Of a DNA stretch of 64,000 nt, positions 1 through 64,000 are shown one piece after another (positions within the stretch are counted from its first letter, which is position 1; the number at the start of each line of letters is the position of its first letter). The stretch is taken from NCBI GenBank assembly GCA_965232545.1, contig OZ246979.1, positions 5,734,077 through 5,798,076 on the forward strand, in the 5' to 3' direction. Both the position numbers and the translations under genes were made by a program. Source of the DNA: Candidatus Poribacteria bacterium. Lineage in GTDB: Bacteria; Poribacteria; WGA-4E; WGA-3G. The notes below the pieces were generated by a model. The model did not search any database. It had not been told where the DNA came from and worked only from the letters and a program-made list of their open reading frames with translations.

Positions 1-2
1 AT

Positions 3-728
3 CTCGTTACGAATGTCCGCAGAGATCGTCGCTTTGCAACCCTTCTCATGCAAATTACGGCATCGGAAGAAGGCGTGCCCTTCAATATCCGAGATGAACG
101 GATCAGCGAACTCGCGACGTATGGGGTGATAGTCAAAGGTGTTGACAATCTCTGCGAAATCTTGAATCCTATCTATCTCTATTGTATCATACAAACTTTC
201 AAACCGCTGATAAACGGATTAGAACACCAATACCTCTCTGAAGACACCGATAGCGGTTTTCGAGATTATCTCACACCTACTGGACACATTGATATCATTC
301 CATTACTTGATAACTTTCGGGATTTCATCGGACGTGCGGGCTTCCAGATTTTGCAAGTGCCAGATACGCCGCAGGAGTCGGTCGGACGGTATCTCTTGTT
401 TGCTTATCTGGACCAATTCGTCAGGATCATAGGGGGTGTGATGCACGTTGAAGTGCAGACCGGACGCGGGCGATTGGATATGCTTATCACGCACAACCAG
501 CGAAAATACATTGTTGAGACGAAGGTGTGGAGAGGACGCAGTTACTATGCGTCAGGGAAAAGACAACTCGCCGCGTATCTTAAATTAGAAGGCGTAGCGG
601 AGGGATATTATATTGTGTTTGATCATCGAAGGACACCAGAGCCACGTGTAGAGACTGAAACGATTGAGGGAGTGACGGTCCGGAGTTACGTAATTCCTGT
701 GATACAGGAACAACCCTCATCTATCTAA
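3..728 (+). CDS. PD-(D/E)XK nuclease family protein, C-terminal part (5' end lies off-window)
   Basis: Reading frame is open from the window edge to the stop at 728. The motif GRGRLDMLITHNQRKYIVETKV and the overall pattern resemble the PDDEXK_9/DUF1703 C-terminal domain of AAA-ATPase-like proteins. Confidence 0.5.
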   Translation, partial: LVTNVRRDRRFATLLMQITASEEGVPFNIRDERISELATYGVIVKGVDNLCEILNPIYLYCIIQTFKPLINGLEHQYLSEDTDSGFRDYLTPTGHIDIIPLLDNFRDFIGRAGFQILQVPDTPQESVGRYLLFAYLDQFVRIIGGVMHVEVQTGRGRLDMLITHNQRKYIVETKVWRGRSYYASGKRQLAAYLKLEGVAEGYYIVFDHRRTPEPRVETETIEGVTVRSYVIPVIQEQPSSI

Positions 729-741
729 CGAGATTCGGAGC

Positions 742-3693
742 ATGCAGACGTATACAGAACAGAGATTTGAAGATCACATTGAAGAACACCTGAACCAGTC
801 GGACTACGAGTCGTTACAATCTGCCGACTATGATAAATCCCTCTGCCTGATACCCGATGAGGTTCTTCAGTTTATTCAGGACACCCAACCGGACGTATAT
901 CAGCGACTGGAACGCCAATACGGTGCGGAGACACCCGATAAACTCCTCGACCGTCTGAGCAAACAGATTGCGAGTCGTGGGGTGCTGGACGTGCTTCGGA
1001 AAGGGTTTAAAGATAGAGGTTGTGATTTTAAGCTTACCTACTTCCACCCCTCAAGCGGTATGAACCCCGACCATCGACGGCTTTACGAGCAGAACCGATT
1101 CTCCCTCATCCGACAACTGCACTACTCGCAGAAAAACGAGAAATCGTTGGATATGACTCTGTTCCTCAACGGGTTGCCGCTCGTGACAATGGAACTGAAG
1201 AACAGCCTCACCGGTCAGATAGTGACGGATGCAGAAAAGCAGTATCAGACGGATCGGGATCCGAGAGAACCGTTGTTCCATTTCAAGCGGTGTCTGGTAC
1301 ATTTCGCCGTCGGCAACGAGAAGGTCTCGATGACAACCCACCTGCAGAGAGACAAGACACGCTTCTTTCCGTTCAACAAGGACATCGAAAACCCCGTGAA
1401 CCCGAACGGACACAAGACCGCCTATCTCTGGGAGGACATCCTACACCCCGATAACCTGATTGAGCTAATTGACAACTTTATCCATGAGCAGGAGACCATA
1501 GAAAAGGTCTACGATCCCAAAATTAAAATGGTGAAAGATGTGAAGCACAACGTGCTTATTTTCCCGCGCTACCATCAACTGGACGTGATTCGTAAATTGC
1601 AAAAGGCTGTCCTGAAAGATGGTGCCGGGCATAACTACCTCATCCAACACACCACCGGTAGCGGCAAATCGAACTCCATCGCGTGGTTGGCGCATCTGCT
1701 GACGCATCTTTTCAGCTCCTCAACAGATACGAATCGGATCTTCGACTCCATCATCGTTGTGACCGATCGGCGCGTGCTTGACAAGCAGTTGCAGGATACA
1801 ATCAGGCAGGTGGAACAGGTCGAGGGTGTGGTGCATGCCGTTGAGAAGACTTCAGCACAACTCAGGGAGTTCCTTGAATCCGGTAAGGACATCATCATCT
1901 CGACGATTCAGAAATTCAGTGTGATTGCCGATGAGATTGGCAAACTTAAGGGCAAACACTTCGCCGTGATTATTGACGAAGCGCACTCTTCACAGAGCGG
2001 TGAGTCGGCGAGAAACCTCAGAACCTCGCTCTCGAAAGGGATTGCGGAAACGGTAGAGGAAGATGACCGCGACGAAGTATCGGATATAGACGCTCGGATT
2101 CTTGAGGAGATGGAACAGCGCAGAATGCAGGATCATATCTCCTATTTCGGTTTCAGTGGCACACCGAAAAACAAGACCTTAGAACTCTTCGGACGGAAGA
2201 AGAAAGACGGAACATTTGTCCCATCCCACGTCTATTCCATGCGCCAGAGTATCAGTGAAGGCTTTACACTCGACGTGCTACAGAACTACACCACCTTTAA
2301 GCGGTATTTTGAACTCGTCAAAAGTGTACCGGAAGATAAAGAATATGAGAAGGCGCGGACGCTCCGGACACTCACCAATTACGTTGACCTGCAACCCCAC
2401 AGCATTGAGACCAAGACCCGGATTATGTTGGAACATTTCACGGCACACACCGCAAAGACGATCGGTGACAGAGGGCGGGCGATGTTGGTTACGCCGTCCC
2501 GACTGCACTGTGTCAAATACAAGCAGGAATTCGATAGACAGATGAAGGAGATGGGGCTTTCCTACGGGTGTCTCGTAGCGTTCAGCGGCACTGTCCACGA
2601 CACCGACAACGGGCAAGATTACACGGAGGACGGGATGAATAACCTACCGCCGAGTGCCGCCATTGCAGACACCTTCAAGGATCCTCAGTATCGTATTCTA
2701 ATTGTCGCGAGTAAGTTCCAGACGGGTTTCGATGAACCGCTACTCCAGACGATGTATGTCGATAAGCGTCTGGACGGATTACAATGTGTTCAGACCTTGA
2801 GTCGCCTGAACCGTGTTACCGCAGGTAAAACCGATACGTTAGTGCTCGACTTTGTGAATGAACCCGAGCAGATACAGGAAGCGTTTCAGCAATACTATCA
2901 AACCACGAAACTCGCCGAGGGGACCGACCCGAATCAGTTGTATGACCTACAGCACCAGTTGGAGGGGTTTGACCTCTACAATGGAGAGATGATCGAGGAA
3001 TTCTGCAATATCTTTTACGATACGAATAAACCTGACGAACTGCTACAAGGAATTCTCGATGACGTTGTTGAGCGATGGAGAGCAATTGAAGCAGAGGACA
3101 GGGAGGCGTTTCGTTCTACCTTACAGAGTTACATTCGGCTCTACGGATACATCTCACAGTTGATTACCTTCACCGATGTGGCGTTGGAGAAGTTGTATAT
3201 ATTGGGTCGCAGTCTCAACAAGAAGTTACCGAAACGGGAACACCCCGACCTGCAAGATGTACTCGCGTCTGTTGATTTGGATTCATTCCGTGTGCAGAGA
3301 ACGCATGAGAGTCTACACCTCTCCCTGGATGCACGGGATAGCGAAGTCGAAGGGATCGGCAGCGATATCGCCGTCATCAGGGATCCTGAGCAGGATTTCC
3401 TCTCCAATATCATTGACGCGCTCAACAGTGCCTATCAGACGGATTTCACACCCGACGATAAGGTTGACCTTGAGACCCTCCAACAAAAAGTACACGAAAA
3501 CGAGGAACTTCGGCAGGTGATTGAAGGCGATAATTCGGAGAGCAACAAACGGTATAAGTTTGATGAGGTATTTGATGAAATCTTATTGGGTTTCGTCAAT
3601 AGTAAGTTGGATCTCTATAAGAAATTATCACAACCGGAGATTAAGGCAGATCTCAAGCGTCACCTCTATCAGGCGTATCTTGCACAACCCTAA
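742..3693 (+). CDS. hsdR: Type I restriction enzyme R subunit-like helicase-endonuclease (HsdR family)
   Basis: 983 aa. N-terminal PD-(D/E)XK nuclease motif D-x13-ELK (SLDMTLFLNGLPLVTMELKNS), SF2 helicase Walker A TTGSGKSNSIAW and DEAH box VIIDEAHSS. Overall architecture matches EcoR124I-type HsdR. No hsdM or hsdS in the window. Confidence 0.75.
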   Translation: MQTYTEQRFEDHIEEHLNQSDYESLQSADYDKSLCLIPDEVLQFIQDTQPDVYQRLERQYGAETPDKLLDRLSKQIASRGVLDVLRKGFKDRGCDFKLTYFHPSSGMNPDHRRLYEQNRFSLIRQLHYSQKNEKSLDMTLFLNGLPLVTMELKNSLTGQIVTDAEKQYQTDRDPREPLFHFKRCLVHFAVGNEKVSMTTHLQRDKTRFFPFNKDIENPVNPNGHKTAYLWEDILHPDNLIELIDNFIHEQETIEKVYDPKIKMVKDVKHNVLIFPRYHQLDVIRKLQKAVLKDGAGHNYLIQHTTGSGKSNSIAWLAHLLTHLFSSSTDTNRIFDSIIVVTDRRVLDKQLQDTIRQVEQVEGVVHAVEKTSAQLREFLESGKDIIISTIQKFSVIADEIGKLKGKHFAVIIDEAHSSQSGESARNLRTSLSKGIAETVEEDDRDEVSDIDARILEEMEQRRMQDHISYFGFSGTPKNKTLELFGRKKKDGTFVPSHVYSMRQSISEGFTLDVLQNYTTFKRYFELVKSVPEDKEYEKARTLRTLTNYVDLQPHSIETKTRIMLEHFTAHTAKTIGDRGRAMLVTPSRLHCVKYKQEFDRQMKEMGLSYGCLVAFSGTVHDTDNGQDYTEDGMNNLPPSAAIADTFKDPQYRILIVASKFQTGFDEPLLQTMYVDKRLDGLQCVQTLSRLNRVTAGKTDTLVLDFVNEPEQIQEAFQQYYQTTKLAEGTDPNQLYDLQHQLEGFDLYNGEMIEEFCNIFYDTNKPDELLQGILDDVVERWRAIEAEDREAFRSTLQSYIRLYGYISQLITFTDVALEKLYILGRSLNKKLPKREHPDLQDVLASVDLDSFRVQRTHESLHLSLDARDSEVEGIGSDIAVIRDPEQDFLSNIIDALNSAYQTDFTPDDKVDLETLQQKVHENEELRQVIEGDNSESNKRYKFDEVFDEILLGFVNSKLDLYKKLSQPEIKADLKRHLYQAYLAQP

Positions 3694-3821
3694 ATATCTG
3701 TAGGAAAAACCACCAAATCCGGACCTCTAAAGTTTGTAGTAGTGCGGTTCATCGCACGTTCTTGCTGACCGTCGACTGCTGATTGCTGACCGCCGATAGT
3801 TAATAACTTTCCATCTTTCTC

Positions 3822-3850
3822 TTGACTGTTTTTACCAAATACCCTATGAT
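3822..3850 (+). promoter_or_regulatory. sigma70-like promoter upstream of hflK (TTGACT-17-TATGAT)
   Basis: TTGACT at 3822-3827, a 17-nt spacer, then TATGAT at 3845-3850, about 185 nt upstream of the hflK start. Confidence 0.4.
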
Positions 3851-4034
3851 TGTAGACGTTTATTGTTACCTACATCCTTAAATGTCATAGGACCTACGCA
3901 CGCGCGCTTTTGTAGCACAAACTGTTAGTTTGTGTCGGTATCCGTATTAGTTTTTAGCCGCTCGTAGTCTAACAGATCGGATTACAGTCCAAACTGCGTA
4001 AGTCCTGTATCGGAGAAAAAAAGGAGAACTCTTC

Positions 4035-5003
4035 ATGCAAGACCTCCAGGACTTGATAACACAGCAACCCTACACGAATCTCATCACTCCCAAACGGATT
4101 CTGTTTGCGGTTCTCGGTGTGATCGTCTTAGCCTGCTTAGCGACAAGTTTTTATATGGTCGAAGCAGACGAAATCGCTGTCGTCCTGATGTTCGGTAAAT
4201 CTGTCCGACAAGCCGAACCGGGACTCCATTTCAAATTACCCCTCGGTATTGAGAGAGCCATTAGCGTGCCCGTCCGGAAAGTCTTCAAAGAGGAATTCGG
4301 TTTTCGGACGCTGAGAGCCGGGGTTCGGACGCAGTATGACACCCGCGATTATGCCGACGAGTCTTTATTACTAACCGGTGATCTAAGCATCGCCGATGTC
4401 GAGTGGGTGGTCCAGTATAAGGTTAAAGATCCGAAAAATTTTCTGTTTTCTGTCAGAAATCCAAGACAGGCTTTACGCGACCTCTCGGAATCCGTGATGA
4501 GCCGGATCATTGGCGACAGGACTGTCACTGAAGTGCTAACCGTCGGGCGTATTGAGATCGCCGCGGAGGTTGAAAAACATCTGCAAGAATTACTGGATCT
4601 CTACCAGACCGGATTAGATGTCGCAACGGTAACCTTGCAGGATGTGAATCCACCAGAAGCCGTGAAGTCCGCCTTTAACGCCGTCAATGAGGCGAAGCAG
4701 GAGAAAGAACGGTTAATCAACAATGCATGGCGCGATTACAACCAATCTGTCCCGAAAGCCAAAGGTGTGGCGATACAGCGGATTTCGGAAGCACAGGGTT
4801 ACGCGCTGAAACGCGTTAACGAGGCGCAAGGCGATGCAGATCGGTTCAAATCGATTCGCACGGAATATCAAAAAGCGAAAGAGGTTACCCGGCGCCGACT
4901 CTATCTCGAAGCGATGCGAGAGGTGTTACCGCAGGTGAAAGAGATTTATATCATTGACGGTAACGCCACCGCACCTATCCCACTTTTGCAACTCAAGGAA
5001 TAA
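4035..5003 (+). CDS. hflK: FtsH protease modulator HflK (SPFH/band-7)
   Basis: N-terminal transmembrane segment plus an SPFH domain, immediately followed by hflC. Confidence 0.85.
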   Translation: MQDLQDLITQQPYTNLITPKRILFAVLGVIVLACLATSFYMVEADEIAVVLMFGKSVRQAEPGLHFKLPLGIERAISVPVRKVFKEEFGFRTLRAGVRTQYDTRDYADESLLLTGDLSIADVEWVVQYKVKDPKNFLFSVRNPRQALRDLSESVMSRIIGDRTVTEVLTVGRIEIAAEVEKHLQELLDLYQTGLDVATVTLQDVNPPEAVKSAFNAVNEAKQEKERLINNAWRDYNQSVPKAKGVAIQRISEAQGYALKRVNEAQGDADRFKSIRTEYQKAKEVTRRRLYLEAMREVLPQVKEIYIIDGNATAPIPLLQLKE

Positions 5004-5017
5004 GAACCGTAAGGTAA

Positions 5018-5244
5018 GTTAGACGCGAAAACGAAGCCTGCAACAACGGCGCGGGGTTTTTGCTTGGGCGTTTCTTCAACTCGAACACAGAAAGCGTCAA
5101 ATCACACATCCCGTTACTTATCCGCAAGGTAAAATTAGGAATCGAGTTAGACGCGAAAACGAAGCCTGCAACAACGGCGCGGGCGACTCGAACACAGAAA
5201 GCGTCAAATCACACATCCCGTTACTTATCCGCAAGGTAAAATTA
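5018..5244 (+). repeat. Tandem duplicated leader module (about 100 nt x2) immediately upstream of the hflC start
   Basis: Unit 1 is 5018-5136, unit 2 is 5146-5244. Each ends in CCGCAAGGTAAAATTA. Unit 1 carries an extra 24-nt insert, GTTTTTGCTTGGGCGTTTCTTCAA. Same family as the 43113-43279 repeat. Confidence 0.8.
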
Positions 5245-5248
5245 AAAA

Positions 5249-6211
5249 ATGAAATCGAAAACAGTTCTTATACCCTTGATTGTTATTGCAGTTGTGGTGC
5301 TGCTAATTGTATCCGGTGTGTTCTATACCGTCCATGAAGGTGAACAGATCGTAATTACCGAATTCGGTCGCCCTATTGGTCAGCCCATTGTCACTGCGGG
5401 TTTGAAAATAAAAACACCCTTTATTCAGCAGGTACACCGCTTTGAAAAGCGCGTGCTTGAATGGGATGGATCCGCTAACCAGATCCCGACAAAAGACAAG
5501 CGATTCATCTGGTTGGATACCACAGCGCGGTGGCGTATTAAAGACGCTCTCAAATTCTATCAAGCACTCGGAACCGAACAGTTCGCACAATCTCGGTTGG
5601 ATGACATTATTGACTCCGCAGCGCGGGATTTAGTGACAGCACAACTCTTGATTGAAGTCGTGCGGGATTCAAATCGGGTGTTAAGTCTCGATCTGGAAGT
5701 CCTTGATGGTGAGGAGGGACAAACCGGTGAACCGTTGGAAGAGATTCAGATCGGTCGGGAACGGATTACACGTATGATCCTTGAGAAGGTCCAAGAGACC
5801 GTTCCACAATTCGGCATTGAACTCGTCGATGTTCAGATAAAACGGATTAACTATGTAGACGAGGTCCGCAAGAAAGTCTTTGACCAAATGATTTCGGAAC
5901 GGCAACGGATCTCTGAGAAATATAAATCCGAGGGGGCAGGCGAAGCCGCTGACATCATGGGACAGAAGCAGAAGGAGTTAGAGCGGATCCAATCTGAAGC
6001 GTATAAGGAAGCCGAGCAGCTTAAAGGTGACGCAGATGCGCAAGCCATTCAGATTTACGCCGAAGCACACGGTCAAGACCCAGAGTTTTACGCCTTTCTC
6101 CAGACGCTTGAAACCTATCGTCAGACGACCGGCGAGAGCACGAAACTCATCTTAACAACGGATAGCGACCTCTATCGGTATCTCAAAAGCAGTGAACCGC
6201 TCCGACGTTGA
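5249..6211 (+). CDS. hflC: FtsH protease modulator HflC
   Basis: N-terminal TM segment, band-7 domain, and the conserved hflK-hflC gene order. Confidence 0.85.
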   Translation: MKSKTVLIPLIVIAVVVLLIVSGVFYTVHEGEQIVITEFGRPIGQPIVTAGLKIKTPFIQQVHRFEKRVLEWDGSANQIPTKDKRFIWLDTTARWRIKDALKFYQALGTEQFAQSRLDDIIDSAARDLVTAQLLIEVVRDSNRVLSLDLEVLDGEEGQTGEPLEEIQIGRERITRMILEKVQETVPQFGIELVDVQIKRINYVDEVRKKVFDQMISERQRISEKYKSEGAGEAADIMGQKQKELERIQSEAYKEAEQLKGDADAQAIQIYAEAHGQDPEFYAFLQTLETYRQTTGESTKLILTTDSDLYRYLKSSEPLRR

Positions 6212-6334
6212 GCCTTGCTTCTATAACATGAGTACCGTATTTGTAGCGTAAACTGTTAGTTTGCGCCTGATGGGATACAATCAAAATAAGGTTTCAATAA
6301 ATGTTTCGGTAATTCCATGTTTCCCCCAGACCCG

Positions 6335-6397
6335 GGTAGGCGAGGTTTCTAACCTCGCCGGTGCAGAGTGTACAATTAATTCTAAAGTTTACCATAG
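6335..6397 (+). repeat. REP/terminator-like hairpin element (GGCGAGGTT-tct-AACCTCGCC plus CTCTTTAGAG...ATCTACCATAG tail)
   Basis: One of eight related copies (6335, 9475, 13487, 16104, 20636, 27169, 42949, 49228); five lie just downstream of plus-strand gene ends. Confidence 0.7.
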
Positions 6398-6743
6398 TTT
6401 GTAGCACCAGTCTTACTGTAGCGCAAACTGTTAGTTTGCGGCACCGGTCTGACGTGTGGACCAGACCAACATTTCAGTTGAGGTTTTCGGTTTAGCAAAA
6501 CTGTTCTCACTGTAGCGCAAACTGTTAGTTTGTAGCACCAGTCTTACTGTAGCGCAAACTGTTAGTTTGCGGCACCGGTTGGCACAAAAATTCGATATAA
6601 GCATACCAAAATCTGACGTGTGGACCAGACCAACATTTCAGTTGAGGTTTTCGGTTTAGCAAAACTGTTCTCACTGTAGCGCAAACTGTTAGTTTGTAGC
6701 ACCAGTCTCACTGTAGCGCAAACTGTTAGTTTGCGGCACGCGG
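6398..6743 (+). repeat. TGTAGC-box array; a 131-bp unit tandemly duplicated with a 164-bp period
   Basis: CTGACGTGTGGACCAGACC...TGTAGCGCAAACTGTTAGTTTGCGGCAC occurs at 6449-6579 and 6613-6743. At least eight TGTAGC boxes sit 17 to 20 nt apart. Each box contains the hairpin CAAACT-GTT-AGTTTG. Confidence 0.8.
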
Positions 6744-6753
6744 AGGTTGAAAC

Positions 6754-7284
6754 ATGAGACGAATTCGTTATTGCGTCGCTATGAGTCTCGACGGCTATAT
6801 CGCTGGACCCAACGGGGAATTCGATTGGATTGTCATGGATCCCGATATCGACTTCGCCGGAATGACCGAGCAGTTCGACACCTATCTACTCGGTAGACGG
6901 ACGTTTGAAGTCACGCGTGGGCACGAAGAGGCGGCGATGCCCGACGGAGAAACGTTCGTGATCTCGCGGACGTTACAACAGAGCGACCACGAGGATGTCA
7001 CAATCGTCGGTGAGAATTGGAAACAGGTCGTGCAGTCGCTCCGAGAGGAAGAAGGGAAAGACATCTGGTTGTTCGGTGGAGGCTCCCTATTTCGGAGTTT
7101 CGCCGAAGAGGGATTCGTTGACACGGTGGAGGTCGCTATCATCCCAATTGTGCTCGGTGGTGGTATTCCGCTCATTGAGGAACCGTCCGAGCAGATCCAA
7201 CTGACGTTAAAAGATCACACGGTGTACGGGAAAACGGGGACCGTTGGGTTGGTATACACCGTGAACAAGCCAAGCCAACCGTGA
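6754..7284 (+). CDS. Dihydrofolate reductase family protein (RibD C-terminal domain-like)
   Basis: 176 aa. Motifs CVAMSLDGYIAGPNGEFDW and LFGGGSLFRSF are typical of the RibD_C/YwjB family. Confidence 0.75.
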   Translation: MRRIRYCVAMSLDGYIAGPNGEFDWIVMDPDIDFAGMTEQFDTYLLGRRTFEVTRGHEEAAMPDGETFVISRTLQQSDHEDVTIVGENWKQVVQSLREEEGKDIWLFGGGSLFRSFAEEGFVDTVEVAIIPIVLGGGIPLIEEPSEQIQLTLKDHTVYGKTGTVGLVYTVNKPSQP

Positions 7285-7541
7285 GAAACCTCGCCTACCG
7301 TAACCTCTTTGTAGCACAACCTAAAAGTTTATGCTACAATAGATTTCCGCCGCGAATGTTTAAGTCGAACGCCTGTTAAAAAGGTTCCGTTATCTATAAA
7401 CTTGACGGATGGGTAATGAATTACCCTACTACAAACAATGGAATCTCACCAAGAGCGGAGGGCGTTTTGTTATCTGTTGTTCCTGAGATGTCTATCTATT
7501 TTCACAGCTGCGATAATACTTCAATACGAATGGTTTCACCT

Positions 7542-7572
7542 CCGATAACTGACAACTGATAACTGACAACTA
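7542..7572 (+). repeat. Heptamer direct-repeat array (CTGAYAA x4)
   Basis: CCGATAACTGACAACTGATAACTGACAACTA lies immediately upstream of the GTG start at 7579. Confidence 0.6.
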
Positions 7573-7578
7573 TTTTCC

Positions 7579-9468
7579 GTGAAGCGTCAACTCTCTCCTC
7601 TCAGTTTAAAAGCCGTTTGCATCGGACTCCTGCTGATTCCAGCGAATGCGATGTGGCAGATGATGGGGTTACGCTGGGACATCGCGCACATGTCGATGAT
7701 CTCACTGCTCTATAACACGATCACGCTCCTGTTCGTGCTGACAATCATCAATCGCTTCGCGAAAAAAGTCTCGCCGCAATTCTCTCTTTCCACTGCCGAA
7801 CTCCTGACGATCTATGTAATGTTGTGCCTCTCGACCGCTATCGGTGGGCACATGTGCGTGCAGATCCTCCTCCCGATTATCAGTTACGCATTCGCCTATG
7901 CATCGCCAGAGAACGATTGGCAGTCCCTGTTTTGGCACTATGTCCCGTCATGGGCATCCGTCACCGATAAGCGAGGACTCGCAAACTTTTTCGATGGTGG
8001 CTCTACGTTCTACCCGCACCTTGAGGCATGGAGCACCCCGTTGTTATGGTGGGGACTCTTTCTCGCCGCACTGTTTTCGGTCATGCTCAGTATCAACTTC
8101 ATCTTCCGAAGGCAGTGGACCGAAAATGAGAAGTTGAGTTATCCACTGATCCAGTTGCCGTTGGCGATGGCGAATCCGAGGAGCGGGTTCTTCCGTAGCA
8201 AGGCGATGTGGATCGGGTTCGGAGTTGCGGCTGCTATTGATCTCCTCAACGGGGTGAATTACCTGTTCCCACAGGTGCCACGACTCAGTGGTATCCGCGC
8301 GTATGACATCGCCGACTTCTTTACCGTCCGTCCATGGAACGCCATTACGTGGTTCCCCATCGGTATCTATCCATTCGCTGTTGGATTGGCGTTTTTTATG
8401 CCGTTGGAGTTGTCGTTTTCGTGTTGGTTCTTTTACCTATATTGGCAGGCGTTCCGCGTATTGGGAAGTGCCGTCGGATTGACAGCACCGTTTCCGTATG
8501 CCGAGGAACAATCTTTCGGAGCATATATCGGTATCGGTCTGGTTGCGGTGTGGAGTGCGCGTCGCTACTTGACGCAAGTGCTCCGTAGGCTGTTTGGCGC
8601 GCGATCTACACTTGATGACGGAGATGAACCGATCTCTTACCGTGCCGCGGTGACATGGATGTTGCTGAGTATGGTATTCCTTGTTGTTTTCTGTTACAAA
8701 CTTGGGATGTCGTTGTGGGTCATTGCGACCTTTTTTGGGTTGTTCTTCGGGTTAGCGACAGGGATTACGCGGATGCGTGCCGAACTCGGATCACCCGTTC
8801 ACGACCAGCATTATGCCGGTCCCGACAGGATGATGTATTCGGTCTTCGGCGCGAAACGGCTCGGTGCGAGTAATCTGACGGGGTTGGCGTATCTCTACTT
8901 TTTCAATCGTGCCTACGATTGCCTGTTGATGCCGCACCATCTTGAGGGGTTGAAGATAGCCGAGCGTGCCGACATCGAAAACAAGACCTTCGCGAAGGCG
9001 GTCATCATCGCTATCGGTGTGAGTATCGTTGCGACGATCTGGGCATATCTACACGTCTCATATCAGGACGGTGTCTATACGGCATGGGCAGGCAGAGAGA
9101 CTTTCAGTCGGCTCGGTAGACGACTCGTCCAACCCGCGGGTCCCGATACCGCAGTGCTGAGCGCAGTCAGTGTGGGGACGGTTATGGCGATTCTCTTGGC
9201 TTTTTTCCGTAGTCGGTGGATGTGGATGCCATTCCATCCAGCGGGTTACGCCGTTACCAGCACCTTCACGATGAATTTCTTCTGGTTTTCGCTCCTCGTG
9301 AGTTTCATCTTGAAATGGATTATTACCAGACATGGCGGCATCGGCGGTTTTCGGAGGGCGGCACCTTTTTTCCTCGGTCTCGTGTTGGGTGAATTCGTCG
9401 TGACGACCTTCTGGGGCACCGTGGCGATTCTATTCCGTGTGGAGACCTATATTACGATCAATTTGTAA
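7579..9468 (+). CDS. Large polytopic membrane protein, uncharacterised family (paralog of 37489-39408)
   Basis: 629 aa, at least 12 predicted TM helices. About 45% identity to the 639-aa protein at 37489. Shared motifs include MPHHLEGLK and RAAPFFLGLVLGEF. The GTG start is uncertain. Confidence 0.6.
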   Translation: MKRQLSPLSLKAVCIGLLLIPANAMWQMMGLRWDIAHMSMISLLYNTITLLFVLTIINRFAKKVSPQFSLSTAELLTIYVMLCLSTAIGGHMCVQILLPIISYAFAYASPENDWQSLFWHYVPSWASVTDKRGLANFFDGGSTFYPHLEAWSTPLLWWGLFLAALFSVMLSINFIFRRQWTENEKLSYPLIQLPLAMANPRSGFFRSKAMWIGFGVAAAIDLLNGVNYLFPQVPRLSGIRAYDIADFFTVRPWNAITWFPIGIYPFAVGLAFFMPLELSFSCWFFYLYWQAFRVLGSAVGLTAPFPYAEEQSFGAYIGIGLVAVWSARRYLTQVLRRLFGARSTLDDGDEPISYRAAVTWMLLSMVFLVVFCYKLGMSLWVIATFFGLFFGLATGITRMRAELGSPVHDQHYAGPDRMMYSVFGAKRLGASNLTGLAYLYFFNRAYDCLLMPHHLEGLKIAERADIENKTFAKAVIIAIGVSIVATIWAYLHVSYQDGVYTAWAGRETFSRLGRRLVQPAGPDTAVLSAVSVGTVMAILLAFFRSRWMWMPFHPAGYAVTSTFTMNFFWFSLLVSFILKWIITRHGGIGGFRRAAPFFLGLVLGEFVVTTFWGTVAILFRVETYITINL

Positions 9469-9676
9469 AACTTCCCCTGCTGGCGAGGTTTCCTAACCTC
9501 ACCTATGAAGTAAACGTAGGAAGGATCTCTGAATCCCGATTACTGATGCCTAATCCTGAAAATCCTGATTCAGACTATGAATACCTACGTTACCCGATTA
9601 AATTCCTAATCTTCATTAGGGGTGTTATGTTTATAAATAGATGGCAACTTGCGTTATTATAGGACTTGGAGGTGAT

Positions 9677-10219
9677 ATGAAAGTCTTGGTCGGTTCCGAA
9701 AATCCAGTGAAAATTCAGAGCGTTCGGGACGGTTTTCTAACATTTTTTGAACATGTAGAGGTCGAAGGTATAAATGTTGATACAGGTGTTGCTGACCAGC
9801 CTATGAATGATGAGACATTTGAGGGTGCCAAACATCGCGCCGAGAACGTTAAGCGAATAAACGATCAACAGAACCTCGGCGCGACGTTTTTTGTCGGAAT
9901 TGAGGGAGGCGTTCTTCAACTGCAGGAGAGATGGTTTAGTGTGAATGTCGTTTATATTTTAGATAACCACAATCGAGACAGTTTTGCCACAACAGGACTT
10001 TATGAATTGCCGGGTGCGATATCGGAAGAACTTCTGATTGGAAAAGGATTAGGACGTGCCATGGGTGAACTTGCCAATGATACCTACGCCGCACGCGAAC
10101 ATGGCACCGTTGGGTTTTTGACAAATGGTAAGATGGATAGGTTCCAAAATCAGGTCCAAGGCATAACTTTAGCATTAATCCCTTTTGTGAATGACACCCT
10201 TTATTTTCCTTCTTCCTAA
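9677..10219 (+). CDS. yjjX: Inosine/xanthosine triphosphatase (YjjX family non-canonical NTPase)
   Basis: MKVLVGSENPVKIQSV aligns with the E. coli YjjX N-terminus. GGAGGT RBS is 5 nt upstream of the ATG at 9677. The 12-codon extension to 9641 in the ORF track is unlikely. Confidence 0.7.
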   Translation: MKVLVGSENPVKIQSVRDGFLTFFEHVEVEGINVDTGVADQPMNDETFEGAKHRAENVKRINDQQNLGATFFVGIEGGVLQLQERWFSVNVVYILDNHNRDSFATTGLYELPGAISEELLIGKGLGRAMGELANDTYAAREHGTVGFLTNGKMDRFQNQVQGITLALIPFVNDTLYFPSS

Positions 10220-10260
10220 TGGGCAACACAGAAAATAGATTGGATTGAGCGATTAAAGAC

Positions 10261-10336
10261 AGAGATTCATCGCTGACTGCTAATTGCTAATCGCTAACCG
10301 CTAATTGCTATTCTTCTGACCGCCGACTGCCGACCG
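10261..10336 (+). repeat. Heptamer direct-repeat array (CTRAYYG x10)
   Basis: ctgactg ctaattg ctaatcg ctaaccg ctaattg ... ctgaccg ccgactg ccgaccg ctgaccg, lying between the convergent 3' ends of yjjX and the Gfo/Idh/MocA gene. Confidence 0.7.
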
Positions 10337-10351
10337 CTGACCGCCATATAT

Positions 10352-11431
10352 TCAATCGATTTCCCATTCCTGTAAACCGAGCGGCACAGGCTCAGGACGT
10401 TCCGTCGTGCTTTCGATGACGACGTGCTCACCCGTTTCAGAAGATTTGTCGAAAGCGCACATCACCTCAAGCACATGATATGCCAACGCGCCGTTCGCAC
10501 GGTGCTTGCGTCCCGAAAGGATAACCGACGCCATATCAATGACCCCAATCATCCGAGCATTGTTCGGGAAAGGGATTTCCTCGGCTTCCCAATCACCCCC
10601 TGCCGGACACACATTCACGGGACCCCCGAAACCGTTCGGATCAGGCACCGTCATTGAGCCGGTTTCACCGTAGATTTCGATGCACGGAAGACTGTGCCGC
10701 CACATGTCGAAACTCATAATCATTGTGATGATCGCACCGTTCTGGAATTCGATTGAGCCGGTGAGGTGAGTTGTAATTTTGACAGGGATACGTAAACCGC
10801 GCACGGCTTGACTCGTCGCGACACGTTCTTCAAAGGCTTTCGTCGTAATCGCGGCAACGCGTTTGACGGGACCGAGAATATTGACGAGGGCAGTCACATA
10901 ATAAGGCCCCATATCCAGCATCGGTCCGCCGCCGAGGTCGTAGTAAAAGGCCGGATTTGGATGCCAACTTTCGTGTCCGTGTCCGCACATAAAAGCGGTG
11001 CCAGCGATAGGTTTCCCAATTTTCCCCGCGTCCAGTGTTTGCCGAGAAGTCTGGATACCCGCACCGAGGAAAGTATCGGGTGCCGATCCGACGCGTAATC
11101 CCTTTTCAGCGGCGGTATCAATGAGTTGTTTTCCGCTCTCGGTGTCCACGCCGAGCGGTTTTTCGCTATAGACGTGTTTACCGGCTTCCAAGACTTGTAA
11201 GCCGACTTCGACGTGTGCCCGCGGGATGGTGAGATTCACAACGAGTTCGATCTCATCGTCTGCGAGCAATTCATCGACGCTGCATGCGTGGGAGTTGTAT
11301 TTTTCGGCTTGCGCCTGTGCGGATTCCATTCGGAGGTCGGCACAGGCTTTGATTTCTAAAATGTCGGTTTTTCGTGCCCCTTCAAAGTAGGCACTGCTGA
11401 TGGTTCCACAACCAATAATTCCAATTTTCAT
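10352..11431 (-). CDS. Gfo/Idh/MocA family NAD(P)-dependent oxidoreductase
   Basis: N-terminal Rossmann motif MKIGIIGCGTIS and the typical C-terminal alpha/beta domain. Confidence 0.8.
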   Translation of the reverse strand: MKIGIIGCGTISSAYFEGARKTDILEIKACADLRMESAQAQAEKYNSHACSVDELLADDEIELVVNLTIPRAHVEVGLQVLEAGKHVYSEKPLGVDTESGKQLIDTAAEKGLRVGSAPDTFLGAGIQTSRQTLDAGKIGKPIAGTAFMCGHGHESWHPNPAFYYDLGGGPMLDMGPYYVTALVNILGPVKRVAAITTKAFEERVATSQAVRGLRIPVKITTHLTGSIEFQNGAIITMIMSFDMWRHSLPCIEIYGETGSMTVPDPNGFGGPVNVCPAGGDWEAEEIPFPNNARMIGVIDMASVILSGRKHRANGALAYHVLEVMCAFDKSSETGEHVVIESTTERPEPVPLGLQEWEID

Positions 11432-11460
11432 ATTTTTAACTATGTGCTCCTGGACTGCCT

Positions 11461-13422
<1,962 letters not shown>

Positions 13423-13432
13423 TCAGTTTGCA

Positions 13433-13755
13433 TTTATGATGAATCCTAAAAATACATAGACATCTTAAAGAAACAACAGTCCTCCTCCGCTGGCGAGGTT
13501 TCTAACCTCGCCTCTTTAGAGTGTCTAAGTAATTCTAAAATCTACCATGTATATTTGCATTTACATAATTGTCTGTGCCACTGCCGCCTGTTATTCTGCA
13601 GCTTGGCTTTTCACATCGTATATCTTTCGCCTCAGTCGAAAAATCAATCTCTATTCCACCTAACATACTAACACAAGTTCGACATTTTCGCAAGTCGCAT
13701 GACAAGGGTAGCACGGGCATTTAATGTCTATTTATTTTTAGGATTCACCATAAAA
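13433..13755. mobile_element. MITE-like insertion with about 36-bp terminal inverted repeats in the thiC leader / glcB upstream region
   Basis: Left end TTTATGATGAATCCTAAAAATACATAGACATCTTAAA (13433-13470) matches the reverse complement of the right end at 13718-13755 at about 33 of 36 positions. The element carries a REP-like hairpin at 13487-13549. Confidence 0.55.
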
Positions 13756-13904
13756 AGCCCTGATTTGTCAAAAAAATGATTGACAAACTACCAATCTATT
13801 GCTATGATTAAATCACAATTGCGGCAAAATTTGTTGTCAGTGCAGTGAAGCATCGATTAACGAGGATCCAACACCTTACAGCATCTTGGAATGGAGAAAA
13901 GAGT

Positions 13905-16088
13905 ATGGGAAACCGAATTGAAGTCGGTAATCTCAGGATAGATGAAGATTTGTATGCATTAGTAAAAGATGAGATCGCACCCGGTACGGGGGTAGAGGCA
14001 GATGCCTTCTGGAAAGCGTTCGGCGACATCATTGCGGCGTTCGTACCAGAAAATAAGGCACTCTTAGAGAAACGGGATACACTCCAACAGCAGATTGACG
14101 AGTGGCATCTGGCGCGCAAAGATGAACCGTTAGACAGTGAGGCGTATTCGGCGTTTCTGAAGGATATAGGCTATCTACTTCCTGAAGGACGCGATTTTAC
14201 TGTGATTACCGAAGACGTTGACACAGAGATTTCGCTCATCTCAGGTCCACAATTGGTTGTCCCGACCGATAACGCTCGCTATGCCCTGAACGCCGCGAAC
14301 GCACGCTGGGGAAGCCTCTACGATGCGCTCTACGGCACCGATGTCATCGATGAATCGGACGGGGCGACACGAGGGACTGCCTATAACCCGATCCGGGGCG
14401 CGAAAGTCATCGCGTACACCGAAAATTTTTTAGATGAAATGACGGAACTTGAAACTGGAAGTTTCTCCGACGTTACGGGATTTTCCCTCAAAACCGTCCG
14501 AGACGAGCAGCAGTTACGGGCAACACTCAGTGATGGCAGTGAGGTCGGGTTAGCCGATCCAACCAAATTTGTAGGTTTTACGCAAAACGATGGCAAACTC
14601 AGTGCTATTCTGTTACGCAACCACGGACTGCACATCGAAATACAAATAGACCGAGATCATCCCGTTGGAAAGGTACACCCTGCCGGTGTTGTTGATGTTA
14701 TCCTTGAATCAGCAATCACGACGATCCAAGATTGCGAGGATTCCGTCGCCGCGGTGGATGCCGCGGACAAGGTACGCGTCTATAGCAATTGGAACGGCAT
14801 TATGAAGGGGACGCTGGAGACAACGTTTGAAAAAAACGGCGAAACGCTTACCCGTCACCTCGCACCGGATAAGACATTTACCGCACCCGATGGCGGTACG
14901 GTGACCTTGCCCGGCAGAAGCCTGCTCCTAATTCGGAATGTGGGACTCCACATGTACACCGATGCCGTCACGACAGCGGACGGTGAGGAGATTCCGGAAG
15001 GCATTCTTGATGCCATGGTAACGAGTTTCGCCGCAATGCATGACCTCCAAGGCAACGGTCCCCGCACCAATAGCAAAACGGGGAGTATCTACATCGTCAA
15101 GCCGAAGTTCCACGGACCTGAAGAGGTTGATATGACGATTCGGATGTTTGAGTGGATTGAATCGGCGCTTGGGCTTCCAACGAATACTATTAAGATTGGG
15201 ATTATGGATGAGGAACGGCGGACGACCGTCAATCTCAAAGAGGCGATCCGAGTCGCACAGGAACGCCTCGTCTTTATTAACACCGGGTTTTTGGATAGAA
15301 CCGGCGATGAAATCCATACGAGTATGGAAGCGGGACCCGTGATTCCGAAGATGGACATCCGCAACGAGCCGTGGATGCTCGCTTATGAGGATTGGAACGT
15401 CGATATCGGGATTGAAACCGCACTGCTCGGTACTGCGCAAATTGGGAAGGGGATGTGGACGAAACCTGACCAGATGGCAGAGATGGTTGAAACGAAGGTG
15501 AATCACCCCTTGGCGGGGGCGACAACCGCATGGGTGCCATCGCCGACAGCCGCAACGCTTCATGCGATGCACTACCACCGGGTTGATGTTGGAAATTGGA
15601 TAAAGGAATTGTCCGCGAGACAACGTGCAAGTTTGGATGATCTGCTAACACCGCCGCTGTTGAAGGATCGCGAGTTACAACCCGATGAGATTCAGCGCGA
15701 ATTGGATAACAACGCCCAGGGTATCTTGGGATACGTCGTCCGATGGGTGGACCAAGGTATCGGTTGCTCGAAGATACCCGATATTAACAACGTCGGGTTA
15801 ATGGAGGATCGAGCGACACTGCGGATTTCGAGTCAACACATCGCAAATTGGCTGCGCCACGCCATCGTTACGAAGGAACAGGTAACCGAAACGTTCCAGC
15901 GGATGGCGAAGATCGTTGACGAGCAGAACGCCGGTGACCCGAATTATCGGGATATGTCACCGAATTATGACCAGAGCACCGCGTTTCAAGCGGCTTTGGA
16001 TCTGGTTTTTAAAGGGTGTGAACTACCGAACGGGTATACCGAGTTCGTGCTACATCCGCGTCGACGAGAGGTCAAAGCAGGCAGCTAA
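13905..16088 (+). CDS. glcB: Malate synthase G
   Basis: Strong N-terminal match to E. coli GlcB (RIDANF.., [31 protein letters not shown]). RBS GGAGAAAAGAGT precedes the ATG at 13905. Confidence 0.9.
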
Positions 16089-16182
16089 GTCTGTCTCCAA
16101 CACGGGTAGGGGCGGTTTCTAACCGCTCCGAGTTAAATACATGCTTATTTGGACTCAGGTTCCTATAAGATGACGAGAACAT

Positions 16183-16225
16183 AAAAAAGGGAAGGGTGAA
16201 TAACGCATCCTTCCCTGTCTTTTTC
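16183..16225. terminator. Bidirectional intrinsic terminator between glcB and the amidohydrolase gene
   Basis: AAAAAA-GGGAAGG-gtgaataacgcat-CCTTCCC-TGTCTTTTT: a 7-bp GC stem flanked by an A-run and a T-run. Confidence 0.7.
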
Positions 16226-16235
16226 GGAATTACTT

Positions 16236-17093
16236 CTATAAATCCAGTCTATAAAATTTAATCGCGTTATCTCGGAAGAGGTTGCCTAACGCCTCAGATG
16301 AGCACCCGGATACTGCCGCTCTCAAGGTCTCTACCCACCGTGGATACGCCGAGGCTTGCGTGGAGACGGGCCAATCGCTACCGTATATGACGCGATCGAA
16401 GCCGAAGCAGTTAATAATGTGTTCGATATACGGTTGTAGATCGGCGGGAGTCCATGCTTCAAAGTCAGCCTCTGTGACCAGACCTGATATTTTACAATGG
16501 ACATTCGGCAACGCCGCGAGCGTTTGGATCTCCTGTTTCCACGGATCAAAAAGTTGATTTTTGATGTCCGGTTTACCGATGTGGTCTAAGATGAATTGGA
16601 CGTGCGGACACTGTTCCACGAGCCGAATGGCATTGGCGAGTTGCGGATGGAAAATACAGATATCGAAACTCAATCCGTAGCGGGAGAGCGTTTTAACACC
16701 ACTCACAAAATCGGGTTGGACGCAGAAATCTACGCTTTCAGATTGGATGAGGCGGCGGATACCTTTGACGAGCGGATTCTCTGCCAACTTTTCAACAAAA
16801 GGGGCGACCTGTTCTCCCTCTTCGAGCGGTGCCCATGCAACAATACCCTGAATCCGGGGATCTACTGTCGTCGCAAGATCCGTAACCCACGTTGTCTCTT
16901 TCAATCCGTCATCCGGATGTGTATCGCACTGGACAAACACGATGGATTCAATATCCAGTTCGCCGGACGCATCGTTGTAATCTTTTAGGAGATAAGGTCT
17001 GTTTAGGGCTGGGACTTCCGTGAGCCACGGGTATCTCAGTTGTTGCGGATGCCATAGGTGAACGTGCGTGTCAACGATCGGGAATTTCTCCAT
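16236..17093 (-). CDS. Amidohydrolase family protein (amidohydrolase-2 / metal-dependent hydrolase)
   Basis: N-terminal metal-binding IVDTHVHLW and a TIM-barrel hydrolase pattern. Confidence 0.7.
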   Translation of the reverse strand: MEKFPIVDTHVHLWHPQQLRYPWLTEVPALNRPYLLKDYNDASGELDIESIVFVQCDTHPDDGLKETTWVTDLATTVDPRIQGIVAWAPLEEGEQVAPFVEKLAENPLVKGIRRLIQSESVDFCVQPDFVSGVKTLSRYGLSFDICIFHPQLANAIRLVEQCPHVQFILDHIGKPDIKNQLFDPWKQEIQTLAALPNVHCKISGLVTEADFEAWTPADLQPYIEHIINCFGFDRVIYGSDWPVSTQASAYPRWVETLRAAVSGCSSEALGNLFRDNAIKFYRLDL

Positions 17094-17295
17094 TGCGGTG
17101 CTCCTATATTTTATCTTTAATTGTATTTAAATTTGAAGGTATTTTAAGGCTTCTCCCCGAAATTGTCAAATATTTTCTTTTTCCAATTCAGGGCATTCCA
17201 CTCTTCAGTAGGAGCGAGTTTTGCTCGCGATTCTTTCACTGACGGGATACGTATCACCCGACCTGCCTGCTGATAGCTATTCTTCGTTCGTAGTA

Positions 17296-17343
17296 GTGCG
17301 ATTTGCGGCGTACTCGCCCAAATGCGACGTGCATTCATCGCAC
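17296..17343 (+). repeat. Conserved 31-nt box GCGGCGTACTCGCCCAAATGCGAMGTGCATT enclosed by a covarying 7-bp stem (copy 1 of 2)
   Basis: The box is identical at 45795-45825 apart from the M position. The closing stems differ between copies (GTGCGAT/ATCGCAC here, GCGCAAT/ATTGCGC there) yet stay complementary. Contains an internal GGCG-TACT-CGCC hairpin. Confidence 0.5.
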
Positions 17344-17348
17344 GTTCT

Positions 17349-17451
17349 TTCTGCCAACTGCCTCTTGACGGCTATTCCTCTGACCGCCGACCGCCGACCG
17401 CTGACCGCCGACCGCTGATTGCTGACTGCTGACTGCTAACCGCTGATAGCC
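17349..17451 (+). repeat. Heptamer direct-repeat array (GCYGAYY, about 14 units)
   Basis: gctgacc gccgacc gccgacc gctgacc gccgacc gctgatt gctgact gctgact gctaacc gctgata, upstream of ThuA copy 1. Confidence 0.75.
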
Positions 17452-17527
17452 ATTCACCAAAAGGGTTTGCCAAAAAGTCTGATGATGTGCTAAACTGATA
17501 GATATTTCCAATGGAGGCGTTAAGGAT

Positions 17528-18331
17528 ATGTCAGAAAAATCTCGAATTGTTATGGTGGCAGGAAGTGCGAGTCATGGCGGTGGCGCGCATGAGCATCCCG
17601 CGGGGTGTGCCTATCTCGCCGATCAGTTGAACAAGGCTGTGGACAGCGTGGAAGTCGTGGTCTCGCAGGGATGGCCCGAAGATCCAGCGACTTTCACCGA
17701 TACAGATGCCATTATTGTTTACTCGGACGGTGGTGCTGGGCATCTTAGCATTCCACACCTTGAACAGATCTCTGGACTGGTGGAACAGGGTATCGGACTT
17801 GGGATGTTACACTATGCTGTGGAAGTGCCGAAGGGGGAACCCGGAGATCGCTTCTTGGAGTGGATCGGCGGCTACTTTGAGACCCACCTTTCGGTCAATC
17901 CGTATTGGACAGCAACGTTTACCGGATTTCCTGAACACCCCACAACACGCGGAATAGAGCCGTTTTCATTGGAAGACGAGTGGTATTACCACATGCGGTT
18001 TCGTGAAAATATGCAGGGTGTGACACCTGTGTTGAGTGCCATCGCACCTGCTTCGACACTTGAGAGACCCGACGGACCGCATAGCGGGAACCCGCATGTG
18101 CGCGCATCGGTAGCCAACGGTGAGCCGCAGCATCTCGGGTGGTGTGTAGAGCGTCCGGATGGAGGACGTGGATTCGGATTTACCGGCGGGCATCTCCATC
18201 GGAATTGGGCGGATGACGACCTCCGTAAATTCATTCTCAACGCGATCGCATGGACAGCAAAGGTAGAAATTCCTGAAGGGGGTATCTCTACGCCAACCCC
18301 GACTGAGGCAGAATTGGAGGCATATCTGTAG
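17528..18331 (+). CDS. ThuA-like (trehalose utilisation) domain protein, copy 1
   Basis: 267 aa ThuA/class-I glutamine amidotransferase-like fold. About 80% aa identity to the copy at 19749. A 40-bp promoter-region block is shared. Confidence 0.75.
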   Translation: MSEKSRIVMVAGSASHGGGAHEHPAGCAYLADQLNKAVDSVEVVVSQGWPEDPATFTDTDAIIVYSDGGAGHLSIPHLEQISGLVEQGIGLGMLHYAVEVPKGEPGDRFLEWIGGYFETHLSVNPYWTATFTGFPEHPTTRGIEPFSLEDEWYYHMRFRENMQGVTPVLSAIAPASTLERPDGPHSGNPHVRASVANGEPQHLGWCVERPDGGRGFGFTGGHLHRNWADDDLRKFILNAIAWTAKVEIPEGGISTPTPTEAELEAYL

Positions 18332-18560
18332 TTTTAGAGTCAATAACCCCAAGCTAAAGCATGGGGCTTGTGCGAAGCGTATGCCAAACGTTCACTCCAC
18401 AAGTTAAACTATTTTCTACAGTAAAATATCGCAGTATCTGGGCGTGGCAGCCTAAACAATGTTTCGGATACTCCCCTCGTCTGACTCACTCTAAGATATT
18501 GTGATCTGTAAGGGGCAATATACAACCCGTAAGGGAGATTACAAACTATGTTTGTTCCGG
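18332..18560 (+). ncRNA. Candidate omega-RNA region for IsrB (placement by analogy with IscB/IsrB systems)
   Basis: IscB/IsrB guide RNAs are encoded immediately upstream of, and overlapping, the ORF 5' end. The region opens with the IS-end hairpin CCCCAAGCTAAAGCATGGGG at 18347-18366. Boundaries not determinable by eye. Confidence 0.3.
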
Positions 18561-19600
18561 TGACGAGTCAAACAGGTCAGAAGTTGATGCCTACGCGTGC
18601 TAACAAGGCGGGTGTGCTGATTAAGAAAGGTTTCGCCACGCCCTATTGGTCTAATGGTATATTCTGTATCCGGCTTAACTATGCTATCGAAGACGCATAC
18701 ACACAAGATATAGTCGTAGGTGTAGACCCCGGTAGTAAGAAGGAAGGCTTTACCGTCAAATCAGAATCTCATACCTATTTGAATGTGCAAGCCGATGCTC
18801 ATAGGGGTGTCGGTAAGAAAGTTGAAAAACGTCGAGAGTTGCGTAGGAGTAGACGCTCTCGTAAATGTCCTAATCGCAAGAATAGAACCAACCGTCTTGC
18901 GAATAGAGAGCGTATCCCCGTAGGCACGCGTGCAAGGTGGGATTGGAAACTTCGTATACTTGATTGGCTTTCAAAGTTGTATCCACTCACACACGTATGT
19001 GTTGAAGATATTAAGGCACGAACAATAGAACGTGCTAAGAAATGGAATACCTCTTTTAGTCCACTTGAAGTCGGTAAGCAGTGGTTTTATACCGAAATCC
19101 GAAAGCAGTGGCAGTTGCTAACACTTCAAGGGTGGGAAACCAAAGAGATACGCGATAGCTTAGGACTCAAGAAGTCGTCAGACAAGATGTCAGAAACTTT
19201 TGACGCACATTGCGTAGATTCCTGGTGCTTGGCGTATCACACGGTTGGTGGTTCGGCTGTCCCTGATAACACGGACTTAATGTGTGTCTCACCGATACCG
19301 ATAAAGCGAAGAGAGTTGCATAGGCAACAGGAAGCGAAGGGGGGTAAACGCTCACGGGTGGGCGGCACTGTATTAGGTCAAGGCTTAGTCAAAAATACAT
19401 TGATTAAGCATGTCAAATACGGTTTAACACGACTTGCTGGCGTTAACGCAAAGGGTTTGTTTTCAATATACAGTATGGGAAACAAACGATTAACCACAGG
19501 GGCGAAGCGGTCTGATTTTAAAGTGCTAACACGCCTCAACTTTTACTACAGGAGTGGGCATTCCTCCCCAACCTAAAGGATGGGGTCTCCTGCCCGAAGA
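18335..19600 (+). mobile_element. IS200/IS605-family non-autonomous element encoding IsrB (no tnpA)
   Basis: Bounded by related subterminal hairpins: CCCCAAGCTAAAGCATGGGG at 18347-18366 and CCCCAACCTAAAGGATGGGG at 19566-19585, which show a compensatory G:C to C:G swap. Lies between two diverged ThuA paralogs. Confidence 0.55.
18548..19576 (+). CDS. isrB: IsrB (HNH-less IscB; OMEGA RNA-guided nickase)
   Basis: 342 aa. N-terminal PLMP-like GQKLMPTRANKAGVLIKKG...IRLNY, RuvC-I VGVDPGS, Arg-rich bridge helix RRELRRSRRSRKCPNRKNR, RuvC-II VCVEDIK, RuvC-III FDAHCVDSW. Only about 45 aa separate RuvC-II and RuvC-III, with no Cys/His HNH insert. Aligns block-for-block with the OgeuIscB N-terminal half. 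Confidence 0.7.
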   Translation: MFVPVTSQTGQKLMPTRANKAGVLIKKGFATPYWSNGIFCIRLNYAIEDAYTQDIVVGVDPGSKKEGFTVKSESHTYLNVQADAHRGVGKKVEKRRELRRSRRSRKCPNRKNRTNRLANRERIPVGTRARWDWKLRILDWLSKLYPLTHVCVEDIKARTIERAKKWNTSFSPLEVGKQWFYTEIRKQWQLLTLQGWETKEIRDSLGLKKSSDKMSETFDAHCVDSWCLAYHTVGGSAVPDNTDLMCVSPIPIKRRELHRQQEAKGGKRSRVGGTVLGQGLVKNTLIKHVKYGLTRLAGVNAKGLFSIYSMGNKRLTTGAKRSDFKVLTRLNFYYRSGHSSPT

Positions 19601-19748
19601 TTGATGATTTGGGTAATTCTGCACGGCTATTAAGTTTTCCTGTCTGGAATCCATTTTGAATACGAAACATTGCTGCCGAGATCCAGGGGACCTTAAGGCA
19701 TAGGGTGTGCTAAACTGATAGATATTCCCAACGGAGGATCCAAAAAAT

Positions 19749-20552
19749 ATGGCAAAGAAATCTCGAATTGTTTTGGTGGCAGGAAGTGGAAGTCGTGGTA
19801 GTGGCGCGCATGAGCATCCCGCTGGGTGTGCCTTTCTTGCCGAGCAGTTAAACAAAAATGTCGACGGCGTAGCGGCAGAGGTCTCTCAGGGGTGGCCCGA
19901 AGATCCAGCGATTTTCACCGATACAGATGCTATTATTGTTTATTCAGGCGGTGGTGAAAAACATCTTAGCATCCCGCATCTTGATCAGATCAGTGAATTG
20001 ATGGCACAGGGCATAGGACTCGCAATGTTACACTTTGCAGTCGAGGTGCCGAAGGGCAAGCCGGGTGATTGTTTCTTAGACTGGATCGGTGGTTACTTCG
20101 AACCAGGCCTTTCGGTGAATCCTTATTGGATAGCAACGTTTACTGAATTTTCTGAACACCCGATAACACGTGGAATGGAACCATTTTCATTGAAAGATGA
20201 GTGGTATTATCACATGCGGTTTCGTGAAAATATGCGGGGCGTGACACCTGTGTTGAGTGCGATTGCACCTGCATCAACGCTCAAAAGACCCGATGGACCA
20301 TATAGCGGCAATCCACAAGTCCGTGCTTCGGTTGCAAAGGGCGAACCACAGCACTTGGGGTGGTGTGTCGAACGTCCCGATGGCGGGCGTGGGTTCGGAT
20401 GTACCGGTGGACATTACCATCAGAATTGGGGGAATGATCAATTCCGTAAGTTAATTCTCAACGGGATTGTCTGGACAGCAAAGATGGAAGTCCCTGAAGG
20501 AGGTATCTCCACGCCGACACCAACCGAAATGGAATTGGAGGCGTATCTGTAA
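19749..20552 (+). CDS. ThuA-like domain protein, copy 2
   Basis: Paralog of 17528-18331, about 80% nt and aa identity. Visibly lower third-position GC than copy 1. Confidence 0.75.
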   Translation: MAKKSRIVLVAGSGSRGSGAHEHPAGCAFLAEQLNKNVDGVAAEVSQGWPEDPAIFTDTDAIIVYSGGGEKHLSIPHLDQISELMAQGIGLAMLHFAVEVPKGKPGDCFLDWIGGYFEPGLSVNPYWIATFTEFSEHPITRGMEPFSLKDEWYYHMRFRENMRGVTPVLSAIAPASTLKRPDGPYSGNPQVRASVAKGEPQHLGWCVERPDGGRGFGCTGGHYHQNWGNDQFRKLILNGIVWTAKMEVPEGGISTPTPTEMELEAYL

Positions 20553-20747
20553 TTGCGGAATAATTCGGGCTATTCTGTGTGTGAGGTTGAATGAAATTTA
20601 AGTATTTAAAACGGTACTCCCGGTTTTCCCAGACTCGGTAGGGGCAGTGTTTTTGCTGGGGTGTTTCCCGCACCGGGCATTGTTAGAAGATTATCGAATT
20701 ATTTTTCAACCGTATCTAACCGCATCTGCTGGGTAAGGAGACGAAAC

Positions 20748-21602
20748 ATGGAGCAAAATCTACAAGATTATCTCTTCGACCTACAAGGCTATCTAATTTT
20801 AGAGAACGCCATCTCGAAATCCGATCTCGATGAAATGAACGCGTGGATCGATGCGCATTGGACTTACGTTGAAGATCCGTGGGAGGAAGAAACCGAGGAC
20901 AGACGGATTCCACGCTGGATCGGGAACATCGAAACGCATACCTACAACATCGAGAACGGTGTGAATTTCCAGAATATCATTGAGGGCGGAGACGTTTTTC
21001 AGAAACTCATCGACCATCCATCATGGATCGGTCTGATACGGAAATACGTCCACGAAGTCAACGGACTTTCTATCCACGAGAATTTCCTTAACGTCCGCGG
21101 TCCCGGCGGTTTCATTCATATCCACTGTGGTGGACATGTCCCACTGAGTTACCTGACATTCCGTCAAGAAAACACCGGCGAATGGATGGTAGGACAGATT
21201 AACGTCCTCATGGCACTCAACGATATTGGACCGGGGGATGGCGCGCCCGTATTGGTTCCGAGTAGCCATAAATGCACAGAGATCCACCCGCGTTTGAATG
21301 CCGATGGGAAAGGTTTAGTCTACGACGGTGTAAGCGGTAAACCCGCAGGGACAGCCTTTGCGACGAAGGAGATCTATCTCAAAGCAGGCGATGTCGTCAT
21401 GTTCACAGACGCGATTACGCACGGCTCGGCAGAACGGACGAATGAGGGGTATCGGCGATCTATCGTCTATCGCTATTCGCCGAGATATGTTCGTGAACGT
21501 TTTGACTATCCGCATTCAAAAGAATTGTTGGCACGTTTGACACCCGATCAACGCAAAATTATCCAACCGACAGCACCGCGTCGCCCGCCACAGGTTGTGT
21601 AA
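20748..21602 (+). CDS. Phytanoyl-CoA dioxygenase (PhyH) family Fe(II)/2OG oxygenase
   Basis: PhyH-like pattern with a HxD...H facial triad (IHIHCGGH ... ITHGSAE). Start MEQNLQDY at 20748 has AAGGAG 7 nt upstream. Confidence 0.65.
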   Translation: MEQNLQDYLFDLQGYLILENAISKSDLDEMNAWIDAHWTYVEDPWEEETEDRRIPRWIGNIETHTYNIENGVNFQNIIEGGDVFQKLIDHPSWIGLIRKYVHEVNGLSIHENFLNVRGPGGFIHIHCGGHVPLSYLTFRQENTGEWMVGQINVLMALNDIGPGDGAPVLVPSSHKCTEIHPRLNADGKGLVYDGVSGKPAGTAFATKEIYLKAGDVVMFTDAITHGSAERTNEGYRRSIVYRYSPRYVRERFDYPHSKELLARLTPDQRKIIQPTAPRRPPQVV

Positions 21603-21644
21603 CAGGCGAATTATGTTTTTATCTCTGAAAGGCAAAGGAGGTTC

Positions 21645-21896
21645 ATGATGCGAAAAGTTGATTTGCAACAGCAGGCAGTTAGGTTAATCAGGCAGCTCTC
21701 TACCGAAAAACTCAAATCTGCTGTTGATTATCTCGTTTATCTTCAAGATGCAGAGACGCAAAGTGTCTCTTCTGATCACGAAATTCCATCACAAAATCTG
21801 GGAACGGCGATCCACGAAATGTTCAAACCTTTTGGCGGAGTGGAACTTGAGATACCCCCACGGGAACCGGCGCGAGAACCGCCTCGCTTTGACTAA
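21645..21896 (+). CDS. Putative antitoxin (VapB-like partner of the PIN toxin)
   Basis: 83 aa, 9 nt upstream of the PIN gene. Shares the motif LSTEKL..V.DYL with the 28454 ORF. Confidence 0.5.
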   Translation: MMRKVDLQQQAVRLIRQLSTEKLKSAVDYLVYLQDAETQSVSSDHEIPSQNLGTAIHEMFKPFGGVELEIPPREPAREPPRFD

Positions 21897-21905
21897 ATAC
21901 CAACC

Positions 21906-22328
21906 ATGATTGTTCTTGACACTAATGTCATCTCGGAACTCATGCGGGACAGTCCAGAACAGGCAGTTCTGGCTTGGTTTGGTACCCAGCCTGCCAGCAG
22001 CTTGTTCGTGACAACTGTCACCGAAGCGGAAATTTTGAGTGGTATAGCACTCTTACCTTATGGAAGGCGACGGCGCGGACTCTCGGAGGCTGCTGCTCGT
22101 GTATTTACTACGTTGTTCGCTGGACGCATCCTTGTTTTTGATAGTGATGCAGCGAACATTTACGCCGAGATTTTTGCTCAACGGCACGCAGCCGGTAGAC
22201 CGATAAGCCAAGCTGATTGTCAGATCGCCGCAATTGCTCGCTCCCGGGGGGCATCCCTCGCAACTCGAAATGTTACGGATTTTGAAGGGATTGAAGTTGA
22301 ACTTATCAATCCTTGGACACATCTCTAA
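21906..22328 (+). CDS. vapC: PIN-domain toxin VapC
   Basis: MIVLDTNVISEL N-terminus with the conserved Asp. 140 aa PIN fold. Confidence 0.75.
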   Translation: MIVLDTNVISELMRDSPEQAVLAWFGTQPASSLFVTTVTEAEILSGIALLPYGRRRRGLSEAAARVFTTLFAGRILVFDSDAANIYAEIFAQRHAAGRPISQADCQIAAIARSRGASLATRNVTDFEGIEVELINPWTHL

Positions 22329-22382
22329 TTGGTTCCTACAGCAAGGTACTGTCGTATTAATCGCTAAAGAGTCTAATAGACT

Positions 22383-23873
22383 ATGGAAAAACCAAACAAA
22401 ACGCTCTGGGGTGGACGTTTCAGCACGAGTCTCACCACAGGGACGATAGCCTTCACGCATTCCATTGAAGCCGATACCCGACTCATTGGATACGATATTT
22501 GGGGAAGCCAAGCGCATGCAATTATGCTCGCTCGGCAAGAAATTATCTCCGATGCCGACCTGCGCGAGATTTTGCGATGGCTCCAGAAAGCAGAAGCGGA
22601 TTTTCAGAACGGCGATTTTACCCTCGATCCGAATAAAGAGGACGTACACATGAACGTCGAATCGTATCTGATTGAGAACGCCGGACGCGAATTTGGTGGT
22701 AGACTCCACACCGCTCGTTCTCGCAACGATCAGGTCCTCGTAGACGCACACCTCTACATTCGGGATGAGATCCTCAATGTCCAGCGCGGTCTCTCCGAAC
22801 TCTGTGAAGCGTTCCTACATATCGCCAAAGAACATGCCGACACCGTCATGCCCGGCTACACACATACCCAACACGCGCAGCCCATTAGCCTCGGTTTCTG
22901 GGCGACGGCTTATGTCAGTATGTTCCTGCGGGATCAGAAGCGTCTGCAAGCTGCATATCGACTCGCCAATACGAACCCGCTCGGCGCGTGTGCCTTGGCT
23001 GGCACGACATTCCCAATTGATCGACACCTAACGACGAAACTGCTCGGTTTTGATGCACCACACGAACACGCTCTCGATGTCATCAGCAGTCGAGATTTCA
23101 TCGCTGAGACACTCTTTGCGGTGTCGCTTGTGATGGCAAACCTCTCGCGAATCAGCGAAGAAATTGTCTATTGGACGACCTACGAATTTGGGATGGCAGT
23201 GCTTGACGATGCCTATAGTTTCGGAAGCTCCATCATGCCACAGAAGAAGAACCCCGATATTGCGGAACTCACACGGGGTCGCACAGGGCGCGTCTATGGC
23301 GCATTGCTCGACCTCTTGACGAATCTCAAGGGCTTACCGATGGGCTACAATCGCGATTTTCAGGAGGATAAACCCCCGCTCTGGGAGGCGTTTGATGTTG
23401 TGAAAGCGTGCCTCGGTCTGCTACCCGAACTCCTCAGAACAACGGATTTCAAAACGGAACGCATGGCTGAATTGGCGAATGCGAACTTCGCAACGGCGAC
23501 GGAGTTAGCAAATTATCTCGTTAAAGAACATCAAATCAGTTTTCGGGAGTGCCACGAGATTGTCGGATGGCTCGTCGGCGAACTCGTGAAACAGGAAAAA
23601 ACGTTCGCCGATTGGGAACTCACACAAGAACTCTTGAAACGGCGAGAGATTGACATCCCTATTGAGCAACTCAAACGGATACTGGACGCGGAATCGGCAA
23701 TTCAGAATAACCAGAGCCTCGGCGGCACATCGCCGGCAGAAGTGCGTCGGATGATAGACGACTTTCAGGGACGACTTAATGAGATTGCGTCACATATTGA
23801 TGCTTGCCGGACCCAGATTGAGTCCGCACACCAAGAAACCCAGCGTATAGTTGATGATGTTTTGAGCAAATGA
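22383..23873 (+). CDS. argH: Argininosuccinate lyase
   Basis: Fumarate-lyase signature GSSIMPQKKNPD. Full-length ArgH similarity. Confidence 0.9.
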   Translation: MEKPNKTLWGGRFSTSLTTGTIAFTHSIEADTRLIGYDIWGSQAHAIMLARQEIISDADLREILRWLQKAEADFQNGDFTLDPNKEDVHMNVESYLIENAGREFGGRLHTARSRNDQVLVDAHLYIRDEILNVQRGLSELCEAFLHIAKEHADTVMPGYTHTQHAQPISLGFWATAYVSMFLRDQKRLQAAYRLANTNPLGACALAGTTFPIDRHLTTKLLGFDAPHEHALDVISSRDFIAETLFAVSLVMANLSRISEEIVYWTTYEFGMAVLDDAYSFGSSIMPQKKNPDIAELTRGRTGRVYGALLDLLTNLKGLPMGYNRDFQEDKPPLWEAFDVVKACLGLLPELLRTTDFKTERMAELANANFATATELANYLVKEHQISFRECHEIVGWLVGELVKQEKTFADWELTQELLKRREIDIPIEQLKRILDAESAIQNNQSLGGTSPAEVRRMIDDFQGRLNEIASHIDACRTQIESAHQETQRIVDDVLSK

Positions 23874-23910
23874 GTTAACGCGTTGTAATTCTATCTCAAA
23901 GGAGATTGCT

Positions 23911-24666
23911 GTGACACAAAATATGGCAAATTTGCCGCTTACAGACATGACACATGGGCAATTTCGGGACTGGATCCGTCGCATTGTGCAACACTCACTA
24001 TTTGCGGATCGTGAGCGACTCCTTGCATTGCTTGCGACAAAGGCTGATAGGGAAACACTGGCAGAGGCGTTCCGTGAATTTTTTGAAGATTACTACTATG
24101 ATGTGGCGTTTGAATTGGATCGTCATGAGGCATGCCTACTTTCAATTTTTAATTCTTGTGATACTTATCCCGCTTTGAGATGTCGTGTTGCAATTGTTGA
24201 AGGCAAGCGAAAGGCATCGCCTATGGGACGTGAAGTTCGGCGGACGGGTTCGTTCCTCCCGAGTGACCCGGTACCAGAGATAAAAGTGTCTGCTTTATCG
24301 AATCGTGCCTTTCAATCGTTTCTTCACACGCTGGTGAACTGTGAATTTTTTGCAGCGCGTGATAGAATAGTTAGGTTAATGAGTCGAGAGTCGACTGCTG
24401 CTTCAAAATTGTCTGCACATGAGAGAGCGGATACTGAGGATAGGCATTTATGGGAGACGGTTTACGAGTTTTTCGTGTGCCATTTGGAATTGGAACAGTT
24501 TCTTGAAGATTATGAATACGATCCGGACGAAGGATTAGAGGTGCATCCAGAAGTTGCTGAAGAGTTGGAACAAAGCATCGCGGATCATAAATCTGAGGGA
24601 GTTAAAGGCAGACCCCTCCAGGAGGTGGCAAAAGAGTTTGGGGTCACGCTGAAATGTACACATTGA
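23911..24666 (+). CDS. Hypothetical protein (251 aa) translationally coupled to a RelE/ParE toxin; possible atypical large antitoxin
   Basis: Its TGA stop overlaps the ATG of the toxin gene (TGATG), followed by a TGA TGA TAA run. No recognisable domain. C-terminus is RPLQEVAKEFGVTLKCTH. Confidence 0.4.
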   Translation: MTQNMANLPLTDMTHGQFRDWIRRIVQHSLFADRERLLALLATKADRETLAEAFREFFEDYYYDVAFELDRHEACLLSIFNSCDTYPALRCRVAIVEGKRKASPMGREVRRTGSFLPSDPVPEIKVSALSNRAFQSFLHTLVNCEFFAARDRIVRLMSRESTAASKLSAHERADTEDRHLWETVYEFFVCHLELEQFLEDYEYDPDEGLEVHPEVAEELEQSIADHKSEGVKGRPLQEVAKEFGVTLKCTH

Positions 24667-24911
24667 TGATAAAATCCCGCGCCGAATCGGATTTGCGCCG
24701 TTTGAGCCCCACGATTTACTCGCTAATATTCAGCAAACTGGAGCGATTGTGCCAGATTTGCGATGACTACCCGCATAAGGCATTGAAAGGTGAGTATAGA
24801 GGGAAGTTCAGTTTATCAGTTGCTAAAGACTATCGAATTCTCTATACCTTCGATAGGCGTTTCCGAGAGATCGTTGTTCACCGAGTTGGGCACCGTAGCA
24901 AGGTCTATTAG
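24666..24911 (+). CDS. Type II toxin RelE/ParE family
   Basis: MIKSRAESDLRRL...YRILYTFDRRFREIVVHRVGHR, the classic RelE/ParE C-terminal motif. Confidence 0.75.
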   Translation: MIKSRAESDLRRLSPTIYSLIFSKLERLCQICDDYPHKALKGEYRGKFSLSVAKDYRILYTFDRRFREIVVHRVGHRSKVY

Positions 24912-25004
24912 ACGTGTATAAAAGTCCAGTGTCCGTATACTTAGAAAAAACATAAGGAGATATGCAGTGGGTAAATCACAATCTGTCCTAAAGGAGATGA
25001 AAAG

Positions 25005-25718
25005 TTGGAAAGCAGACTAATCGTTGCATTGGATACCGACGATGGTGAGGAGATTGACTGGCTATCGGGAACGCTTATGGATACAGTCGCTTGGTTTAAA
25101 ATCGGCTTTCAGGCGTTCAGTGCTCTTGGAATGGAGGCTTTTCCATGGTTTGAACAAAACAGACATAAAGTCTTTGTTGACCTGAAGTTCCACGACATCC
25201 CCAACACAGTCGCACGCGATGTCGGTATGATGACGAAACATGGCGCAAATATGATTAACATGCACGCCTCTGGTGGACTTATAATGATGAAGACGGCAAG
25301 AGCAAGGGCAGACGAAGTATCTGCCGAACGCGATATTCCGCCGCCAATACTACTCGGCGTGACCATTCTGACAAGCATTGAAGAAACTAACTTTCGGTTA
25401 AGTTTTGCCTCAGCACGGACGCTTTCGGAACAGGTTGTCTATCTCGCACAGTTGGCGCAGGAAGCCGGACTGGACGGCGTTGTCGCATCACCGTTAGAAA
25501 TCGAGCCGATACGAAAAGCGTGTGGCGACAATTTTGTAATCGTCACGCCGGGCATTCGACCGAAATGGGCAGAAACTGGCGATCAGCGGCGTATCACCAC
25601 GCCAGCGGAGGCGATTCAACGAGGCGCGGATTATATTGTTGTTGGCAGACCTATTATTGAGGCAGAGGATCCGTTGGCAGCCGCCGAAACGATCCTTGAG
25701 GAGATGAAAGGGGCATAA
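25005..25718 (+). CDS. pyrF: Orotidine 5'-phosphate decarboxylase
   Basis: Motifs FVDLKFHDIPNTV and VVGRPI. Confidence 0.85.
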   Translation: MESRLIVALDTDDGEEIDWLSGTLMDTVAWFKIGFQAFSALGMEAFPWFEQNRHKVFVDLKFHDIPNTVARDVGMMTKHGANMINMHASGGLIMMKTARARADEVSAERDIPPPILLGVTILTSIEETNFRLSFASARTLSEQVVYLAQLAQEAGLDGVVASPLEIEPIRKACGDNFVIVTPGIRPKWAETGDQRRITTPAEAIQRGADYIVVGRPIIEAEDPLAAAETILEEMKGA

Positions 25719-25722
25719 GACT

Positions 25723-27159
25723 ATGAACATTGTCTGTATCTGTTTAGACACGTTTCGTGCGGACATCATCGGTGAAGGCAAGAAGTATAGCCACGTACAA
25801 ACACCGAACCTCGATGCCTTGGCATCGGAGTCCGTCCGTTTCACACGCGCCTTTGGTGAAGGACAACCGACGCTTCAGATCCGTCGCGGCAATTTTACCG
25901 GGATGCGGAGTTTTCCGTGGAAGTATAATTTTGACCGACGCGGACATTGGCACCATGCCCCAGGTTGGCATAAGATTCCACCCGAACAGGATACAATCGC
26001 TGAAGTCTTGCTTGAACGCGGGTATCTCACTGCTCTGATTGCGGATACGTATCACATGTTCAAGCCGACGATGAATTTCTCGCGCGGGTTCGCACATTTC
26101 GATTTCATTCGCGGACAGGAATCGGATAACTGGCACAGTGGGGATCCGAGGTTGGTTGAAGACCAACTCCGAAAACACGTCCGTGAACCGCTCAACTGGC
26201 AACGGCATGCTGGACTCGTCAACTACCTCTTGTCGCAACGGCACCGCCAATCGGAGGATGACTATAGTTGCGCACGTGTCTTCCGCGCCGCCGCGGATTG
26301 GCTCCAAGACAATCACACCGTCGGTCCGTTTTTCTTATGGGTCGATAGTTTCGACCCACATGAGCCGTGGGATCCACCGAAGTCCTATGCTGATCTCTAT
26401 TTCTCTGACTATTCGGGTAAGGATTTCATTACGCCGGGCAACGCAAACGAAGGCGATGGACCTACAGAAGATGAACTCCGTCGGATTGAGGCACTCTATC
26501 TCGGTGAAGTGACGTTTGTTGATAAATGGGTCGGCGTGCTACTTGACAAAATAGAGCAGTTAAACATCCGAGACGAGACGCTGATTGTTTTAATGTCCGA
26601 CCACGGCACACAACTCCGCGATCACGGAAGTTTCGGAAAGGGACCAAATAAGTTGCATCCGTTTAATACGCAACTGAACCTGATGATGCGGCACCCAGAC
26701 GGACCACATGATAAAGACATTTCGGCGTTTGTGCAGAATCACGATCTGATGCCCACACTCCTAAATATGCTTGACATTCCGTGCGGTTGGACCGATGGTG
26801 AGGATATGTGGCAGCTCGTTAAACAGGAAAAAGCACTCCTCCGCGAACGGATTATCACTGGTTGGGCAGGGTTTATCACGGGGAATGCGCGCGGCCGCGT
26901 CAGTGTCCGCGATAATCACTGGAACTTCTGCACTTCAGTCGGCTACAAAGCTGGGAACGGCGATGAACTCTTTGATGTCCGAAATGATCCCGAAGAAAAA
27001 GTGAACATTGCGAGTGACCATCCAGCGATTATCGCAGAACGACGACGGGACATCGAGGCATTGATCGGACAACCCTTACCCGGACATTTCATTGAGGTCT
27101 GCGATCCAGAGCAGGCACCCATGACGCGATGGCTTGAAAAGAAATTGGCGGAGATGTAG
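25723..27159 (+). CDS. Sulfatase-like hydrolase (alkaline-phosphatase superfamily); no canonical C/S-x-P-x-R formylglycine motif
   Basis: CICLDTFRAD, SDHG and sulfatase-fold blocks. The expected CxPxR position reads GEGQPTLQIRRGNFTG. Confidence 0.6.
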   Translation: MNIVCICLDTFRADIIGEGKKYSHVQTPNLDALASESVRFTRAFGEGQPTLQIRRGNFTGMRSFPWKYNFDRRGHWHHAPGWHKIPPEQDTIAEVLLERGYLTALIADTYHMFKPTMNFSRGFAHFDFIRGQESDNWHSGDPRLVEDQLRKHVREPLNWQRHAGLVNYLLSQRHRQSEDDYSCARVFRAAADWLQDNHTVGPFFLWVDSFDPHEPWDPPKSYADLYFSDYSGKDFITPGNANEGDGPTEDELRRIEALYLGEVTFVDKWVGVLLDKIEQLNIRDETLIVLMSDHGTQLRDHGSFGKGPNKLHPFNTQLNLMMRHPDGPHDKDISAFVQNHDLMPTLLNMLDIPCGWTDGEDMWQLVKQEKALLRERIITGWAGFITGNARGRVSVRDNHWNFCTSVGYKAGNGDELFDVRNDPEEKVNIASDHPAIIAERRRDIEALIGQPLPGHFIEVCDPEQAPMTRWLEKKLAEM

Positions 27160-27168
27160 GAAGCAACA

Positions 27169-27263
27169 ACCTCGCCTCTTTCGTCCCCGCTGGCGAGGTG
27201 TTTTTGATAGGGTGTTTCTCTCGCCTCTTTAGAGCGTCCAAATAATTCTAATATCTACCATAG
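27169..27263 (+). repeat. REP/terminator-like hairpin element, expanded copy with a 21-nt box inserted in the loop
   Basis: GGCGAGG-TGTTTTTGATAGGGTGTTTCT-CTCGCC, then CTCTTTAGAGCGTCCAAATAATTCTAATATCTACCATAG. Confidence 0.65.
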
Positions 27264-27284
27264 TTGTCGGTGAGAGCCTCTTTA

Positions 27285-27433
27285 CTGATGGCTGAAAGCC
27301 GACTGCTGACCACTATTTGAGTACTTCCGAATCCCAAAGAAAGATTGTACCGTCGTCGCTACCGCTTGCGAGTGTGTTCCCATCTGGAGAGAACATCAAC
27401 ACACGAACAGCCGCTGATAACTGACTGCTATTC
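27285..27433 (+). repeat. Split heptamer array flanking a 93-bp relic of a WD40-repeat gene
   Basis: Heptamers at 27285-27321 and 27410-27433. The minus strand of 27320-27412 translates to AVRVLMFSPDGNTLASGSDDGTIFLWDSEVL with no stop. Confidence 0.55.
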
Positions 27434-27564
27434 GTATAAAAAAACTTGATTTCAATTTTCGTTTTGAGTATAATGTGTCAAAAAGGTCATCAAATTTTTA
27501 TTATTTTCTTTTTGACGTAATTTGCAAGTCGAAACCTATCATCGAAAATTTGAAGGGAAATATT

Positions 27565-28341
27565 ATGGGAAGAAGAAGACGCTCCAGAGCGCAATATTGT
27601 AAAGGTGAATTGATTGAACGCGAAGACTTTTCTGAAGATTTAGCCGCGTTCAAATTCCGTGTTGATAAGCAGTTGCCATTCATACCTGGGCAATACGCTA
27701 CGATCGGTTTTCAGGTGGGTGAAAAGATTGTCCAGCGTCCGTATTCGATCGTCTCCTCACCACACGAACCGTTTATGGAGGTTTTCGTGGAATTGGTGCC
27801 GGAGGGTGCGACGACTCCCCTGTTTTGGGAACTGAAATTGGGGGACAGCGTGTTTATTCGGGACCGTCTCGTTGGAAAGTTTGTCTTGGACACGGAAAGC
27901 GGGATGACACGCCACGTCATGGCAGGAACTGTCACAGGTGCGGCACCGTATATTAGCATTGCGCGGACGCAAAAAATTGAGCAGGAACAGGGCAAAGCGA
28001 GTCCACATCAGATATTGGCGATCGTCGGTGCGAGCCTTTCATGGGAACTTGGATATTACGCCGATGAACTCAACGAACTCGCGACACAAGAAGAGTGGTT
28101 CACGTTTGTCCAGACGGTAAGTCGTCCATGGGAGGACCCAGCGTGGCAAGGTGAGAGTGGACGTGCCGAAGATGTGATTCGGAAGTATGGCGATCAACTC
28201 GGTTATGATCACACGAATGCGGTCGTCTATGCGTGTGGACATCCACAGATGATCGAGAATGCCAAAGCGATCTGGGCGCGTGCGCGTTTCCCTGAAGAAC
28301 GGATTAAAGAGGAAAAATTCTTCGTGATTAAAGAAGAGTAG
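27565..28341 (+). CDS. Ferredoxin-NADP+ reductase (plant-type FNR/FPR family)
   Basis: RPYSI FAD-binding motif and GTGAAP NADP motif. Start MGRRRRS at 27565 has GAAGGGA 6 nt upstream. Confidence 0.75.
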   Translation: MGRRRRSRAQYCKGELIEREDFSEDLAAFKFRVDKQLPFIPGQYATIGFQVGEKIVQRPYSIVSSPHEPFMEVFVELVPEGATTPLFWELKLGDSVFIRDRLVGKFVLDTESGMTRHVMAGTVTGAAPYISIARTQKIEQEQGKASPHQILAIVGASLSWELGYYADELNELATQEEWFTFVQTVSRPWEDPAWQGESGRAEDVIRKYGDQLGYDHTNAVVYACGHPQMIENAKAIWARARFPEERIKEEKFFVIKEE

Positions 28342-28453
28342 ACAGGAATCTACACAAATCCGCGTCTAATAGCGGCGGCAGATCAAATAGGAACCCGCGA
28401 AAAATGTGGTAACGGAAACCTTAGTTGTCGTGGGTATATCACTTTGGAGCATC

Positions 28454-28732
28454 ATGAAGAACGTTGAACTTAAACAACAAGCGATTGCTTATATTGAGCG
28501 ACTTTCGACTGAAAAGCTTGAAGTCGTTCTTGACTACCTCGCTGCTCTTGAGAGTTCTGATCTTTGGGCGACTGAAGCGGAGTCGGAAGCACTAAAAAGT
28601 TCGGATAAGACGGAACCGCTCCTTGCATTGGCAGGGACGTTGGAATGTGACGAAGAAAATATCAGTGATCGCCACGATGAGTTGATCGGTGACGGGTTAC
28701 TGGCAGAATTATCGGGGCGTGTGCATGAATGA
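28454..28732 (+). CDS. Putative antitoxin (paralog of 21645-21896)
   Basis: MKNVELKQQAIAYIERLSTEKLEVVLDYL matches the 21645 protein's N-terminus. Stop overlaps the downstream PIN gene. Confidence 0.5.
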   Translation: MKNVELKQQAIAYIERLSTEKLEVVLDYLAALESSDLWATEAESEALKSSDKTEPLLALAGTLECDEENISDRHDELIGDGLLAELSGRVHE

Positions 28733-29138
28733 GGTCTTCGCCGATACCTCCGGATGGGCCTCTTTCCTTCGAGAGTAGGAACGCCATCATGTGAAGGCTG
28801 TTACCTTAATGACGCGGTGGGCAGCAGAAAATCGGCACGTTGTCACAACAAACTATGTGCTGGGTGAGCTCATCGCCCTCTGCGCGCGTTTGCGGATACC
28901 GCGTTCGAGAAGTGTTTCTTATATTCAGAGCATCCGCGCCGAGACTTGGGTCGAAATCGTACATATCGACGAGCGACTTGACGCACGAGCGTGGGAGTTA
29001 CTGGAAAACAGATTGGATAAGACGTGGAGCCTGGTTGACTGTGCAAGTTTTGTTGTCATGGAACACCGGGGCTTGACAGATGCGCTAACGACGGATCATC
29101 ACTTTGAACAAGCTGGCTTTGTCCGACTCCTTTCGTGA
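28725..29138 (+). pseudogene. VapC-like PIN toxin gene interrupted by an in-frame TAG at 28776-28778
   Basis: ATG at 28725 encodes MNEVFADTSGWASFLRE, a PIN N-terminus with the catalytic Asp. TAG follows, then the same frame continues ERHHVKAVTLMTR... to 29138. Confidence 0.55.
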
Positions 29139-29241
29139 TTTGAAAGACTTCTACTATTGTCTTAACCCAAGTTGTGACTTACAAAATTTTGGGTATGCAG
29201 TCCCTATTTTTAACGTAAGATGCTTTATTCTTCACAGTGCT

Positions 29242-29304
29242 TTGTAGCGTACCCTGTTCGTCTGTCCCATAATGGGAAACCCAATCTAACGGGTTATGCT
29301 ACAA
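29242..29304 (+). promoter_or_regulatory. Nested-hairpin element (13-bp outer stem TTGTAGCGTACCC/GGGTTATGCTACAA, inner CCCAT-A-ATGGG) in the DUF4351 gene leader
   Basis: Belongs to the TTGTAGCR...YGCTACAA inverted-repeat family also seen at 7309-7339 and 29807-29833. Confidence 0.4.
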
Positions 29305-29519
29305 GAGTGACAACTTGCGTTATTATCGTAAAATCCGAACAGCGATATGACGTTTCATATCCGCTTGCCGGATGGAGAAGCGATCCTCCATATGGAACGA
29401 CAACACAGCAAGCATCGGTAGATCAAGCGACACGGGGAACATTGTTATTTGCCCTCTCACTTTTCGGGAGTTTAGTACATCCACCAGAGCTTTTTCAAAA
29501 CCCTATATCGGAGGCAATC

Positions 29520-29774
29520 ATGCAAGAATCTCCTTTTTACCAACGCGTCATGCAACGCGGCATAGAACAAGGCATAGAACAAGGTATTGAACAAGGTATT
29601 GAACAAGGAGCAACACGCGCCACGCGCGAAGCTGTTCTCAAACTCCTGCGGCACCGATTTGGCGAAGTTCCCGAATCCATCACGAGCCAGATGACCGAAC
29701 TCCGCCATATTTCACAGTTAGAGGCGTTCTTTGAGAAGGTGATGAACGCAGAAACACTCGATGATATTCAATAG
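29520..29774 (+). CDS. DUF4351-like small protein (Rpn/YhgA-family C-terminal domain) with (IEQG)4 repeat
   Basis: MQESPFYQRVMQRGIEQGIEQGIEQGIEQG...LLRHRFGEVPE. GGAGG sits 8 nt upstream of the ATG at 29520. Four 12-bp DNA repeats at 29566-29616. The 100-codon upstream extension in the ORF track is rejected. Confidence 0.55.
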   Translation: MQESPFYQRVMQRGIEQGIEQGIEQGIEQGATRATREAVLKLLRHRFGEVPESITSQMTELRHISQLEAFFEKVMNAETLDDIQ

Positions 29775-29909
29775 TGAATCCTTTAGGACTTACGCGAGGC
29801 ACTCTTTTGTAGCATAACCTGTTAGGTTGTGCCACGAAACCATCCGCATTTCTTTCGAGCATCCCCATCTAACAATGCACGCTATGGTCAAAACTGCATA
29901 AGCCTTACG

Positions 29910-31232
29910 TTATTGACTCTCTGCTCTCTGTCGCATTTGATAGACAAACATATTCGTCATGAACCGGTAGACATCCGAGGAACGTCTCGCTGATAATGGC
30001 GCGCGGCTATCGATCTCTGCGGTCTCCATACTGCATAAATAATCGAGCGGGCAAAACACAACTGCCAGGCGATCTTTGCCGAACCGCCCTTGCACCGATA
30101 TCCCTTTTATATGTCTCCATTTGTTGTTTCCACCTTTATAATTCGTTCCCCAAAACGTCGAGCCCCCGACAGGTGTTCTCTCTAGCTTGAAATAGCATTG
30201 AAATACTTCATGTTGGGTGTTGAGCGTTGTCAATGGATACTCAGGGAATACCGTGCGTAACTCGGTTTCCACGAGCGTCGCGAACGATTTTTCGTTGCCA
30301 CCGTTACCACAATAGTCGAAAAACAGCATGCCGTTATAATCGAGAATGTATTTCCGAAGGGCTGCACGCTCAGCGTCACTAAACCCCGATCCCTGCGAAT
30401 TGCGTTCAGCTAACCGTTGGTAGGACACTGACATGGCTTGGTCGTGTCCTGTCATAATTATCAAGGGGGCCTCCATAATTTTTTTATTCGTTAGCGGTAA
30501 CGCGCCACCTTCGTAATCCATATCTGTGCTAATTGTCTTTACATGCTCCTGCAACCATTTGGTGAGAGAGGTAATAGCAGTTGGGTCTTGCCACCAATCG
30601 CTCATATCGTGCTTTAGACGGATAAGGCTAATGTGTCCACGCACAATGCCGTTTTCTTCATCAATGTGACTACCGAATTCGTCTCCAGTTCCGTCTCCAC
30701 TATTGTCGATGATATCTGATATCCCGCCACCGAATGCATCTTGTCCAGTGCTATCCAATTCCGTTATATTGCTAAGGTCATCTCCCGATATGCGATCTCC
30801 TGTCTTGATATTTGGTTCAATGCGCGTATCATCATGTTCACCGTTCTCTATTTCTATTGTCGGTGACTTGTTCTTAAGACTAACGTCGGGTGAAGCGGTA
30901 AGATTTGCTAACGTGAAGTCTGGGGGAGGCTCTACGCTCGATGGCACCACAGGTTTTGGGATTGGTGTTAATTTGGAGAATGGTTGTGCTGCTGCGTTCT
31001 GAATGGCTGCCCCAGTCTTGTTCTGTGGTATCTCTTGCACTCTCTGTCTCTGTCTCTGTTGTGTTGGTGAAACAAAATCCACAACGAAACTATCTTTTTC
31101 CTGCTCTACCACGGGTTTTAATAACCATATCGCGATTGCGATAATCGCGATGATATGTCCTCCTAAAGCGAGTAGCAGTGCCCTATTTCTTTGTTGTGTA
31201 GCGTAATACTTCTTAACCGTGCGGGTGTTCAT
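29910..31232 (-). CDS. Membrane-anchored protein with Pro/Gln-rich linker and C-terminal uncharacterised globular domain (possibly DUF4159-like)
   Basis: N-terminal TM (LLLALGGHIIAIIAIAIWLL) and a low-complexity linker. C-terminal domain has IIMTGH and DYCGNGG motifs. Last gene of the minus-strand cluster 37338-29910. Confidence 0.4.
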   Translation of the reverse strand: MNTRTVKKYYATQQRNRALLLALGGHIIAIIAIAIWLLKPVVEQEKDSFVVDFVSPTQQRQRQRVQEIPQNKTGAAIQNAAAQPFSKLTPIPKPVVPSSVEPPPDFTLANLTASPDVSLKNKSPTIEIENGEHDDTRIEPNIKTGDRISGDDLSNITELDSTGQDAFGGGISDIIDNSGDGTGDEFGSHIDEENGIVRGHISLIRLKHDMSDWWQDPTAITSLTKWLQEHVKTISTDMDYEGGALPLTNKKIMEAPLIIMTGHDQAMSVSYQRLAERNSQGSGFSDAERAALRKYILDYNGMLFFDYCGNGGNEKSFATLVETELRTVFPEYPLTTLNTQHEVFQCYFKLERTPVGGSTFWGTNYKGGNNKWRHIKGISVQGRFGKDRLAVVFCPLDYLCSMETAEIDSRAPLSARRSSDVYRFMTNMFVYQMRQRAESQ

Positions 31233-31330
31233 AGTGATGCCTGTATTGCCACTCGAATTGTGTGGTATTAGAAAGGATATGCTGAATGGGTATAGTGAAC
31301 TCCCTTGGTCTTATTTTTTTACCTTAGGAA

Positions 31331-33754
31331 CTATCGCACCTCGCTGAGCAGTGCCTTGAGATAATTTGACGGAACAGCGAAATTAAGATTTTGGGTGTGA
31401 GCCTCTTGGTAACCTGAGACGGAGATCCCTATAACCTTACCTTTCTCGTTTAAGACGGGACCACCACTGTTGCCGGGCGAGATGGGAGCATCAATCTGGA
31501 TGCGGGTTCCAGTCCCAAAGTCTCGTATGCTACTGACAATTCCTTTTGATACTGTTCCCTCTAAGCCTATGGGATTGCCAACAGTGTAGATAGTTTCACC
31601 AATCTCAATTTCATCACTGTTCTCAAGATCCAGGATTGGCGGATTTGGACCGGAGATCCTGAGAATAGCCAGATCCTGTTTTTCATCTATGGCGACAATC
31701 TCTTCAATAGTGTATCTTCTCTGGTCGCCAACGGACTTCGCGTAAAGTTGTTTTTGCCCTTTAATGACGTGATAGTTCGTTGCGACATAACCTATGTCTA
31801 TAAAAAATCCACTACCGATTGTGGTTTGTGCTTCTCTATTTCCTACTGTCACTGCCAGACGGACAGTCGCATTCAAAGCTAACTGGATAAAAGGTTTGGC
31901 TTTATGCGATTTCAGCCTATAGTCTGTTTTTTGTGGTCTCACCTGTTTTGCCATATCCCATCGGAGAATCGTGCCATCCTCGCTCCCGCTGACGAGGGTG
32001 CGCCCGTCTTTGGAAAATGCTAAAGCCGTAATTTTACGGGTGTGTTGTGTGAATATTCTTTTTCCCGTTCCTGCTGTCAGGTCATACAACCAAATTTCAC
32101 CGCTTGCGTCACCGACTGAGAGAAAACGTGTGTTGGGGGAAAATGTAAGAGCCTCAATTGCACGAGATTCCAGTCGGAAGCTTTTTATCTCCTCACCAAC
32201 GAGGGAATCCCAGTATCGTAGCGTCCTATTCTCTTCGCCACTCGCAAGAAAAGTGCCATCAACAGCGAATGTCAGTGTTGTAACAGTGCTCTCTGGTCCA
32301 CGGAACGTTTTTAGTTCGCGCCCCGTTGCAATATCTAACAGATGAATTTTACCGTCTAAACCGCCGCTTGCAAGTGTGGTGCCGGCAGGTGAGAACGCTA
32401 ACGCCGTAATCCCTTCGCTGTTCCCCGTGAGTATCGTCTTCAGTGTGCTATTATTCCAACTTGCATTATTGACAAAAAGTTTATTGACATCTGATAAGAA
32501 AATTTTACCGTCTTCAAGGCCACTGCTCGCAAGCGTCTTCCCGTCCCAAGAAAAGGCAGCCGCCGCTGTTAAACCCGTGTGTTCTCGGATGACTGACAGA
32601 ACAGTGCCTGTACCCGCATCCCATAAGCGGAGTTTACCGTCTAAGCCGGGGCCGCAAGCGTAGATACGGTTATCTGCTGTGTATGCCAATGCCTTAACCA
32701 TGCCGGTATGTCCGGTTAAGATGACACGCGGGGCCCTTCTCCTCATATCCCATAATCGGACAGTTCCATCAAAACTGGCGGTGGCAAGTGTGCGGCCATC
32801 CGGTGAAAACCTAACTTCATTGACTGAATCTCCGTGACCATCAAAGACTGAATCGGGGTTTTGGTCAAACGAGTTTACAAGATGATCGGCTGTTGTGTTC
32901 CAAACTCGAATTAATTTGTCTTCGCTTCCGCTCGCGAAGGTGTATTCGTCCGCATCTGATGCGGAGGGATTTGAGGTGAAAGCAACTGCATGGACGGGCG
33001 CACTGTGTCGCCTCGGAGGGGATAGGCTACCGCCAGAAGCAACGAGATCCCACAACCGAATTGTGCCATCTAAACTGGAACTAACGAGAATTCTGTCGTA
33101 ATGCAGGAAAATTACGCCTGAAACCAGTTCTGTATGCCCATTGAATTCGTAAATTTTCTCGCCAGTGCCTGTATCCCATATCCGAATCGTGCCATCTTTA
33201 CTGCCGCCGGCAAGCATACTGCTATCTGATGAGAATGCTATCGAAGAAACCGCAGAAGTATATCCAGGCAGAATCGCTCGGAGCTTGTTAGCGTGAACAT
33301 CCCATATCCGAATGGTGTTATCTGTTCCGCCACTGGCAACCATACTATCATCGTCTGAAAAGGCGATAGCGCGAATATGCCCGGTATGCCCTGGAAAAGC
33401 TCGCGCACTTCCGTTAAAGGTATTCCATAGATAGACAGTGCGGTCCTCATGTGCAGCAGCAAGGGTGCGCCCATCACTGGAATACGCGATTGCATTGGCA
33501 CCGCCCATCGGACCTCTTAGCAAGTCTCTTTCGTTCCCAGTACTGACATCATAAATCCAAATACCGATAGTGGTTGCAACGGCGAGTTCTCTACCGTCTG
33601 GCGAAAATAGAATATCTTTGACCCATCCTTTGCCAAAACGCGCTGTCGCCCCTTCCGGTAACTTAAAGTGTGTAGAACCTTGGGCAAAAACGTTCGGTAA
33701 AAATAGAATTGCGGTTAACAACGTCACGGTGACTAAAATAGATTTACGTCTCAT
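31331..33754 (-). CDS. Secreted WD40 beta-propeller repeat protein fused to a C-terminal trypsin-like (S1/HtrA-type) serine protease domain
   Basis: Signal peptide, about 12 WD40 repeats, then protease triad motifs TNYHV (His), DLAIL (Asp) and GNSGGP (Ser). Confidence 0.8.
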   Translation of the reverse strand: MRRKSILVTVTLLTAILFLPNVFAQGSTHFKLPEGATARFGKGWVKDILFSPDGRELAVATTIGIWIYDVSTGNERDLLRGPMGGANAIAYSSDGRTLAAAHEDRTVYLWNTFNGSARAFPGHTGHIRAIAFSDDDSMVASGGTDNTIRIWDVHANKLRAILPGYTSAVSSIAFSSDSSMLAGGSKDGTIRIWDTGTGEKIYEFNGHTELVSGVIFLHYDRILVSSSLDGTIRLWDLVASGGSLSPPRRHSAPVHAVAFTSNPSASDADEYTFASGSEDKLIRVWNTTADHLVNSFDQNPDSVFDGHGDSVNEVRFSPDGRTLATASFDGTVRLWDMRRRAPRVILTGHTGMVKALAYTADNRIYACGPGLDGKLRLWDAGTGTVLSVIREHTGLTAAAAFSWDGKTLASSGLEDGKIFLSDVNKLFVNNASWNNSTLKTILTGNSEGITALAFSPAGTTLASGGLDGKIHLLDIATGRELKTFRGPESTVTTLTFAVDGTFLASGEENRTLRYWDSLVGEEIKSFRLESRAIEALTFSPNTRFLSVGDASGEIWLYDLTAGTGKRIFTQHTRKITALAFSKDGRTLVSGSEDGTILRWDMAKQVRPQKTDYRLKSHKAKPFIQLALNATVRLAVTVGNREAQTTIGSGFFIDIGYVATNYHVIKGQKQLYAKSVGDQRRYTIEEIVAIDEKQDLAILRISGPNPPILDLENSDEIEIGETIYTVGNPIGLEGTVSKGIVSSIRDFGTGTRIQIDAPISPGNSGGPVLNEKGKVIGISVSGYQEAHTQNLNFAVPSNYLKALLSEVR

Positions 33755-33790
33755 CTAACATAACTCCTTTTGATCTGAAGTATATTCTAC

Positions 33791-35167
33791 TTACCGGTTT
33801 TGGTCGTTTTGTTCTCTGATAGTATTCAACAATCGACGCGCATCTCCATAACTTGGATCGATGTTTAAGGCCTTAAGGGCAGCCTCTTCCGCATAAGCAA
33901 GGTTGTGCAGGTTAAAATAAGCAACACCAAGATTGCAGTAAGCTTCTTTACACTGTGAATCAATACTGATAGCCCGTTCAAATTCAATAATAGCGTTGTC
34001 ATACTGGTTGTCGTCAAGATATGAAAGTCCTTGTTTGTAGTAATTCTTTTTTATCTCTGCTAACAGTTGGTGGGCGGGCTGATAGGTCGCATTGATGTGT
34101 AGTGCTTTTCTTGCCTTCTCCTCAGCGAGTTCCAATTCACCTCTATCAAAATGTTCACGTCCTTGGTTGGTGATTATCTCTTCTATCGGCGGCTCCGGAG
34201 GACGCGGTTTATCGGTCTTATACTCTTCTACCTGACGTTTAATTTTTTTCATAAGACGGAGAACTTCCTGATCCAAAGCAGCACGACTGCCAGCATATTC
34301 CTGATCGGCATTCTCAATGGTCTGAATCACCAATTGGCATTTAGATGTATCCTGATCTCTTTTTGCCCAGTCGAAGTATACCACTGACAACCCGTGATAT
34401 GCTTCAATAGTGTTCGAGGTATAAGCATAGTCATCAATGAGTTCTGCAAACGCATCAACGGATTGCTGGAACAGACCGGCTTTGTGATAGCATCTGCCTG
34501 CCCAATAGAGGGCATATACTGCAGTTTCAGCAGGTAGATGATTACTCGAGAAGGCTTCGTATTGTGTAGCTGCTTCTTTGAAACGTTTTTCAAAGCGAAG
34601 GGAGGTCGCCTCTGTGAGTGCTGCAAAATTCGGAGTGTTGATCTCTTCCGGTTCTGGCGGAGGTGGCGGCAGTGGATTTATAAAAGCGAGTGCTATTTGA
34701 TATTTTTGATTAATTTGCTCTCTGCGCCTCGCCTCCTCTGTCATCTCTAACGCACGTTTGTATTCTTCACTGGCGGCTTCATAATCCTCACGATCGAAAT
34801 AGATGTCTCCACTGTCAACATAGGAATCGGTCACATATCGACTTTCCGGAAAATTTACAATGACTTCCCTGTAGCGTTCAAGTGCTACATTTGAATTGCC
34901 TAACTGTTTCTCACATTGTGCTATTTTGTAGTGGATATATGCTTGGAACTCTGGAACAATTGTGTCTGTCTTTACACCGAACTTTTTTGATTCTTCCAGG
35001 GCTTTGTTATATCTTTCGAGTGCATCTTCGTACCGCTGCTCTTTGTACGATGTTTCCGCTTCTTCAAACACTTGTTTTACTTTTTTCGTGCTACCCAACA
35101 CAAATGGGGATAGCAGGGCAAGGACCAAAGCAATACCCCCGATGACTCCCCAGATTTTTTTGTCCAT
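33791..35167 (-). CDS. TPR-repeat protein with N-terminal membrane anchor
   Basis: N-terminal TM, multiple TPR units (AYCNLGVAYFNL.., ALERYREVI..), and a PPPPPEPEE linker. Confidence 0.7.
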   Translation of the reverse strand: MDKKIWGVIGGIALVLALLSPFVLGSTKKVKQVFEEAETSYKEQRYEDALERYNKALEESKKFGVKTDTIVPEFQAYIHYKIAQCEKQLGNSNVALERYREVIVNFPESRYVTDSYVDSGDIYFDREDYEAASEEYKRALEMTEEARRREQINQKYQIALAFINPLPPPPPEPEEINTPNFAALTEATSLRFEKRFKEAATQYEAFSSNHLPAETAVYALYWAGRCYHKAGLFQQSVDAFAELIDDYAYTSNTIEAYHGLSVVYFDWAKRDQDTSKCQLVIQTIENADQEYAGSRAALDQEVLRLMKKIKRQVEEYKTDKPRPPEPPIEEIITNQGREHFDRGELELAEEKARKALHINATYQPAHQLLAEIKKNYYKQGLSYLDDNQYDNAIIEFERAISIDSQCKEAYCNLGVAYFNLHNLAYAEEAALKALNIDPSYGDARRLLNTIREQNDQNR

Positions 35168-37338
35168 TACCGTCTCCTTACGCCTCGAATTTTGAGAGAA
35201 AAGTTTTTAGATGCGAGGAGGGTTCCATCCCTGTCTAACGCCTCAATTTTCAAGGATTGCGTTCGTGTGCGTGCATGATCAGATACAGTCATCTCTACAG
35301 CGACATCTTCTTTGCCGTTTTTCCCCAATTTTGAAATGATATCAGGCTGTTTGTACTCGATTCCAGTAATAAATGCCGGGTCAAACTTGATCCGGATATT
35401 ACGGGTTGTACCGCCCTGATTGCTGATGGTTAACCTGAGACGTGCGTCTTCACCCGCATCAAGAAACCCGTTCCTTGATGGTTCCTCTAAAGAGACTTCG
35501 ATTAAAATGATGGGTGGTATAGGTCGGAGCAGCGGGATTATACCTAACCTGATAGCGACAAACAAACACACCGCGATACTCCCGAAAACCGCGGCATATT
35601 TCAGAATTTTTTTTCGGGTTTTCCGATTTTTCTCCCTGTTTCTGGCGAACTGGATCACTTGAAGGAGTTCGCGGGCCGGCGGATGGGTTGGATTGCGCTT
35701 TAAGGCTTCTTCCGTGGCAGATTTGGCATCATCGAATGCTTCTATTTCCAGATACGCCTGTCCTAAACCGTAGTGTGCCTCTATCGAATCCGGATCTGCC
35801 TTTATCACCCTTTTGAATGCAGCCGCGGCTTGGTTATACTGCCTATTGTTGAGAAAAATGAGTCCGCGTTCTAAATCTTGTTTCGCATCCGGGGGGTCTG
35901 CTGACGGAGTACTTTCTGGCTTCGTCGGTGATGGTTGAGGGGGAGTAGGACGTGCTTGTTTTATAGCGTCCAAAAGTTGGCGCGCAGGTTGGGAATTAGC
36001 ATCAATCCTTAACGCTGTGTTCGCTGCGTTTTCTGCGTCATCAAGCCGTCCGGTTTCAAGGTAGACTTCGCCTAACCCCGTATGTGCTGACACGAAATTA
36101 GTCTCCAAGTCTATCGCCTTTTGAAACTCCGCGATTGCCTCCGTATACATTTTCGAGTTTTTGTAGGCAATACCGAGCTCATAATGCGTTTCCTGTCTCG
36201 GTTTCACAACTATCTGTTGATTTACTGGCTGCTCCGGTTCTGGAGGCGGGGTCGTGTGTGTCTCAGGCGGTGTGAAACTCGGATCTATGGCTTCTAAGAA
36301 AGAGAGTGCGGGTTGATAGTTCGGATCCAGTTTCAACGCATCCCTCGCGGCATCTCTTGCCTTTCCGAGTTCTTGCTGTCCGAGATAGGCGAGGGCAAGC
36401 GCATGGTGCGCGGCTTTGTAGCTGCGATCCAGAGTTATCGTCTTCTGGAGTGCATCTACAGCGCGGGAGTAGGTTTCCATCTTCAGATAGGTTAACCCGA
36501 GGTTATAGTGCGCAGTAGTGAAATCAGCATCGAGTGTTATGGCGTTCTGGAAGGTTGTAATGGCTTCGCTATAGCGTTCGTCGTTGAGATAGGTGATGCC
36601 CTTATTGTAGTGCGCTTGTTTTATCGAGTTTGCGAGTTCATGAGCACGTTGGTAGTTAGGGTCGAGTCTTAATGTCTCTGTGATAGCATGTGTCGCCGCT
36701 TCCAAATTACCTAATTCTCGGTGGGCACGGGCAAGGTTATAGTGGGTACGCTTGAGATTCGGAGCGATGACGATAGCACGCTCAAGATGTGGTATCGCTT
36801 TGTCGTAATGTCCCTGTTCGACGTAAGCGTATCCGAGGTTGTAGTGTGCATCGACGAGATCGGCATCTAAGGCGATCGCACTTTGTAACGCATCAATCGC
36901 CTCTTGATACGCTTTGAGTCTGATGTAGGCGGCACCGAGATGGGCATAGATATGCTTATTTTCAATATCGGAGACCTGTGAGTTGCCTTCCAAGTCTGCA
37001 TCAAAGGTGAGTGCTTTCTGGAACGTAGAAACGGCTTCTGTATACCGTTCAGTATTGAGATATTCTTTACCTTTATCGTAGTATGCTTGGGTGATGGTAT
37101 TGCAGAGTAGCCGTGCAGGTTGGTGGGTAGCATCGAGTTTTAATGCTGCTATGACAGAGGCACTGGCTTTCTCTAATTCGTCCTGTTCAAGATACGCTCG
37201 GCAGAGCGCGCAGTGAGCACCTATGAAATCCGCATCCAACTTAATGGCTGCTTCAAACTCAGGGACTGCTCTGTTGTATTGCCCCGCCTCCAGATAAGCG
37301 ATACCGAGGTTATAGTGTGCCTCTTTTATAGCGTTCAT
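35167..37338 (-). CDS. TPR-repeat protein (about 14 TPRs) with TM helix and C-terminal beta-rich domain
   Basis: Repeated AHYNLG.AY... TPR units, a TM segment (AAVFGSIAVCLFVAIRLGII) and a roughly 120-aa C-terminal domain. Start overlaps the stop of the downstream TPR gene. Confidence 0.7.
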   Translation of the reverse strand: MNAIKEAHYNLGIAYLEAGQYNRAVPEFEAAIKLDADFIGAHCALCRAYLEQDELEKASASVIAALKLDATHQPARLLCNTITQAYYDKGKEYLNTERYTEAVSTFQKALTFDADLEGNSQVSDIENKHIYAHLGAAYIRLKAYQEAIDALQSAIALDADLVDAHYNLGYAYVEQGHYDKAIPHLERAIVIAPNLKRTHYNLARAHRELGNLEAATHAITETLRLDPNYQRAHELANSIKQAHYNKGITYLNDERYSEAITTFQNAITLDADFTTAHYNLGLTYLKMETYSRAVDALQKTITLDRSYKAAHHALALAYLGQQELGKARDAARDALKLDPNYQPALSFLEAIDPSFTPPETHTTPPPEPEQPVNQQIVVKPRQETHYELGIAYKNSKMYTEAIAEFQKAIDLETNFVSAHTGLGEVYLETGRLDDAENAANTALRIDANSQPARQLLDAIKQARPTPPQPSPTKPESTPSADPPDAKQDLERGLIFLNNRQYNQAAAAFKRVIKADPDSIEAHYGLGQAYLEIEAFDDAKSATEEALKRNPTHPPARELLQVIQFARNREKNRKTRKKILKYAAVFGSIAVCLFVAIRLGIIPLLRPIPPIILIEVSLEEPSRNGFLDAGEDARLRLTISNQGGTTRNIRIKFDPAFITGIEYKQPDIISKLGKNGKEDVAVEMTVSDHARTRTQSLKIEALDRDGTLLASKNFSLKIRGVRRR

Positions 37339-37421
37339 TTACTTGGGAAAAAAGAAGATTATTTTCGGGTTAATTTTAGTGGCATTTTACCATATCCGCT
37401 TTAATGTTGCAAACAAAAATC

Positions 37422-37450
37422 TTGAGTGCAGTTCAGTTGTGCGGTATAAT
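37422..37450 (+). promoter_or_regulatory. sigma70-like promoter TTGAGT-17-TATAAT for the membrane-protein gene
   Basis: TTGAGT at 37422-37427, TATAAT at 37445-37450, about 40 nt before the TTG/ATG start. Confidence 0.45.
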
Positions 37451-37488
37451 GGCGTTGCGATTTATGGGTGACACGACACACACCTTGA

Positions 37489-39408
37489 TTGGGACTATCT
37501 ATGCAGCAACACTCGCCTGCCCCCTCTACGTCTCCTCATCAGAAAATCCGTTGGCGGATTATATGGCTTGGACTCGCGCTGATTCCCTTCAATAACTATT
37601 GGGTCTTCGCATCGCTGCGTTGGGATCAGGGGTTCCCGACAACGATGTCCCTCTTTTTCAATACCATCTTCGCACTCGCTGTCCTAATCGCCATCAATAC
37701 CATCCTGCATCGGTTCGCACCCCGCGCCGCACTCACTCAAGGCGAATTGTTGACGCTCTACGCAATGCTGTCTGTGGCATCCGCTATCTGTGGACACGAC
37801 CTGTTTGAGGTAATTATCACGAACATCGCCACGGTCGGTTGGCTGGCAACAGAGGAGAATGAGTGGGCGACGCTTTTTCATCGTTATCTTCCGGATTGGC
37901 TCGCCTTGACGGACAAGAATCGTTTGACCGTCTACTTTACAGGTGAGTCGAGCCTCTATCTGCGTCCGCACCTTGAGATGTGGTGGAAACCTGTGCTTGC
38001 GTGGAGCGGATTTATCATCGTCCTGCTGTTCACGACTTTTTGTATCAACGTGATGCTACGAAGACAGTGGATTGAAATTGAACGGCTCAGTTATCCGATT
38101 ATTGAGTTACCGTATCAGATGACAACCGCGCGTTTCTTCCGCTCAAAACCGTTGTGGGTCGGCATCATCCTCGCCGGTGGGATAGATGTCGTGAACGGAC
38201 TGCATTTTCTATTTCCAAGCTTTCCGGGACTCGGAGGTGAATTCTATGATTTGCATCCGTTGTTTACAACGAAACCGTGGAATGCCATCGGTTGGACACC
38301 CATCGTTTTCTTTCCATTCGTTGTCGGGATGGCGTATTTTATCCCGCTCGACCTCTCGTTTACGTTCTGGTTTTTCTATGTCTTCTGGAAATTTGAAATG
38401 ATCTTCGGGAGTATTGCTGGCTTGCAACGGATTCCAGGGTTCCCGTTCATCTTCGATCAGTCATTCGGGGTTTGTGTCGGTGTCCTTGGTATGGCGTTGT
38501 GGAGTGCGCGGGACCATTTGCGAAATGTTTTTAGGCAGGCATGGCATGGAGGCAGAAGAACCGAGTCCAACGAACCGATGTCCTATCGCACTGCCGTGTT
38601 AGGCTTAATCTGTGGGTTTCTGTTGCTCGCCGGTTTTTGGTGGGTTGCGGGGATGTCTTTTTGGGTAGCAATCCTCGTCTTTGCTATCCATCTGACGACA
38701 GTGACCGTGATTACGCGTATCCGTGCCGAACTGGGTCCGCCGATCCACGATCTACGTTCTATGGGACCCGATGTCTTACTCCCCAAGATGTTCGGAATGC
38801 GTAAACTCGGAGGACAGAATCTCGCGCTGTTTTCATTGATATTCTGTTTCAATCGTGCCTACCGAGGCAATACGATGCCGCACCAGTTAGAGGGCTTGAA
38901 ATTGGCGGAACGGTCGCGTAGTTCTACACGACGGATTGCCGTCGCGATGCTCCTCGCGATGGTATTAAGCCCCTTTGCGGCGTTTTGGGGCGCGCTTCAC
39001 CTCGGCTATGAGAGCGGTGCGATTGAGGTTTGGTCGGGGTCTGTGTTCAACCGTACCCAGAGTTGGCTGACGAACCCGATGCCTGTGGACATCCCGTCGT
39101 TAATCGCCATGGTTTACGGTCTTCTGTTCGCGTTCGGTCTGACGCTGGTTCGGCTCCGCTTTTTCTGGTGGCCCCTGTATCCGATAGGATATGCCATCTC
39201 TGGGACGTGGGCAGTGAATTTCTTCTGGTTTTCGGTTTTCATCAGTTATTTCGTCAAGTTAGCAATTCTGCGTTTCGGGGGTGTCCGGACGTTTCGGCGG
39301 GTCGCACCCTTCTTTTTGGGGCTAATTTTGGGCGAATTTTTGGTGGGGAGTGTCTGGGGACTGCTCGGTATTTTCCTTGAAAAGCCTATGTATCGGTTTA
39401 TTTGGTGA
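37489..39408 (+). CDS. Large polytopic membrane protein, paralog of 7579-9468
   Basis: 639 aa, co-linear similarity to the 7579 protein. Start may be the ATG at 37501. Confidence 0.6.
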   Translation: MGLSMQQHSPAPSTSPHQKIRWRIIWLGLALIPFNNYWVFASLRWDQGFPTTMSLFFNTIFALAVLIAINTILHRFAPRAALTQGELLTLYAMLSVASAICGHDLFEVIITNIATVGWLATEENEWATLFHRYLPDWLALTDKNRLTVYFTGESSLYLRPHLEMWWKPVLAWSGFIIVLLFTTFCINVMLRRQWIEIERLSYPIIELPYQMTTARFFRSKPLWVGIILAGGIDVVNGLHFLFPSFPGLGGEFYDLHPLFTTKPWNAIGWTPIVFFPFVVGMAYFIPLDLSFTFWFFYVFWKFEMIFGSIAGLQRIPGFPFIFDQSFGVCVGVLGMALWSARDHLRNVFRQAWHGGRRTESNEPMSYRTAVLGLICGFLLLAGFWWVAGMSFWVAILVFAIHLTTVTVITRIRAELGPPIHDLRSMGPDVLLPKMFGMRKLGGQNLALFSLIFCFNRAYRGNTMPHQLEGLKLAERSRSSTRRIAVAMLLAMVLSPFAAFWGALHLGYESGAIEVWSGSVFNRTQSWLTNPMPVDIPSLIAMVYGLLFAFGLTLVRLRFFWWPLYPIGYAISGTWAVNFFWFSVFISYFVKLAILRFGGVRTFRRVAPFFLGLILGEFLVGSVWGLLGIFLEKPMYRFIW

Positions 39409-39531
39409 GGATACCGCCTCTACCGTTTTTCACTTGACAAAGCGTTATGGATTCCCATAAAATATAATCAGATTTCTACCTGTCGAGTATACCATGATAT
39501 ACTCACAAATTGAAGGGTTCCGAGACTGGCT

Positions 39532-40437
39532 ATGGGACAAATACAACAACTTCGTCGAATTACAATATGGGGTGTCGGCTTAATCGGTGGGTCGCTTGGA
39601 CTTGCACTGAAAAAAAATGGATTTCGAGGACAACGTGTCGGGTTGGGCCGAAACATCGGTAGACTTGAAAAAGCACGCCAACACGATGCGGTTGATGTGG
39701 TTACGACAGACACGGCGGAAGGGCTACATGAAAGCGACCTTGTCGTCCTGTGTACCCCCGTTGAGATGGTTCCAGTATTCGTCCAGCAAATTATTGAAAG
39801 TGTTGGCTCGCAGCAGTCTATGGTGCTGACAGATGTCGGTAGTACGAAATCGGTGTTGGTGGAAGCGGTCGAAGCACAGTTGAGGCAACACGGTTCGGAC
39901 ACCCTTTCTTTTGTAGGCGGGCATCCGATGGCAGGTTCACACGAAACCGGCGTTGACGCGGCGCGGGCGACGCTTTTTGAAAACGCCACGTGTATTGTAA
40001 CACCCACAGAAAATACTGATCCGGATTCCCTACAGCGGGTTAAAAATCTGTGGGACTTTGTCGGCGCAGTCCCCCATCTCCTCTCTCCTGATATCCATGA
40101 TTTACTTATCGGTGCCGCAAGTCATCTCCCACATCTCATGGCGAGTCTACTCGCCAATACTGTTGCGAATGTGGAAATGGAGCAGCATAAAGCATTGGAC
40201 TTTACGGCGACCGGTTTTCAGGATTCCACACGTATCGCCGCGGGGTCGCCTGACTTATGGACCGGCATTTTTACCCAAAATAGAGACGTCCTTTTACCAC
40301 TCATTGATGACATTGTTGACAATTTAATCGAATTCAAATCCCTGCTTCAGGCGAATGATCTTGCTGAGATAGAACGTGTGCTTCTCGAGGCACAGGTTAT
40401 CGTCGAAAAGCGTAAAAAAGCATTAGGAGGCTCATGA
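39532..40437 (+). CDS. tyrA: Prephenate/arogenate dehydrogenase
   Basis: Rossmann motif WGVGLIGGS and a TyrA-family catalytic domain. Stop overlaps the cmk start (ATGA). Confidence 0.8.
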   Translation: MGQIQQLRRITIWGVGLIGGSLGLALKKNGFRGQRVGLGRNIGRLEKARQHDAVDVVTTDTAEGLHESDLVVLCTPVEMVPVFVQQIIESVGSQQSMVLTDVGSTKSVLVEAVEAQLRQHGSDTLSFVGGHPMAGSHETGVDAARATLFENATCIVTPTENTDPDSLQRVKNLWDFVGAVPHLLSPDIHDLLIGAASHLPHLMASLLANTVANVEMEQHKALDFTATGFQDSTRIAAGSPDLWTGIFTQNRDVLLPLIDDIVDNLIEFKSLLQANDLAEIERVLLEAQVIVEKRKKALGGS

Positions 40438-41108
40438 AAGAAGCTGGATCTCAGGTAACGATTGCGATGGATGGACCCGCTGGGTCCGGGAAAAGCACCG
40501 TAGCTCGACGCATCGCAGAAAAACTTGGATTGCTTTATCTCGATTCCGGGGCAATGTACCGAGCGGTGACGCTCTTGGCATTACAAGAAGGACTCGCAGC
40601 GGATAGCCCGAAACTCATTGATCGCGTGAAAGCGTGCCATATTGAGTTCACGGATAATGGCAGAACCATTCTACTCGATACCGAGGATGTGTCTGTCCAG
40701 ATTCGAACGCCAGCAGTCAACAGATTGGTCGCTGATGTCGCGAAAATTCCAGAGATTCGTCGTGAAATTGTGAAACATCAACAGCGGATCGGTGCCGAAG
40801 GGAGCATCGTTGCTGAAGGTAGAGATTTAACGACGATCGTCTTTCCGAACGCCGATTTTAAGTTTTATCTTGATGCTTCTGTGACAGAGCGTGCAAAACG
40901 TAGGCTTGCCGATCTCCAAGCACAGAACGAAAAGGCAACGTTAGCCGCGGTTGAGTCAGAGATTTGCGAGCGAGATAAAAAAGATACGACACGAGAACAC
41001 AGTCCACTGCGTGCGGCTGACGATGCGGTTACCGTTGATACGACCGATAAAACGATTGAAGAAGTGGTTGACCTTATTATTGCACACGTGTATCCAAACG
41101 AGCGGTAA
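40434..41108 (+). CDS. cmk: Cytidylate kinase
   Basis: P-loop IAMDGPAGSGKST and a CMP-binding LDSGAMYR block. Confidence 0.9.
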   Translation: MKEAGSQVTIAMDGPAGSGKSTVARRIAEKLGLLYLDSGAMYRAVTLLALQEGLAADSPKLIDRVKACHIEFTDNGRTILLDTEDVSVQIRTPAVNRLVADVAKIPEIRREIVKHQQRIGAEGSIVAEGRDLTTIVFPNADFKFYLDASVTERAKRRLADLQAQNEKATLAAVESEICERDKKDTTREHSPLRAADDAVTVDTTDKTIEEVVDLIIAHVYPNER

Positions 41109-41146
41109 TGGTAAAGTAGGAGGGGGTTGTAGCCTCGATATTTTTT

Positions 41147-41815
41147 ATGTGGTATACCAATAATCAGTTCTGGACACCCCGAGCACTCTACCGATGGGGA
41201 CATCGACTTACAAATCTCTTCTGTAAAACGATGGGACACCTTGATGCGCAAGGCGTTCACCATATTCCGAGAGAGGGTGGGGTGCTCTTCGTCTCAAATC
41301 ACGTCAGTTTTCTTGACCCAGTTATCGTTGGGTCTGCTGCCAACCGTGAGATCCATTATATGGCGAGGAGTAATGCATTCGACATTCCCGGCTTAGGGAA
41401 ACTCATCTCAACCTATAATGCCTATCCCGTCAATAGAGGTGCCCCTGACTTAGGGGCGTTGCGGCGGACTATTTCGCTTTTGAAAGCTGGGAACGCTGTG
41501 CTTATCTTTCCCGAAGGCACTCGTAGCGTAGATGGCACGTTAGGTAAAGCGCGGGACGGGGCATGTTTTATCGCACATCGGGCAGGCGTGCCAACTATTC
41601 CTGTTTTCCACAGCGGCGCGGAGCGGATGTTGCCACGTAACAGTAAACGCTTGCGTCGAGCAAAATTAACTGTCGCGTTCGGTGCTCCTCTTGAACTTAC
41701 TGCCGAAGAATTCGAGACGAAACGCGAGATGTATCAACAGATGGGCAATCAGATGATGGAAGCGATCGTGGATTTACGGGATAATATGTTTAGTTCGTTG
41801 GGTTTGCCAAAATGA
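41147..41815 (+). CDS. plsC: 1-acyl-sn-glycerol-3-phosphate acyltransferase
   Basis: NHVSFLDP (HX4D) and FPEGTRS motifs. Confidence 0.8.
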   Translation: MWYTNNQFWTPRALYRWGHRLTNLFCKTMGHLDAQGVHHIPREGGVLFVSNHVSFLDPVIVGSAANREIHYMARSNAFDIPGLGKLISTYNAYPVNRGAPDLGALRRTISLLKAGNAVLIFPEGTRSVDGTLGKARDGACFIAHRAGVPTIPVFHSGAERMLPRNSKRLRRAKLTVAFGAPLELTAEEFETKREMYQQMGNQMMEAIVDLRDNMFSSLGLPK

Positions 41816-42884
41816 GTAAAACGTCACCCTCTTGAACCTGATAAGTCTTGCCCTCGGCTCTCAGCAAACCTTTACTTCGCGCGTGTGGATAGCTGCCGCA
41901 TGCTATTAAGTCCGCCCAATTAATTGTTTCCGAGCGAATGAAACCTTTTGCGAAATCGGTATGCACGCGCCCCGCAGCCTCGACAGCCGTTTGCCCCTCA
42001 CGCAGTGTCCACGCTCGCGTCTCGACTGGACCGGTTGTAAAGAACGTTAGCAGCCTTAATAACCGGTACGAAGTCTGGATGAACCGCTCTAAAGCGGATT
42101 CCTGCAATCCCATTTCCGCCATGAAAATCTCGGCATCCGTTTTATCGAGTTGTGCCAGTTCCATTTCCAACTGCGCAGCGAGTACAATGACTGCCGTTTG
42201 TGGTTCCGTTTCATATTTAGTGAAGCGTTCAAGAATGTCGTCAGCCGCGTCGAGTTGCGATTCACCGATATTGCAGACTAACAGCAACGGTTTCTGGGTC
42301 AAGAACCCGTAACCGCGTATCAACTTCTCTTCATTGGCAGATAGGTCGAGGATTCGGAGCGGTTTTTCAGCCTCAAGCGTTTTCTGACACGTCTCTAAAA
42401 GTTTGATTTCAGTCTGCTGTTCCGGGAGTTTCTGATTTTGAAATTGTTTGCGGAGTCGGGTAAGTCTACCTTCAACGATTTGTAAATCTGCCAGTGCGAA
42501 CTCAAGGGCGACACTCTCAATATCGCGTTCTGCGTCAACGCTCCCGTCAACGTGTGGAACCGCTTCGTCTTCAAAAAGCCTAACGACATGGGCAAGGGCA
42601 TCGACTGTGCGGAGTTCTGCGATCATGCCAGAATCTAATTCCGCTCGCTCCATCTCTGATTTCGTTACCCCGGCAACGTCTACGTAGTCAATTGTAGCGG
42701 GCGTTGTTTTTGTAGACTCAGATATCTTTGCAATCTGTTCCAGACGTTCGTCTGGGATGTTGGCAGTACTCAGGTTTATTTGCCCGCGGCTGGTGTAGCC
42801 CCCAACTTCTGCATTGGATTGGGCTAAGGTATTAAATACCGTTGTTTTTCCGATCTGTGGTCTGCCTACAATTCCTATTTTCAT
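41790..42884 (-). CDS. ychF: Redox-regulated ribosome-binding ATPase YchF
   Basis: MKIGIVGRPQIGKTTVFN G1 motif, a TGS-like C-terminus, 364 aa. Confidence 0.9.
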   Translation of the reverse strand: MKIGIVGRPQIGKTTVFNTLAQSNAEVGGYTSRGQINLSTANIPDERLEQIAKISESTKTTPATIDYVDVAGVTKSEMERAELDSGMIAELRTVDALAHVVRLFEDEAVPHVDGSVDAERDIESVALEFALADLQIVEGRLTRLRKQFQNQKLPEQQTEIKLLETCQKTLEAEKPLRILDLSANEEKLIRGYGFLTQKPLLLVCNIGESQLDAADDILERFTKYETEPQTAVIVLAAQLEMELAQLDKTDAEIFMAEMGLQESALERFIQTSYRLLRLLTFFTTGPVETRAWTLREGQTAVEAAGRVHTDFAKGFIRSETINWADLIACGSYPHARSKGLLRAEGKTYQVQEGDVLLILANPTN

Positions 42885-42948
42885 CTGTTTTTATCAACCT
42901 ATAGTAGCTTCCGAAAATAAGTTTACATTTTGGTAAACAGGTCCCGCC

Positions 42949-43046
42949 GTTTCGCTGGCGAGGTTTCTAACCTCGCCTCTTTGTAAGTAAGTGCGGGCTT
43001 TACTATATTTGTTTCGCTGGTAAGGTTCTAACTACCTTGATACTCC
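42949..43046 (+). repeat. REP/terminator-like hairpin element, two copies in tandem (second degenerate)
   Basis: GTTTCGCTGGCGAGGTTTCTAACCTCGCCTCTTTG ... GTTTCGCTGGTAAGGTTCTAACTACCTT. Confidence 0.6.
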
Positions 43047-43112
43047 AGAAAATCTGTTGACAAAATCTGCCTTAAGTATTAAGATTAAGTGTTAAATAAG
43101 AAGCCAAACAGT

Positions 43113-43279
43113 AGCCTGCAACAGCGGCGCAGGCGGATATGAGGAACGCGCGAGATAGACATAACGGACGTGCTTCCTCCGCAAGGTATAATTAGAAAGC
43201 CTGCAACAGCGGCGCAGGCGGATATGAGGAACGCGCGAGATAGACATAACGGACGTGCTTCCTCCGCAAGGTATAATTA
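43113..43279 (+). repeat. Tandem duplicated leader module (82 nt x2) ending in CCGCAAGGTATAATTA, immediately upstream of the 43301 gene
   Basis: Unit 1 is 43113-43194, unit 2 is 43198-43279. Contains the palindrome GCCTGC-aacagcggc-GCAGGC. TATAAT at 43272-43277, then AAAAACA, RBS GAGGAGG, and the ATG at 43301. Confidence 0.8.
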
Positions 43280-43300
43280 AAAAACAGAGGAGGATCAAAC

Positions 43301-43690
43301 ATGGCAGCTGAGAGCGGAACGAGGAAGCGGCACATCGTTAAGGTCTTGACGGTTCTCTTAATCCTCACGATATGCCTCGCCGTTTTGCAATGGTTCATCA
43401 TCAAAGAATTATTTAGTTTCGGCGCGGATATGGTGAAAGACGCGTTAATTCGACAAGCCCCTGACGGAGTGGACCGCTATGACATTGAGGCGACCTTTGA
43501 TCGGGTCAAATCCGCCGGGATGCAGTTGCCATTCAGTTTCCTTACCGGAAGAATCAGTCTCCGTAAAATCAGAGCCGTTGGTAGATATGCGATAGAAGCA
43601 AACGCTGATGAATCTTGGGACGCCGATGAGATTAACACGCTCCTGAGGATGATGGACGCTTCTGTCGGAGTTAAAGGAGGAACCGAGTAA
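43301..43690 (+). CDS. Hypothetical membrane-anchored protein
   Basis: 129 aa, single N-terminal TM segment, strong RBS. Confidence 0.5.
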   Translation: MAAESGTRKRHIVKVLTVLLILTICLAVLQWFIIKELFSFGADMVKDALIRQAPDGVDRYDIEATFDRVKSAGMQLPFSFLTGRISLRKIRAVGRYAIEANADESWDADEINTLLRMMDASVGVKGGTE

Positions 43691-43724
43691 CTTGCACTAC
43701 TAACTTGCAAGCGACACGTAAACG

Positions 43725-44483
43725 ATGCGGACACAACTAACTCCCCCTTATGAGAAATTCGCCTACGCCTACGACAGGATGATGACAAACGTCAACTACA
43801 CGCGTTGGACCCATTACATTGAATCGCTTTTCGACAAATATGATTGCAAGCCACACACGGTTCTGGATTTGGCATGTGGCACCTGTGCTTTGACGATAGA
43901 ACTCGCATTGAGAGGCTATGAGATGACTGGGGTAGACCGGGCAGTTGGCATGCTGGACATTGCGAAGGAAAAAGCCGCGGCACACGATATAGACATTGAA
44001 CTCCATGACGGCGACATGCGCGAATTCCAGCTCAACCAACGGTTTGATGCCGTCCTCTGCACCTACGATAGCATTAATTATGCTTACGATGAAACCGAAT
44101 TAAGCAACGTCTTTCAGCGTGTCGCTGAGCATCTCGAACCGGACGGCTTATTTATCTTTGACGTGACAACAGAACGGAATATCGTTGAACATTTCCACAA
44201 CAAAACGTTCGCGTCAAATCATAATGATTATACCTACATCTGGAAAAACAACTACCTCCATCATTCCAAAATGTGCCGAACCGTCCTAACCTTTTTCATC
44301 CGAGAAGGCGATCTGTTTCGTCGTTATGAGGAGGTTCACCAGCAACGAATCTTTGAAGTTAGCACTGTTAATGACTCGCTTAAGAGCTCCGGCTACAAGC
44401 CATTGAGTGCTTACGACATGTACACCTTCAATCGTTGGAACCGCTATTCAGATCGGATTAATTTTACAGCACGTCTGCTCTGA
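43725..44483 (+). CDS. Class I SAM-dependent methyltransferase
   Basis: Motif I VLDLACGTC and a typical Methyltransf_25-like layout. Confidence 0.75.
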   Translation: MRTQLTPPYEKFAYAYDRMMTNVNYTRWTHYIESLFDKYDCKPHTVLDLACGTCALTIELALRGYEMTGVDRAVGMLDIAKEKAAAHDIDIELHDGDMREFQLNQRFDAVLCTYDSINYAYDETELSNVFQRVAEHLEPDGLFIFDVTTERNIVEHFHNKTFASNHNDYTYIWKNNYLHHSKMCRTVLTFFIREGDLFRRYEEVHQQRIFEVSTVNDSLKSSGYKPLSAYDMYTFNRWNRYSDRINFTARLL

Positions 44484-44516
44484 ACATGAGTGGTGTCCAA
44501 AAATGAAGAAACGTTA

Positions 44517-44600
44517 GCATGTAGGGGCAGGTCTTGTGCCTGCCCGCATATTACCGAATATGAGAAAACGCATGTAGGGGCAGGTCTCGTGCCTGCCCGC
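44517..44600. terminator. Pair of tandem GC hairpins between convergent genes (GCATGTAGGGGCAGG-TCTYGTG-CCTGCCCGC x2)
   Basis: Two 31-nt copies at 44517-44547 and 44570-44600, each with a 7-bp GC stem. They share the GTAGGGGCAGG prefix with the REP-like family. Confidence 0.5.
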
Positions 44601-44609
44601 TGTGAACGA

Positions 44610-45662
44610 TTACAACCCTTCCGCAACAAGATCGCCAACTTCCTCAGTCGTGTAGCCCATGCGTCCGGCACCCAGATCTTTGATTTTTCCGCTTGCAAGC
44701 AGATCACTGATAGATGTCTCTACTTTTGTCGCCGCTTCTGCATGCCCAAGATGGTCAAGCATCATGCCAGCCGCGCCTATCGCCGCGATGGGATTAATCT
44801 GATTTTTGCCGGTATAACGTGGGGCGGAGCCGTGAATCGGTTCAAACATAGCGACGCTTTCTGGGTTCAGGTTACCAGAAGCCGCGACCCCCATGCCTCC
44901 CTGAATCATCGCACCGAGATCAGTAATAATGTCTCCAAACATGTTACACGTCACAATGACATCGAACCACTCCGGATTTTTTACCATCCACATTGTTGTC
45001 GCATCAACAAAGGCATATTCCTTCTTAATATCGGGATAATCTTCGCCTACTTCGTCAAAGACCCGTCGCCACAGATCGTGGGCATAGGTGAGGACGTTTG
45101 CTTTGTCGCAGAGCGTCAGCGTATTTTCCTTGTTGCGCTTTTTGGTGAGCTCAAACGCATAGCGGATGCAGCGTTCTACGCCTTTATAAGTATTAATCAT
45201 TTCCTGAATCGCAACTTCATCACGGGTGCCGCGTTTCAGGAAACCACCGATGCCAGCGTATAAGCCTTCGGTATTCTCGCGAACGATGATGAAATCAATT
45301 TCTTCAGGTCCCTTGTCTTTCAGAGGGGTTGGGACACCGGGGTAGAGTTTGACAGGGCGGAGGTTGATATAGAGATCAAGTTCAAACCGGACTTTCAGCA
45401 GGATACCTTTCTCTAAAATACCGGGTTTGACATCGGGGTGCCCGATTGCACCGAGGTAGATAGCATCTAATCCTCGGAGTTCCTCTAAAACTGAATCCGG
45501 CAACACTTCGCCGGTTGCCAGATACCGGTCACCGCCGACATCGTATTCGACTGTCTCGTATTGAATTCCTGCTTGTTCAGCGGCTGCCCCGAAGACTTTC
45601 ATCGCTTCACGCGTCACTTCGGGGCCGATTCCATCGCCAGGGATAAGACCGATTTTGTACAT
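44610..45662 (-). CDS. Isocitrate/isopropylmalate dehydrogenase family protein (tartrate dehydrogenase / D-malate dehydrogenase-like)
   Basis: [21 protein letters not shown] and [11 protein letters not shown] blocks, 350 aa. Confidence 0.7.
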
Positions 45663-45784
45663 AAATTTTCTCCAAGATGTTAGTATGTTAAATAGAACTT
45701 ACGCATGATACGATAAATCGCATCACTACAAACAGAAGTGCCTTTGAAGGACACCGTTTTTCAAAGGGAGCATGGTTCGTAATC

Positions 45785-45832
45785 GCGCAATTCTGCGGCG
45801 TACTCGCCCAAATGCGAAGTGCATTATTGCGC
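45785..45832 (+). repeat. Conserved 31-nt box with covarying closing stem (copy 2 of 2)
   Basis: GCGCAAT-tct-GCGGCGTACTCGCCCAAATGCGAAGTGCATT-ATTGCGC. See copy 1 at 17296-17343. Confidence 0.5.
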
Positions 45833-45908
45833 TTTGCGTAGGTCCTGTTGAATTTTAAACCCTTTATATTCTACCACATCTGGGACGATATTGCAAATTG
45901 GGTGGGAC

Positions 45909-47057
45909 TTACTCATAGGCTTTCACAACAGTGTGTTCCTGCGGTTGGCCATCAATAATTTTCAACACGCGGATACCGGAAGCAGGTTTGACAGGATGAC
46001 GGTTCCCATCAAAACCGGAAATAGTTGTCGCCCCTTGGTAGTCAGTGATAGCAGCAACTGCATCCCGAATCATAACAGGGTCTGTTGATTGGGCGTTTTC
46101 AATCGCTATTGCCAATAACCGCATGGCGTCGTAACCTAATGGCGCGATACCAATCGCCTGATTTTTAAACATTGTTTCATAAGCGTCCGTAAAATCTACA
46201 GCAAGTTCATCCGAGATACTACAATAGTAGGAATTTTCGAGAGGGGTGTTATCCTCTAAAATTTCTAACATCAACGAATCATCCCAACCATCGCTGCCGA
46301 TAAAGATGGACTTAATGCCCATCTCCCGTGCCTGTTTCACTATGATCGGGTTCTCTGGCGGAAAACTTGCGAGAAGCAGGACATCTGGGTTAGCATCTTT
46401 GATGATCCCAAGTTGTCCATCAAACATTGTATCGCCTTGTTCATAGATTTGATTCGCAACAATGCGACCGCCAAGTTCCTTGAAATTCGCATCAAATGCG
46501 TTAACGAAACCTTTAGAGTAGACATCCCCGTTCTGCCAAATCATCGCTGCAGTTTTCTTGCCGAGGTCGTTCACCACAAAACCTGCCATGACTTTTGCTT
46601 GCAAGGCATTTGAATTCGCCACCAGAAAAAGAAAATCTCCCGGATCATTCCCAGTATTCGTCACGTCAGCACCTGTGGCACCCACAATAACAGGGATATT
46701 GATGATCGGTCCAACTTTAACAGCACTACTTGAAAACATCGGACCTAATATAGCGACAACATTTTCCATTTCAGCTAATTCTGTTGCAGAATCAGCAATG
46801 GTTCCTGTTTCTACTTTGTAGATAAGTTCTACCTGTCTCCCAAGAACACCGCCTGCCTTGTTGATTTCGGCTAAGGCGAGTTTTGCACCGTCACCAAAAG
46901 TGGCATAATTTAGCAACGGATGAATCAAACCCACTTTGAGTGTAGGCATTGGTTCTTCAGTTATTCCGGCATCTTCTGTTCTCGCTCCGTCAGGAAGGTA
47001 AGTGACTGAGAGTACGAGTAATACGCATAGTGTTAACCTAAAAATTTTCGGATTCAT
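45909..47057 (-). CDS. ABC transporter substrate-binding protein, branched-chain amino acid (LivK/Peripla_BP_6) type
   Basis: Signal peptide and a type I periplasmic binding fold. No cognate permease or ATPase genes adjacent. Confidence 0.7.
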   Translation of the reverse strand: MNPKIFRLTLCVLLVLSVTYLPDGARTEDAGITEEPMPTLKVGLIHPLLNYATFGDGAKLALAEINKAGGVLGRQVELIYKVETGTIADSATELAEMENVVAILGPMFSSSAVKVGPIINIPVIVGATGADVTNTGNDPGDFLFLVANSNALQAKVMAGFVVNDLGKKTAAMIWQNGDVYSKGFVNAFDANFKELGGRIVANQIYEQGDTMFDGQLGIIKDANPDVLLLASFPPENPIIVKQAREMGIKSIFIGSDGWDDSLMLEILEDNTPLENSYYCSISDELAVDFTDAYETMFKNQAIGIAPLGYDAMRLLAIAIENAQSTDPVMIRDAVAAITDYQGATTISGFDGNRHPVKPASGIRVLKIIDGQPQEHTVVKAYE

Positions 47058-47117
47058 AAACTGCTCCTATGTTTTTAGACCAACGCACCCAGTGCAGGAT
47101 AGTCTAATATTCTGTTT

Positions 47118-47316
47118 GAGGGTTTTCGGTTAGATAATGATGGTTCGATAATCCATCCTAATACTGCTATCGTATCATTCTTCACTCTTCAAAAGTATAA
47201 CAAGCGTAAGAAAATAGTCAAGAAAAAATTAGAGGGTTTTCGGTTAGATAATGATGGTTCGGTAATCCATTCTAATGTTGGTATCGCATCATTGTTCACT
47301 CTTCAAAAGTATAACA
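47118..47316 (+). repeat. Tandem duplicated leader module (about 85 nt x2, 114-bp period) upstream of the PfkB-kinase gene
   Basis: GAGGGTTTTCGGTTAGATAATGATGGTTCG...CACTCTTCAAAAGTATAACA occurs at 47118-47202 and 47232-47316, about 85% identical. Confidence 0.75.
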
Positions 47317-47339
47317 TTAAAAAATACGGATGTGCTATA

Positions 47340-48437
47340 ATGGTTATCCACATTGCAGGGTATGTGAAGCACTGGAGAAACACCTTGATTAGCGAAGCGC
47401 GCCTGAAGACAATTCTCAATCAATTTCAAAATCAACGTATCCTCGTTGTTGGCGATTTTTACCTTGATGCCTACTGGTACATAGACAAAACCCGTTCGAC
47501 ACTATCGTTGGAAACACCGTGGCATACCAATCCCGTCGTTGCGCAGCACTATAGTCCGGGTGCCGCTGGAACTGTCACAAATAACCTGAAGGCGTTAGGC
47601 GTAGGTACGGTCTACACGTTAGGGGTTATCGGTGAAGACGGATTTGGTGGAACGTTGCTGGATTGTCTGCAGACGAACGGGTGCCTGACGGATTTTATGA
47701 TACAGGTGCCGGAATGGGTAACCCCTACGTATCTTAAACCGATGCATCGTGGATATGAGGGCGTGGAGACGGAGGGACCGCGGTTCGATATTGAGAACCA
47801 GTCAGCGATGGATGAGGCGATTGAAACTGATGTTATTGATGCCCTTCAAAATTGTATGCCGCTTGTTGACGGTATCATTGTCGGTGATCAGATGCCAATT
47901 GAGAACTTAGGTGTTGTCACCAACGGGGTGAGAGACGAACTATGCGAGTTGGGAGCGGCATTTCCTGACAAAATCTTTTTCGCTGATGCCCGCACGCGGA
48001 TTGGTAAGTATCGAAACGTTATCATTAAACCGAACCGGTTTGAGGCGAAACGCGCTGTTCAGCCAGAGTGGAATGGACAGCACGTTAGCATTGAAGAGGC
48101 AAGACAATGTGCTGTCGCACTCGCGGAACAAACCCAACGGACGGTATACGTCACCCTCGGTGAAAATGGGATTCTCATCTACCATAGAGGTGAGTTTACA
48201 CATATCCCCGGTGTTTCGATCGATGATGAGATCGATCCTGTTGGGGCGGGTGACAGTGTTTCGGCGGGGCTTGTCGCAACGCTCTGTAGCCTACACGCTT
48301 CACAAGGGGAGGCAACTGTTGAAGCGGCTTATGTCGGCAATTTGGTGGCTTCAATTACCGTTACCAAGATCGGGACCACCGGGACCGCATCGCCAACAGA
48401 AATTCTACAACGCCATCGGGACCACGTGGATCTATGA
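47340..48437 (+). CDS. PfkB-family carbohydrate kinase (RfaE kinase-domain-like)
   Basis: ILVVGDFYLDAYWY N-terminal motif and the DPVGAGDSVSAG PfkB signature. Start taken as the ATG at 47340. Confidence 0.7.
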   Translation: MVIHIAGYVKHWRNTLISEARLKTILNQFQNQRILVVGDFYLDAYWYIDKTRSTLSLETPWHTNPVVAQHYSPGAAGTVTNNLKALGVGTVYTLGVIGEDGFGGTLLDCLQTNGCLTDFMIQVPEWVTPTYLKPMHRGYEGVETEGPRFDIENQSAMDEAIETDVIDALQNCMPLVDGIIVGDQMPIENLGVVTNGVRDELCELGAAFPDKIFFADARTRIGKYRNVIIKPNRFEAKRAVQPEWNGQHVSIEEARQCAVALAEQTQRTVYVTLGENGILIYHRGEFTHIPGVSIDDEIDPVGAGDSVSAGLVATLCSLHASQGEATVEAAYVGNLVASITVTKIGTTGTASPTEILQRHRDHVDL

Positions 48438-49204
48438 ATGTGTTTGACGCAATCACACAGCGACGCAGCCATCGCGGCACGTTTCAGAACCGCGCAATTG
48501 ATGCCGCAGACCTTGAAAAACTCATTGAAGCCGCGCGATGGACACCCTCGCCGTTCAATGTTCAACCTTGGGAACTTGTGCTCGTTCAGGAGGCAGACGG
48601 CAAGACGGCACTCGCCGATGTAACCGAGCGTGCTATCGTTGAACAATTCAAAGATGCCAAGTTTCTTGATGATAATAGCCGTTGGATGCGTCTCACAGAG
48701 ACAGACTTGGAGGAGTTCGGTGATGGCGTGCTACTTACGGACCACGTTACGCTGCCGAAATTACTTCAGGACGCACCAGATGGGTTATTGGAGGGTGTGT
48801 TGAAAAATGCGAAGGCGTTCACACTATTGGGGCATTTAGGGGCAGGGAAGATACCCGCTAAAGAGATCGCGGCACAGGTTCGTGAAGCACCACTACTCAT
48901 CTTGGTTACGATGAATTGCAAGAGATATCCACCTGGGGACGGCGGAACGCGATGGATGTGGTTGAGTATGGGGATGCTAATTCAGAATGTACTCCTCGCT
49001 GCAACTGCTTTAGACATCGGTGTGCAATTTGTCAGTGCACCTCTGGAGCACCCCGAAAATCGTGAACGGGTGCGTCAACTTTTCAATATCCCGACTGCTC
49101 ATGAAGTGATTACGCTGCTGAGGATGGGATATGTGGAGGAGCGTCGTGGGGACTCTGTTCGGTTGCAGTCATCAGAGTTTGTTCACTTTGAAAAGAGAGA
49201 GTAG
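48434..49204 (+). CDS. Nitroreductase family protein
   Basis: RRSHRGTF...ARWTPSPFNVQPWE motif. Overlaps the upstream stop (ATGA). Confidence 0.75.
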   Translation: MNVFDAITQRRSHRGTFQNRAIDAADLEKLIEAARWTPSPFNVQPWELVLVQEADGKTALADVTERAIVEQFKDAKFLDDNSRWMRLTETDLEEFGDGVLLTDHVTLPKLLQDAPDGLLEGVLKNAKAFTLLGHLGAGKIPAKEIAAQVREAPLLILVTMNCKRYPPGDGGTRWMWLSMGMLIQNVLLAATALDIGVQFVSAPLEHPENRERVRQLFNIPTAHEVITLLRMGYVEERRGDSVRLQSSEFVHFEKRE

Positions 49205-49442
49205 GTGGGCACAGCAACCCGCCGTTGCACCGCTGGCGAGGTTTCCTAACCTCGTCGGTTCCAAACTCACATGAGTGTAGGCGGGCACAGCGACCCGCCG
49301 CTATCGAGATGTAGTATATTAAGTGCCGCTGTTCTGTAATAGTTCTTTCAATGCTGCTTTCTTTCTTTTCAGTCGACGTTGTTGGCGTTGGCGGATTTGT
49401 GTCCTACGTCGGACCTGTCCGCTTTTACTCCGTGGCATAATG

Positions 49443-50684
49443 TTACCCCCTTTCTTCGATTGTTTGGGCGAGGTACATGACTGCTGATGTGCACTGTGCT
49501 TCTACCTCTGCCATTGCAATAGTAAGTTCTGCTTTTGAGCGTGCGTGTAACTGCAACCGCTCCTCAGTAACCGTGATGTAGCGTTCATTTTCCGCGTCAA
49601 CAAATTCAACCTGTTCCGCGCTTTCATTCACCAACGCGTAATTGGTGAGTCCCTTTTGTAAGGATGTGTCGTTTGTCCGCGCCTCAAAGCTCTGCTTGAT
49701 TGCCAAGCCGTAGAAGTTTTTATAAAGTGCCCGAGCAGGAAGTTCATCGGGATTCACTGTCGGTGTTACTACCTGTGAGGTAGGTGGGGCAGGGACATTG
49801 ACTGGCTCTGGAAGCAGTGTGGAATCCTCTGCAGGCGAAGGCAAAACCCGTTCGATATCGGTTAACTGCGTATTTACCGAGTCCAAATCCGGTGAAACCG
49901 GTGCTGTTTTGGTAGATTCGGATCCCTCTGCTCTGTGGGGTGCTGGGTTTTGTCCGGTGTCTGAAAAGACGGAAATCGGTTGGGATTTATACGTTTCTGC
50001 GTCTTCGTATTCCAGAACGTTAGAAAAAATTTCTTTGACTTCTTCATGTCTGTCGATAATCATATCCGGTTCTTCCACAAGTATCCGTAGGGTTTCGATA
50101 CCGATGGTTTGGATCATTGGATGGAACGTCAATATTTCCGGTGGAGCGGCTTCAAAAAGTGAGCGGGTAACAAAAGCGACCTCTGCAAGTTCTCGGCTGC
50201 CTGTGAATTTGAGACGTTTTTCACACGCCGTGAGTGCTTGCACTAATTGTTGCATAAAGCCTGGCGTAATAAGATGTGGGAGTACTTCTAACCGAAAATG
50301 TTCGCAAGCACGTTCCGCTTCCGGCAAAGAATTTAGCTCCTCTTCACTGGTGGTTTCTTCTGTTACACTTATTAGATAGGTGGAGTCTTCTTCAGATTCA
50401 TCTGTCCGGATATCCGTCTCGTCTGCTTGGTAATTGTCAAGTACTTCCGTCACCCGGGCATACATCAGTTCAGCATCGAAAAGAATACCTTCAAGTTCAG
50501 GTTCGTCAAGGAGTTTTCGGCTCTGTGAGATACAGGCGTGTAAATGCTCTTCTTCTGACTTTTCATAAGGGAGTCTACGTTGCTTTTCGATAGCAAGTTG
50601 TTTTTGTCTAAATTTCCGGTCGCGGTTTCGTTTCTCGCGCTTCCGAGCCACATTTACGGAGCGGCGTCCTTTTTTCTTTGCCAT
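49443..50684 (-). CDS. Hypothetical protein with highly basic N-terminus and acidic core
   Basis: 413 aa. Starts MAKKKGRRSVNVARKREKRNRDRKFRQKQ. No recognisable domain. Confidence 0.4.
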   Translation of the reverse strand: MAKKKGRRSVNVARKREKRNRDRKFRQKQLAIEKQRRLPYEKSEEEHLHACISQSRKLLDEPELEGILFDAELMYARVTEVLDNYQADETDIRTDESEEDSTYLISVTEETTSEEELNSLPEAERACEHFRLEVLPHLITPGFMQQLVQALTACEKRLKFTGSRELAEVAFVTRSLFEAAPPEILTFHPMIQTIGIETLRILVEEPDMIIDRHEEVKEIFSNVLEYEDAETYKSQPISVFSDTGQNPAPHRAEGSESTKTAPVSPDLDSVNTQLTDIERVLPSPAEDSTLLPEPVNVPAPPTSQVVTPTVNPDELPARALYKNFYGLAIKQSFEARTNDTSLQKGLTNYALVNESAEQVEFVDAENERYITVTEERLQLHARSKAELTIAMAEVEAQCTSAVMYLAQTIEERG

Positions 50685-50966
50685 GGTAGTATTTTCACTA
50701 TTGGAGTAGCTATTGGATGAACTTTTTTTCAGGGTGTTTTTAATTCCAAACGTAGCATAACATCAAGTTCAGCGTGCTATTAAGTATATAGCATTGCGAA
50801 TTTATTGTCAAGTTTAAATTTTTTAGAGGAATATGGTGTTTTAGGTGAGGCTCTCCGTTCTTTTGTAGAGCGGAAACGGATGAAAAACGCGGTTAATATT
50901 GCCCTTGAACCCTCTCCAGTCTAAAGACTGGAGATTCCTTTTGTTCCTCGTGGGAACATTCTCCGC

Positions 50967-51584
50967 TCAAGCGGAACAACATCGGACTTCTAAGCGAATA
51001 CCGACGGGCGATGCCATAGTCGCCGCTACTGGGACACCTAAGTGTCCAAGATACTTTTGTCTTATATTGATTGCGCCTACACCATCGCGATGATATGTAA
51101 AGCCACATTTACAGGTGTAGTTACGATTAGTAGGCTTCTTTCTATTGCCACAATGCGGACAAGTCTGCGAAGTGTAAGACTCATCAATCACTTCCACTTT
51201 GATACCTAAAGTCCTGGCTTTGTAGGTGATGAGTTGTGTGATTTTACCAAATGCCCACTGGTGTAACTTTTGATTCGCATGCTTGCCATAGTTGATATTT
51301 TCACGAATGCCAGTTAAATCGCCAAGCACAATGGTGCCAATACCACGCGATTCACACAACTTTACAAACTTTGTAGTGTGTTTGTGTAAGCCGTCCATTA
51401 TCTGGTTATCAATCTTTTTGATGCGTTTCCATTTGCGTTTCACCAGATGCCACCAGCGTTGAGAATGACGTTCGCACCTATCTATTTTCTTGCCAAATGA
51501 CGCGATTACCTTATGCCTCAACCGGTATAGACTTCTAATATACCGCCCATTAAAGATGTTAGTAATCACACCATCATGACTCAC
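50967..51584 (-). pseudogene. tnpB: N-terminally truncated TnpB (IS200/IS605 OrfB) remnant
   Basis: Retains RuvC-II IVLGDLTGIRE, zinc finger CPHCG...CKCG and RuvC-III HRDGVGAINIR, but lacks the RuvC-I region. Downstream hairpin CTCCAGTC-taaa-GACTGGAG at 50915-50934. Confidence 0.65.
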
Positions 51585-51848
51585 TTTTTTTTAGAAATTT
51601 GACGAATGACAAAATTTGTGTTATTATATATAGAAAATAGAGCGAATTTTGCTGTTAGAACACGCTCTGTGTAAGAGGGAGCAACCTAACGCTCCTCTTG
51701 AATTGCTAAATTCTTAATTTGGATACACCTTGATTGTAGTAATCTTATGAGGGAAAGCGGGGTTGCTAACTTCGTTTTAGTGTTTCATTTTTTTAATAGC
51801 AGTTTTCAAAATTTGACGTTTACGTCGAAATCGAAGAGGGAAAATTAT

Positions 51849-54542
51849 ATGTATTACAGTAAATATCTCAAACCGATCATCTTCGCACTCAGTATCTTTG
51901 TAGTTATTGCGATGTGTACGTTTACAACGGTCATTGCACAGGAAGAAGCCAGCGATGCGGAGGAAACAGAAGCCACCGCGGACGAGGCTGAAGCATCTGA
52001 AGAAGCATCTGAGGCGGATGCGCCTGTGAGACTTGAGAGTCTTGTCGTGGTGGGATCGCGTTCCCAACCGCGCTCCGTCTTGGATTCAGCGGTCCCGATC
52101 GATATTGTGTCAAACGAATCCTTTCAAAAACAGGGTGGCGCAGATCTACCGGATTTATTGAGAGCTTTGGTGCCGTCTTATAACATCAATACACAGCCGA
52201 TTAGCGATGCGTCAACAGTGGTCCGTCCGGCGAATTTACGGGGACTTGCCCCAGACCATACATTGGTGTTGGTCAACAACAAGCGGCGACACCGTGCCGC
52301 AGTGATTCACTGGCTCGGGAACGGTCTGTCTGATGGTTCACAGGGACCTGACCTGGCACCGATTCCCGCAATTGCGCTGCGACAGGTGGAGATCCTCCGT
52401 GATGGCGCATCCGCACAATACGGTTCTGATGCCATTGCCGGCGTGATGAACTTTCAGCTGAAAGACAACCACGAAGGCGGTTCGTTTGAATTCAAACCCG
52501 GTATCTACCAATACGGCGATGGTCGACAATTTGCTGTCGCAGGGAATATCGGTTTAGGGAATCCAGACGCGTGGAGTAGCCTCAGCTTTGAATACGGTGG
52601 TGCAGATCCGACCATCCGGTCTGTCCAACGTAATGATGCCATAGCCATGATTAACGCAGGCAATTTTAGTGTGAAAGACCCGGCGCAAATTTGGGGACAA
52701 CCGATTATAGAGAATGACATCAAATTGTTTGCCAACTACGGTGCCACCCTCACAGATACCATCAATTTCTATGGACATGCCAACTACGCCCGAAAGCGGG
52801 TTGAAGGCGGATTCTATTTCCGTAACCCGAATACCCGCGGCGGTGTGTTTAGTACGACCGGTGGCGATACGTTGCTCGTCGGGGATATGCGGGGTTTGAC
52901 AGCAGAAATGGCGGATTGGGAAACCCGAAAAGCGGCAGCAGAGGCTGCTGGGCAGGAGTTTACTGAACTGTCACCTCACGATGCTGACGATATTCCGATA
53001 ACCAATCACGTCCCTGATCCCGAACGTTTGCAAGCCGTCAAGAGTGACCCGAATCTATTCACATTCCAAGAGATGTTCCCAGGCGGATTCACACCCAGAT
53101 TTGGGGCATTCATGTGGGATAGTTCCGTCGTCGTTGGTGTTAAAGGCACCGCGCTCAAAGACACATTGGGTAAGGACTTAACGTGGGATCTGAGTGGTTC
53201 TTTTGGACGGAACCATGCTGATTTCTTTATCTTCAACACCGTTAATGCTTCGCTCGGACCAGACACACCGACATATTTTGATCCGGGCGACTATATCCAG
53301 ACGGATTATAACCTCAACTTCGATGTAACCTATCCGCTCAGCGACATGGTGTTCCTCGCTTCTGGTTTGGAATATCGGGACGAAGGATTTGAAATCATAG
53401 AGGGCGAACGCGAGTCGCATCAGATCGGCCCCCTCGCAGCGCAAGGCTTTACGGCTGCCTCCAACGGATTTTCGGGGTTCAGTCCAGTTGCGGCAGGCAA
53501 GTGGCACCGTTACAACGTTGCCGCATATCTGGAGACTGAAATCAGACCGATTGATCCGCTCCTGATCGCACTGGCTGTGCGCGGTGAACAATTTGAGCTT
53601 TTCGGTGGTGCCCTGAACTACAAAGTCGCTGCAAACTACAAGGTTACGGAAACGATGCGGTTGCGGGGAAGTTATAGTACCGGGTTCCGCGCTCCCACAC
53701 CCGGGCAGCAAAATACGTTCAACATTACCACTGAATACGATTTTGCGAAGGGGGATCTCGTTAATAAAGGAACAATTCCTTCCACCAACCCTGCTGTCGA
53801 TGTTGTGACAGGTAAGGAAGATAACTCGCTTGACCCGGAAACATCAAATAACTTCTCAGGTGGATTTACCGTTGATATTTTGGGCGTAAATGTCACGATG
53901 GACTTTTTTGATGTTCGGTTGAAAAACCGGTTATCGGTGTCACAACACTTTACATTGACTGACGGACAGAAGGCAGATCTCATCGCCGCAGGTGTAACCA
54001 GTGCAGCGAATCTGGAAACATTCCAGTTCTTTATCAATGACTTCGCTACTACAACCAATGGTATTGACTTTGTCGTTACAGCACCAATACCCAACGGAAA
54101 CCTCATCGCCGTGTATAACTTCACGAACACCACAGTTACCGATCACAATCCGGACACGCTGGACGATCATCGAATCAGGGAACTGCAAGAGAATTTACCC
54201 GCACACCGCGCCAGCGCGACTGTTATTCAATCCATAACGGACATGTGGTCGGTCCTCGGGCGCGCCAGTTATTTCAGTGGTTGGTTCGATTCTGAAGATT
54301 TCTTACAGAATCCAGATGTGCCAGGCACTGGAGAATACACTGGAAGGGTTATTTTCGACTTAGAAACCACTTACACCGTCGGGTCGGGAATCGCTCTCAC
54401 GCTCGGTGGAAGAAATATCCTTAATACCTTTCCCGATGAAAATCCGAATGGTGCTGATTCTGTCGGTAACAAATACGGACAGTTCAGTCCGTTCGGTTTT
54501 GATGGGGCGTACTGGTATGCCAAAGTCGGATACCAATTCTAA
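51849..54542 (+). CDS. TonB-dependent outer-membrane receptor
   Basis: Signal peptide, plug domain, long beta-barrel, and a C-terminal aromatic residue (...AKVGYQF). Start MYYSKYLK at 51849. Confidence 0.8.
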   Translation: MYYSKYLKPIIFALSIFVVIAMCTFTTVIAQEEASDAEETEATADEAEASEEASEADAPVRLESLVVVGSRSQPRSVLDSAVPIDIVSNESFQKQGGADLPDLLRALVPSYNINTQPISDASTVVRPANLRGLAPDHTLVLVNNKRRHRAAVIHWLGNGLSDGSQGPDLAPIPAIALRQVEILRDGASAQYGSDAIAGVMNFQLKDNHEGGSFEFKPGIYQYGDGRQFAVAGNIGLGNPDAWSSLSFEYGGADPTIRSVQRNDAIAMINAGNFSVKDPAQIWGQPIIENDIKLFANYGATLTDTINFYGHANYARKRVEGGFYFRNPNTRGGVFSTTGGDTLLVGDMRGLTAEMADWETRKAAAEAAGQEFTELSPHDADDIPITNHVPDPERLQAVKSDPNLFTFQEMFPGGFTPRFGAFMWDSSVVVGVKGTALKDTLGKDLTWDLSGSFGRNHADFFIFNTVNASLGPDTPTYFDPGDYIQTDYNLNFDVTYPLSDMVFLASGLEYRDEGFEIIEGERESHQIGPLAAQGFTAASNGFSGFSPVAAGKWHRYNVAAYLETEIRPIDPLLIALAVRGEQFELFGGALNYKVAANYKVTETMRLRGSYSTGFRAPTPGQQNTFNITTEYDFAKGDLVNKGTIPSTNPAVDVVTGKEDNSLDPETSNNFSGGFTVDILGVNVTMDFFDVRLKNRLSVSQHFTLTDGQKADLIAAGVTSAANLETFQFFINDFATTTNGIDFVVTAPIPNGNLIAVYNFTNTTVTDHNPDTLDDHRIRELQENLPAHRASATVIQSITDMWSVLGRASYFSGWFDSEDFLQNPDVPGTGEYTGRVIFDLETTYTVGSGIALTLGGRNILNTFPDENPNGADSVGNKYGQFSPFGFDGAYWYAKVGYQF

Positions 54543-54582
54543 ACCTGTCTCGTGAAAAGTGCTGAATATGCTTTTCGTAAAA

Positions 54583-54612
54583 GGCGCGGTTCCAACCGCG
54601 CCTTTTCAATTT
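54583..54612 (+). terminator. Intrinsic terminator after the TonB-dependent receptor gene
   Basis: GGCGCGGTT-cc-AACCGCGCC followed by TTTTCAATTT. The stem matches the REP-like family. Confidence 0.65.
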
Positions 54613-54699
54613 GTTTAAGCGTAGAAAATCGTGTATGCGAGTCGCTACTTCCGTAGCCGTGCTATGTCTATGGAAAGGGATCTTCATTCACCTTGAATC

Positions 54700-56135
54700 A
54701 GCTTAAATTTATCAATCTTCCGTCAAAACCCCATGCTTTAGCTTGGGGATGTAGACGGCGTATGAGTTTGTCGTTGAAAAAAGATTTGACATTTCGTGAA
54801 AAATGTCGTATAATTGATAGTATCAAGTTGGCAGACAGTTGAAGCGTAATCGCAAGGTTACGTGTCTGCCTACCCACTTCAACGGGGTTAAAGACTTGAT
54901 ACTTGATAGTCCATGAAAACCTATAAATACCCATTAGGGAAACAATCTAATACGATCCGCATTGGCAATCTGCTTGACGACATGTGGCAAGTTCATGAGT
55001 ATTTCCACAAGTGGCAAGACCAAAGATACAAAGACGGCTTGCCGTATGCGAACTATAACGCCATGTCTGCTCACGTGAAAACGTTGAAACGCACCACACA
55101 CCCACATTGGAAGGCGTTGCCAAGCCAAGCGATTCAAGCAGAACTCGAACGTATTGATAATGCGTATCAAAGGTTCTTTGATAAACTCGGTGGCAAGCCC
55201 CATATTAAAGCCCGCCATAAGTTTAAGTCTATCACACTTAAACAAACTGGATATAAACTGACGAATAATCGTATTACGCTCACATTTCGTCAATGGGCTA
55301 AGGGTAAGTGGAGGTTTGATAAAGTGCCATATACTTTCCATAAACACCGGCAATGGCATGGAACTATCAGTCGTATCACGATTAAGCGAGATAACTGCGG
55401 TGATTATTGGATTTGCATAACAACCACCTACACAGATTTCAAACTGCTGCCAGCAACAGGTAAAAGCGTTGGGGCAGACTTCGGTATGAAAGACGCGTAC
55501 TTGACACTTAGCACGGGTAAGAAGAAACAACACCCACAACCCTTGAAACAGTCCTTGAACAAACTTCGGTCTCTCAACAAAGACCTTTCTCGTAAAGTGA
55601 AAGGTTCTAACGGTTGGTGGCGGTGTGTGAGCCAAATCGCCCGTCTGTATCGGAAAATAAGCAACCAACGCAAAGATTTCCATTGGCAACTCGCCTCTGA
55701 ACTTTGTAAGAAGTTTGATACGATTGCGATTGAAACGCTGAACCTTGACGGTATGAAACGCTTGTGGGGACGTAAAGTCTCCGACCTTGCGTTCTATCAG
55801 TTTGTTGAGATATTGAAGTATAAGTGTCAAAAACATAAGCGTCTTTTGAAGCAAGTCGGTCCATGGACGGCGACAACGAAACCGTGTAGTGAGTGTGGTT
55901 TTCATAACGAAACGCTAACTTTGGACGATAGGCAGTGGACGTGTCCTGACTGTGGTTCACACCACGATAGAGACATCAACGCTGCGATAAACATATTGCG
56001 GGCAGGGATAGCCATCACTTGACGATATGCCTTGTCTCTGACAAGGGAAATGCCCGCAGGTGGAGCGACAGTTAGACGGTGGACTCTCCGAGAAAACCGC
56101 AGTTGCGACGAAGCCGAAGCCCCTGCCTTTAGGTA
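54700..56135 (+). mobile_element. IS200/IS605-family tnpB-only element (IS1341-like)
   Basis: Left-end hairpin CCCCATGCTTTAGCTTGGGG at 54729-54748, which is the reverse complement of the IsrB-element end hairpin. Consensus promoter TTGACA-17-TATAAT at 54785-54813. Right-end hairpin CCTTGTC-tct-GACAAGG at 56030-56046. Confidence 0.7.
54913..56022 (+). CDS. tnpB: TnpB (RNA-guided RuvC-like endonuclease, IS200/IS605 OrfB)
   Basis: RuvC-I GADFGM, RuvC-II IAIETLNLDGMKR, zinc finger CSECG..CPDCG, RuvC-III HDRDINAAINI. Confidence 0.85.
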   Translation: MKTYKYPLGKQSNTIRIGNLLDDMWQVHEYFHKWQDQRYKDGLPYANYNAMSAHVKTLKRTTHPHWKALPSQAIQAELERIDNAYQRFFDKLGGKPHIKARHKFKSITLKQTGYKLTNNRITLTFRQWAKGKWRFDKVPYTFHKHRQWHGTISRITIKRDNCGDYWICITTTYTDFKLLPATGKSVGADFGMKDAYLTLSTGKKKQHPQPLKQSLNKLRSLNKDLSRKVKGSNGWWRCVSQIARLYRKISNQRKDFHWQLASELCKKFDTIAIETLNLDGMKRLWGRKVSDLAFYQFVEILKYKCQKHKRLLKQVGPWTATTKPCSECGFHNETLTLDDRQWTCPDCGSHHDRDINAAINILRAGIAIT

Positions 56136-56851
56136 GTGGGTGCTATCACTGTGATCATACCAACGTCTGCCGTTGTGAATTCCGCGGAGTCGCTGATACG
56201 GATCATAATCGCGAATAATCTGGAAGAACCGATCCCAAATGGATAGTAGACGGGTTCGTTTTTGTTGTAAGAGTAATCTTTTGGAAAAATGCACATCCGC
56301 ATCTTGTTAAAGGGCGCATCAGCAAGGGTTTCGAGCGTCTGTTTTTCCATCGCTTCCCCTTGATGTGCCCAAGCATAACACGTCGTTCCGAATTGATGGT
56401 AGGGTGTATCGTCGGCATAGCGGAGATAGAACTCTTTATAGACGCGGACAGGTCCGTGATTTCCATCGGACGGTGCAACGCACGTAAACTGCCCTGTCTT
56501 ACCGTTAAGTTCAGCGGTGTTACTTTTTGTGATATACGTCCATTCGCCGACTGCGTCGGGCATAAACCGGATTTTGTAAACACCGTCTCCGTCGTAGAAA
56601 CCCTGCGGCTCGAACGTCTGTCCTTCGTTTGTATCACGGTGTTTAAATTCTGCTGTTAATTCAACCTCAGTGAACGGATTTCCTGTGTCCGGTCCACTCA
56701 GAGTTACTTCATATACTCCCCAGCGTTCAACCATATTCACCTCCGATTTTGGTGCATTTTGCGGGTTTCCAAAACTTGTTGTTAAAAAGTGTGTATTTAC
56801 GAGCGAAAACGCAACCGCAAAAACCACTATTGTCAAAATTTTTCTTATCAT
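56129..56851 (-). pseudogene. DUF5060/DUF4038-type glycoside-hydrolase-like gene, frameshifted and 3'-truncated by the tnpB element
   Basis: N-terminal DUF5060 signature [11 protein letters not shown]...[15 protein letters not shown]. After ...[15 protein letters not shown] the homologous sequence continues in another frame ([28 protein letters not shown] 55902-56294) and then runs into the IS right end. Confidence 0.5.
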
Positions 56852-56884
56852 TAAAAATCTCCATAAATGAAAACTTTGGGGTGG

Positions 56885-57961
56885 CTATGGAGGACTTATA
56901 CACCAGTCTGCCCGTTCCTTGAACTCCGCCTGATAGTCGGAACGCCACTTGGAGATACTCGACCCACCGGGTCCATCAACATAGTGATTAGTGTTCTTGA
57001 CTCGTTTGAATTGTCCGCCCCAACTTTCTTGGGTGGGGTCATCGGGATCGTTCAACCCGCGGTTGGCACTCACCAGCCACAGAAATGAAGGCGAATCCCC
57101 TTCACAGACTCCAGTGCATCCCATCCCTTCATGCGGATACACATCGCAGAGCGGTCCGTGGTTATTGCGAATGTGCTCATTGACCCAGGCGAGGTCTGAA
57201 ATCGGATCACGTCCGCCGAACATACCTTGATAAGTCTTTTGCGAGTGAATGATGAACAACTTTGGAAAATTATCGCGTAACCAACCAATCGTGCCGTCTT
57301 GGGTCGCAATTTGATGGATACGCAATTTGCTTAAAAACGCTTCCAGATCGGCAGCACTGCGCGTATTCTGGACCTTCCACACCGCTTGTGCTACAACGCT
57401 GCAATCGCCCCAGATGCCAATATAGATCGGACGAGGATCGGGCTTGTCCACGATGCTGATGATTGCTTCCGAAGCCTCACTGTTTTTGCCTTCGCCAATA
57501 TTGACAGTGCCCTTTTTGCCCCAGGTGCCGCTACGCCCCTGAAAAGTAACCGAACGCAGAGCGTCCGAGGTCGGATACAAGGTATCATGTTTTTTTAGAT
57601 TCTCATATACCATTTCATAGCGATCAATCACATCCAGTATGTTCTGTTTCTTAGCTATGTTGGCAAAGGTGCCCGCCGAAGCTACCAGTGCTTCTATGTC
57701 AAACTCATTGGCATACAATAGGAATCGAACTATCGACTGCATATCATCTGGATCACTCTTTTGATCGTTGGGCACATTTCCACCCTTGACAACGCCAATC
57801 GGTGGAAAATCCGAAATCATGATGACACGCAATCTATTCGTTGACTGGTTCTCACTTTCTTTGCGCTCCATATTCGTCTCCTGTGCAAAAGGGATGGCAG
57901 TAAATAGTAGCAGGATTATTACTGTGAAATAGAGTTTGAAATTCTTCATTTCTCTCAACAT
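56885..57961 (-). CDS. DUF1593 domain protein (nucleoside-hydrolase-like secreted protein)
   Basis: RFLLYANEFDIEAL, HGPLCDVYP, EGDSPSFLWL and ADWC blocks are characteristic of DUF1593. Has a signal peptide. Confidence 0.65.
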   Translation of the reverse strand: MLREMKNFKLYFTVIILLLFTAIPFAQETNMERKESENQSTNRLRVIMISDFPPIGVVKGGNVPNDQKSDPDDMQSIVRFLLYANEFDIEALVASAGTFANIAKKQNILDVIDRYEMVYENLKKHDTLYPTSDALRSVTFQGRSGTWGKKGTVNIGEGKNSEASEAIISIVDKPDPRPIYIGIWGDCSVVAQAVWKVQNTRSAADLEAFLSKLRIHQIATQDGTIGWLRDNFPKLFIIHSQKTYQGMFGGRDPISDLAWVNEHIRNNHGPLCDVYPHEGMGCTGVCEGDSPSFLWLVSANRGLNDPDDPTQESWGGQFKRVKNTNHYVDGPGGSSISKWRSDYQAEFKERADWCISPP

Positions 57962-58140
57962 CGGTTGATCTCCTTAATGCGATATTTGATCCCGACTACT
58001 TTTTTGATACACCGCTTCCACCGACGGCTAAGCATATACTCACCGAAGCCCCCGATGTGCTGAAAAGTTCCATTGGAGAATTGGCTCCTAAAGGGTTGCA
58101 AGCGTCGATAAAAACGTGAGTTCGATAAAAAAAGAGGAGA

Positions 58141-59091
58141 CTATTGTCTTTTCGGTGGTTTAATCATCAGACCTTCAATAATACGGACGAACTCGCTATC
58201 TGACAACCGAACTTCCAGATAAGAACGGAAACCCGGTTTCATCTCCCATTCATACCCATTCGATAACCTCCCTTTACCATCTGTAACTTCGGTGAAATAG
58301 TCGCTGAGACCGCGCACACCGTATAAAACAGCGATCTGGTCCCAACTGGAGCGTCCCTTATATTGACCGTTGAACCGCCGATAGAACGCTTCCCGTACCG
58401 GATTCTCAGTAGCCGTCTCTCCAAGTCTCGCCCCAGTATATACAGACTCACCATGCTGACTGATAACAAGGGGTGTCGGCCAATTGTCGATAACATACTC
58501 CGATGTATCAATCAGGTCGTGGCGCACCGTGTTGTAAGGGTCATCGATAAGTAACGCCATCACCACAAGTTCGGTAACCTTTTCAGCAACAAGGTCGGGA
58601 TTCGCTTTCAGAACATCGTAGAGATTGTTGAGGAATCCGACGCTGATGATTGTCACGGAGTTATCCGGTTGTTCACTCAGTACCTGTTGATAAAGTTCCA
58701 AGGAGCTGGGCGTTGGAGAGGTCGGGAGATCGTGCGCAAAATTAGCCGCGATACTCTCCAGATAACTCGATTCATCGGGATCGGCGAGGTCACCTTTATA
58801 GATACCGATGGGAATATCACCTCGGTTATACCATGTATTTATCGCACAAATAGTGCCAGCACCGCTTGGGTGGACTTCGTTGTAACTGATACCGAGGATT
58901 TCAACCTCTCCGTCATCTGCAAGCGCGTGTAGCACAGCAAGTGCCCCGACATCATCCACGTCGGTACACATATCAGTCTCAAATATGACCCGTTTGGGGT
59001 TCGTTTTTTCAGCATCTTCTGCCAGCAAATTGGAGGGTGTCATTGTCATAATAAAAAACGTCAATATTGTCACAAGATACAATACTTTCAA
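58141..59091 (-). CDS. Nucleoside hydrolase (IUNH family)
   Basis: N-terminal DTDMCTDVDDVGAL aspartate cluster, signal peptide. Confidence 0.75.
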   Translation of the reverse strand: MKVLYLVTILTFFIMTMTPSNLLAEDAEKTNPKRVIFETDMCTDVDDVGALAVLHALADDGEVEILGISYNEVHPSGAGTICAINTWYNRGDIPIGIYKGDLADPDESSYLESIAANFAHDLPTSPTPSSLELYQQVLSEQPDNSVTIISVGFLNNLYDVLKANPDLVAEKVTELVVMALLIDDPYNTVRHDLIDTSEYVIDNWPTPLVISQHGESVYTGARLGETATENPVREAFYRRFNGQYKGRSSWDQIAVLYGVRGLSDYFTEVTDGKGRLSNGYEWEMKPGFRSYLEVRLSDSEFVRIIEGLMIKPPKRQ

Positions 59092-59130
59092 GTTTCACTC
59101 CCAATAGAAAAGAAAGACTGAACACTGCAT

Positions 59131-60168
59131 TTACATCTTCGCACTGTCGGTCTCCCGAAAAAAAGTCTCTTTCTTACTGAAATGCCGCCATCTCTCAATA
59201 ATTTCGCTGTAAAGTTCGGGTTCATCTTCGTCGTGAATGCGTTCGCGAGCCTCAAGCCAACCAACAATGCGACGCACACCCTCAACGAACGGAATCGTAT
59301 AGCGGAAATTCAGGTCTGCTTTCGCAGCGGCGTTATCAAAAATATTGTTGTACTGGAAATTCTCCCGACACCATTCGGCTGCCTTCGGCGCGATCTCAAA
59401 TAGCATATCGGTTGGAATGTGAATGAGTTCAGGTTCTGGCGCGTTCATCGCTTGTGCAACCGCCTGATGGTACTGATTCCAAGTCATGGGTTCTTCGCTC
59501 GCCGTGTGGTAACCTTTGCCGAACGTGTTTTCGTTGCCGACCGCTTCAGCAAACGCCTGTCCTACATCGTCACGGTGGCACGCCGCCCAGAGAGAAGAAC
59601 CATCGCCGTGCGTAAGAATCGGCTTCCCGAGACGGATACGATGGAAGTAGTACGCACCGCCAAGCCCGAACGAATGAATCAGTCCTCGTCCCTCACCGTA
59701 AGTGTGGGCAGGTCGGATAATCGTGACTGGAAAATCACCGCGCTCGTGCGCCGCCTCCAAAAGTCGCTCACACTTTGCCTTGTTGTAGGCGTAGGGAAAA
59801 GATGGCATCGGTTGCCGTTCTGCATCCTCACGAATAGGGTAGCACTGCGCCGGTTTCGTATAAACATCGACCGTGCTACAGAAGATAAATTGTCCGATAC
59901 TCCCGCGAAACGCCCGTATCGCACTCTCAATATCAGCAGGAACGAAACCGATCATGTCAATGACAGCATCGAAATTCCCGACTTCTGCCATCTGTGCTTC
60001 AAACGCGGCGTAGTCTTTCCGATTGCCAGTAAGAGTGTTATATCCTTCTGGAATATCTGCCTCAGTCTGTCCACGGTTGTAGAGCGTCACATCGTCCCCA
60101 CGTGCAACGAGAGCGCGAGTAATCGCCGTGCTAATCAGACCCGTGCCACCAATAATCAAAACCCGCAT
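59131..60168 (-). CDS. NAD-dependent epimerase/dehydratase family protein
   Basis: Start MRVLIIGGTGLISTAI (GxxGxxG) at 60168, with GGAGGT 5 nt upstream. The 94-codon N-terminal extension in the ORF track is rejected. Confidence 0.75.
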   Translation of the reverse strand: MRVLIIGGTGLISTAITRALVARGDDVTLYNRGQTEADIPEGYNTLTGNRKDYAAFEAQMAEVGNFDAVIDMIGFVPADIESAIRAFRGSIGQFIFCSTVDVYTKPAQCYPIREDAERQPMPSFPYAYNKAKCERLLEAAHERGDFPVTIIRPAHTYGEGRGLIHSFGLGGAYYFHRIRLGKPILTHGDGSSLWAACHRDDVGQAFAEAVGNENTFGKGYHTASEEPMTWNQYHQAVAQAMNAPEPELIHIPTDMLFEIAPKAAEWCRENFQYNNIFDNAAAKADLNFRYTIPFVEGVRRIVGWLEARERIHDEDEPELYSEIIERWRHFSKKETFFRETDSAKM

Positions 60169-60564
60169 GCATACCTCCAATCCGTGTAAAAAATGATATT
60201 CTCTCTCACCCCCAAGTATACTTGGAAAATCAATGGATGTCAAGAACTTCCATTTTTGCACGTATGGGCAAAAAACATATACAAAGATAGGAGGACACAT
60301 GTATATCATTGCAGCAACGACATCGTTGGGTGTACCACTGATCCGTTCGAGTCGAAGCGCGAGTCTCTCCTTCAAAATACTGGAACGCTTCAAAACAGTG
60401 AGTTTGTGAGAGTAGCATAGCACCAAACTATAATTTGTGATACAATACATCTATGCTTTCGGTACATGTGTACTGCGTGGCAATGCGGCTTATGACACAC
60501 ATGAAATGCCTGAGTTAATTCACGTTAATTGGGATATATTACAAATGCGAAACAGGAGAAGCCC

Positions 60565-63384
60565 ATGCGTATTATTACAATAGCCTTATGTTTTCTTGTA
60601 CTACTCAGTGGGTGTGGCGTGAAATCACGCTTACAACAGCGCGCGCCTGTTAAAGCGGAAATCGTTAGAAAAGCTGACTGGGAAGTAGAATTCAGGGATG
60701 TCTTCTTTTTCGACGCAAAGCACGGCTGGGTCATCGGAGAGAAAGGGACAATCCTCTACACAACAGATGGTGGCAAAAATTGGGAGGCACAGAACAGTGG
60801 TACCGAAGCGCGTCTGAATAAAATGCAGTTCATAGATAACAAACGGGGCTGGATCGTCGGCAACGATGGAATTTTATTACAGACACAAGACGGAGGCATA
60901 CACTGGCGGCAGAAGATTATAACAGACGGGAGTCTCATCAGCCTTCACTTTTTGGATGGGTTGCGAGGATGGATAACTGGAGAAGGCGGCGCACTCTACT
61001 ATACCGCAAACGGTGGAAAAACTTGGAAGTTCCGTTCCAGCGGTGTGGGGGAAGCACTTCTTGGTGTCCACTTCGTTAGTGAAAACGAAGGTTGGTTGAT
61101 CGCACAACTCGGCACCACACTGCACACGACGGATGGCGGGAAAACATGGGATAATGAAACGGTAGCCCCTGAGCATAGTTTACTCAATATACACTTTGAT
61201 CGCAACCAACAGAATGGTTGGGCAGTCGGAATTGGATCTACTGTTCTCTCAACAAGAGACGGCGGGAAAACGTGGATCCGCGGAGAACCTGACATTGAGG
61301 ACACGCACGCAATCTATGATCTCTGCTTTACAGACGCTAAAAGAGGATGGTTGGCAGCGCAAGCTGGTGAAGTGCTGCACACACAAGATGGTGGACAGAC
61401 ATGGACGGTACACAAAACAGGCACACACAGTGATCTATTAGCTGTGCATTCGCCTGACGCTAAACATGTATGGGCAGTCGGTAGCTACGGAACGATACTT
61501 CATTCCAGCAATGGTGGAGAGACGTGGATAATCGACGCGGAAAGCAGTGCGGAACCCTTAGCAGGCGTGGAGATGGCAGATGACGGACGCGGCTGGGCTG
61601 TCGGTCGTCGTGGCGCAATCTTCCGGACCGAGAACGAAGGACGCTCTTGGGAACGGCAGGAAACTGGTCTCTCTGTCGGCTTAAATAAAGTAACCGCTGT
61701 CAACCAAGAAGAGGCGTGGGCAATCGGAGATTCCGGCTATATTCTACACACTAAGGACGGAGAAACATGGGAAGTCCAAAAAGGATACGACTGGATCGGA
61801 CTACACGATGTGCAGTTCTTAAATCCTGAACGTGGCTGGGCTGTTGGGGATATGGGGGGTATATTCTACACCAACAACGGCGGCGAAAACTGGATTGAGC
61901 AGCGCGGTTATATCTTTGAACTCTTAAAAGGTCTCTGCTTCATCTCGCCGAATGAAGGATGGACGATCGGTTGGCCCGGCAAAATCCTCCACACCGTCGA
62001 TGGCGGGAAAACATGGGAACCTCAAGAGAGTGGGACATTTAACGAACTCTATTCGGTCTACTTTCTGGATGCGAACCTCGGTTGGGTCTCTGGACAATAT
62101 GGACTCATCCTTCATACCACCGATGGCGGGAAAACATGGAAATTGCAGTATACACGCACACAGGCAAATCTTAACAAAGTCTTTTTCGCCTCTCCCGCCG
62201 TAGGAATAGCGGTCGGTGACGAAGGTACCCTCCTACTTACACTGGACAGCGGGAAAACATGGACACGGGAAGACAGTGGAACGGACAAAAATCTTAGCGA
62301 CATCAGTATCACGGAGGATAAGATATTTGCTGTTGGCGAAGATGGTATCGCCGTCGCGTATACGATCCCCTCAATATCAAAATATATACCACGCAAGCGC
62401 TCCTTTGAGGAGATCGAAACCGAACTGCCGAGGATAGATGCTGGATGGAATATCTTACGCAACGACGGACCCTTCCGAATAATGGGTGTGGATTCCGGCA
62501 TAAAATCAGCGGATATCTCCTTTATCAATGCTATCGAAGGATGGGCAGTCGGTAATTCCAGTACGATGCTCCACACCTTGGACGGGGGCAACACTTGGAA
62601 GAGTATTGAATCTCCTGTGGACACGCCCCTGATTGCCGTGCATTTTGCCTCTTCAGAAATCGGTTGGATATTTACAGAAGACGGGAGTTTCTTATCCACG
62701 ACTGACAGCGGCAGGACATGGCAGGTTTTGAACGAAATCACGAAGCCCGTTATAAGTGGCTACGACCAAAACAGTCAACCCATAGAAGAAGCGTGTCAAC
62801 TTTATGCCGCACATTTTCAGGGATTCGGTGAAGGATGGGCTGCCGGTCAGCAAGGCGTTATCCTTCACAATGAGGATGGGAACACAATCTGGACACACCA
62901 AAAAAATGAAACTTCCGCATCCTATCGGGATATCCAGATGGTCGGAGAGCATTACGGGTGGGCTGTCGGATCATGGGGGAAGGTACTCTGGACAAACGAT
63001 CAAGGAAATACATGGCATCTTCAGACGACTCATACAGGATACGATCTGTATGGCGTGTCCTTCCTGAACCGCCTAAAAGGATGGACTGTCGGAAGAGATG
63101 GCATCGTCCTCCGCACGTCAGACGGAGGCTTGGCATGGTCAGCAATCGATGTCGGAATAAGTACACATCTCTATGGAGTCTCTTTCATCAACGAAATGGA
63201 AGGCTGGATTGTCGGGAAAGGTGGACTCATCCTGCATACCAAGGACCGCGGCGCAACATGGGTAATTGAAGAATCCGGCACTGACGAAGATTTGTACCAT
63301 GTTGACTACGTTGAAGGGCTTGGGATAGTTGTGCTCGGGGCACACGGCACTATTCTCAAGCGAAAATTAGGAACGCAATCTTAG
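60565..63384 (+). CDS. Lipoprotein with about 20 BNR/Ycf48-like beta-propeller repeats
   Basis: Lipobox LLSGC. Recurring T-x-D/N-G-G-K/Q-T-W motifs about every 40 aa (TTDGGKTW, HTQDGGQTW, TVDGGKTW ...). AGGAGA RBS before the ATG at 60565. Confidence 0.7.
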   Translation: MRIITIALCFLVLLSGCGVKSRLQQRAPVKAEIVRKADWEVEFRDVFFFDAKHGWVIGEKGTILYTTDGGKNWEAQNSGTEARLNKMQFIDNKRGWIVGNDGILLQTQDGGIHWRQKIITDGSLISLHFLDGLRGWITGEGGALYYTANGGKTWKFRSSGVGEALLGVHFVSENEGWLIAQLGTTLHTTDGGKTWDNETVAPEHSLLNIHFDRNQQNGWAVGIGSTVLSTRDGGKTWIRGEPDIEDTHAIYDLCFTDAKRGWLAAQAGEVLHTQDGGQTWTVHKTGTHSDLLAVHSPDAKHVWAVGSYGTILHSSNGGETWIIDAESSAEPLAGVEMADDGRGWAVGRRGAIFRTENEGRSWERQETGLSVGLNKVTAVNQEEAWAIGDSGYILHTKDGETWEVQKGYDWIGLHDVQFLNPERGWAVGDMGGIFYTNNGGENWIEQRGYIFELLKGLCFISPNEGWTIGWPGKILHTVDGGKTWEPQESGTFNELYSVYFLDANLGWVSGQYGLILHTTDGGKTWKLQYTRTQANLNKVFFASPAVGIAVGDEGTLLLTLDSGKTWTREDSGTDKNLSDISITEDKIFAVGEDGIAVAYTIPSISKYIPRKRSFEEIETELPRIDAGWNILRNDGPFRIMGVDSGIKSADISFINAIEGWAVGNSSTMLHTLDGGNTWKSIESPVDTPLIAVHFASSEIGWIFTEDGSFLSTTDSGRTWQVLNEITKPVISGYDQNSQPIEEACQLYAAHFQGFGEGWAAGQQGVILHNEDGNTIWTHQKNETSASYRDIQMVGEHYGWAVGSWGKVLWTNDQGNTWHLQTTHTGYDLYGVSFLNRLKGWTVGRDGIVLRTSDGGLAWSAIDVGISTHLYGVSFINEMEGWIVGKGGLILHTKDRGATWVIEESGTDEDLYHVDYVEGLGIVVLGAHGTILKRKLGTQS

Positions 63385-63408
63385 ATTCGATCAAGGGAAA
63401 TTTTATTG

Positions 63409-64000
63409 ATGAAACGAATATCATTTCTGTTTACGTTACTGTTCACAAGTTGCCTATTGACAATGACTGTTTGGGGTAGCGGTCGGGTTTCTTTCACTTC
63501 CGGTAGGACAGGAAACCTTGACATCTATATGATAGATATAAACGGTAAGAATCTCGCCAACTTAACCGATCATCCATCAGACGACTTCTCGCCGACGTGG
63601 TCTCCAGACGGTCGCGCTTTCGCCTACGTTTCAAACAGGGATGGGAATCCAGAGATTTACGTAATGGATGTGAATACGAAGGAATCTCGGAGGCTGACAA
63701 ACCATCGCGCTACCGATATCAATCCGGCATGGTCACCGGATGGCAAATGGATCGCGTTCGCATCCAACCAAGCGCGCGACCATGCAGCGGACACTGACAT
63801 CTACACAATGGACGTGAACGGCAAGAAAGTTCAGAGACTCACAAATAAAGGCGGACACAATTCAACGCCTGCATGGTCCCCAGACGGGGAGTGGATCGCG
63901 TTTCGTTCCACGCTGGACGGCATTGGGGGTATCCATGTCATGAACGCTGATGGTGAAAAACAGAGAGCACTCACCCAGGTTTCTGCAACAGGTCCCACTT
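63409..64000 (+). CDS. PD40 (TolB-like) beta-propeller repeat protein, 3' end off-window
   Basis: Signal peptide, then repeated units SPDGRAFAYVSNRDGNPEIYVMD / SPDGKWIAFASN / SPDGEWIAFRS typical of PD40 repeats. Frame open to the window end. Confidence 0.65.
   Translation, partial: MKRISFLFTLLFTSCLLTMTVWGSGRVSFTSGRTGNLDIYMIDINGKNLANLTDHPSDDFSPTWSPDGRAFAYVSNRDGNPEIYVMDVNTKESRRLTNHRATDINPAWSPDGKWIAFASNQARDHAADTDIYTMDVNGKKVQRLTNKGGHNSTPAWSPDGEWIAFRSTLDGIGGIHVMNADGEKQRALTQVSATGPT

Follow-up and report, generated by a model that had tools for sequence, protein, structure and literature searches.

A candidate accessory three-gene envelope unit of Candidatus Poribacteria encoding TPR proteins and exported WD40 propellers with an optional HtrA-type protease

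Do four adjacent genes for envelope-directed proteins in a bacterial genome form one functional module, and which of them belong together? The question arises from a window (the whole stretch of 64,000 nucleotides analyzed here) from an uncultured, sponge-associated member of Candidatus Poribacteria, in which an earlier note had proposed a scaffolded regulated-proteolysis or signaling module of four proteins. Poribacteria are abundant uncultured sponge symbionts with many TPR and WD40 “eukaryote-like” proteins that lack an assigned mechanism, and this locus provides a concrete case: an exported double propeller with a TPR partner and an HtrA-type protease bearing propellers instead of PDZ. Based on the comparison described below, we favor, at a probability of roughly one-half, a Poribacteria-specific accessory envelope unit of three genes (TPR1, TPR2, and a WD40-protease gene) adjoining a DUF4159 gene, in which TPR2 and the propellers would be a recognition pair and the protease would be optional. 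Of the four-gene proposal, a three-gene unit with a co-varying TPR2 and WD40 pair is retained; DUF4159 proved separable, and proteolysis is not the core.

An ORF check reproduced the four minus-strand ORFs, their coordinates, and the previously described overlap (Table 1). Base 35167 is common to the TPR1 and TPR2 ORFs, so that the TPR1 stop codon overlaps the TPR2 start codon; the spacers are 36 bp between TPR2 and the WD40-protease gene and 98 bp between the latter and the DUF4159 gene. We found no terminator-like sites on the coding strand between the four genes, and the consensus scan detected no promoter-like site immediately 5' of TPR2, the WD40-protease gene, or the DUF4159 gene. The promoter-like site upstream of TPR1 sits inside a 150-bp divergent intergenic region common to TPR1 and the DUF6785 gene. 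From the spacing and the consensus scan, the layout is operon-like, and the genes may be co-transcribed. Neither Rfam nor tRNA scanning gave a match in the region. Neighbors in the window include pyrF, a sulfatase, an FNR-like gene, DUF6785, PDH, and cmk. The divergent large membrane protein with a paralogue that had been pointed out earlier is a DUF6785+DUF6784 protein, 42% identical to a copy at 7579-9468 of the window; its membership of the unit is not shown.

Table 1. Features of the locus, in coordinates of the window
Feature	Position	Strand	Basis or remark
TPR1 gene	35167-37338	-	723 aa ORF
TPR2 gene	33791-35167	-	458 aa ORF
WD40-protease gene	31331-33754	-	807 aa ORF
DUF4159 gene	29910-31232	-	440 aa ORF
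TPR1 C-terminal domain (residues 602-723), predicted extracytoplasmic, fast-evolving	35170..35535	-	Pfam, identity comparison
Protease domain (about residues 621-807)	31334..31894	-	Motifs TNYHV, DLAIL, GNSGG aligned to 1L1J
Catalytic codons	His662 31769-31771; Asp694 31673-31675; Ser763 31466-31468	-	HtrA alignment
Hyper-divergent segment versus L007	32064..35969	-	Nucleotide identity, dS
WD40 relic, last blade of a deleted exported paralogue	27331..27426	-	Translation ...FSPDGNTLASGSDDGTIFLWDSEVLK*, tblastn
Promoter-like site (TTGCAA-17-TAAAAT with TG)	37384..37413	-	Consensus scan only; upstream of TPR1
DUF6785+DUF6784 membrane protein gene, divergent	37489..39408	+	Pfam; conserved flank, 89-99% aa identity

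The envelope targeting predicted for all products was borne out, as hydropathy analysis found a single hydrophobic segment, N-terminal or internal, in each of the four proteins. TPR1 (TPR_1, E 2.4e-75) has no signal peptide and a TM helix at residues 583-601 preceded by eight K/R residues. By the positive-inside rule, it is predicted to be bitopic, with its ∼580-aa TPR array in the cytoplasm and its last ∼120 aa outside; the same rule places the bulk of TPR2, the WD40-protease, and the DUF4159 protein outside the cytoplasm. We count about 13 TPRs in residues 1-580 of TPR1, with two Pro-rich linkers and 11 stretches above the Pfam threshold, rather than the 14 claimed earlier. Its orthologues start at the identical residue. 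The “beta-domain” assigned to its C terminus could not be substantiated, the best Pfam match being the Ig-like family Ig_VWA7 at a nonsignificant E of 0.012. This C-terminal domain has a median pairwise identity of 46%, versus 74% for the TPR part. TPR2 matches TPR_2 and TPR_16; residues 5-23 are an N-terminal signal or anchor, likely uncleaved, and the remainder is predicted to be extracytoplasmic. The start-stop overlap of TPR1 and TPR2 recurs in L001/L004, L002, L003, L005, L007, L014, L018, and L019, and an overlap of TPR2 with the WD40 gene is seen in L005 and L006, which we read as probable translational coupling in favor of the three-gene unit.

The third product begins with a signal peptide (residues 1-24, ...VFA/QG) and continues with 13 WD40 blades, one more than the earlier estimate of about 12, arranged in two propellers at about residues 36-600 (Pfam WD40, E 2.7e-103, 10 passing stretches). 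The PDB folds closest to its AF2 monomer model (pLDDT, 83.8; pTM, 0.69) are the two-propeller WD40 proteins 2ymu and 1nr0. The C-terminal protease domain matches Trypsin_2 (E 4e-30, residues 647-777), and the claim of an intact S1 triad held up: His662, Asp694, and Ser763 align with the catalytic residues of Thermotoga maritima HtrA (1L1J) and are invariant in 32 orthologues (alignment A2), and a distant clade retains the serine in a GSSGG motif. The Pfam matches include no PDZ domain, and the polypeptide stops ∼10 residues past the protease fold, at residue 807. Closest to this domain are Trypsin_2 proteins that lack PDZ and in which the protease lies either before or after a TPR or WD40 array. 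Signal peptides are present on all WD40 paralogues. A literature search on the HtrA-plus-WD40 architecture returned nothing specific.

The fourth gene encodes, as first described, a TM protein with a Pro-rich linker and a further domain: a TM helix at residues 19-37 (N-in) is followed by a variable Pro/Gly-rich linker and by a very conserved DUF4159 domain at residues 203-433 (alignment A1; PF13709, E 5e-22, 78.8 bits versus a Pfam gathering threshold of 25.9). A lenient Pfam scan added no second family, a PDB profile search for the fold gave chance matches only, and an AF2 model built from 12 close sequences reached a pLDDT of 38.5. The literature search on DUF4159 yielded nothing specific, the name appearing only in a list. 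At L044-L046 the gene is absent and TPR1-TPR2-WD40-protease is retained; at nine loci it is found without TPR2 or WD40, some of them keeping TPR1 only, and at three (L030-L032) it stands in unrelated contexts. In L009, L018, and L029, the WD40 gene and DUF4159 lie as much as 0.5-1.1 kb apart. Because DUF4159 is missing from the first group and present elsewhere without TPR2/WD40, sequence comparison places it outside the three-gene unit as a separable, independently conserved neighbor.

The comparison set comprised 43 related loci from about 40 related genomes, all of them Candidatus Poribacteria MAGs. A genome-collection scan anchored on DUF4159 motifs recovered Poribacteria only; this anchor biases toward DUF4159-bearing loci, which we countered with three further look-ups that took the WD40-protease as anchor. 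All four genes recur in this arrangement in L001/L004, L002, L003, L005, L007, L009, L018, and L019, at identities as low as 52%, and TPR1, TPR2, and the WD40(-protease) gene remain joined at 48 to 55% identity, even at L044 and L046, which lack DUF6785 and PDH on the upstream side. Both TPR2 and the WD40 gene occur at 15 loci, neither occurs at 9, and no locus has just one of them; a 28-aa relic of the TPR2 N terminus at L034 shows deletion. The pairwise identity of TPR2 rises with that of WD40 (rho, 0.77, without phylogenetic correction; 0.08 to 0.40 versus flanks). Divergence of the TPR1 periplasmic domain does not follow theirs (rho, 0.26 and 0.07, likewise uncorrected), which speaks against an interface co-evolving among all three. 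Seven species that retain the propeller have cleanly lost the protease domain, so proteolysis cannot lie at the unit's core and any protease-based mechanism is limited to some lineages. The co-conservation expected of a module is therefore seen for the three genes and fails for DUF4159 and the protease domain. Loss counts come from an NJ tree built on two proteins from a recombining locus.

Comparison with the near-identical genome L007 revealed a mosaic. Nucleotide identity was 96.2% up to 35969 and ≤74% or undetectable beyond it; it was 82 to 87% from 32064 to 29399 and 97.7% from 28341. The hyper-divergent segment spans TPR1 from about residue 457, the whole of TPR2, and the WD40 propellers to about residue 563; the TPR1 C-terminal domain is 45% identical, with flanks at 96 to 99%. 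Synonymous divergence (dS) is 0.04 to 0.08 in the flanks and saturated in the TPR1 C terminus, TPR2, and WD40, indicating allele replacement by recombination. L014 shows the converse pattern, with distant flanks and yet a window-like block. All parts have dN/dS of <1, indicating functional genes and giving no direct gene-level sign of positive selection. We considered gene conversion from tandem WD40 paralogues serving as silent donor cassettes and rejected it, since in 13 genomes no long or high-identity tracts connected the propeller gene of the cluster with the adjacent copies. The WD40 relic reported earlier was confirmed by its minus-strand translation and because 27220-27411 of the window matches, at 84.5%, the 3' end of an intact L007 WD40 gene (14535-16553). 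At this position other genomes carry one to five tandem WD40 genes of about 650 to 700 aa each.

Taken as a three-gene unit, the locus would work as follows. In TPR1, a single TM helix would connect a large TPR scaffold in the cytoplasm with a small, variable domain in the periplasm. TPR2 would be a periplasmic TPR protein, membrane anchored or secreted, and the third product an exported double WD40 propeller, which in this genome ends in an HtrA-type serine protease without PDZ. We infer that TPR2 and the propellers, whose genes are passed on, lost, and replaced together as a single block, may jointly form a periplasmic or surface protein-recognition pair. Where the protease is present, the propellers, instead of PDZ, might select or admit substrates, giving a propeller-targeted protease. 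TPR1 may hold the pair at the inner membrane and connect it to cytoplasmic partners, and any signaling role would be hypothetical. The recognition block would be exchanged among lineages by homologous recombination. The locus is not essential, genes or domains having been deleted in many lineages. TPR2 and WD40 could be lost together and diverge together just by lying side by side in one deletion or recombination tract, and chance adjacency is a counterpoint that is not negligible, TPR and WD40 domains being highly abundant in Poribacteria (PMC3909097).

That same abundance lends some weight to the view that there is no functional unit at all, and that the site is a hotspot where lineage-expanded TPR and WD40 genes accumulate, duplicate, decay, and recombine as independent neighbors. 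Most genomes have one to five more exported WD40 genes in tandem past the FNR-like gene, where our window has a deletion relic; deletions and truncated TPR1 copies are frequent, one TPR1 is split, and in L027 a DNA methylase-HNH gene is inserted at the position. Nevertheless, we consider this unlikely, given the conserved TPR1/TPR2 start-stop overlaps, the strict co-presence or co-absence of TPR2 and WD40 (15:9:0), the retention of the trio despite broken flanking synteny at L044 and L046, and purifying selection on all parts. A trans-envelope signaling or regulated-proteolysis module that includes DUF4159 and centers on the WD40-S1 protease appears very improbable. Its appeal lies in the single strand, short junctions, and lack of intervening terminator-like sites, in four of four envelope-directed products, and in the repeated arrangement; against it stand the loci that keep the trio without DUF4159, those with DUF4159 alone or without TPR2 or WD40, the widened spacers, the seven protease-less species, and a second Poribacteria group of WD40-protease fusions with no TPR or DUF4159 neighbors.

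Two further readings concern what the exported parts recognize, and we hold each to be a long shot. The WD40-protease and TPR2 could be secreted “eukaryote-like” effectors acting on sponge-host or phage proteins, with allele turnover as an arms race: signal peptides are present, the exported recognition parts are replaced and divergent while the cytoplasmic parts and protease are conserved, the related loci all belong to Candidatus Poribacteria MAGs, and host interaction has been postulated for such repeat proteins (PMC3909097). However, neither a secretion system nor a sorting signal for the outer membrane was detected on these proteins, which end at the last blade or the protease; dN/dS is <1 throughout, the TPR2 anchor is likely uncleaved, and many symbionts have lost the trio altogether. 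Alternatively, the TPR1 periplasmic end, TPR2, and the propellers might be a polymorphic recognition cassette at a fixed chromosomal site, swapped among Poribacteria lineages by homologous recombination, with phages or the sponge host exerting frequency-dependent selection. This would put breakpoints at domain borders and leave the cytoplasmic TPR array and protease domain with the backbone; the locus would resemble variable loci of the O-antigen or receptor type, but in the envelope and made of eukaryote-like repeat proteins with an optional protease effector.

For the preferred three-gene unit, lineages without the protease, without the TPR2 and WD40 pair, or without DUF4159 are natural knock-outs, and allele replacement is restricted to the exported recognition parts. 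Should the propellers indeed direct the protease, this would be a new regulatory solution for the HtrA family; if allele turnover reflects selection, it would mark molecules at the symbiont's host or phage interface; and if neither is true, the locus would be an ordinary hotspot of repeat-protein turnover.

The earlier note did not recognize the locus as a described system, and NCBIfam and PADLOC comparisons likewise gave no system match. DUF4159 and TM-TPR proteins often occur in Bat (aerotolerance) or MoxR-DUF58-VWA clusters, which share with this locus the TM-anchored TPR proteins and a DUF4159 protein. We rejected that context, as there is no MoxR, DUF58, or VWA among the 35 window ORFs scanned and TPR_BatC_Lepto scored 86 versus 175 bits. 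Magnetosome proteins were also dismissed (the TPR protein MamA, 193 versus 200 bits, summed over five repeated stretches; the HtrA-like, TM-bearing proteases MamE, 88 versus 800, and MamO, 45 versus 800). Antiphage defense matches in PADLOC were at the domain level only (RT-Protease_XI for the protease part and HEAT-ARM_XIII for the WD40 part); no RT or NTPase was present, and the signal peptides argue against a cytoplasmic defense sensor.

In the Tol-Pal system, TolB and CpoB (YbgF) are likewise a periplasmic beta-propeller and a TPR protein encoded by adjoining genes alongside inner-membrane-anchored partners, but the propeller here is of the WD40 type and doubled. Identity with Tol-Pal was rejected on score (TolB, 26.8 versus 343 bits; YbgF, 49.9 and 78 versus 90.1) and because no TolQ/R/A or Pal is nearby. 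Membrane-coat-like proteins of the PVC group, which are membrane associated, combine a beta-propeller and then an alpha-solenoid in one polypeptide, whereas here the propeller and TPR solenoid are separate gene products and the likeness is one of description. The eukaryote-like repeat proteins of sponge symbionts resemble the locus in that they include TPR and WD40 proteins bearing a signal peptide or TM helix, lineage expanded and in the same phylum; that category is descriptive, without mechanism, and does not describe the HtrA-type protease fusion, the three-gene unit, or allele replacement (PMC3909097).

The protease domain itself is nearest to HtrA/DegP/DegQ/DegS (MEROPS S1C), with which it shares the chymotrypsin fold, His-Asp-Ser in TNxHV, DLAhh, and GNSGGP, and export by signal peptide; its best PDB relatives are HtrA/DegP proteins (1l1j, E 2e-28). 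HtrA proteases are trimer-based oligomers with one or more C-terminal PDZ domains for substrate binding and control of activity; the AF2 model made here is a monomer. The domain differs in missing the C-terminal PDZ, in a shorter loop ahead of the IQxDA segment, and in scoring far under the cut-offs of all NCBIfam HtrA-type models (140.6 versus 416.2 for TIGR02037), and a 600-aa tandem WD40 propeller lies on its N-terminal side. The propeller-gated peptidases Tricorn, prolyl oligopeptidase, and DPP-IV have an alpha/beta-hydrolase or Tricorn core rather than the chymotrypsin fold found here, and we found no sequence relationship; what they may share with the WD40-protease is the idea of a beta-propeller fused to a serine peptidase, which could select or admit its substrates.

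The four minus-strand genes that the earlier note grouped as one envelope-targeted module are a real feature and were described largely accurately, but we redraw them as a variable trio (TPR1, TPR2, and the WD40-protease) and a separable neighbor, the DUF4159 protein. The earlier coordinates of all four open reading frames (ORFs) agree exactly with ours (see table). Pfam recognized TPRs in TPR1 (11 TPR_1 stretches over threshold) and TPR2, WD40 (E 2.7e-103) and Trypsin_2 (E 4e-30) in the third protein, and DUF4159 (E 5e-22) in the fourth. The flanks are housekeeping genes, with argininosuccinate lyase, pyrF, a sulfatase, and an FNR-like reductase on one side and a DUF6785/6784 membrane protein, prephenate dehydrogenase (PDH), cmk, an acyltransferase, and ychF on the other. 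All named homologs came from Candidatus Poribacteria. The DUF6785/6784 gene (37489-39408), which is oriented divergently to TPR1 over a 150-bp spacer, is 89 to 99% conserved among Poribacteria and has a 42% identical paralog 28 kb away (7579-9468). Elsewhere in the window, a type I restriction enzyme R-subunit-like gene (742-3693; HSDR_N, ResIII, SWI2/SNF2) is followed by two neighboring SPFH/Band 7 genes (4035-5003 and 5249-6211).

Genes of the cluster and the nearby WD40 relic, in window coordinates
Feature	Position	Strand	Description
TPR1	35167-37338	minus	ORF, 723 aa
TPR2	33791-35167	minus	ORF, 458 aa; ATG overlaps TPR1 stop codon
WD40-protease	31331-33754	minus	ORF, 807 aa; 36-bp gap after TPR2
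DUF4159 protein	29910-31232	minus	ORF, 440 aa; 98-bp gap after WD40-protease
WD40 relic	27331-27426	minus	Remnant of an exported WD40 gene (last blade with stop codon), in intergenic 27160-27475

Topology predictions used hydropathy together with the positive-inside rule. TPR1 lacks a signal peptide and has one transmembrane helix (residues 583-601); because eight K/R residues precede this helix, the TPR array of ∼580 aa is predicted to be cytoplasmic, with only the last ∼120 aa outside. TPR2 has a predicted anchor or signal at its N terminus (residues 5-23), the WD40-protease has a predicted classical signal peptide ending in VFA, followed by QG, and the DUF4159 protein has a predicted helix at residues 19-37, oriented N-in. 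Three proteins and the small C-terminal domain of TPR1 fit the earlier suggestion of a meeting place at the membrane or in the periplasm. From 32 orthologs, AlphaFold2 gave a model of the WD40-protease (mean pLDDT, 83.8; pTM, 0.69) with 13 four-stranded blades followed by the protease domain. Its closest PDB folds are two-propeller WD40 proteins (e.g., 2ymu and Aip1, 1nr0), and none of the PDB matches combines a double propeller with a protease.

We scanned one genome per GTDB species with DUF4159 motifs, which yielded 38 loci, all in Poribacteria; eight more were added by exact-protein look-ups, and every ORF was mapped onto the domains of the window. This survey is biased by its DUF4159 anchor and was repeated from the WD40-protease side (five loci). 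Flanks are syntenic among loci, and the gene content of the cluster is variable. All four genes are present in L001/L004, L002, L003, L005, L007, L009, L018, and L019, and partial contigs (L008 and L022-L024) are compatible with this content. Seven loci (L006, L012, L013, L014, L017, L021, and L029) have propeller genes that lack the protease domain and end no more than ∼10 residues beyond the last blade; L006 is missing ∼700 bp that the window has at 31252-31951. Neither TPR2 nor the WD40 gene is present in L010, L011, L016, L027, L034, or L035 (L034 preserves a 28-aa relic of the TPR2 N terminus) or in L015, L025, or L026, where TPR1 is cut to ∼250 to 290 aa. A DNA methylase-HNH fusion gene occupies the place of TPR2 and WD40 in L027 (7907-9367). 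On a rough neighbor-joining tree of two proteins at this recombining locus, loci that lack the protease domain or the TPR2-WD40 pair are dispersed, suggesting that losses occurred several times independently.

In three of the five loci found from the WD40-protease side (L044, L045, and L046), the trio directly adjoins the FNR-like gene and DUF4159 is absent from the locus; L044 and L046 have also lost the upstream DUF6785. The trio is therefore the conserved unit, with DUF4159 as a separable neighbor, and the neighborhood co-conservation proposed as a check on the four-gene set breaks down in part, both here and at the seven protease-less loci. A functional module of all four proteins, as the earlier note had it, is improbable, given the independence of DUF4159 and the loss of the protease domain. 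DUF4159 also occurs in unrelated contexts (L030-L032), and fragments of residues 252-437 in L037 and 24- to 45-residue pieces in L038-L040 (match sites 10001 onward) suggest that it too has decayed in some lineages. Genes resembling IS605 OrfB/TnpB neighbor DUF6785 in L002 (2440-3438) and are found on both sides of the relocated DUF4159 gene in L031 (9331-9702 and 11782-12714).

The most interesting aspect is an allele replacement bounded by domains. Compared with the near-identical genome L007 (OZ243935.1), nucleotide identity is 96.2% from 41390 down to 35969, ≤74% or undetectable from 35969 to 32064, 82 to 87% from 32064 to 29399 (last blade, protease, DUF4159, and DUF4351 gene), and 97.7% again from 28341. 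The divergent stretch begins near residue 457 of TPR1, takes in the whole of TPR2, and ends near residue 563 in the propellers. Synonymous divergence (dS) is 0.04 to 0.08 in DUF6785, PDH, cmk, and the FNR-like gene, 0.18 in the protease domain, 0.43 in the DUF4159 domain, and saturated in WD40, TPR2, and the TPR1 C terminus. Judged from these divergences, the pattern is one of allele replacement by recombination, beyond mere fast protein evolution. A window-like block also lies between distant flanks in L014. dN/dS is below 1 in all parts and highest in TPR2 (0.28 to 0.42), the DUF4159 linker (0.28 to 0.55), and the TPR1 C terminus (0.24 to 0.28).

Between DUF4159 and a PIN-domain gene lies a DUF4351 ORF (29220-29774), mostly enclosed by a 26-nt inverted repeat (29282-29307/29804-29829; 88% complementary). 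Possibly this is a small element, mobile or related to recombination, on the right-hand margin of the divergent segment. A 1.06-kb stretch (28342-29398), present in L005 and without counterpart in L007, holds the PIN-domain ORF (28791-29138) and a small upstream ORF (28406-28732), which may form a toxin-antitoxin pair.

We give a probability of about 0.5 to a three-gene accessory unit of the envelope, in which TPR2 and the double propeller would be a jointly inherited periplasmic recognition pair, armed in the window genome by a PDZ-less HtrA-type protease, and TPR1 would be a possible membrane tether with a cytoplasmic scaffold. We infer that products of the unit would be in physical contact and that the propellers would select substrates; any signaling role is likewise putative. 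A repeat-gene hotspot with functionally unlinked genes seems unlikely to us. TPR2 and the WD40 gene occur together in 15 loci, are jointly missing from 9, and are never found alone. Across all loci, without phylogenetic correction, their pairwise identities correlate with each other (rho, 0.77) and with the flanks at only 0.08 to 0.40. DUF6785, the cytoplasmic TPR array, the protease domain, DUF4159, and the FNR-like gene have mutual rho values of mostly 0.5 to 0.8 (lowest, 0.42), and the TPR1 periplasmic domain stays at ≤0.26 with all parts except the protease (0.56, from 36 pairs only). That the products are secreted effectors aimed at host or phage is a decidedly unlikely account.

Signal peptides and a shared N-terminal motif are found in all WD40 paralogs, including one to five tandem copies beyond the FNR-like gene. 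The tandem genes at the relic site in most related genomes encode ∼650 to 700 aa with no extra C-terminal domain. This array has been lost from the window except for its last blade; the WD40 relic reported near the cluster is genuine. The adjacent tandem genes were rejected as donor cassettes, as conversion tracts were not found. Exported WD40-protease fusions of a second group, among them P0333, P0414, and the Poribacteria-named P0431, share ∼33% identity with the window protein in the propellers and ∼52% in the protease domain and lie in unrelated neighborhoods that lack TPR and DUF4159 genes. A search of 50%-identity representatives gave more than 1,100 relatives of the protease domain with E < 1e-30; many of the closest, ∼50% identical, are Trypsin_2 proteins that have no PDZ domain and carry tandem protease domains or, on either side, TPR or WD40 arrays. 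The fusion is therefore a recurring architecture that is not tied to TPR/DUF4159 neighbors. Such proteins already have a database name, "trypsin-like peptidase domain-containing protein." In the protease-domain segment (31334-31924), synonymous divergence from L003, L004, and L005 is 0.19 to 0.21, below the 0.37 to 0.6 of flanking housekeeping genes in the same pairs; recent spread between lineages or extra constraint may account for this.

None of the known systems compared fits, as the earlier note had sensed; Tol-Pal, Bat/MoxR, magnetosome, and defense-system readings were rejected on scores or context. The protease domain is nearest to HtrA/DegP proteases (1l1j, E 2e-28), and His662, Asp694, and Ser763 lie in HtrA motifs and are invariant in the 32 orthologs, bearing out the intact S1 triad reported earlier. 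Curated HtrA-type models nevertheless all score the WD40-protease far under cut-off, and HtrA membership was rejected because the protein has no PDZ domain. Where HtrA proteases carry PDZ domains, the window protein has propellers in their place, and the TPR/WD40 trio belongs with the eukaryote-like repeat proteins of sponge symbionts.

What the first reader, a model, noticed from the sequence alone, without database searches (positions are those of the whole stretch)
43113..43300. Second leader-module duplication, with palindrome GCCTGC-n9-GCAGGC and a consensus -10 feeding a strong RBS
Units at 43113-43194 and 43198-43279 are 100% identical over 82 nt. TATAAT at 43272-43277 is followed by AAAAACA, GAGGAGG and the ATG at 43301. 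The perfect identity suggests a recent duplication or gene conversion. Two spurious minus-strand ORFs in the track (43092-43298 and 43192-43404) are artefacts of this repeat.
Basis: seen in the sequence. Interest (0 to 1): 0.5.

Follow-up and report, generated by a model that had tools for sequence, protein, structure and literature searches.

The report
Copy-variable Poribacteria start-proximal repeat
The 85-base duplication is real, and it is two copies of an apparently undescribed short repeat, present in many copies in sponge-symbiont (Poribacteria) genomes, that sits just upstream of start codons, looks like a portable promoter, and varies from one to six copies at this gene among closely related strains.

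Summary

This is not a locus-specific leader. It is a member of a dispersed repeat family found only in Candidatus Poribacteria genomes: more than 116 exact-pattern hits in at least 22 assemblies.

Each unit has three parts:
- a GTAG-headed hairpin with strong covariation;
- a middle of about 44 nt;
- the tail CCGCAAGG-TAWAAT-TAAAAA.

In 44% of copies the tail abuts a start codon, leaving 6 nt between the hexamer and the ATG. Those genes lack a Shine-Dalgarno site.

More distant orthologues of this gene have an empty site: a conserved TTGACA-17-TAnnAT promoter, a leader, GGAGG and the start codon. The array was therefore inserted into the 5' UTR. Close strains in long-read assemblies carry 1 to 6 units, so the duplication is one allele of a copy-variable array.

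The hflK-hflC spacer shows the same pattern: 24 nt with a Shine-Dalgarno site when empty, 169 or 246 nt when occupied.

My best reading is a REP-like, recombination-prone cassette whose tail acts as a -10-only promoter. That promoter would be leaderless when it abuts the ATG, and here it would feed a 17-nt leader with the Shine-Dalgarno site. An RNA-level role is the main rival. No transcription start data exist.

The parts
43057..43085 (+). Resident sigma-70-type promoter of the 129-aa gene (TTGACA-17 nt-TAAGAT). It predates the repeat insertion.
   Evidence: scores it 10/12. The same TTGACA-17-TAGTAT/TAATAT/TAAGAT is conserved in all orthologous loci, both with and without the repeat.
43097..43113 (+). 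5' flank of the first unit (family consensus tt..accAAAa..GTA). GTA plus the first G of the hairpin forms a GTAG head at 43111-43114.
   Evidence: Ungapped consensus of 127 copies. It is absent from the second unit, which starts directly at A-GCCTGC.
43113..43197 (+). Repeat unit 1 (85 nt): hairpin P1 43114-43134, middle 43135-43178 (subtype B), CCGCAAGG 43179-43186, TATAAT 43187-43192, tail TAGAA(A).
   Evidence: Family membership.
43198..43282 (+). Repeat unit 2 (85 nt): hairpin P1 43199-43219, middle 43220-43263, CCGCAAGG 43264-43271, TATAAT 43272-43277, tail TAAAA(A).
43284..43300 (+). Remnant of the native leader, with Shine-Dalgarno GAGGAGG at 43287-43293. This is the predicted 17-nt 5' UTR if transcription starts about 7 nt after TATAAT of unit 2.
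   Evidence: It is homologous to the ..ccaaccc/tGGAGGt..gaacATG leader of empty-site orthologues. It is deleted in strains L118-L126, where the last unit abuts the ATG.
43301..43690 (+). Conserved 129-aa hypothetical membrane protein, first gene of a pair with a class I methyltransferase (43725-44483).
   Evidence: 204 homologues, those carrying a source name labelled Poribacteria, and no Pfam domain. Synteny ychF<- | ->129aa-MTase | <-leuB is conserved.
5007..5248 (+). Second array of the same family, between hflK (stop 5001-5003) and hflC (ATG 5249). It comprises a tail remnant at 5007-5022, unit 1 (P1 5036-5056, plus a 23-nt T-run insertion at 5056-5078), and unit 2 (P1 5164-5184). TAAAAT at 5237-5242 lies exactly 6 nt before the ATG. 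There is no Shine-Dalgarno site.
   Evidence: Empty-site orthologues have a 24-nt spacer with AAGGAG.

Best explanation
The duplication is a two-copy allele of a tandem array built from a Poribacteria-specific dispersed intergenic repeat.

A full unit is about 95-115 nt. It has a short A-rich flank ending in GTA; a 21-nt GC-rich hairpin (GTAG head; GCCTGC-AACANCGGC-GCAGGC or compensated variants); a 43-44-nt middle of fixed length but variable sequence; and the tail CCGCAAGG-TAWAAT-TAAAAA.

Shown: the family is abundant and confined to Poribacteria. It is oriented towards a downstream gene. It is present or absent at orthologous sites. It expands and contracts in tandem, most plausibly by slippage or unequal recombination, because junctions differ and there is no fixed target-site duplication. 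At this locus it lies inside the 5' UTR of the 129-aa gene, between that gene's older sigma-70 promoter and its Shine-Dalgarno site.

Inferred: the tail is a -10-only promoter. Where the tail abuts the ATG with a 6-nt gap, as at hflC and in 44% of copies, transcription would start at the A of the ATG and give a leaderless mRNA. This would explain why those genes have lost their Shine-Dalgarno site. In the window, unit 2's TATAAT would start transcription at about 43284 and give a 17-nt leader that retains GAGGAGG. Unit 1 would be an extra upstream promoter whose transcript begins at the hairpin of unit 2.

Also inferred: the GTAG hairpin is the REP-like part. It may serve mobility or recombination, or act as a 3'-end or terminator hairpin for the upstream gene. 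Copy number may tune expression.
For: Family and distribution:
- The pattern GCCTGCAACANCGGCGC-N40-70-CCGCAAGGTA gives more than 116 stretches, all labelled as Poribacteria MAGs except one labelled 'uncultured bacterium'.
- 130 exact copies were retrieved, 116 of them with a 75/76-nt core.

Orientation and phasing:
- 168/210 copies have an ORF of at least 80 aa starting within 200 nt downstream on the same strand, against 64/210 for the reversed control.
- 92/210 have the start codon 8-12 nt after CCGCAAGGTA, and 66 have it at exactly 10 nt.

The tail matches the sigma-70 -10 conservation pattern:
- Base frequencies are T .75, A .99, W, A .92, W, T 1.00.
- The hexamer-to-ATG gap is 6 nt in 84/110 copies, 5 nt in 15 and 7 nt in 7.
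- Leaderless genes of Deinococcus show the same geometry (-10 motif about 6-7 bp upstream of the ORF; PMC12340547).

Translation signals: genes without the repeat show a clear Shine-Dalgarno peak at -13..-10. Repeat-abutted genes have none.

Upstream promoters: a sigma-70-like site in the 90 nt upstream of the hairpin occurs in 5/135 copies, which equals background at 4.3%. Many copies fill the whole spacer after a co-directional gene's stop codon. Most copies therefore have no separate promoter nearby.

Empty versus filled sites:
- At the 129-aa gene, more distant orthologues have promoter, leader, GGAGG and start codon, with no repeat.
- At hflK-hflC, the spacer is 24 nt with AAGGAG when empty, against 169 or 246 nt with no Shine-Dalgarno site when occupied.
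- The native start codon is kept in both states.

Copy-number variation: 1-6 units occur at this locus in long-read contigs, including within single samples. 34/192 sites in other loci are arrays.

Downstream genes are functionally unrelated.
Against: - No -35 element or TG extension is conserved at the right distance in any subtype. By reading the sequence, only G at -14 is present, whereas the resident promoter of this very gene has a perfect TTGACA.
- At this locus the array lies downstream of a conserved canonical promoter, so it is probably transcribed as a 5' UTR whatever else it does.
- The hairpin shows covariation, which points to a single-stranded nucleic-acid role that the promoter model does not need.
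- The fixed 43-44-nt length of the middle is unexplained.
- Genes without the repeat show no TAnnnT peak next to their start codons, so leaderless expression is not otherwise evident in these genomes.
- No transcription start or expression data were available.
- Copies were retrieved by pattern, so some of the apparent invariance is ascertainment.
Confidence: 0.5

Rival explanations
1. RNA-level element. The units would be transcribed as part of a 5' UTR or an intercistronic spacer. The GTAG hairpin would stabilise or define the 3' end of the upstream message, or protect a processed 5' end. The CCGCAAGG GNRA mini-hairpin plus the unstructured UAAAAUUAAAAA would serve as an SD-independent (S1-type) ribosome landing site directly in front of the AUG.
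For: - At this locus a conserved sigma-70 promoter lies just upstream of the array, so the units are in the 5' UTR.
- 77/92 copies follow a co-directional gene, often within 0-30 nt of its stop codon. The hflK-hflC copy sits inside what is a tightly coupled operon in other strains.
- The hairpin shows strong covariation.
- Subtype B middles are 84% paired in a 5-bp helix, with modest covariation.
- A subset of units carries a T-run directly after the hairpin, which is terminator-like.
Against: - The very sharp spacing to the ATG (6 nt in 76% of abutting copies) and the A-11/T-7 invariance are what a -10 box predicts, not a generic A/U-rich enhancer.
- The middle region has no consistent fold across subtypes.
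- The whole-region fold is not better than shuffles (z = -1.25).
- G-U versus A-C counts give no clear strand signal (20 vs 12; about equal in the hairpin variants).
- There is no Rfam match.
Confidence: 0.3
2. Selfish or neutral REP/MITE-like repeat with no role in expression. The association with start codons would reflect where insertions are tolerated or targeted, and the tandem copies would be neutral slippage products.
For: - GTAG head plus a compensated hairpin, as in GTAG-type REPs (PMC3733652).
- Insertion polymorphism.
- Hypervariable arrays, including scrambled or truncated units.
- The window copy leaves the native promoter and Shine-Dalgarno site intact.
Against: - In 44% of copies the native Shine-Dalgarno leader has been removed exactly up to the conserved start codon of intact, conserved genes (hflC, the 129-aa gene in L118-L126). 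Those genes must be expressed through the repeat.
- The orientation bias is 80% versus 30%.
- The non-palindromic tail is as conserved as the hairpin.
Confidence: 0.12
3. Gene-specific cis-regulatory leader (a riboswitch, attenuator or operator for a regulator binding the GCCTGC-N9-GCAGGC palindrome) that happens to be duplicated.
For: - A perfect palindrome lies upstream of a -10 box and a strong Shine-Dalgarno site.
- CCUCC of the unit can pair with the GGAGG of the Shine-Dalgarno site in the minimum-energy fold.
Against: - The same unit occurs upstream of many unrelated genes in at least 22 genomes.
- It is absent from more distant orthologues of this very gene.
- Compensatory changes in the hairpin argue against a sequence-specific protein operator.
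- There is no Rfam family.
Confidence: 0.03
4. Assembly artefact: the repeat was expanded or collapsed in the window's assembly.
For: Perfect tandem repeats are error-prone in short-read assemblies. One low-coverage relative shows scrambled units (L118/L120).
Against: Independent long-read contigs at 23-61x coverage carry 2-6 tandem units at the same locus. Arrays are common elsewhere in the family. The one-base difference between the two units is not expected from a purely artefactual copy.
Confidence: 0.03

Closest known systems
GTAG-tagged REPs / REP clusters (Di Nocera et al. 2013, PMC3733652; RAYT-associated REPs, Nunvar et al. 2010, PMC2817692)
   Same: - A conserved GTAG head next to a short GC-rich stem-loop.
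- Sub-families with complementary stem substitutions.
- High copy number, extragenic location, mostly after co-directional genes.
- Clusters reiterated in tandem together with flanking DNA.
- No target-site duplication.
   Different: - The conserved unit here is 95-115 nt, not 20-40 nt.
- It has a non-palindromic tail as conserved as the hairpin.
- It is strictly oriented and phased on the downstream start codon.
- Arrays are head-to-tail, a type that is rare for REPs.
- No RAYT gene has been linked to it (not tested genome-wide).
Correia elements (CREE/NEMIS) of Neisseria and other promoter-bearing MITEs (from my own knowledge)
   Same: - Elements of about 100-150 bp dispersed in intergenic regions.
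- Insertion polymorphism between strains.
- They carry -10-like boxes that can drive the adjacent gene.
- They are often co-transcribed.
   Different: Correia elements have terminal inverted repeats and a TA duplication. This family has neither. No MITE I know of abuts start codons at a fixed 6-nt gap.
Putative mobile promoters (Matus-Garcia et al. 2012, PMC3488235)
   Same: Families of highly similar 50-100-nt upstream sequences found in front of non-homologous genes within and between genomes.
   Different: Reported families reach at most 93 members in one genome and have no defined architecture. This family has a defined hairpin-plus-tail structure, spans at least 22 species-level genomes, and forms variable tandem arrays.
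-10-only leaderless promoters of Deinococcus-Thermus and Actinobacteria (PMC12340547, PMC4007540, PMC3898074, PMC3160421)
   Same: A TANNNT box about 6-7 nt upstream of the start codon, no Shine-Dalgarno site, and no obvious -35.
   Different: In those phyla the motif is a general property of many genes. Here it is delivered by a repeat, while the other genes in the same genomes use Shine-Dalgarno sites and show no such motif.

Membership tests
GTAG-tagged REP | Terminal GTAG (or close variant) motif adjoining the stem | tested here: met
   GTA is conserved (information >0.6 bit) immediately 5' of the hairpin in 127 copies. The first hairpin base is G in more than 90% of variants. In the window this is GTAG at 43111-43114.
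GTAG-tagged REP | Short GC-rich stem-loop with sub-families showing complementary stem changes | tested here: met
   33 cells changed on both sides versus 9.8 +/- 2.3 in shuffles (0/500). Covariation score is 0.427 versus 0.241. Slid controls score 0.18 or less. Variants seen: GCCC/GGGC, GTCC/GGAC, GCAC/GTGC, GCTT/AAGC, GTTC/GAAC.
GTAG-tagged REP | Repeat unit is the 20-40-bp palindrome itself | tested here: not met
   Conservation extends over about 95-115 nt, including a non-palindromic tail.
GTAG-tagged REP | High-copy, extragenic, mainly downstream of ORFs between unidirectional or convergent genes | tested here: inconclusive
   The family is high-copy and extragenic, and the upstream gene is co-directional in 77/92 copies. 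However, the units are phased on the downstream start codon rather than on the upstream stop codon.
GTAG-tagged REP | Cognate RAYT (Y1 transposase) gene flanked by the repeats | not tested
   Only a cursory look was made at inverted hairpin pairs in the held loci. The two checked (L043, L046) enclose a glycosyltransferase-like and a peptidase-like ORF. Whole genomes were not available.
MITE (Correia-like) | Terminal inverted repeats | tested here: not met
   No inverted repeat joins the unit's ends. Read directly, the 5' end GTAGCCTGC and the 3' end ..GGTAAAATTAAAAA are unrelated.
MITE (Correia-like) | Fixed-length target-site duplication | tested here: not met
   The longest shared word between 5' and 3' flanks of 72 isolated copies matches mismatched-pair controls up to 7 nt. 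The excess at 8 nt and above comes from partial tandem duplications.
MITE (Correia-like) | Filled and empty orthologous sites | tested here: met
   129-aa gene locus and hflK-hflC spacer.
sigma-70 -10 promoter giving leaderless mRNA | Hexamer with near-invariant A(-11) and T(-7) | tested here: met
   A .99 and T 1.00 in 254 tails that were selected only for CCGC[AG]AGG plus A/T richness.
sigma-70 -10 promoter giving leaderless mRNA | Hexamer ends about 6-7 nt before the start codon | tested here: met
   6 nt in 84/110 abutting copies, including hflC in the window (5237-5242, ATG 5249). For unit 2 of this finding the feature is not met: the gap is 23 nt and holds a Shine-Dalgarno site, so a short leader is predicted instead.
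sigma-70 -10 promoter giving leaderless mRNA | -35 element or TGn extension compensating for its absence | tested here: not met
   Read from the alignments: the hexamer 17 +/- 1 nt upstream is ACCCAC (type A) or ACGCAC (type B). Only G at -14 is conserved.
sigma-70 -10 promoter giving leaderless mRNA | Primary transcript 5' end at the A of the start codon | not testable with these tools
   No transcriptome data.
Curated cis-regulatory or structured RNA (Rfam) | Match to a family model at gathering score | tested here: not met
   No hit in the window or in 16 related loci. Only chance-level hits appear at E up to 10 in 42850-43350.
Curated cis-regulatory or structured RNA (Rfam) | Association with a functionally coherent gene set | tested here: not met
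   Downstream genes include UxuA-like, PASTA, GHMP kinase, PhyH, ABC-3, GFO/IDH/MocA, Rieske, an ABC exporter and HflC (translations).

The most novel reading that the evidence does not exclude
A self-propagating 'plug-in' expression cassette would exist genome-wide in a candidate phylum. It would convert ordinary Shine-Dalgarno-led genes, including internal operon genes such as hflC, into leaderless genes driven by a -10-only promoter. Its tandem copy number would vary among co-existing symbiont strains and so act as a heritable, reversible expression dial.
Probability: 0.3. Interest if true: 0.8.

Novelty: new variant of a known kind. Interest (0 to 1): 0.6.

Why it matters
If the tail is a working promoter, Poribacteria would show large-scale rewiring of gene expression by a small repeat. 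Many genes, perhaps 5-10% by a rough and biased estimate, would have swapped their Shine-Dalgarno leader for a repeat-borne, leaderless start, and operons such as hflKC would have been split.

The family also offers three practical uses:
- a defined sequence for testing promoter and translation rules in an uncultivated phylum;
- a marker for strain typing, because copy number differs between co-existing strains;
- a warning for annotation, because the arrays produce spurious ORFs and are prone to assembly error.

Even under the neutral reading, it is an apparently undescribed, abundant GTAG-hairpin repeat with an unusual phased position next to start codons.

Tried and rejected
- Exact-protein look-ups of the window's own 129-aa and HflC proteins found nothing. 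Orthologues had to be reached through homology searches.
- Rfam gave no family in three scans.
- Folding 43090-43310 on either strand gave energies no better than shuffles.
- RNAalifold on 98 mixed copies recovered only the 5' hairpin and the CC-GCAA-GG mini-hairpin, with no covariation, because those columns were fixed by the search pattern.
- Single-sequence folds of the middle region are inconsistent across subtypes. A hand-built helix for subtype B is 84% paired but only weakly covarying, with no clear G-U/A-C asymmetry. I therefore do not claim a structured middle.
- The target-site duplication test was negative.
- A search for a transposase between inverted hairpin pairs found ordinary genes.
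- A conserved promoter upstream of the units in general was not found; the rate equals background.
- There were no copies in viral contigs.
- Literature searches for Poribacteria repeats, RNA motifs or promoters returned nothing relevant.
- A small ORF in the window's unit (ATG at 43140) is not conserved in other copies, by reading the alignment, and was dropped.

Full report
**Observation**

The window holds a head-to-tail duplication of an 85-nt unit at 43113-43197 and 43198-43282 (TRF score 335). The first 82 nt of the two units are identical, and the only difference is G43195 versus A43280.
- GCCTGC-N9-GCAGGC at 43114-43134 and 43199-43219;
- TATAAT at 43187-43192 and 43272-43277;
- GAGGAGG at 43287-43293;
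- ATG at 43301.

Long sub-patterns of the unit occur exactly twice in the window, against zero expected. The array lies in the 416-nt spacer between ychF (41790-42884, minus strand) and a 129-aa ORF (43301-43690), which is followed by a methyltransferase gene.

**It is a family, not a local leader**

A window-wide repeat search showed that the array between hflK and hflC (5017-5244) shares the same two ends: AGCCTGCAACARCGGCGCRGGC and TCCGCAAGGTAWAATTA. These are separated by a middle of the same length but different sequence.

All were labelled as Candidatus Poribacteria MAGs except one labelled 'uncultured bacterium'. At least 22 assemblies appear among the first 80 loci.

In the 0.98 Mb retrieved there are 130 exact copies, 116 of them with a 75/76-nt core. 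A looser tail motif finds 210-254 copies. No Rfam family matches, whether in the window, in the region at permissive E-values, or in 16 related loci. Literature searches found no description.

**Anatomy**

Ungapped consensus shows conservation from about 17 nt upstream of the hairpin (tt..accAAAa..GTA) to AAATTAAAAA, and then often ATG.

*The hairpin.* The 21-nt hairpin has a GTAG head. When copies are collected by the tail alone, the hairpin appears in compensated versions: GCCT/AGGC, GCCC/GGGC, GTCC/GGAC, GCAC/GTGC, GCTT/AAGC and GTTC/GAAC. An inner C-G pair also switches to U-A. The formal count gives 33 double-change cells versus 9.8 +/- 2.3 in shuffles (0/500), with slid controls far lower.

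*The middle.* The middle falls into three subtypes. The window's units are subtype B and the hflC units are subtype C. It has no fold common to all subtypes. A 5-bp helix in subtype B is 84% paired, with weak covariation and no clear strand signal.

*An optional insertion.* Eight of 130 copies, including hflC unit 1, carry a 21-23-nt insertion (GTTTTTGCTTGGGYGTTTCTTCA) directly after the hairpin. This creates a hairpin followed by a T-run.

**Position relative to genes**

- 80% of copies have an ORF of at least 80 aa starting within 200 nt downstream on the same strand, against 30% in the reverse control.
- 44% have the start codon 8-12 nt after CCGCAAGGTA, and 66 have it at exactly 10 nt.
- The upstream gene is co-directional in 77/92 cases. 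Its stop codon often lies within 0-30 nt of the unit, so the unit fills the whole spacer.
- Genes without the unit show a normal Shine-Dalgarno peak at -13..-10 and no TAnnnT peak. Genes abutted by the unit have no Shine-Dalgarno site.
- The downstream genes are functionally unrelated.

**The tail looks like a -10 box**

The tails were selected only for CCGC[AG]AGG plus A/T richness. Their base frequencies are T .75, A .99, A/T, A .92, A/T, T 1.00. The nearly invariant positions are therefore exactly A-11 and T-7.

The gap from the hexamer to the ATG is 6 nt in 84/110 copies, 5 nt in 15 and 7 nt in 7. This is the geometry reported for leaderless genes in Deinococcus, where the -10 motif lies about 6-7 bp upstream of the ORF (PMC12340547).

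Against this, no -35 element or TG extension is conserved. A sigma-70-like promoter within 90 nt upstream of the hairpin is no more frequent than background (5/135 versus 4.3%). This means most copies have no separate promoter nearby.

**History of this locus**

The 129-aa protein is a conserved hypothetical protein; homologues that carry a source name are labelled Poribacteria. Synteny around it is conserved.

*Empty site.* Orthologues at 82-87% identity have no repeat. They show TTGACA-17-TAGTAT or TAATAT, a leader of about 40 nt, GGAGG, and the start codon.

*The same promoter in the window.* It survives as TTGACA-17-TAAGAT at 43057-43085. The array therefore sits inside the old 5' UTR, just upstream of the retained Shine-Dalgarno site.

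*Variable copy number.* Strains at 91-95% identity come from long-read contigs at 23-61x coverage, plus one contig at 7x. They carry:
- one truncated unit (L117);
- two units of another subtype (L124);
- three units (L122);
- four units (L120, L121, L125, L126);
- five units (L118);
- six units (L119).

Different alleles occur within the same sample.

*Loss of the leader.* In L118-L126 the Shine-Dalgarno leader has been deleted precisely, so that the last unit abuts the same ATG (..CCGCAAGGAATAATTAAAAT-ATG). The window, L124 and L117 keep the Shine-Dalgarno site.

**The hflK-hflC spacer tells the same story**

- Empty state: 24 nt with AAGGAG (orthologues at 83-89% identity).
- Occupied state: 169 nt with a different subtype and hairpin version (L146-L150).
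- Window: 246 nt with two subtype C units.

In both occupied states the Shine-Dalgarno site is gone and the ATG lies 10 nt after CCGCAAGG+2.

**Tandem arrays are a general property**

34 of 192 sites in the other loci are arrays. Their periods are 84-90, 104-124 or 142-151 nt, plus tail-only duplications of 20-25 nt. One locus has seven units (L024). Junctions differ between arrays and there is no fixed target-site duplication. This points to slippage or unequal recombination rather than a site-specific insertion mechanism.

**Interpretation**

Settled points:
- The duplication is real.
- It is one allele of a copy-variable array.
- The array is built from an apparently undescribed repeat family found only in Poribacteria genomes.
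- It is an insertion into a pre-existing 5' UTR.
- The minus-strand ORFs are spurious.

Most likely function (about 0.5): the tail is a portable -10-only promoter. It would be leaderless where it abuts the ATG. Here it would feed a 17-nt leader that keeps the native Shine-Dalgarno site. The GTAG hairpin would be the REP-like part. The evidence is the A-11/T-7 pattern, the 6-nt spacing, the loss of Shine-Dalgarno sites from intact conserved genes, and the lack of other promoters nearby.

Main rival (about 0.3): an RNA-level role as a 5' UTR or intercistronic element, with a stabilising hairpin and an A/U-rich, SD-independent initiation region. This is favoured by the conserved upstream promoter at this locus, the predominance of co-directional contexts, and the hairpin covariation.

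A purely selfish repeat (about 0.12) is disfavoured, because many conserved genes now depend on the unit for their only upstream signals. A gene-specific riboswitch or operator, and an assembly artefact, are both unlikely.

**Caveats**

- Copies were retrieved by sequence patterns, so some invariance is by construction. I used looser patterns where that mattered.
- ORF starts were called naively.
- Copy numbers per genome are extrapolations.
- There are no transcript data.

Noticed in passing
window 42953-42982 (degenerate copy 43011-43027); also 6335-6364, 9472-9500, 13488-13517, 49225-49253: A second dispersed hairpin repeat, CGCTGGCGAGGTTTCTAACCTCGCC (9-bp stem, terminator-like with TCTTT). 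Two copies lie in the same ychF/129-aa spacer, upstream of the resident promoter.
   Followed up: no
window 3909-3934, 6240-6265, 6415-6735 (five copies), 7308-7333, 29241-29266, 29806-29831: A third repeat family, TTTGTAGCGCAAACTGTTAGTTTGCG. It includes a 128-nt unit duplicated at 164-nt spacing (6448-6575 / 6612-6739) immediately upstream of the ORF at 6754-7284. This is another tandem 'upstream module' of a different family.
   Followed up: no
window 47115-47202 and 47229-47316: An 88-nt unit repeated at 114-nt spacing (91% identity), overlapping the start of the ORF at 47292-48437.
   Followed up: no
window 5056-5078; L007, L099, L036, L037, L011, L016, L020, L095: A recurrent 21-23-nt insertion, GTTTTTGCTTGGGYGTTTCTTCA, lies directly after the family hairpin and turns it into a hairpin plus T-run. 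In some loci the insertion itself carries nested insertions or internal tandem duplications. The two hflC units differ only by this module.
   Followed up: partly
window 5007-5022; L146-L150: A tail-only remnant (CCGTAAGGTAAGTTAG / CCGTAAGGTAAAATTAG) sits directly after the hflK stop codon in both occupied versions of the spacer, although the full units that follow are of different subtypes. This suggests an older occupation followed by replacement.
   Followed up: partly
L018, L098, L100, L103 (gene starting MSYQREFE..); L024, L088, L115 (gene starting MKLLEVNNLR): The same orthologous gene carries different subtypes of the repeat in different genomes, at the same distance from the ATG. This implies turnover or gene conversion between copies.
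   Followed up: no
window 17380-17446, 10307-10345, 3756-3794, 27276-27314: Short heptad arrays (GACCGCC / CTGACCG) recur in several spacers. Similar CTGAC-rich tracts appear in the ychF spacer of empty-site orthologues (L133-L142).
   Followed up: no
window 60718-63281: Six to seven in-frame repeats encode ..DGGKTW.. motifs (BNR/Ycf48-like by eye) within a large ORF region.
   Followed up: no
window 44490-45263 (+): A 257-aa ORF lies entirely antisense to the isopropylmalate dehydrogenase-like gene (44610-45662, minus strand). It is probably spurious.
   Followed up: no

Follow-up and report, generated by a model that had tools for sequence, protein, structure and literature searches.

In a Candidatus Poribacteria genome, a tnpB-only IS200/IS605-family element with a covarying pseudoknotted 5' leader occupies the span between two ancestral TTAT sites

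The reference for the end architecture of IS200/IS605-family elements is IS608 of Helicobacter pylori, which carries both tnpA and tnpB, has at each end a subterminal imperfect hairpin with an unpaired or bulged T, and inserts 3' of a TTAC-like tetranucleotide with neither inverted repeats nor target duplication. ISDra2 of Deinococcus radiodurans encodes a TnpB of solved structure (8bf8/8ex9/8h1j) with a RuvC D/E/D triad and a zinc finger; its transposon-adjacent motif (TAM), TTGAT, lies 5' of the left end, and a pseudoknotted scaffold RNA covers the 3' end of tnpB and the right end and takes its guide from the flank. In Salmonella IS200, a stem-loop in the tnpA 5' untranslated region sequesters the ribosome-binding site and is thought to limit translation, and two Rfam families, IS605-orfB-I (RF03065) and HEARO (RF02033), are likewise structured RNAs tied to IS605 orfB/tnpB and iscB genes. 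Geobacillus stearothermophilus harbors several tnpB/iscB-type elements with similar ends, ISGst1-5, which are presumed to be served by one TnpA in trans and which have protein-less PATE-like derivatives (Meers et al., PMC10055086). That article also describes the tnpB-only, non-autonomous state as the commoner one among IS605-family elements and reports that the TAM is common to TnpA and TnpB and that donor joints are cleaved; a text-term search of the article returned no structured 5' leader.

The locus described here lies in a 64-kb stretch of Candidatus Poribacteria DNA (the window) and contains a complete, 1,437-bp tnpB-only element of the IS200/IS605 family at 54713-56149 on the plus strand. 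Homology to 80 other copies of the element started at ~54708 and stopped sharply at 56149, the flanks of the copies being unrelated and diverging at both ends, and homology to an element-free relative, L166, was broken at 54712/54713 and returned at 56150. The insertion sequence ends on which the initial annotation depended were thus present in the multi-copy alignment, and the search for further copies that it had proposed fixed them at 54713 and 56149, next to a TTAY motif. The tnpB gene, which had been called intact at 54913-56022, is indeed a 369-amino-acid open reading frame with matches to OrfB_IS605 (PF01385; 2.4e-20) and Cas12f1-like_TNB (PF07282; 6.4e-23), the latter being the zinc-finger domain. 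Its best relative of solved structure was ISDra2 TnpB (E ~1e-43 over the full length, a remote similarity); in the full-length alignment with 8bf8 (E of 1.4e-43) the intact RuvC residues D189/E274/D354 stand opposite D191/E278/D361, and this D/E/D triad was invariant in the TnpB alignment A4. The family occupies 80 genome loci in Candidatus Poribacteria, at 76-92% amino acid identity and with several copies per genome, and 7,137 database relatives of the protein were found at E<=1e-20. A look-up of the exact TnpB sequence returned no database record, and literature searches on Poribacteria TnpB returned nothing relevant. Taken together, the above-described results make it very probable that the element at 54713-56149 is intact and, having tnpB only, non-autonomous (IS1341-like), and that it belongs to an IS200/IS605-family lineage that has undergone heavy amplification in Candidatus Poribacteria. 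It sits between two ancestral TTAT sites. The element is of a known kind and routine; its sole unusual part is a conserved pseudoknotted leader that has no Rfam match.

Both ends carry subterminal imperfect hairpins in place of terminal inverted repeats, and insertion was 3' of a specific tetranucleotide without target-site duplication, as in IS608. The tetranucleotide, TTAT at 54709-54712 (plus strand), is the TAM and TnpA target; it is part of the flank, outside the element, was already present at this site in L166, and has no duplicate after the right end. A TTAY motif preceded the left end in 42 of 44 copies (TTAT in 32, TTAC in 10), and other insertions agreed, L083 lying after TTAT and L065 after TTAC. 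The left end forms a bipartite hairpin at 54720-54758 on the plus strand, with an outer stem CCGTC/GACGG around an inner imperfect hairpin, CCCCATGC-TTTA-GCTTGGGG (54729-54748), that contains a T-T mismatch; RNAalifold gave compensatory changes in both parts, with pair counts such as CG:27 UA:14 (outer stem) and GC:35 CG:6 (inner stem). At the right end, the plus-strand hairpin CCCCTGCC-TTTA-GGTAGTGGG (56120-56140) has a bulged T, was 99.3% paired with compensatory changes in 5 of 8 pairs, and is followed by the terminal TGCTATCAC up to 56149; the terminal GGGTGCTATCAC was invariant across ~70 copies. The spacing is IS608-like, the left-end hairpin lying 16 nt from the cleavage site and the right-end hairpin 9 nt short of the element's end. 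Unlike IS608, the element carries tnpB only, and its left-end hairpin is nested in an outer stem. An exact copy of the inner left-end hairpin occurs at 18347-18366, and an IsrB element at ~18339-19600 in the window has the same hairpin as the tnpB element; at the gathering score over the whole window, no Rfam match was obtained for an IsrB RNA. We also considered whether the left flank (54543-54712) held a degraded older right end, but the local alignment score of 42 was not significant compared to 31.9 +/- 4.7 (maximum 50) for shuffled sequence, and this flank is the native 3' end of the disrupted gene plus intergenic DNA.

A Y1 (HUH) transposase is not encoded by the element. A tblastn search of the window with an IS608 TnpA sequence gave no match, and there is no room for tnpA in the element because the 200 nt before tnpB are taken up by the left end, promoter, and leader. 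Since no tnpA was found in the window, mobility would depend on TnpA supplied in trans. A tnpA gene adjoined tnpB only in distant (36-50% identical) gut/rumen-type loci and in L099; L065 has the tnpB element inserted within a tnpA gene. The Geobacillus elements of PMC10055086 offer a parallel, matched here by the hairpin common to the IsrB and tnpB elements and by a TnpB-less mini-element in L081 that resembles their PATE-like derivatives, but the phylum and TAM differ and the search turned up no cognate TnpA. Judging from IS608, ISDra2, and the ISGst elements, a TnpA acting in trans would recognize the left- and right-end hairpins of the plus strand, excise the element as single-stranded DNA, and insert it 3' of TTAY. 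The internal promoter would give a single RNA comprising leader, tnpB, and guide-RNA scaffold, with its transcription start and ends as predicted, and TnpB would bind the 3' scaffold and use a guide read from the flank starting at 56150. After excision, TnpB would cut the resealed joint, TTAT followed by TGTGATCATACC, and recombination would restore the element.

The guide-RNA (omega RNA) scaffold occupies ~55998-56149 on the plus strand, an approximate 5' limit that overlaps the last 25 nt of tnpB. It consists of a pseudoknot, GCGGGCA/TGCCCGC (55998-56004/56051-57), a closing helix, GATAGC/GCTATC (56007-12/56142-47), a variable stem, further stems at 56065-69/56102-06 and 56084-86/56090-92, and the right-end hairpin at 56120-56140, and so resembles the ISDra2 scaffold in its pseudoknot and its extent. 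The variable stem, CCTTGTC-tct-GACAAGG at 56030-56046, had been recognized before and correctly placed in the omega RNA region; it is internal to the scaffold, and the right-end hairpin of the type bound by TnpA in IS608 is the one at 56120-56140. The support for the scaffold comes from covariation only: across 57 copies, 89% of cells were paired, compared to 36-41% when the partners were slid, and both sides had changed in 26 of 44 pairs, but the single-sequence fold was no better than shuffled (z = -0.39). Rfam 15, including IS605-orfB-I and HEARO, left the scaffold unmatched at E<=1 in 54000-57500 and at the gathering score in the whole window. All copies diverged directly past 56149, and in L166 the sequence beginning at 56150 directly follows TTAT. 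As the right end is 56149, the guide starts at 56150, and the flank TGTGATCATACCAACGTCTG (56150-56169, plus strand) would serve as both guide and target, its length being a predicted one. The sequence abutting the right end had been correctly viewed as the guide and target region, but ~56135-56155 placed it partly inside the element. The element supplies, as judged from its sequence, a well-delimited and probably active TnpB together with its guide-RNA scaffold; the TAM is TTAY, and the source is an uncultivated phylum of sponge symbionts. In comparison with ISDra2, the TAM differs, tnpA is missing, and a conserved promoter and a 93-nt pseudoknotted leader are present.

The gene that the element disrupts was characterized by alignment with intact homologs, as had been suggested, and L166, L081, and L082 together placed both its frame change and the insertion site. 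In L166, gene order is the same at 93-97% identity (window 51633-54712 aligned to L166 5788-8865 at 93.4%), and the gene is intact at 8837-11296 on the minus strand. It encodes a secreted, glycosidase-like protein of 819 amino acids with DUF5060-DUF4038(Apiosidase)-DUF5605-PKD-Laminin_G_3 architecture, a larger gene than the DUF5060/DUF4038 one assumed initially, and is convergent with a TonB-dependent receptor gene. L164 and L165, which hold the closest orthologues of this receptor, were of no use as empty sites since their downstream genes differ. Compared to L166, the element stands in place of exactly 1,455 nt that are bounded by two ancestral TTAT sites: the breakpoints, 8865/8866 and 10320/10321, are each immediately 3' of TTAT, the 8866 side of the replaced segment carries GTGCCGCTTC, and the right junction in L081 reads ATAA, the reverse complement of TTAT. 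To the left of the element remain only the last 29 nt of the gene (54684-54712, minus strand; about 9 codons plus the stop, KFKLIQGE*, from the L166 alignment), and to its right lies the 5' remnant, at 56150-56851 on the minus strand, as defined by tblastn of homologs and blastn against L081, L082, and L166. The minus-strand DUF5060-type frame had been reported to run into the right end; this is borne out, as the open reading frame runs from 56851 down to 56129 (240 amino acids; PF16586, 2.3e-24) and enters the element by ~20 nt. Compared to the L166 orthologue, the remnant retains codons 1 to ~205 and ~294-325; because codons ~206-294 and ~326-810 are missing, it is a pseudogene, in which DUF5060 alone was detectable and no full-length DUF5060 plus DUF4038 (plus DUF5605) frame exists. 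The switch of frame that had been noted at 56250-56290 is real but lies just outside that range, at 56236-56246, and is not a frameshift: a 265-nt microhomology deletion has its junction at 56236-56244 (L166 10416-10680). This deletion is separate from the element insertion and further degraded the gene.

Loss of the 3' part of the gene had been attributed to simple insertion and truncation, and the loss itself is confirmed. A single simple insertion accompanied by an unrelated small frameshift would agree with the right junction, where intact relatives have a normal TTAT target site, and with a frame that changes upstream of the element. It would leave the missing 3' part just beyond the left end, but only the last 29 nt are there, 1,455 nt are absent, tblastn found no other match to the downstream part of the gene in the 64-kb window, and the frame change is the 265-nt deletion; nor is the 1,455 nt a lineage-specific insertion in L166, because L081 and L082 carry the same sequence. 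We regard this explanation as extremely improbable. An assembly artefact, in which two copies of the element flank an intact 1,455-nt segment and the repeat was collapsed by the assembler, is distinctly unlikely. In its favor, collapse and recombination give identical products, the family is highly repetitive in these genomes, and gene calls are fragmented in the neighboring assemblies L081 and L082. Against it, the exact 240-amino-acid remnant protein is recorded on a contig of 5.89 Mb, a size that suggests long-read assembly, which would bridge a repeat of 1.4 kb; two copies would in any case interrupt the gene twice, and the independent 265-nt deletion indicates that it was decaying already. 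It is scarcely credible that TnpB has been domesticated as a nuclease-dead, RNA-guided (TldR-like) regulator with its guide aimed at the neighboring gene. The guide region runs antisense to what is left of the DUF5060 gene, and the promoter of the element is strong, but the RuvC D/E/D residues and zinc finger are intact, as are both transposon ends, each genome holds several copies with unrelated flanks, and the adjacent DUF5060 gene is a decayed pseudogene. The favored reading is of an intact element that replaced DNA between the two TTAT sites, most likely by one of two routes. Two insertions in the same orientation, one at each TTAT site, may have been followed by homologous recombination between the copies, or TnpA may have catalyzed an adjacent deletion that fused the right end to the following TTAT; either route would yield an identical product, and there is one genome from which to judge. 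The comparison provides a clean natural case in which an IS200/IS605 element has taken the place of DNA lying between two TAM sites, and illustrates how such "scarless" elements can still erode genes by copy-copy recombination or TnpA-mediated adjacent deletion.

The element was correctly said to carry a tnpB gene with its own promoter: along with the Pfam matches to TnpB, the promoter is conserved across copies. The promoter, of sigma-70 type, is a TTGACA-17-TATAAT sequence on the plus strand that matches the consensus at 12 of 12 positions and lies at 54786-54814, one base to the right of the initial 54785-54813. The match is not due to chance because it is conserved across 44 aligned copies, with TTGACA at -35 in 28, TATAAT at -10 in 34, and a 17-nt spacer in 40. 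Six nucleotides past the conserved -10 box, at the predicted transcription start, begins a 93-nt pseudoknotted leader (54820-54912, plus strand) that ends 11 nt before the tnpB AUG, which lacks a Shine-Dalgarno sequence. Its five helices are A (54820-29/54893-902), B (54830-36/54864-70), the pseudoknot helix C (54838-44/54877-83; 99.7% paired, with up to four pair types), hairpin D (54845-51/54856-62), and E (54872-75/54885-88). The 3' strand of the closing helix is duplicated, the second copy ending 4 nt before the AUG, and this alternative register, A' (54821-28/54901-08), covaries too. The long-loop hairpin GGCAGACA...TGTCTGCC proposed in the initial annotation does pair (54830-54837/54863-54870), not as a standalone hairpin but as helix B of the conserved five-helix leader. 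Across copies, 97.6% of cells were paired, compared to 32-42% with the partners slid, and both sides had changed in 21 of 31 pairs; the single-sequence minimum free energy was -35 kcal/mol (z = -4.87). Occurrences were scored with a custom pseudoknot descriptor, and the leader preceded tnpB in nearly all copies from Poribacteria and sponge metagenomes and recurred, with unrelated stem sequences, upstream of a TnpB subfamily that is only 40% identical. No Rfam family, whether riboswitch, ribozyme, IS605-orfB-I/II, or HEARO, matched the leader at E<=1 in 54000-57500 or at the gathering score over the whole window, and literature searches on tnpB untranslated regions, pseudoknots, or translation returned nothing relevant. 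We regard the leader as an undescribed add-on RNA of the TnpB element.

Several identities for this structure were weighed. It might instead be a single-stranded DNA transposition signal, an extended left end, given that IS200/IS605 transposition works via folded single-stranded ends and that the structure lies within the left 200 nt of the element and is kept in the TnpB-less mini-element. This is unlikely, however: the structure begins 6 nt after the conserved -10 box and ends beside the AUG, the left-end hairpin at 54720-54758 is separate and distinct from it, and in IS608 a subterminal hairpin alone suffices for TnpA. It also contains numerous G-U (G-T) pairs, such as UG:26/UA:14 and CG:20/UG:18, which would turn into C-A mismatches on the opposite strand, and it is because of this abundance of G-U pairs that we read the leader as RNA from the plus strand. 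An HDV-like self-cleaving ribozyme, considered in view of the nested pseudoknot, was rejected by inspection of helix geometry. Such ribozymes combine a P1/P2 pseudoknot with a 3-bp P3, an L3 of 5-8 nt that forms P1.1, and a catalytic C in J4/2; helix D, at the P3 position, has 7 bp and a non-conserved tetraloop, so that there is no room for P1.1, P4 is lacking, and the outer helix A encloses the would-be cleavage site. Pairing of the leader with the right end and guide-RNA scaffold (ACCCAC-GTGGGT and UGAUAG-CUAUCA) was likewise discarded, as this complementarity was not conserved across copies. A comparable case is the IS200 tnpA leader, also a structured leader beside a start codon in an IS200/IS605-family element, but that is a simple hairpin, whereas the leader here, which precedes tnpB, is a pseudoknot of five helices with its 3' strand duplicated, and the two share no sequence similarity. 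We infer that the leader RNA most likely tunes tnpB translation and/or mRNA stability via its two alternative closing helices. A more specific proposal, which we put forward tentatively and consider possible rather than probable, is that it is a new class of cis-acting regulatory RNA in the left-end module, in which an A/A' switch set either by a cellular signal or by TnpB, a multi-copy nuclease that would thereby regulate itself, would control the amount of nuclease made per copy. A strongly covarying, promoter-proximal pseudoknot with a duplicated strand beside the start codon, common to TnpB subfamilies only 40% identical, provides a testable handle on nuclease regulation and may be relevant to the expression of such TnpBs for genome editing. 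The leader may also have a role beyond translation, such as RNA stabilization or processing for guide-RNA production, which is conceivable because the TnpB-less mini-element in L081 retains the leader fold with its pairing intact; this argues either against a purely translational role or for a recent deletion in that mini-element.

The ORF at 54913-56022 (+) encodes a 369-aa protein matching Pfam OrfB_IS605 and the Cas12f1-like TNB zinc-finger domain, in agreement with an initial annotation, made from the sequence alone, that had called an intact tnpB here. Relatives of this TnpB number in the thousands; the nearest are 80 to 92% identical and almost all come from Candidatus Poribacteria assemblies. 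A genome scan yielded 80 loci, often several per genome. Its best solved relative was ISDra2 TnpB (8bf8/8ex9/8h1j; E about 1e-43, end-to-end alignment), whose catalytic D191, E278, and D361 align with D189, E274, and D354, and on this basis the nuclease looks intact.

The initial annotation had advised searching for other copies to define the ends and the transposon-adjacent motif (TAM), and comparing the window with the 80 loci by blastn did so. Homology among copies began at about 54708 and stopped sharply at 56149. On the right, GGGTGCTATCAC was the invariant terminus in all copies, with unrelated sequences beyond; on the left, all 44 copies with a complete end had N-TTA-Y followed by CAATCTTCC..., the preceding tetranucleotide being TTAT in 32, TTAC in 10, and another in 2 (TTAY in 42/44). 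Because an element-free relative (L166) shows TTAT to be part of the target, we assign 54709-54712 to the TAM, which places the element at 54713-56149 (1,437 bp). Each end carries an imperfect hairpin whose loop is TTTA and in which a T is unpaired, at 54729-48 on the left (CCCCATGC-TTTA-GCTTGGGG, nested within an outer stem CCGTC/GACGG) and at 56120-40 on the right (CCCCTGCC-TTTA-GGTAGTGGG), with numerous compensatory substitutions among copies in both. A tblastn search of the 64-kb window with an IS608 TnpA sequence found no tnpA match, and the element is therefore of the non-autonomous, tnpB-only type, which PMC10055086 describes as the more frequent condition among IS605-family elements. 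With hairpin ends, TAM-specific insertion without target duplication, an intact TnpB triad, a 3' guide-RNA scaffold, and many copies with unrelated flanks, it is a member of the known IS200/IS605 tnpB-only type, lacking tnpA.

The element had also been said to interrupt and truncate a minus-strand DUF5060 gene. A 240-aa ORF running from 56851 down to 56129 does carry DUF5060; in tblastn, homologue residues 1 to about 205 aligned to 56851-56237 and residues about 260-295 to 56255-56148 in another frame. Through relatives of the upstream TonB-dependent receptor we reached L166, a Poribacteria contig of 4.82 Mb that shares 93-97% identity and gene order with the window and has no element: a TonB receptor (+), then an intact minus-strand 819-aa gene (DUF5060-Apiosidase/DUF4038-DUF5605-PKD-Laminin_G_3), then Sde182-like and nucleoside-hydrolase genes. 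By blastn, window 51633-54712, 56150-56244, and 56236-57989 correspond to L166 5788-8865, 10321-10415, and 10681-12434, respectively, which indicates that the element stands in place of 1,455 nt (L166 8866-10320). Both L166 break points (marked by slashes) lie directly 3' of TTAT, at ...AAATTTAT/GTGCC and ...CGGCTTAT/TGTGGTCAT, and the right-hand site is the same in locus L081; the gene's final 29 nt (KFKLIQGE-stop) are kept at 54684-54712. A second, independent lesion removed 265 nt (L166 10416-10680) between short CAA(A)T repeats, and this deletion, rather than a simple frameshift, is what had been read as a frame switch. Between them, the replacement and the deletion make the window gene a pseudogene missing codons about 206-294 and about 326-810. 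Alignment with intact homologues, as had been recommended, thus placed both lesions and upheld the insertion and truncation, while revising the loss to 1,455 nt between two TTAT sites.

At the junctions, the left end is joined to one TAM and the right end to the base after the second TAM. We infer that either of two routes could have yielded this same product: two copies may have inserted in the same orientation at the two TTAT sites and then recombined, or TnpA may have paired right-end cleavage with a cut at the downstream TTAT, releasing the 1,455-nt piece by chemistry symmetrical to normal excision. Two genuine copies collapsed during assembly would mimic a replacement exactly, but we consider this unlikely, since the contig on which the remnant protein is recorded is 5.89 Mb long.

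Orthologues of the gene differ elsewhere. In L083 (4790-6345; metagenome scaffold PANK22-1_SAMN12291699_METAG-scaffold_568), another TnpB element (403 aa, 40% identical) sits in it after TTAT in the opposite relative orientation, at most about 5 nt from where the 265-nt deletion lies in the window; the remainder of the gene is also missing in L083. The proximity could be coincidence, or the deletion in the window could be a scar left by repair after an element was once excised and the site cleaved there. The 819-aa gene is called as overlapping ORFs in L081 (6001-8459; 283+536 aa) and L082 (6001-8497; 286+209+337 aa), suggesting assembly frameshift errors or independent decay in several Poribacteria. 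In the loci with the closest TonB-receptor orthologues (97-98% aa identity; L164, 8765 onward, and L165, 8774 onward), the genes downstream of the receptor (window 54611 onward) differ: methyltransferases follow in one locus and another TonB receptor in the second, which marks DNA past the receptor terminator (54579-54606) as a rearrangement-prone boundary among close relatives.

Alignment of 57 copies over their final 230 nt supports a putative guide-RNA scaffold spanning about 55998 to 56149. It comprises a pseudoknot (GCGGGCA/UGCCCGC), a closing helix immediately 5' of the guide (GAUAGC/GCUAUC), two more stems, the right-end hairpin, and a stem, CCUUGUC/GACAAGG (56030-46), whose length and sequence vary while pairing is kept; the initial annotation had seen this last hairpin and taken it for a mark of the omega-RNA/right-end region. 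Pairing held in 89% of cells versus 36-41% with partners slid 1-3 columns, and both sides had changed in 26/44 pairs. Folded as a single sequence, the scaffold did not outdo shuffled controls (z = -0.39), and its support is thus purely comparative. No Rfam family matched the scaffold (54000-57500 at E<=1; whole window at gathering score). Since copies end at 56149, the guide must start at 56150 (TGTGATCATACC...), not at about 56135 as previously placed.

Upstream of tnpB, the promoter is a 12/12 match (TTGACA-17-TATAAT) as claimed, at 54786-54814 after a small correction. In 44 copies aligned over their left-hand 200 nt, the -35 was TTGACA in 28, the -10 TATAAT in 34, and the spacer 17 in 40; most copies have an extended -10 (TGGTATAAT), the window copy (54806-54814) being TCGTATAAT, without TG. 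The 93 nt from promoter to AUG covary heavily, and we propose a leader of five helices: A (closing; 54820-29/54893-902), B (54830-36/54864-70), D (54845-51/54856-62), E (54872-75/54885-88), and C (54838-44/54877-83), a putative pseudoknot formed between the E loop and the strand separating B from D. The long-loop hairpin noted earlier, GGCAGACA/TGTCTGCC (54830-37/54863-70), is present and would be helix B. The features first noted were real, with coordinates slightly off; what had to be revised in their reading was the kind of frame change, how large and exact the loss was, where the right end lies, and what the two hairpins mean. Pairing held in 97.6% of cells versus 32-42% with partners slid, both sides had changed in 21/31 pairs, helix C was 99.7% paired with at most four pair types per position, and 0/500 shuffles matched the covariation score. 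The helix A 3' strand occurs twice in tandem (ACTTGAT-ACTTGATA). Covariation with the 5' strand holds for the second repeat as well (96% paired), and that repeat stops 4 nt 5' of the AUG, ahead of which there is no Shine-Dalgarno sequence. Frequent G-U pairs favor an RNA on the + strand, and the window leader folds at -35 kcal/mol (z = -4.87). No Rfam family matched it (54000-57500, E<=1), and literature searches on Poribacteria plus TnpB and on tnpB plus UTR/pseudoknot/translation returned no account of it; we could not find a description of this conserved promoter-plus-pseudoknot leader for the family.

A pseudoknot descriptor coded in Python found the motif, identically placed, in almost every Poribacteria locus, as well as in sponge-type metagenome loci (TnpB 48-92% identical), and in a subfamily only 40% identical (L083, L138, L141, L144, L163), where most stem sequences differ and, in L083, the AUG lies inside the second copy of the duplicated strand. 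The descriptor gave no match in the tnpA+tnpB elements of gut and rumen metagenomes, which are 36-40% identical. In L084-L088 and L113 (about 1390-1500), TnpB is 84-92% identical and helices B, C, and D are wholly different (GGACA/CAACCAA/GCACGCT-GCAA-GGCGTGT); either leaders change far more rapidly than the protein, or elements swap leader modules with one another. L081 (10900-11560, -) holds a PATE-like mini-element without protein or detectable TnpB coding remnant, with TTAT, left-end hairpin, promoter, a divergent right end, and a leader of entirely different sequence with helices B, C, and D intact. We infer that the leader acts in cis, setting tnpB mRNA translation and/or stability through a switch between its two alternative closing helices, possibly controlled by a protein such as TnpB or by a ligand. 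Because the TnpB-less mini-element retains the fold, the leader may have a role that is not tied to translation.

Other mobile elements occur in the window and at other loci. A second IS200/IS605-type element (18339-19600) has an ORF (18548-19576, +), encoded on the opposite strand from the hairpins at its ends, for a 342-aa IsrB-like protein with an RRXRR domain and without HNH (best PDB match IsrB 8dmb, E 4.6e-30); Rfam HEARO had no match in the 180 nt upstream. Of its two hairpins, the one at 18347-18366 is identical to that of the tnpB element's left end, the one at 19566-19585 differs by compensatory changes (CCCCATCC-TTTA-GGTTGGGG), and the latter end also begins CAATCTTC; one transposase in trans probably serves both elements. 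A truncated TnpB (ORF 50967-51584, -; 205 aa), which consists of just the C-terminal RuvC/zinc-finger half and shares about 26% identity with the main TnpB, lies in a 679-nt segment (50905-51583) that replaces 102 nt of L166 (5597-5698) immediately upstream of the TonB-receptor gene, and is a second, decayed insertion. In L065 (2502-2816), a Y1 transposase (tnpA) gene is cut short at 104 aa by a tnpB element of the window's family that sits after a TTAC within it; these genomes thus do contain TnpA genes, and TTAC does serve as a target.
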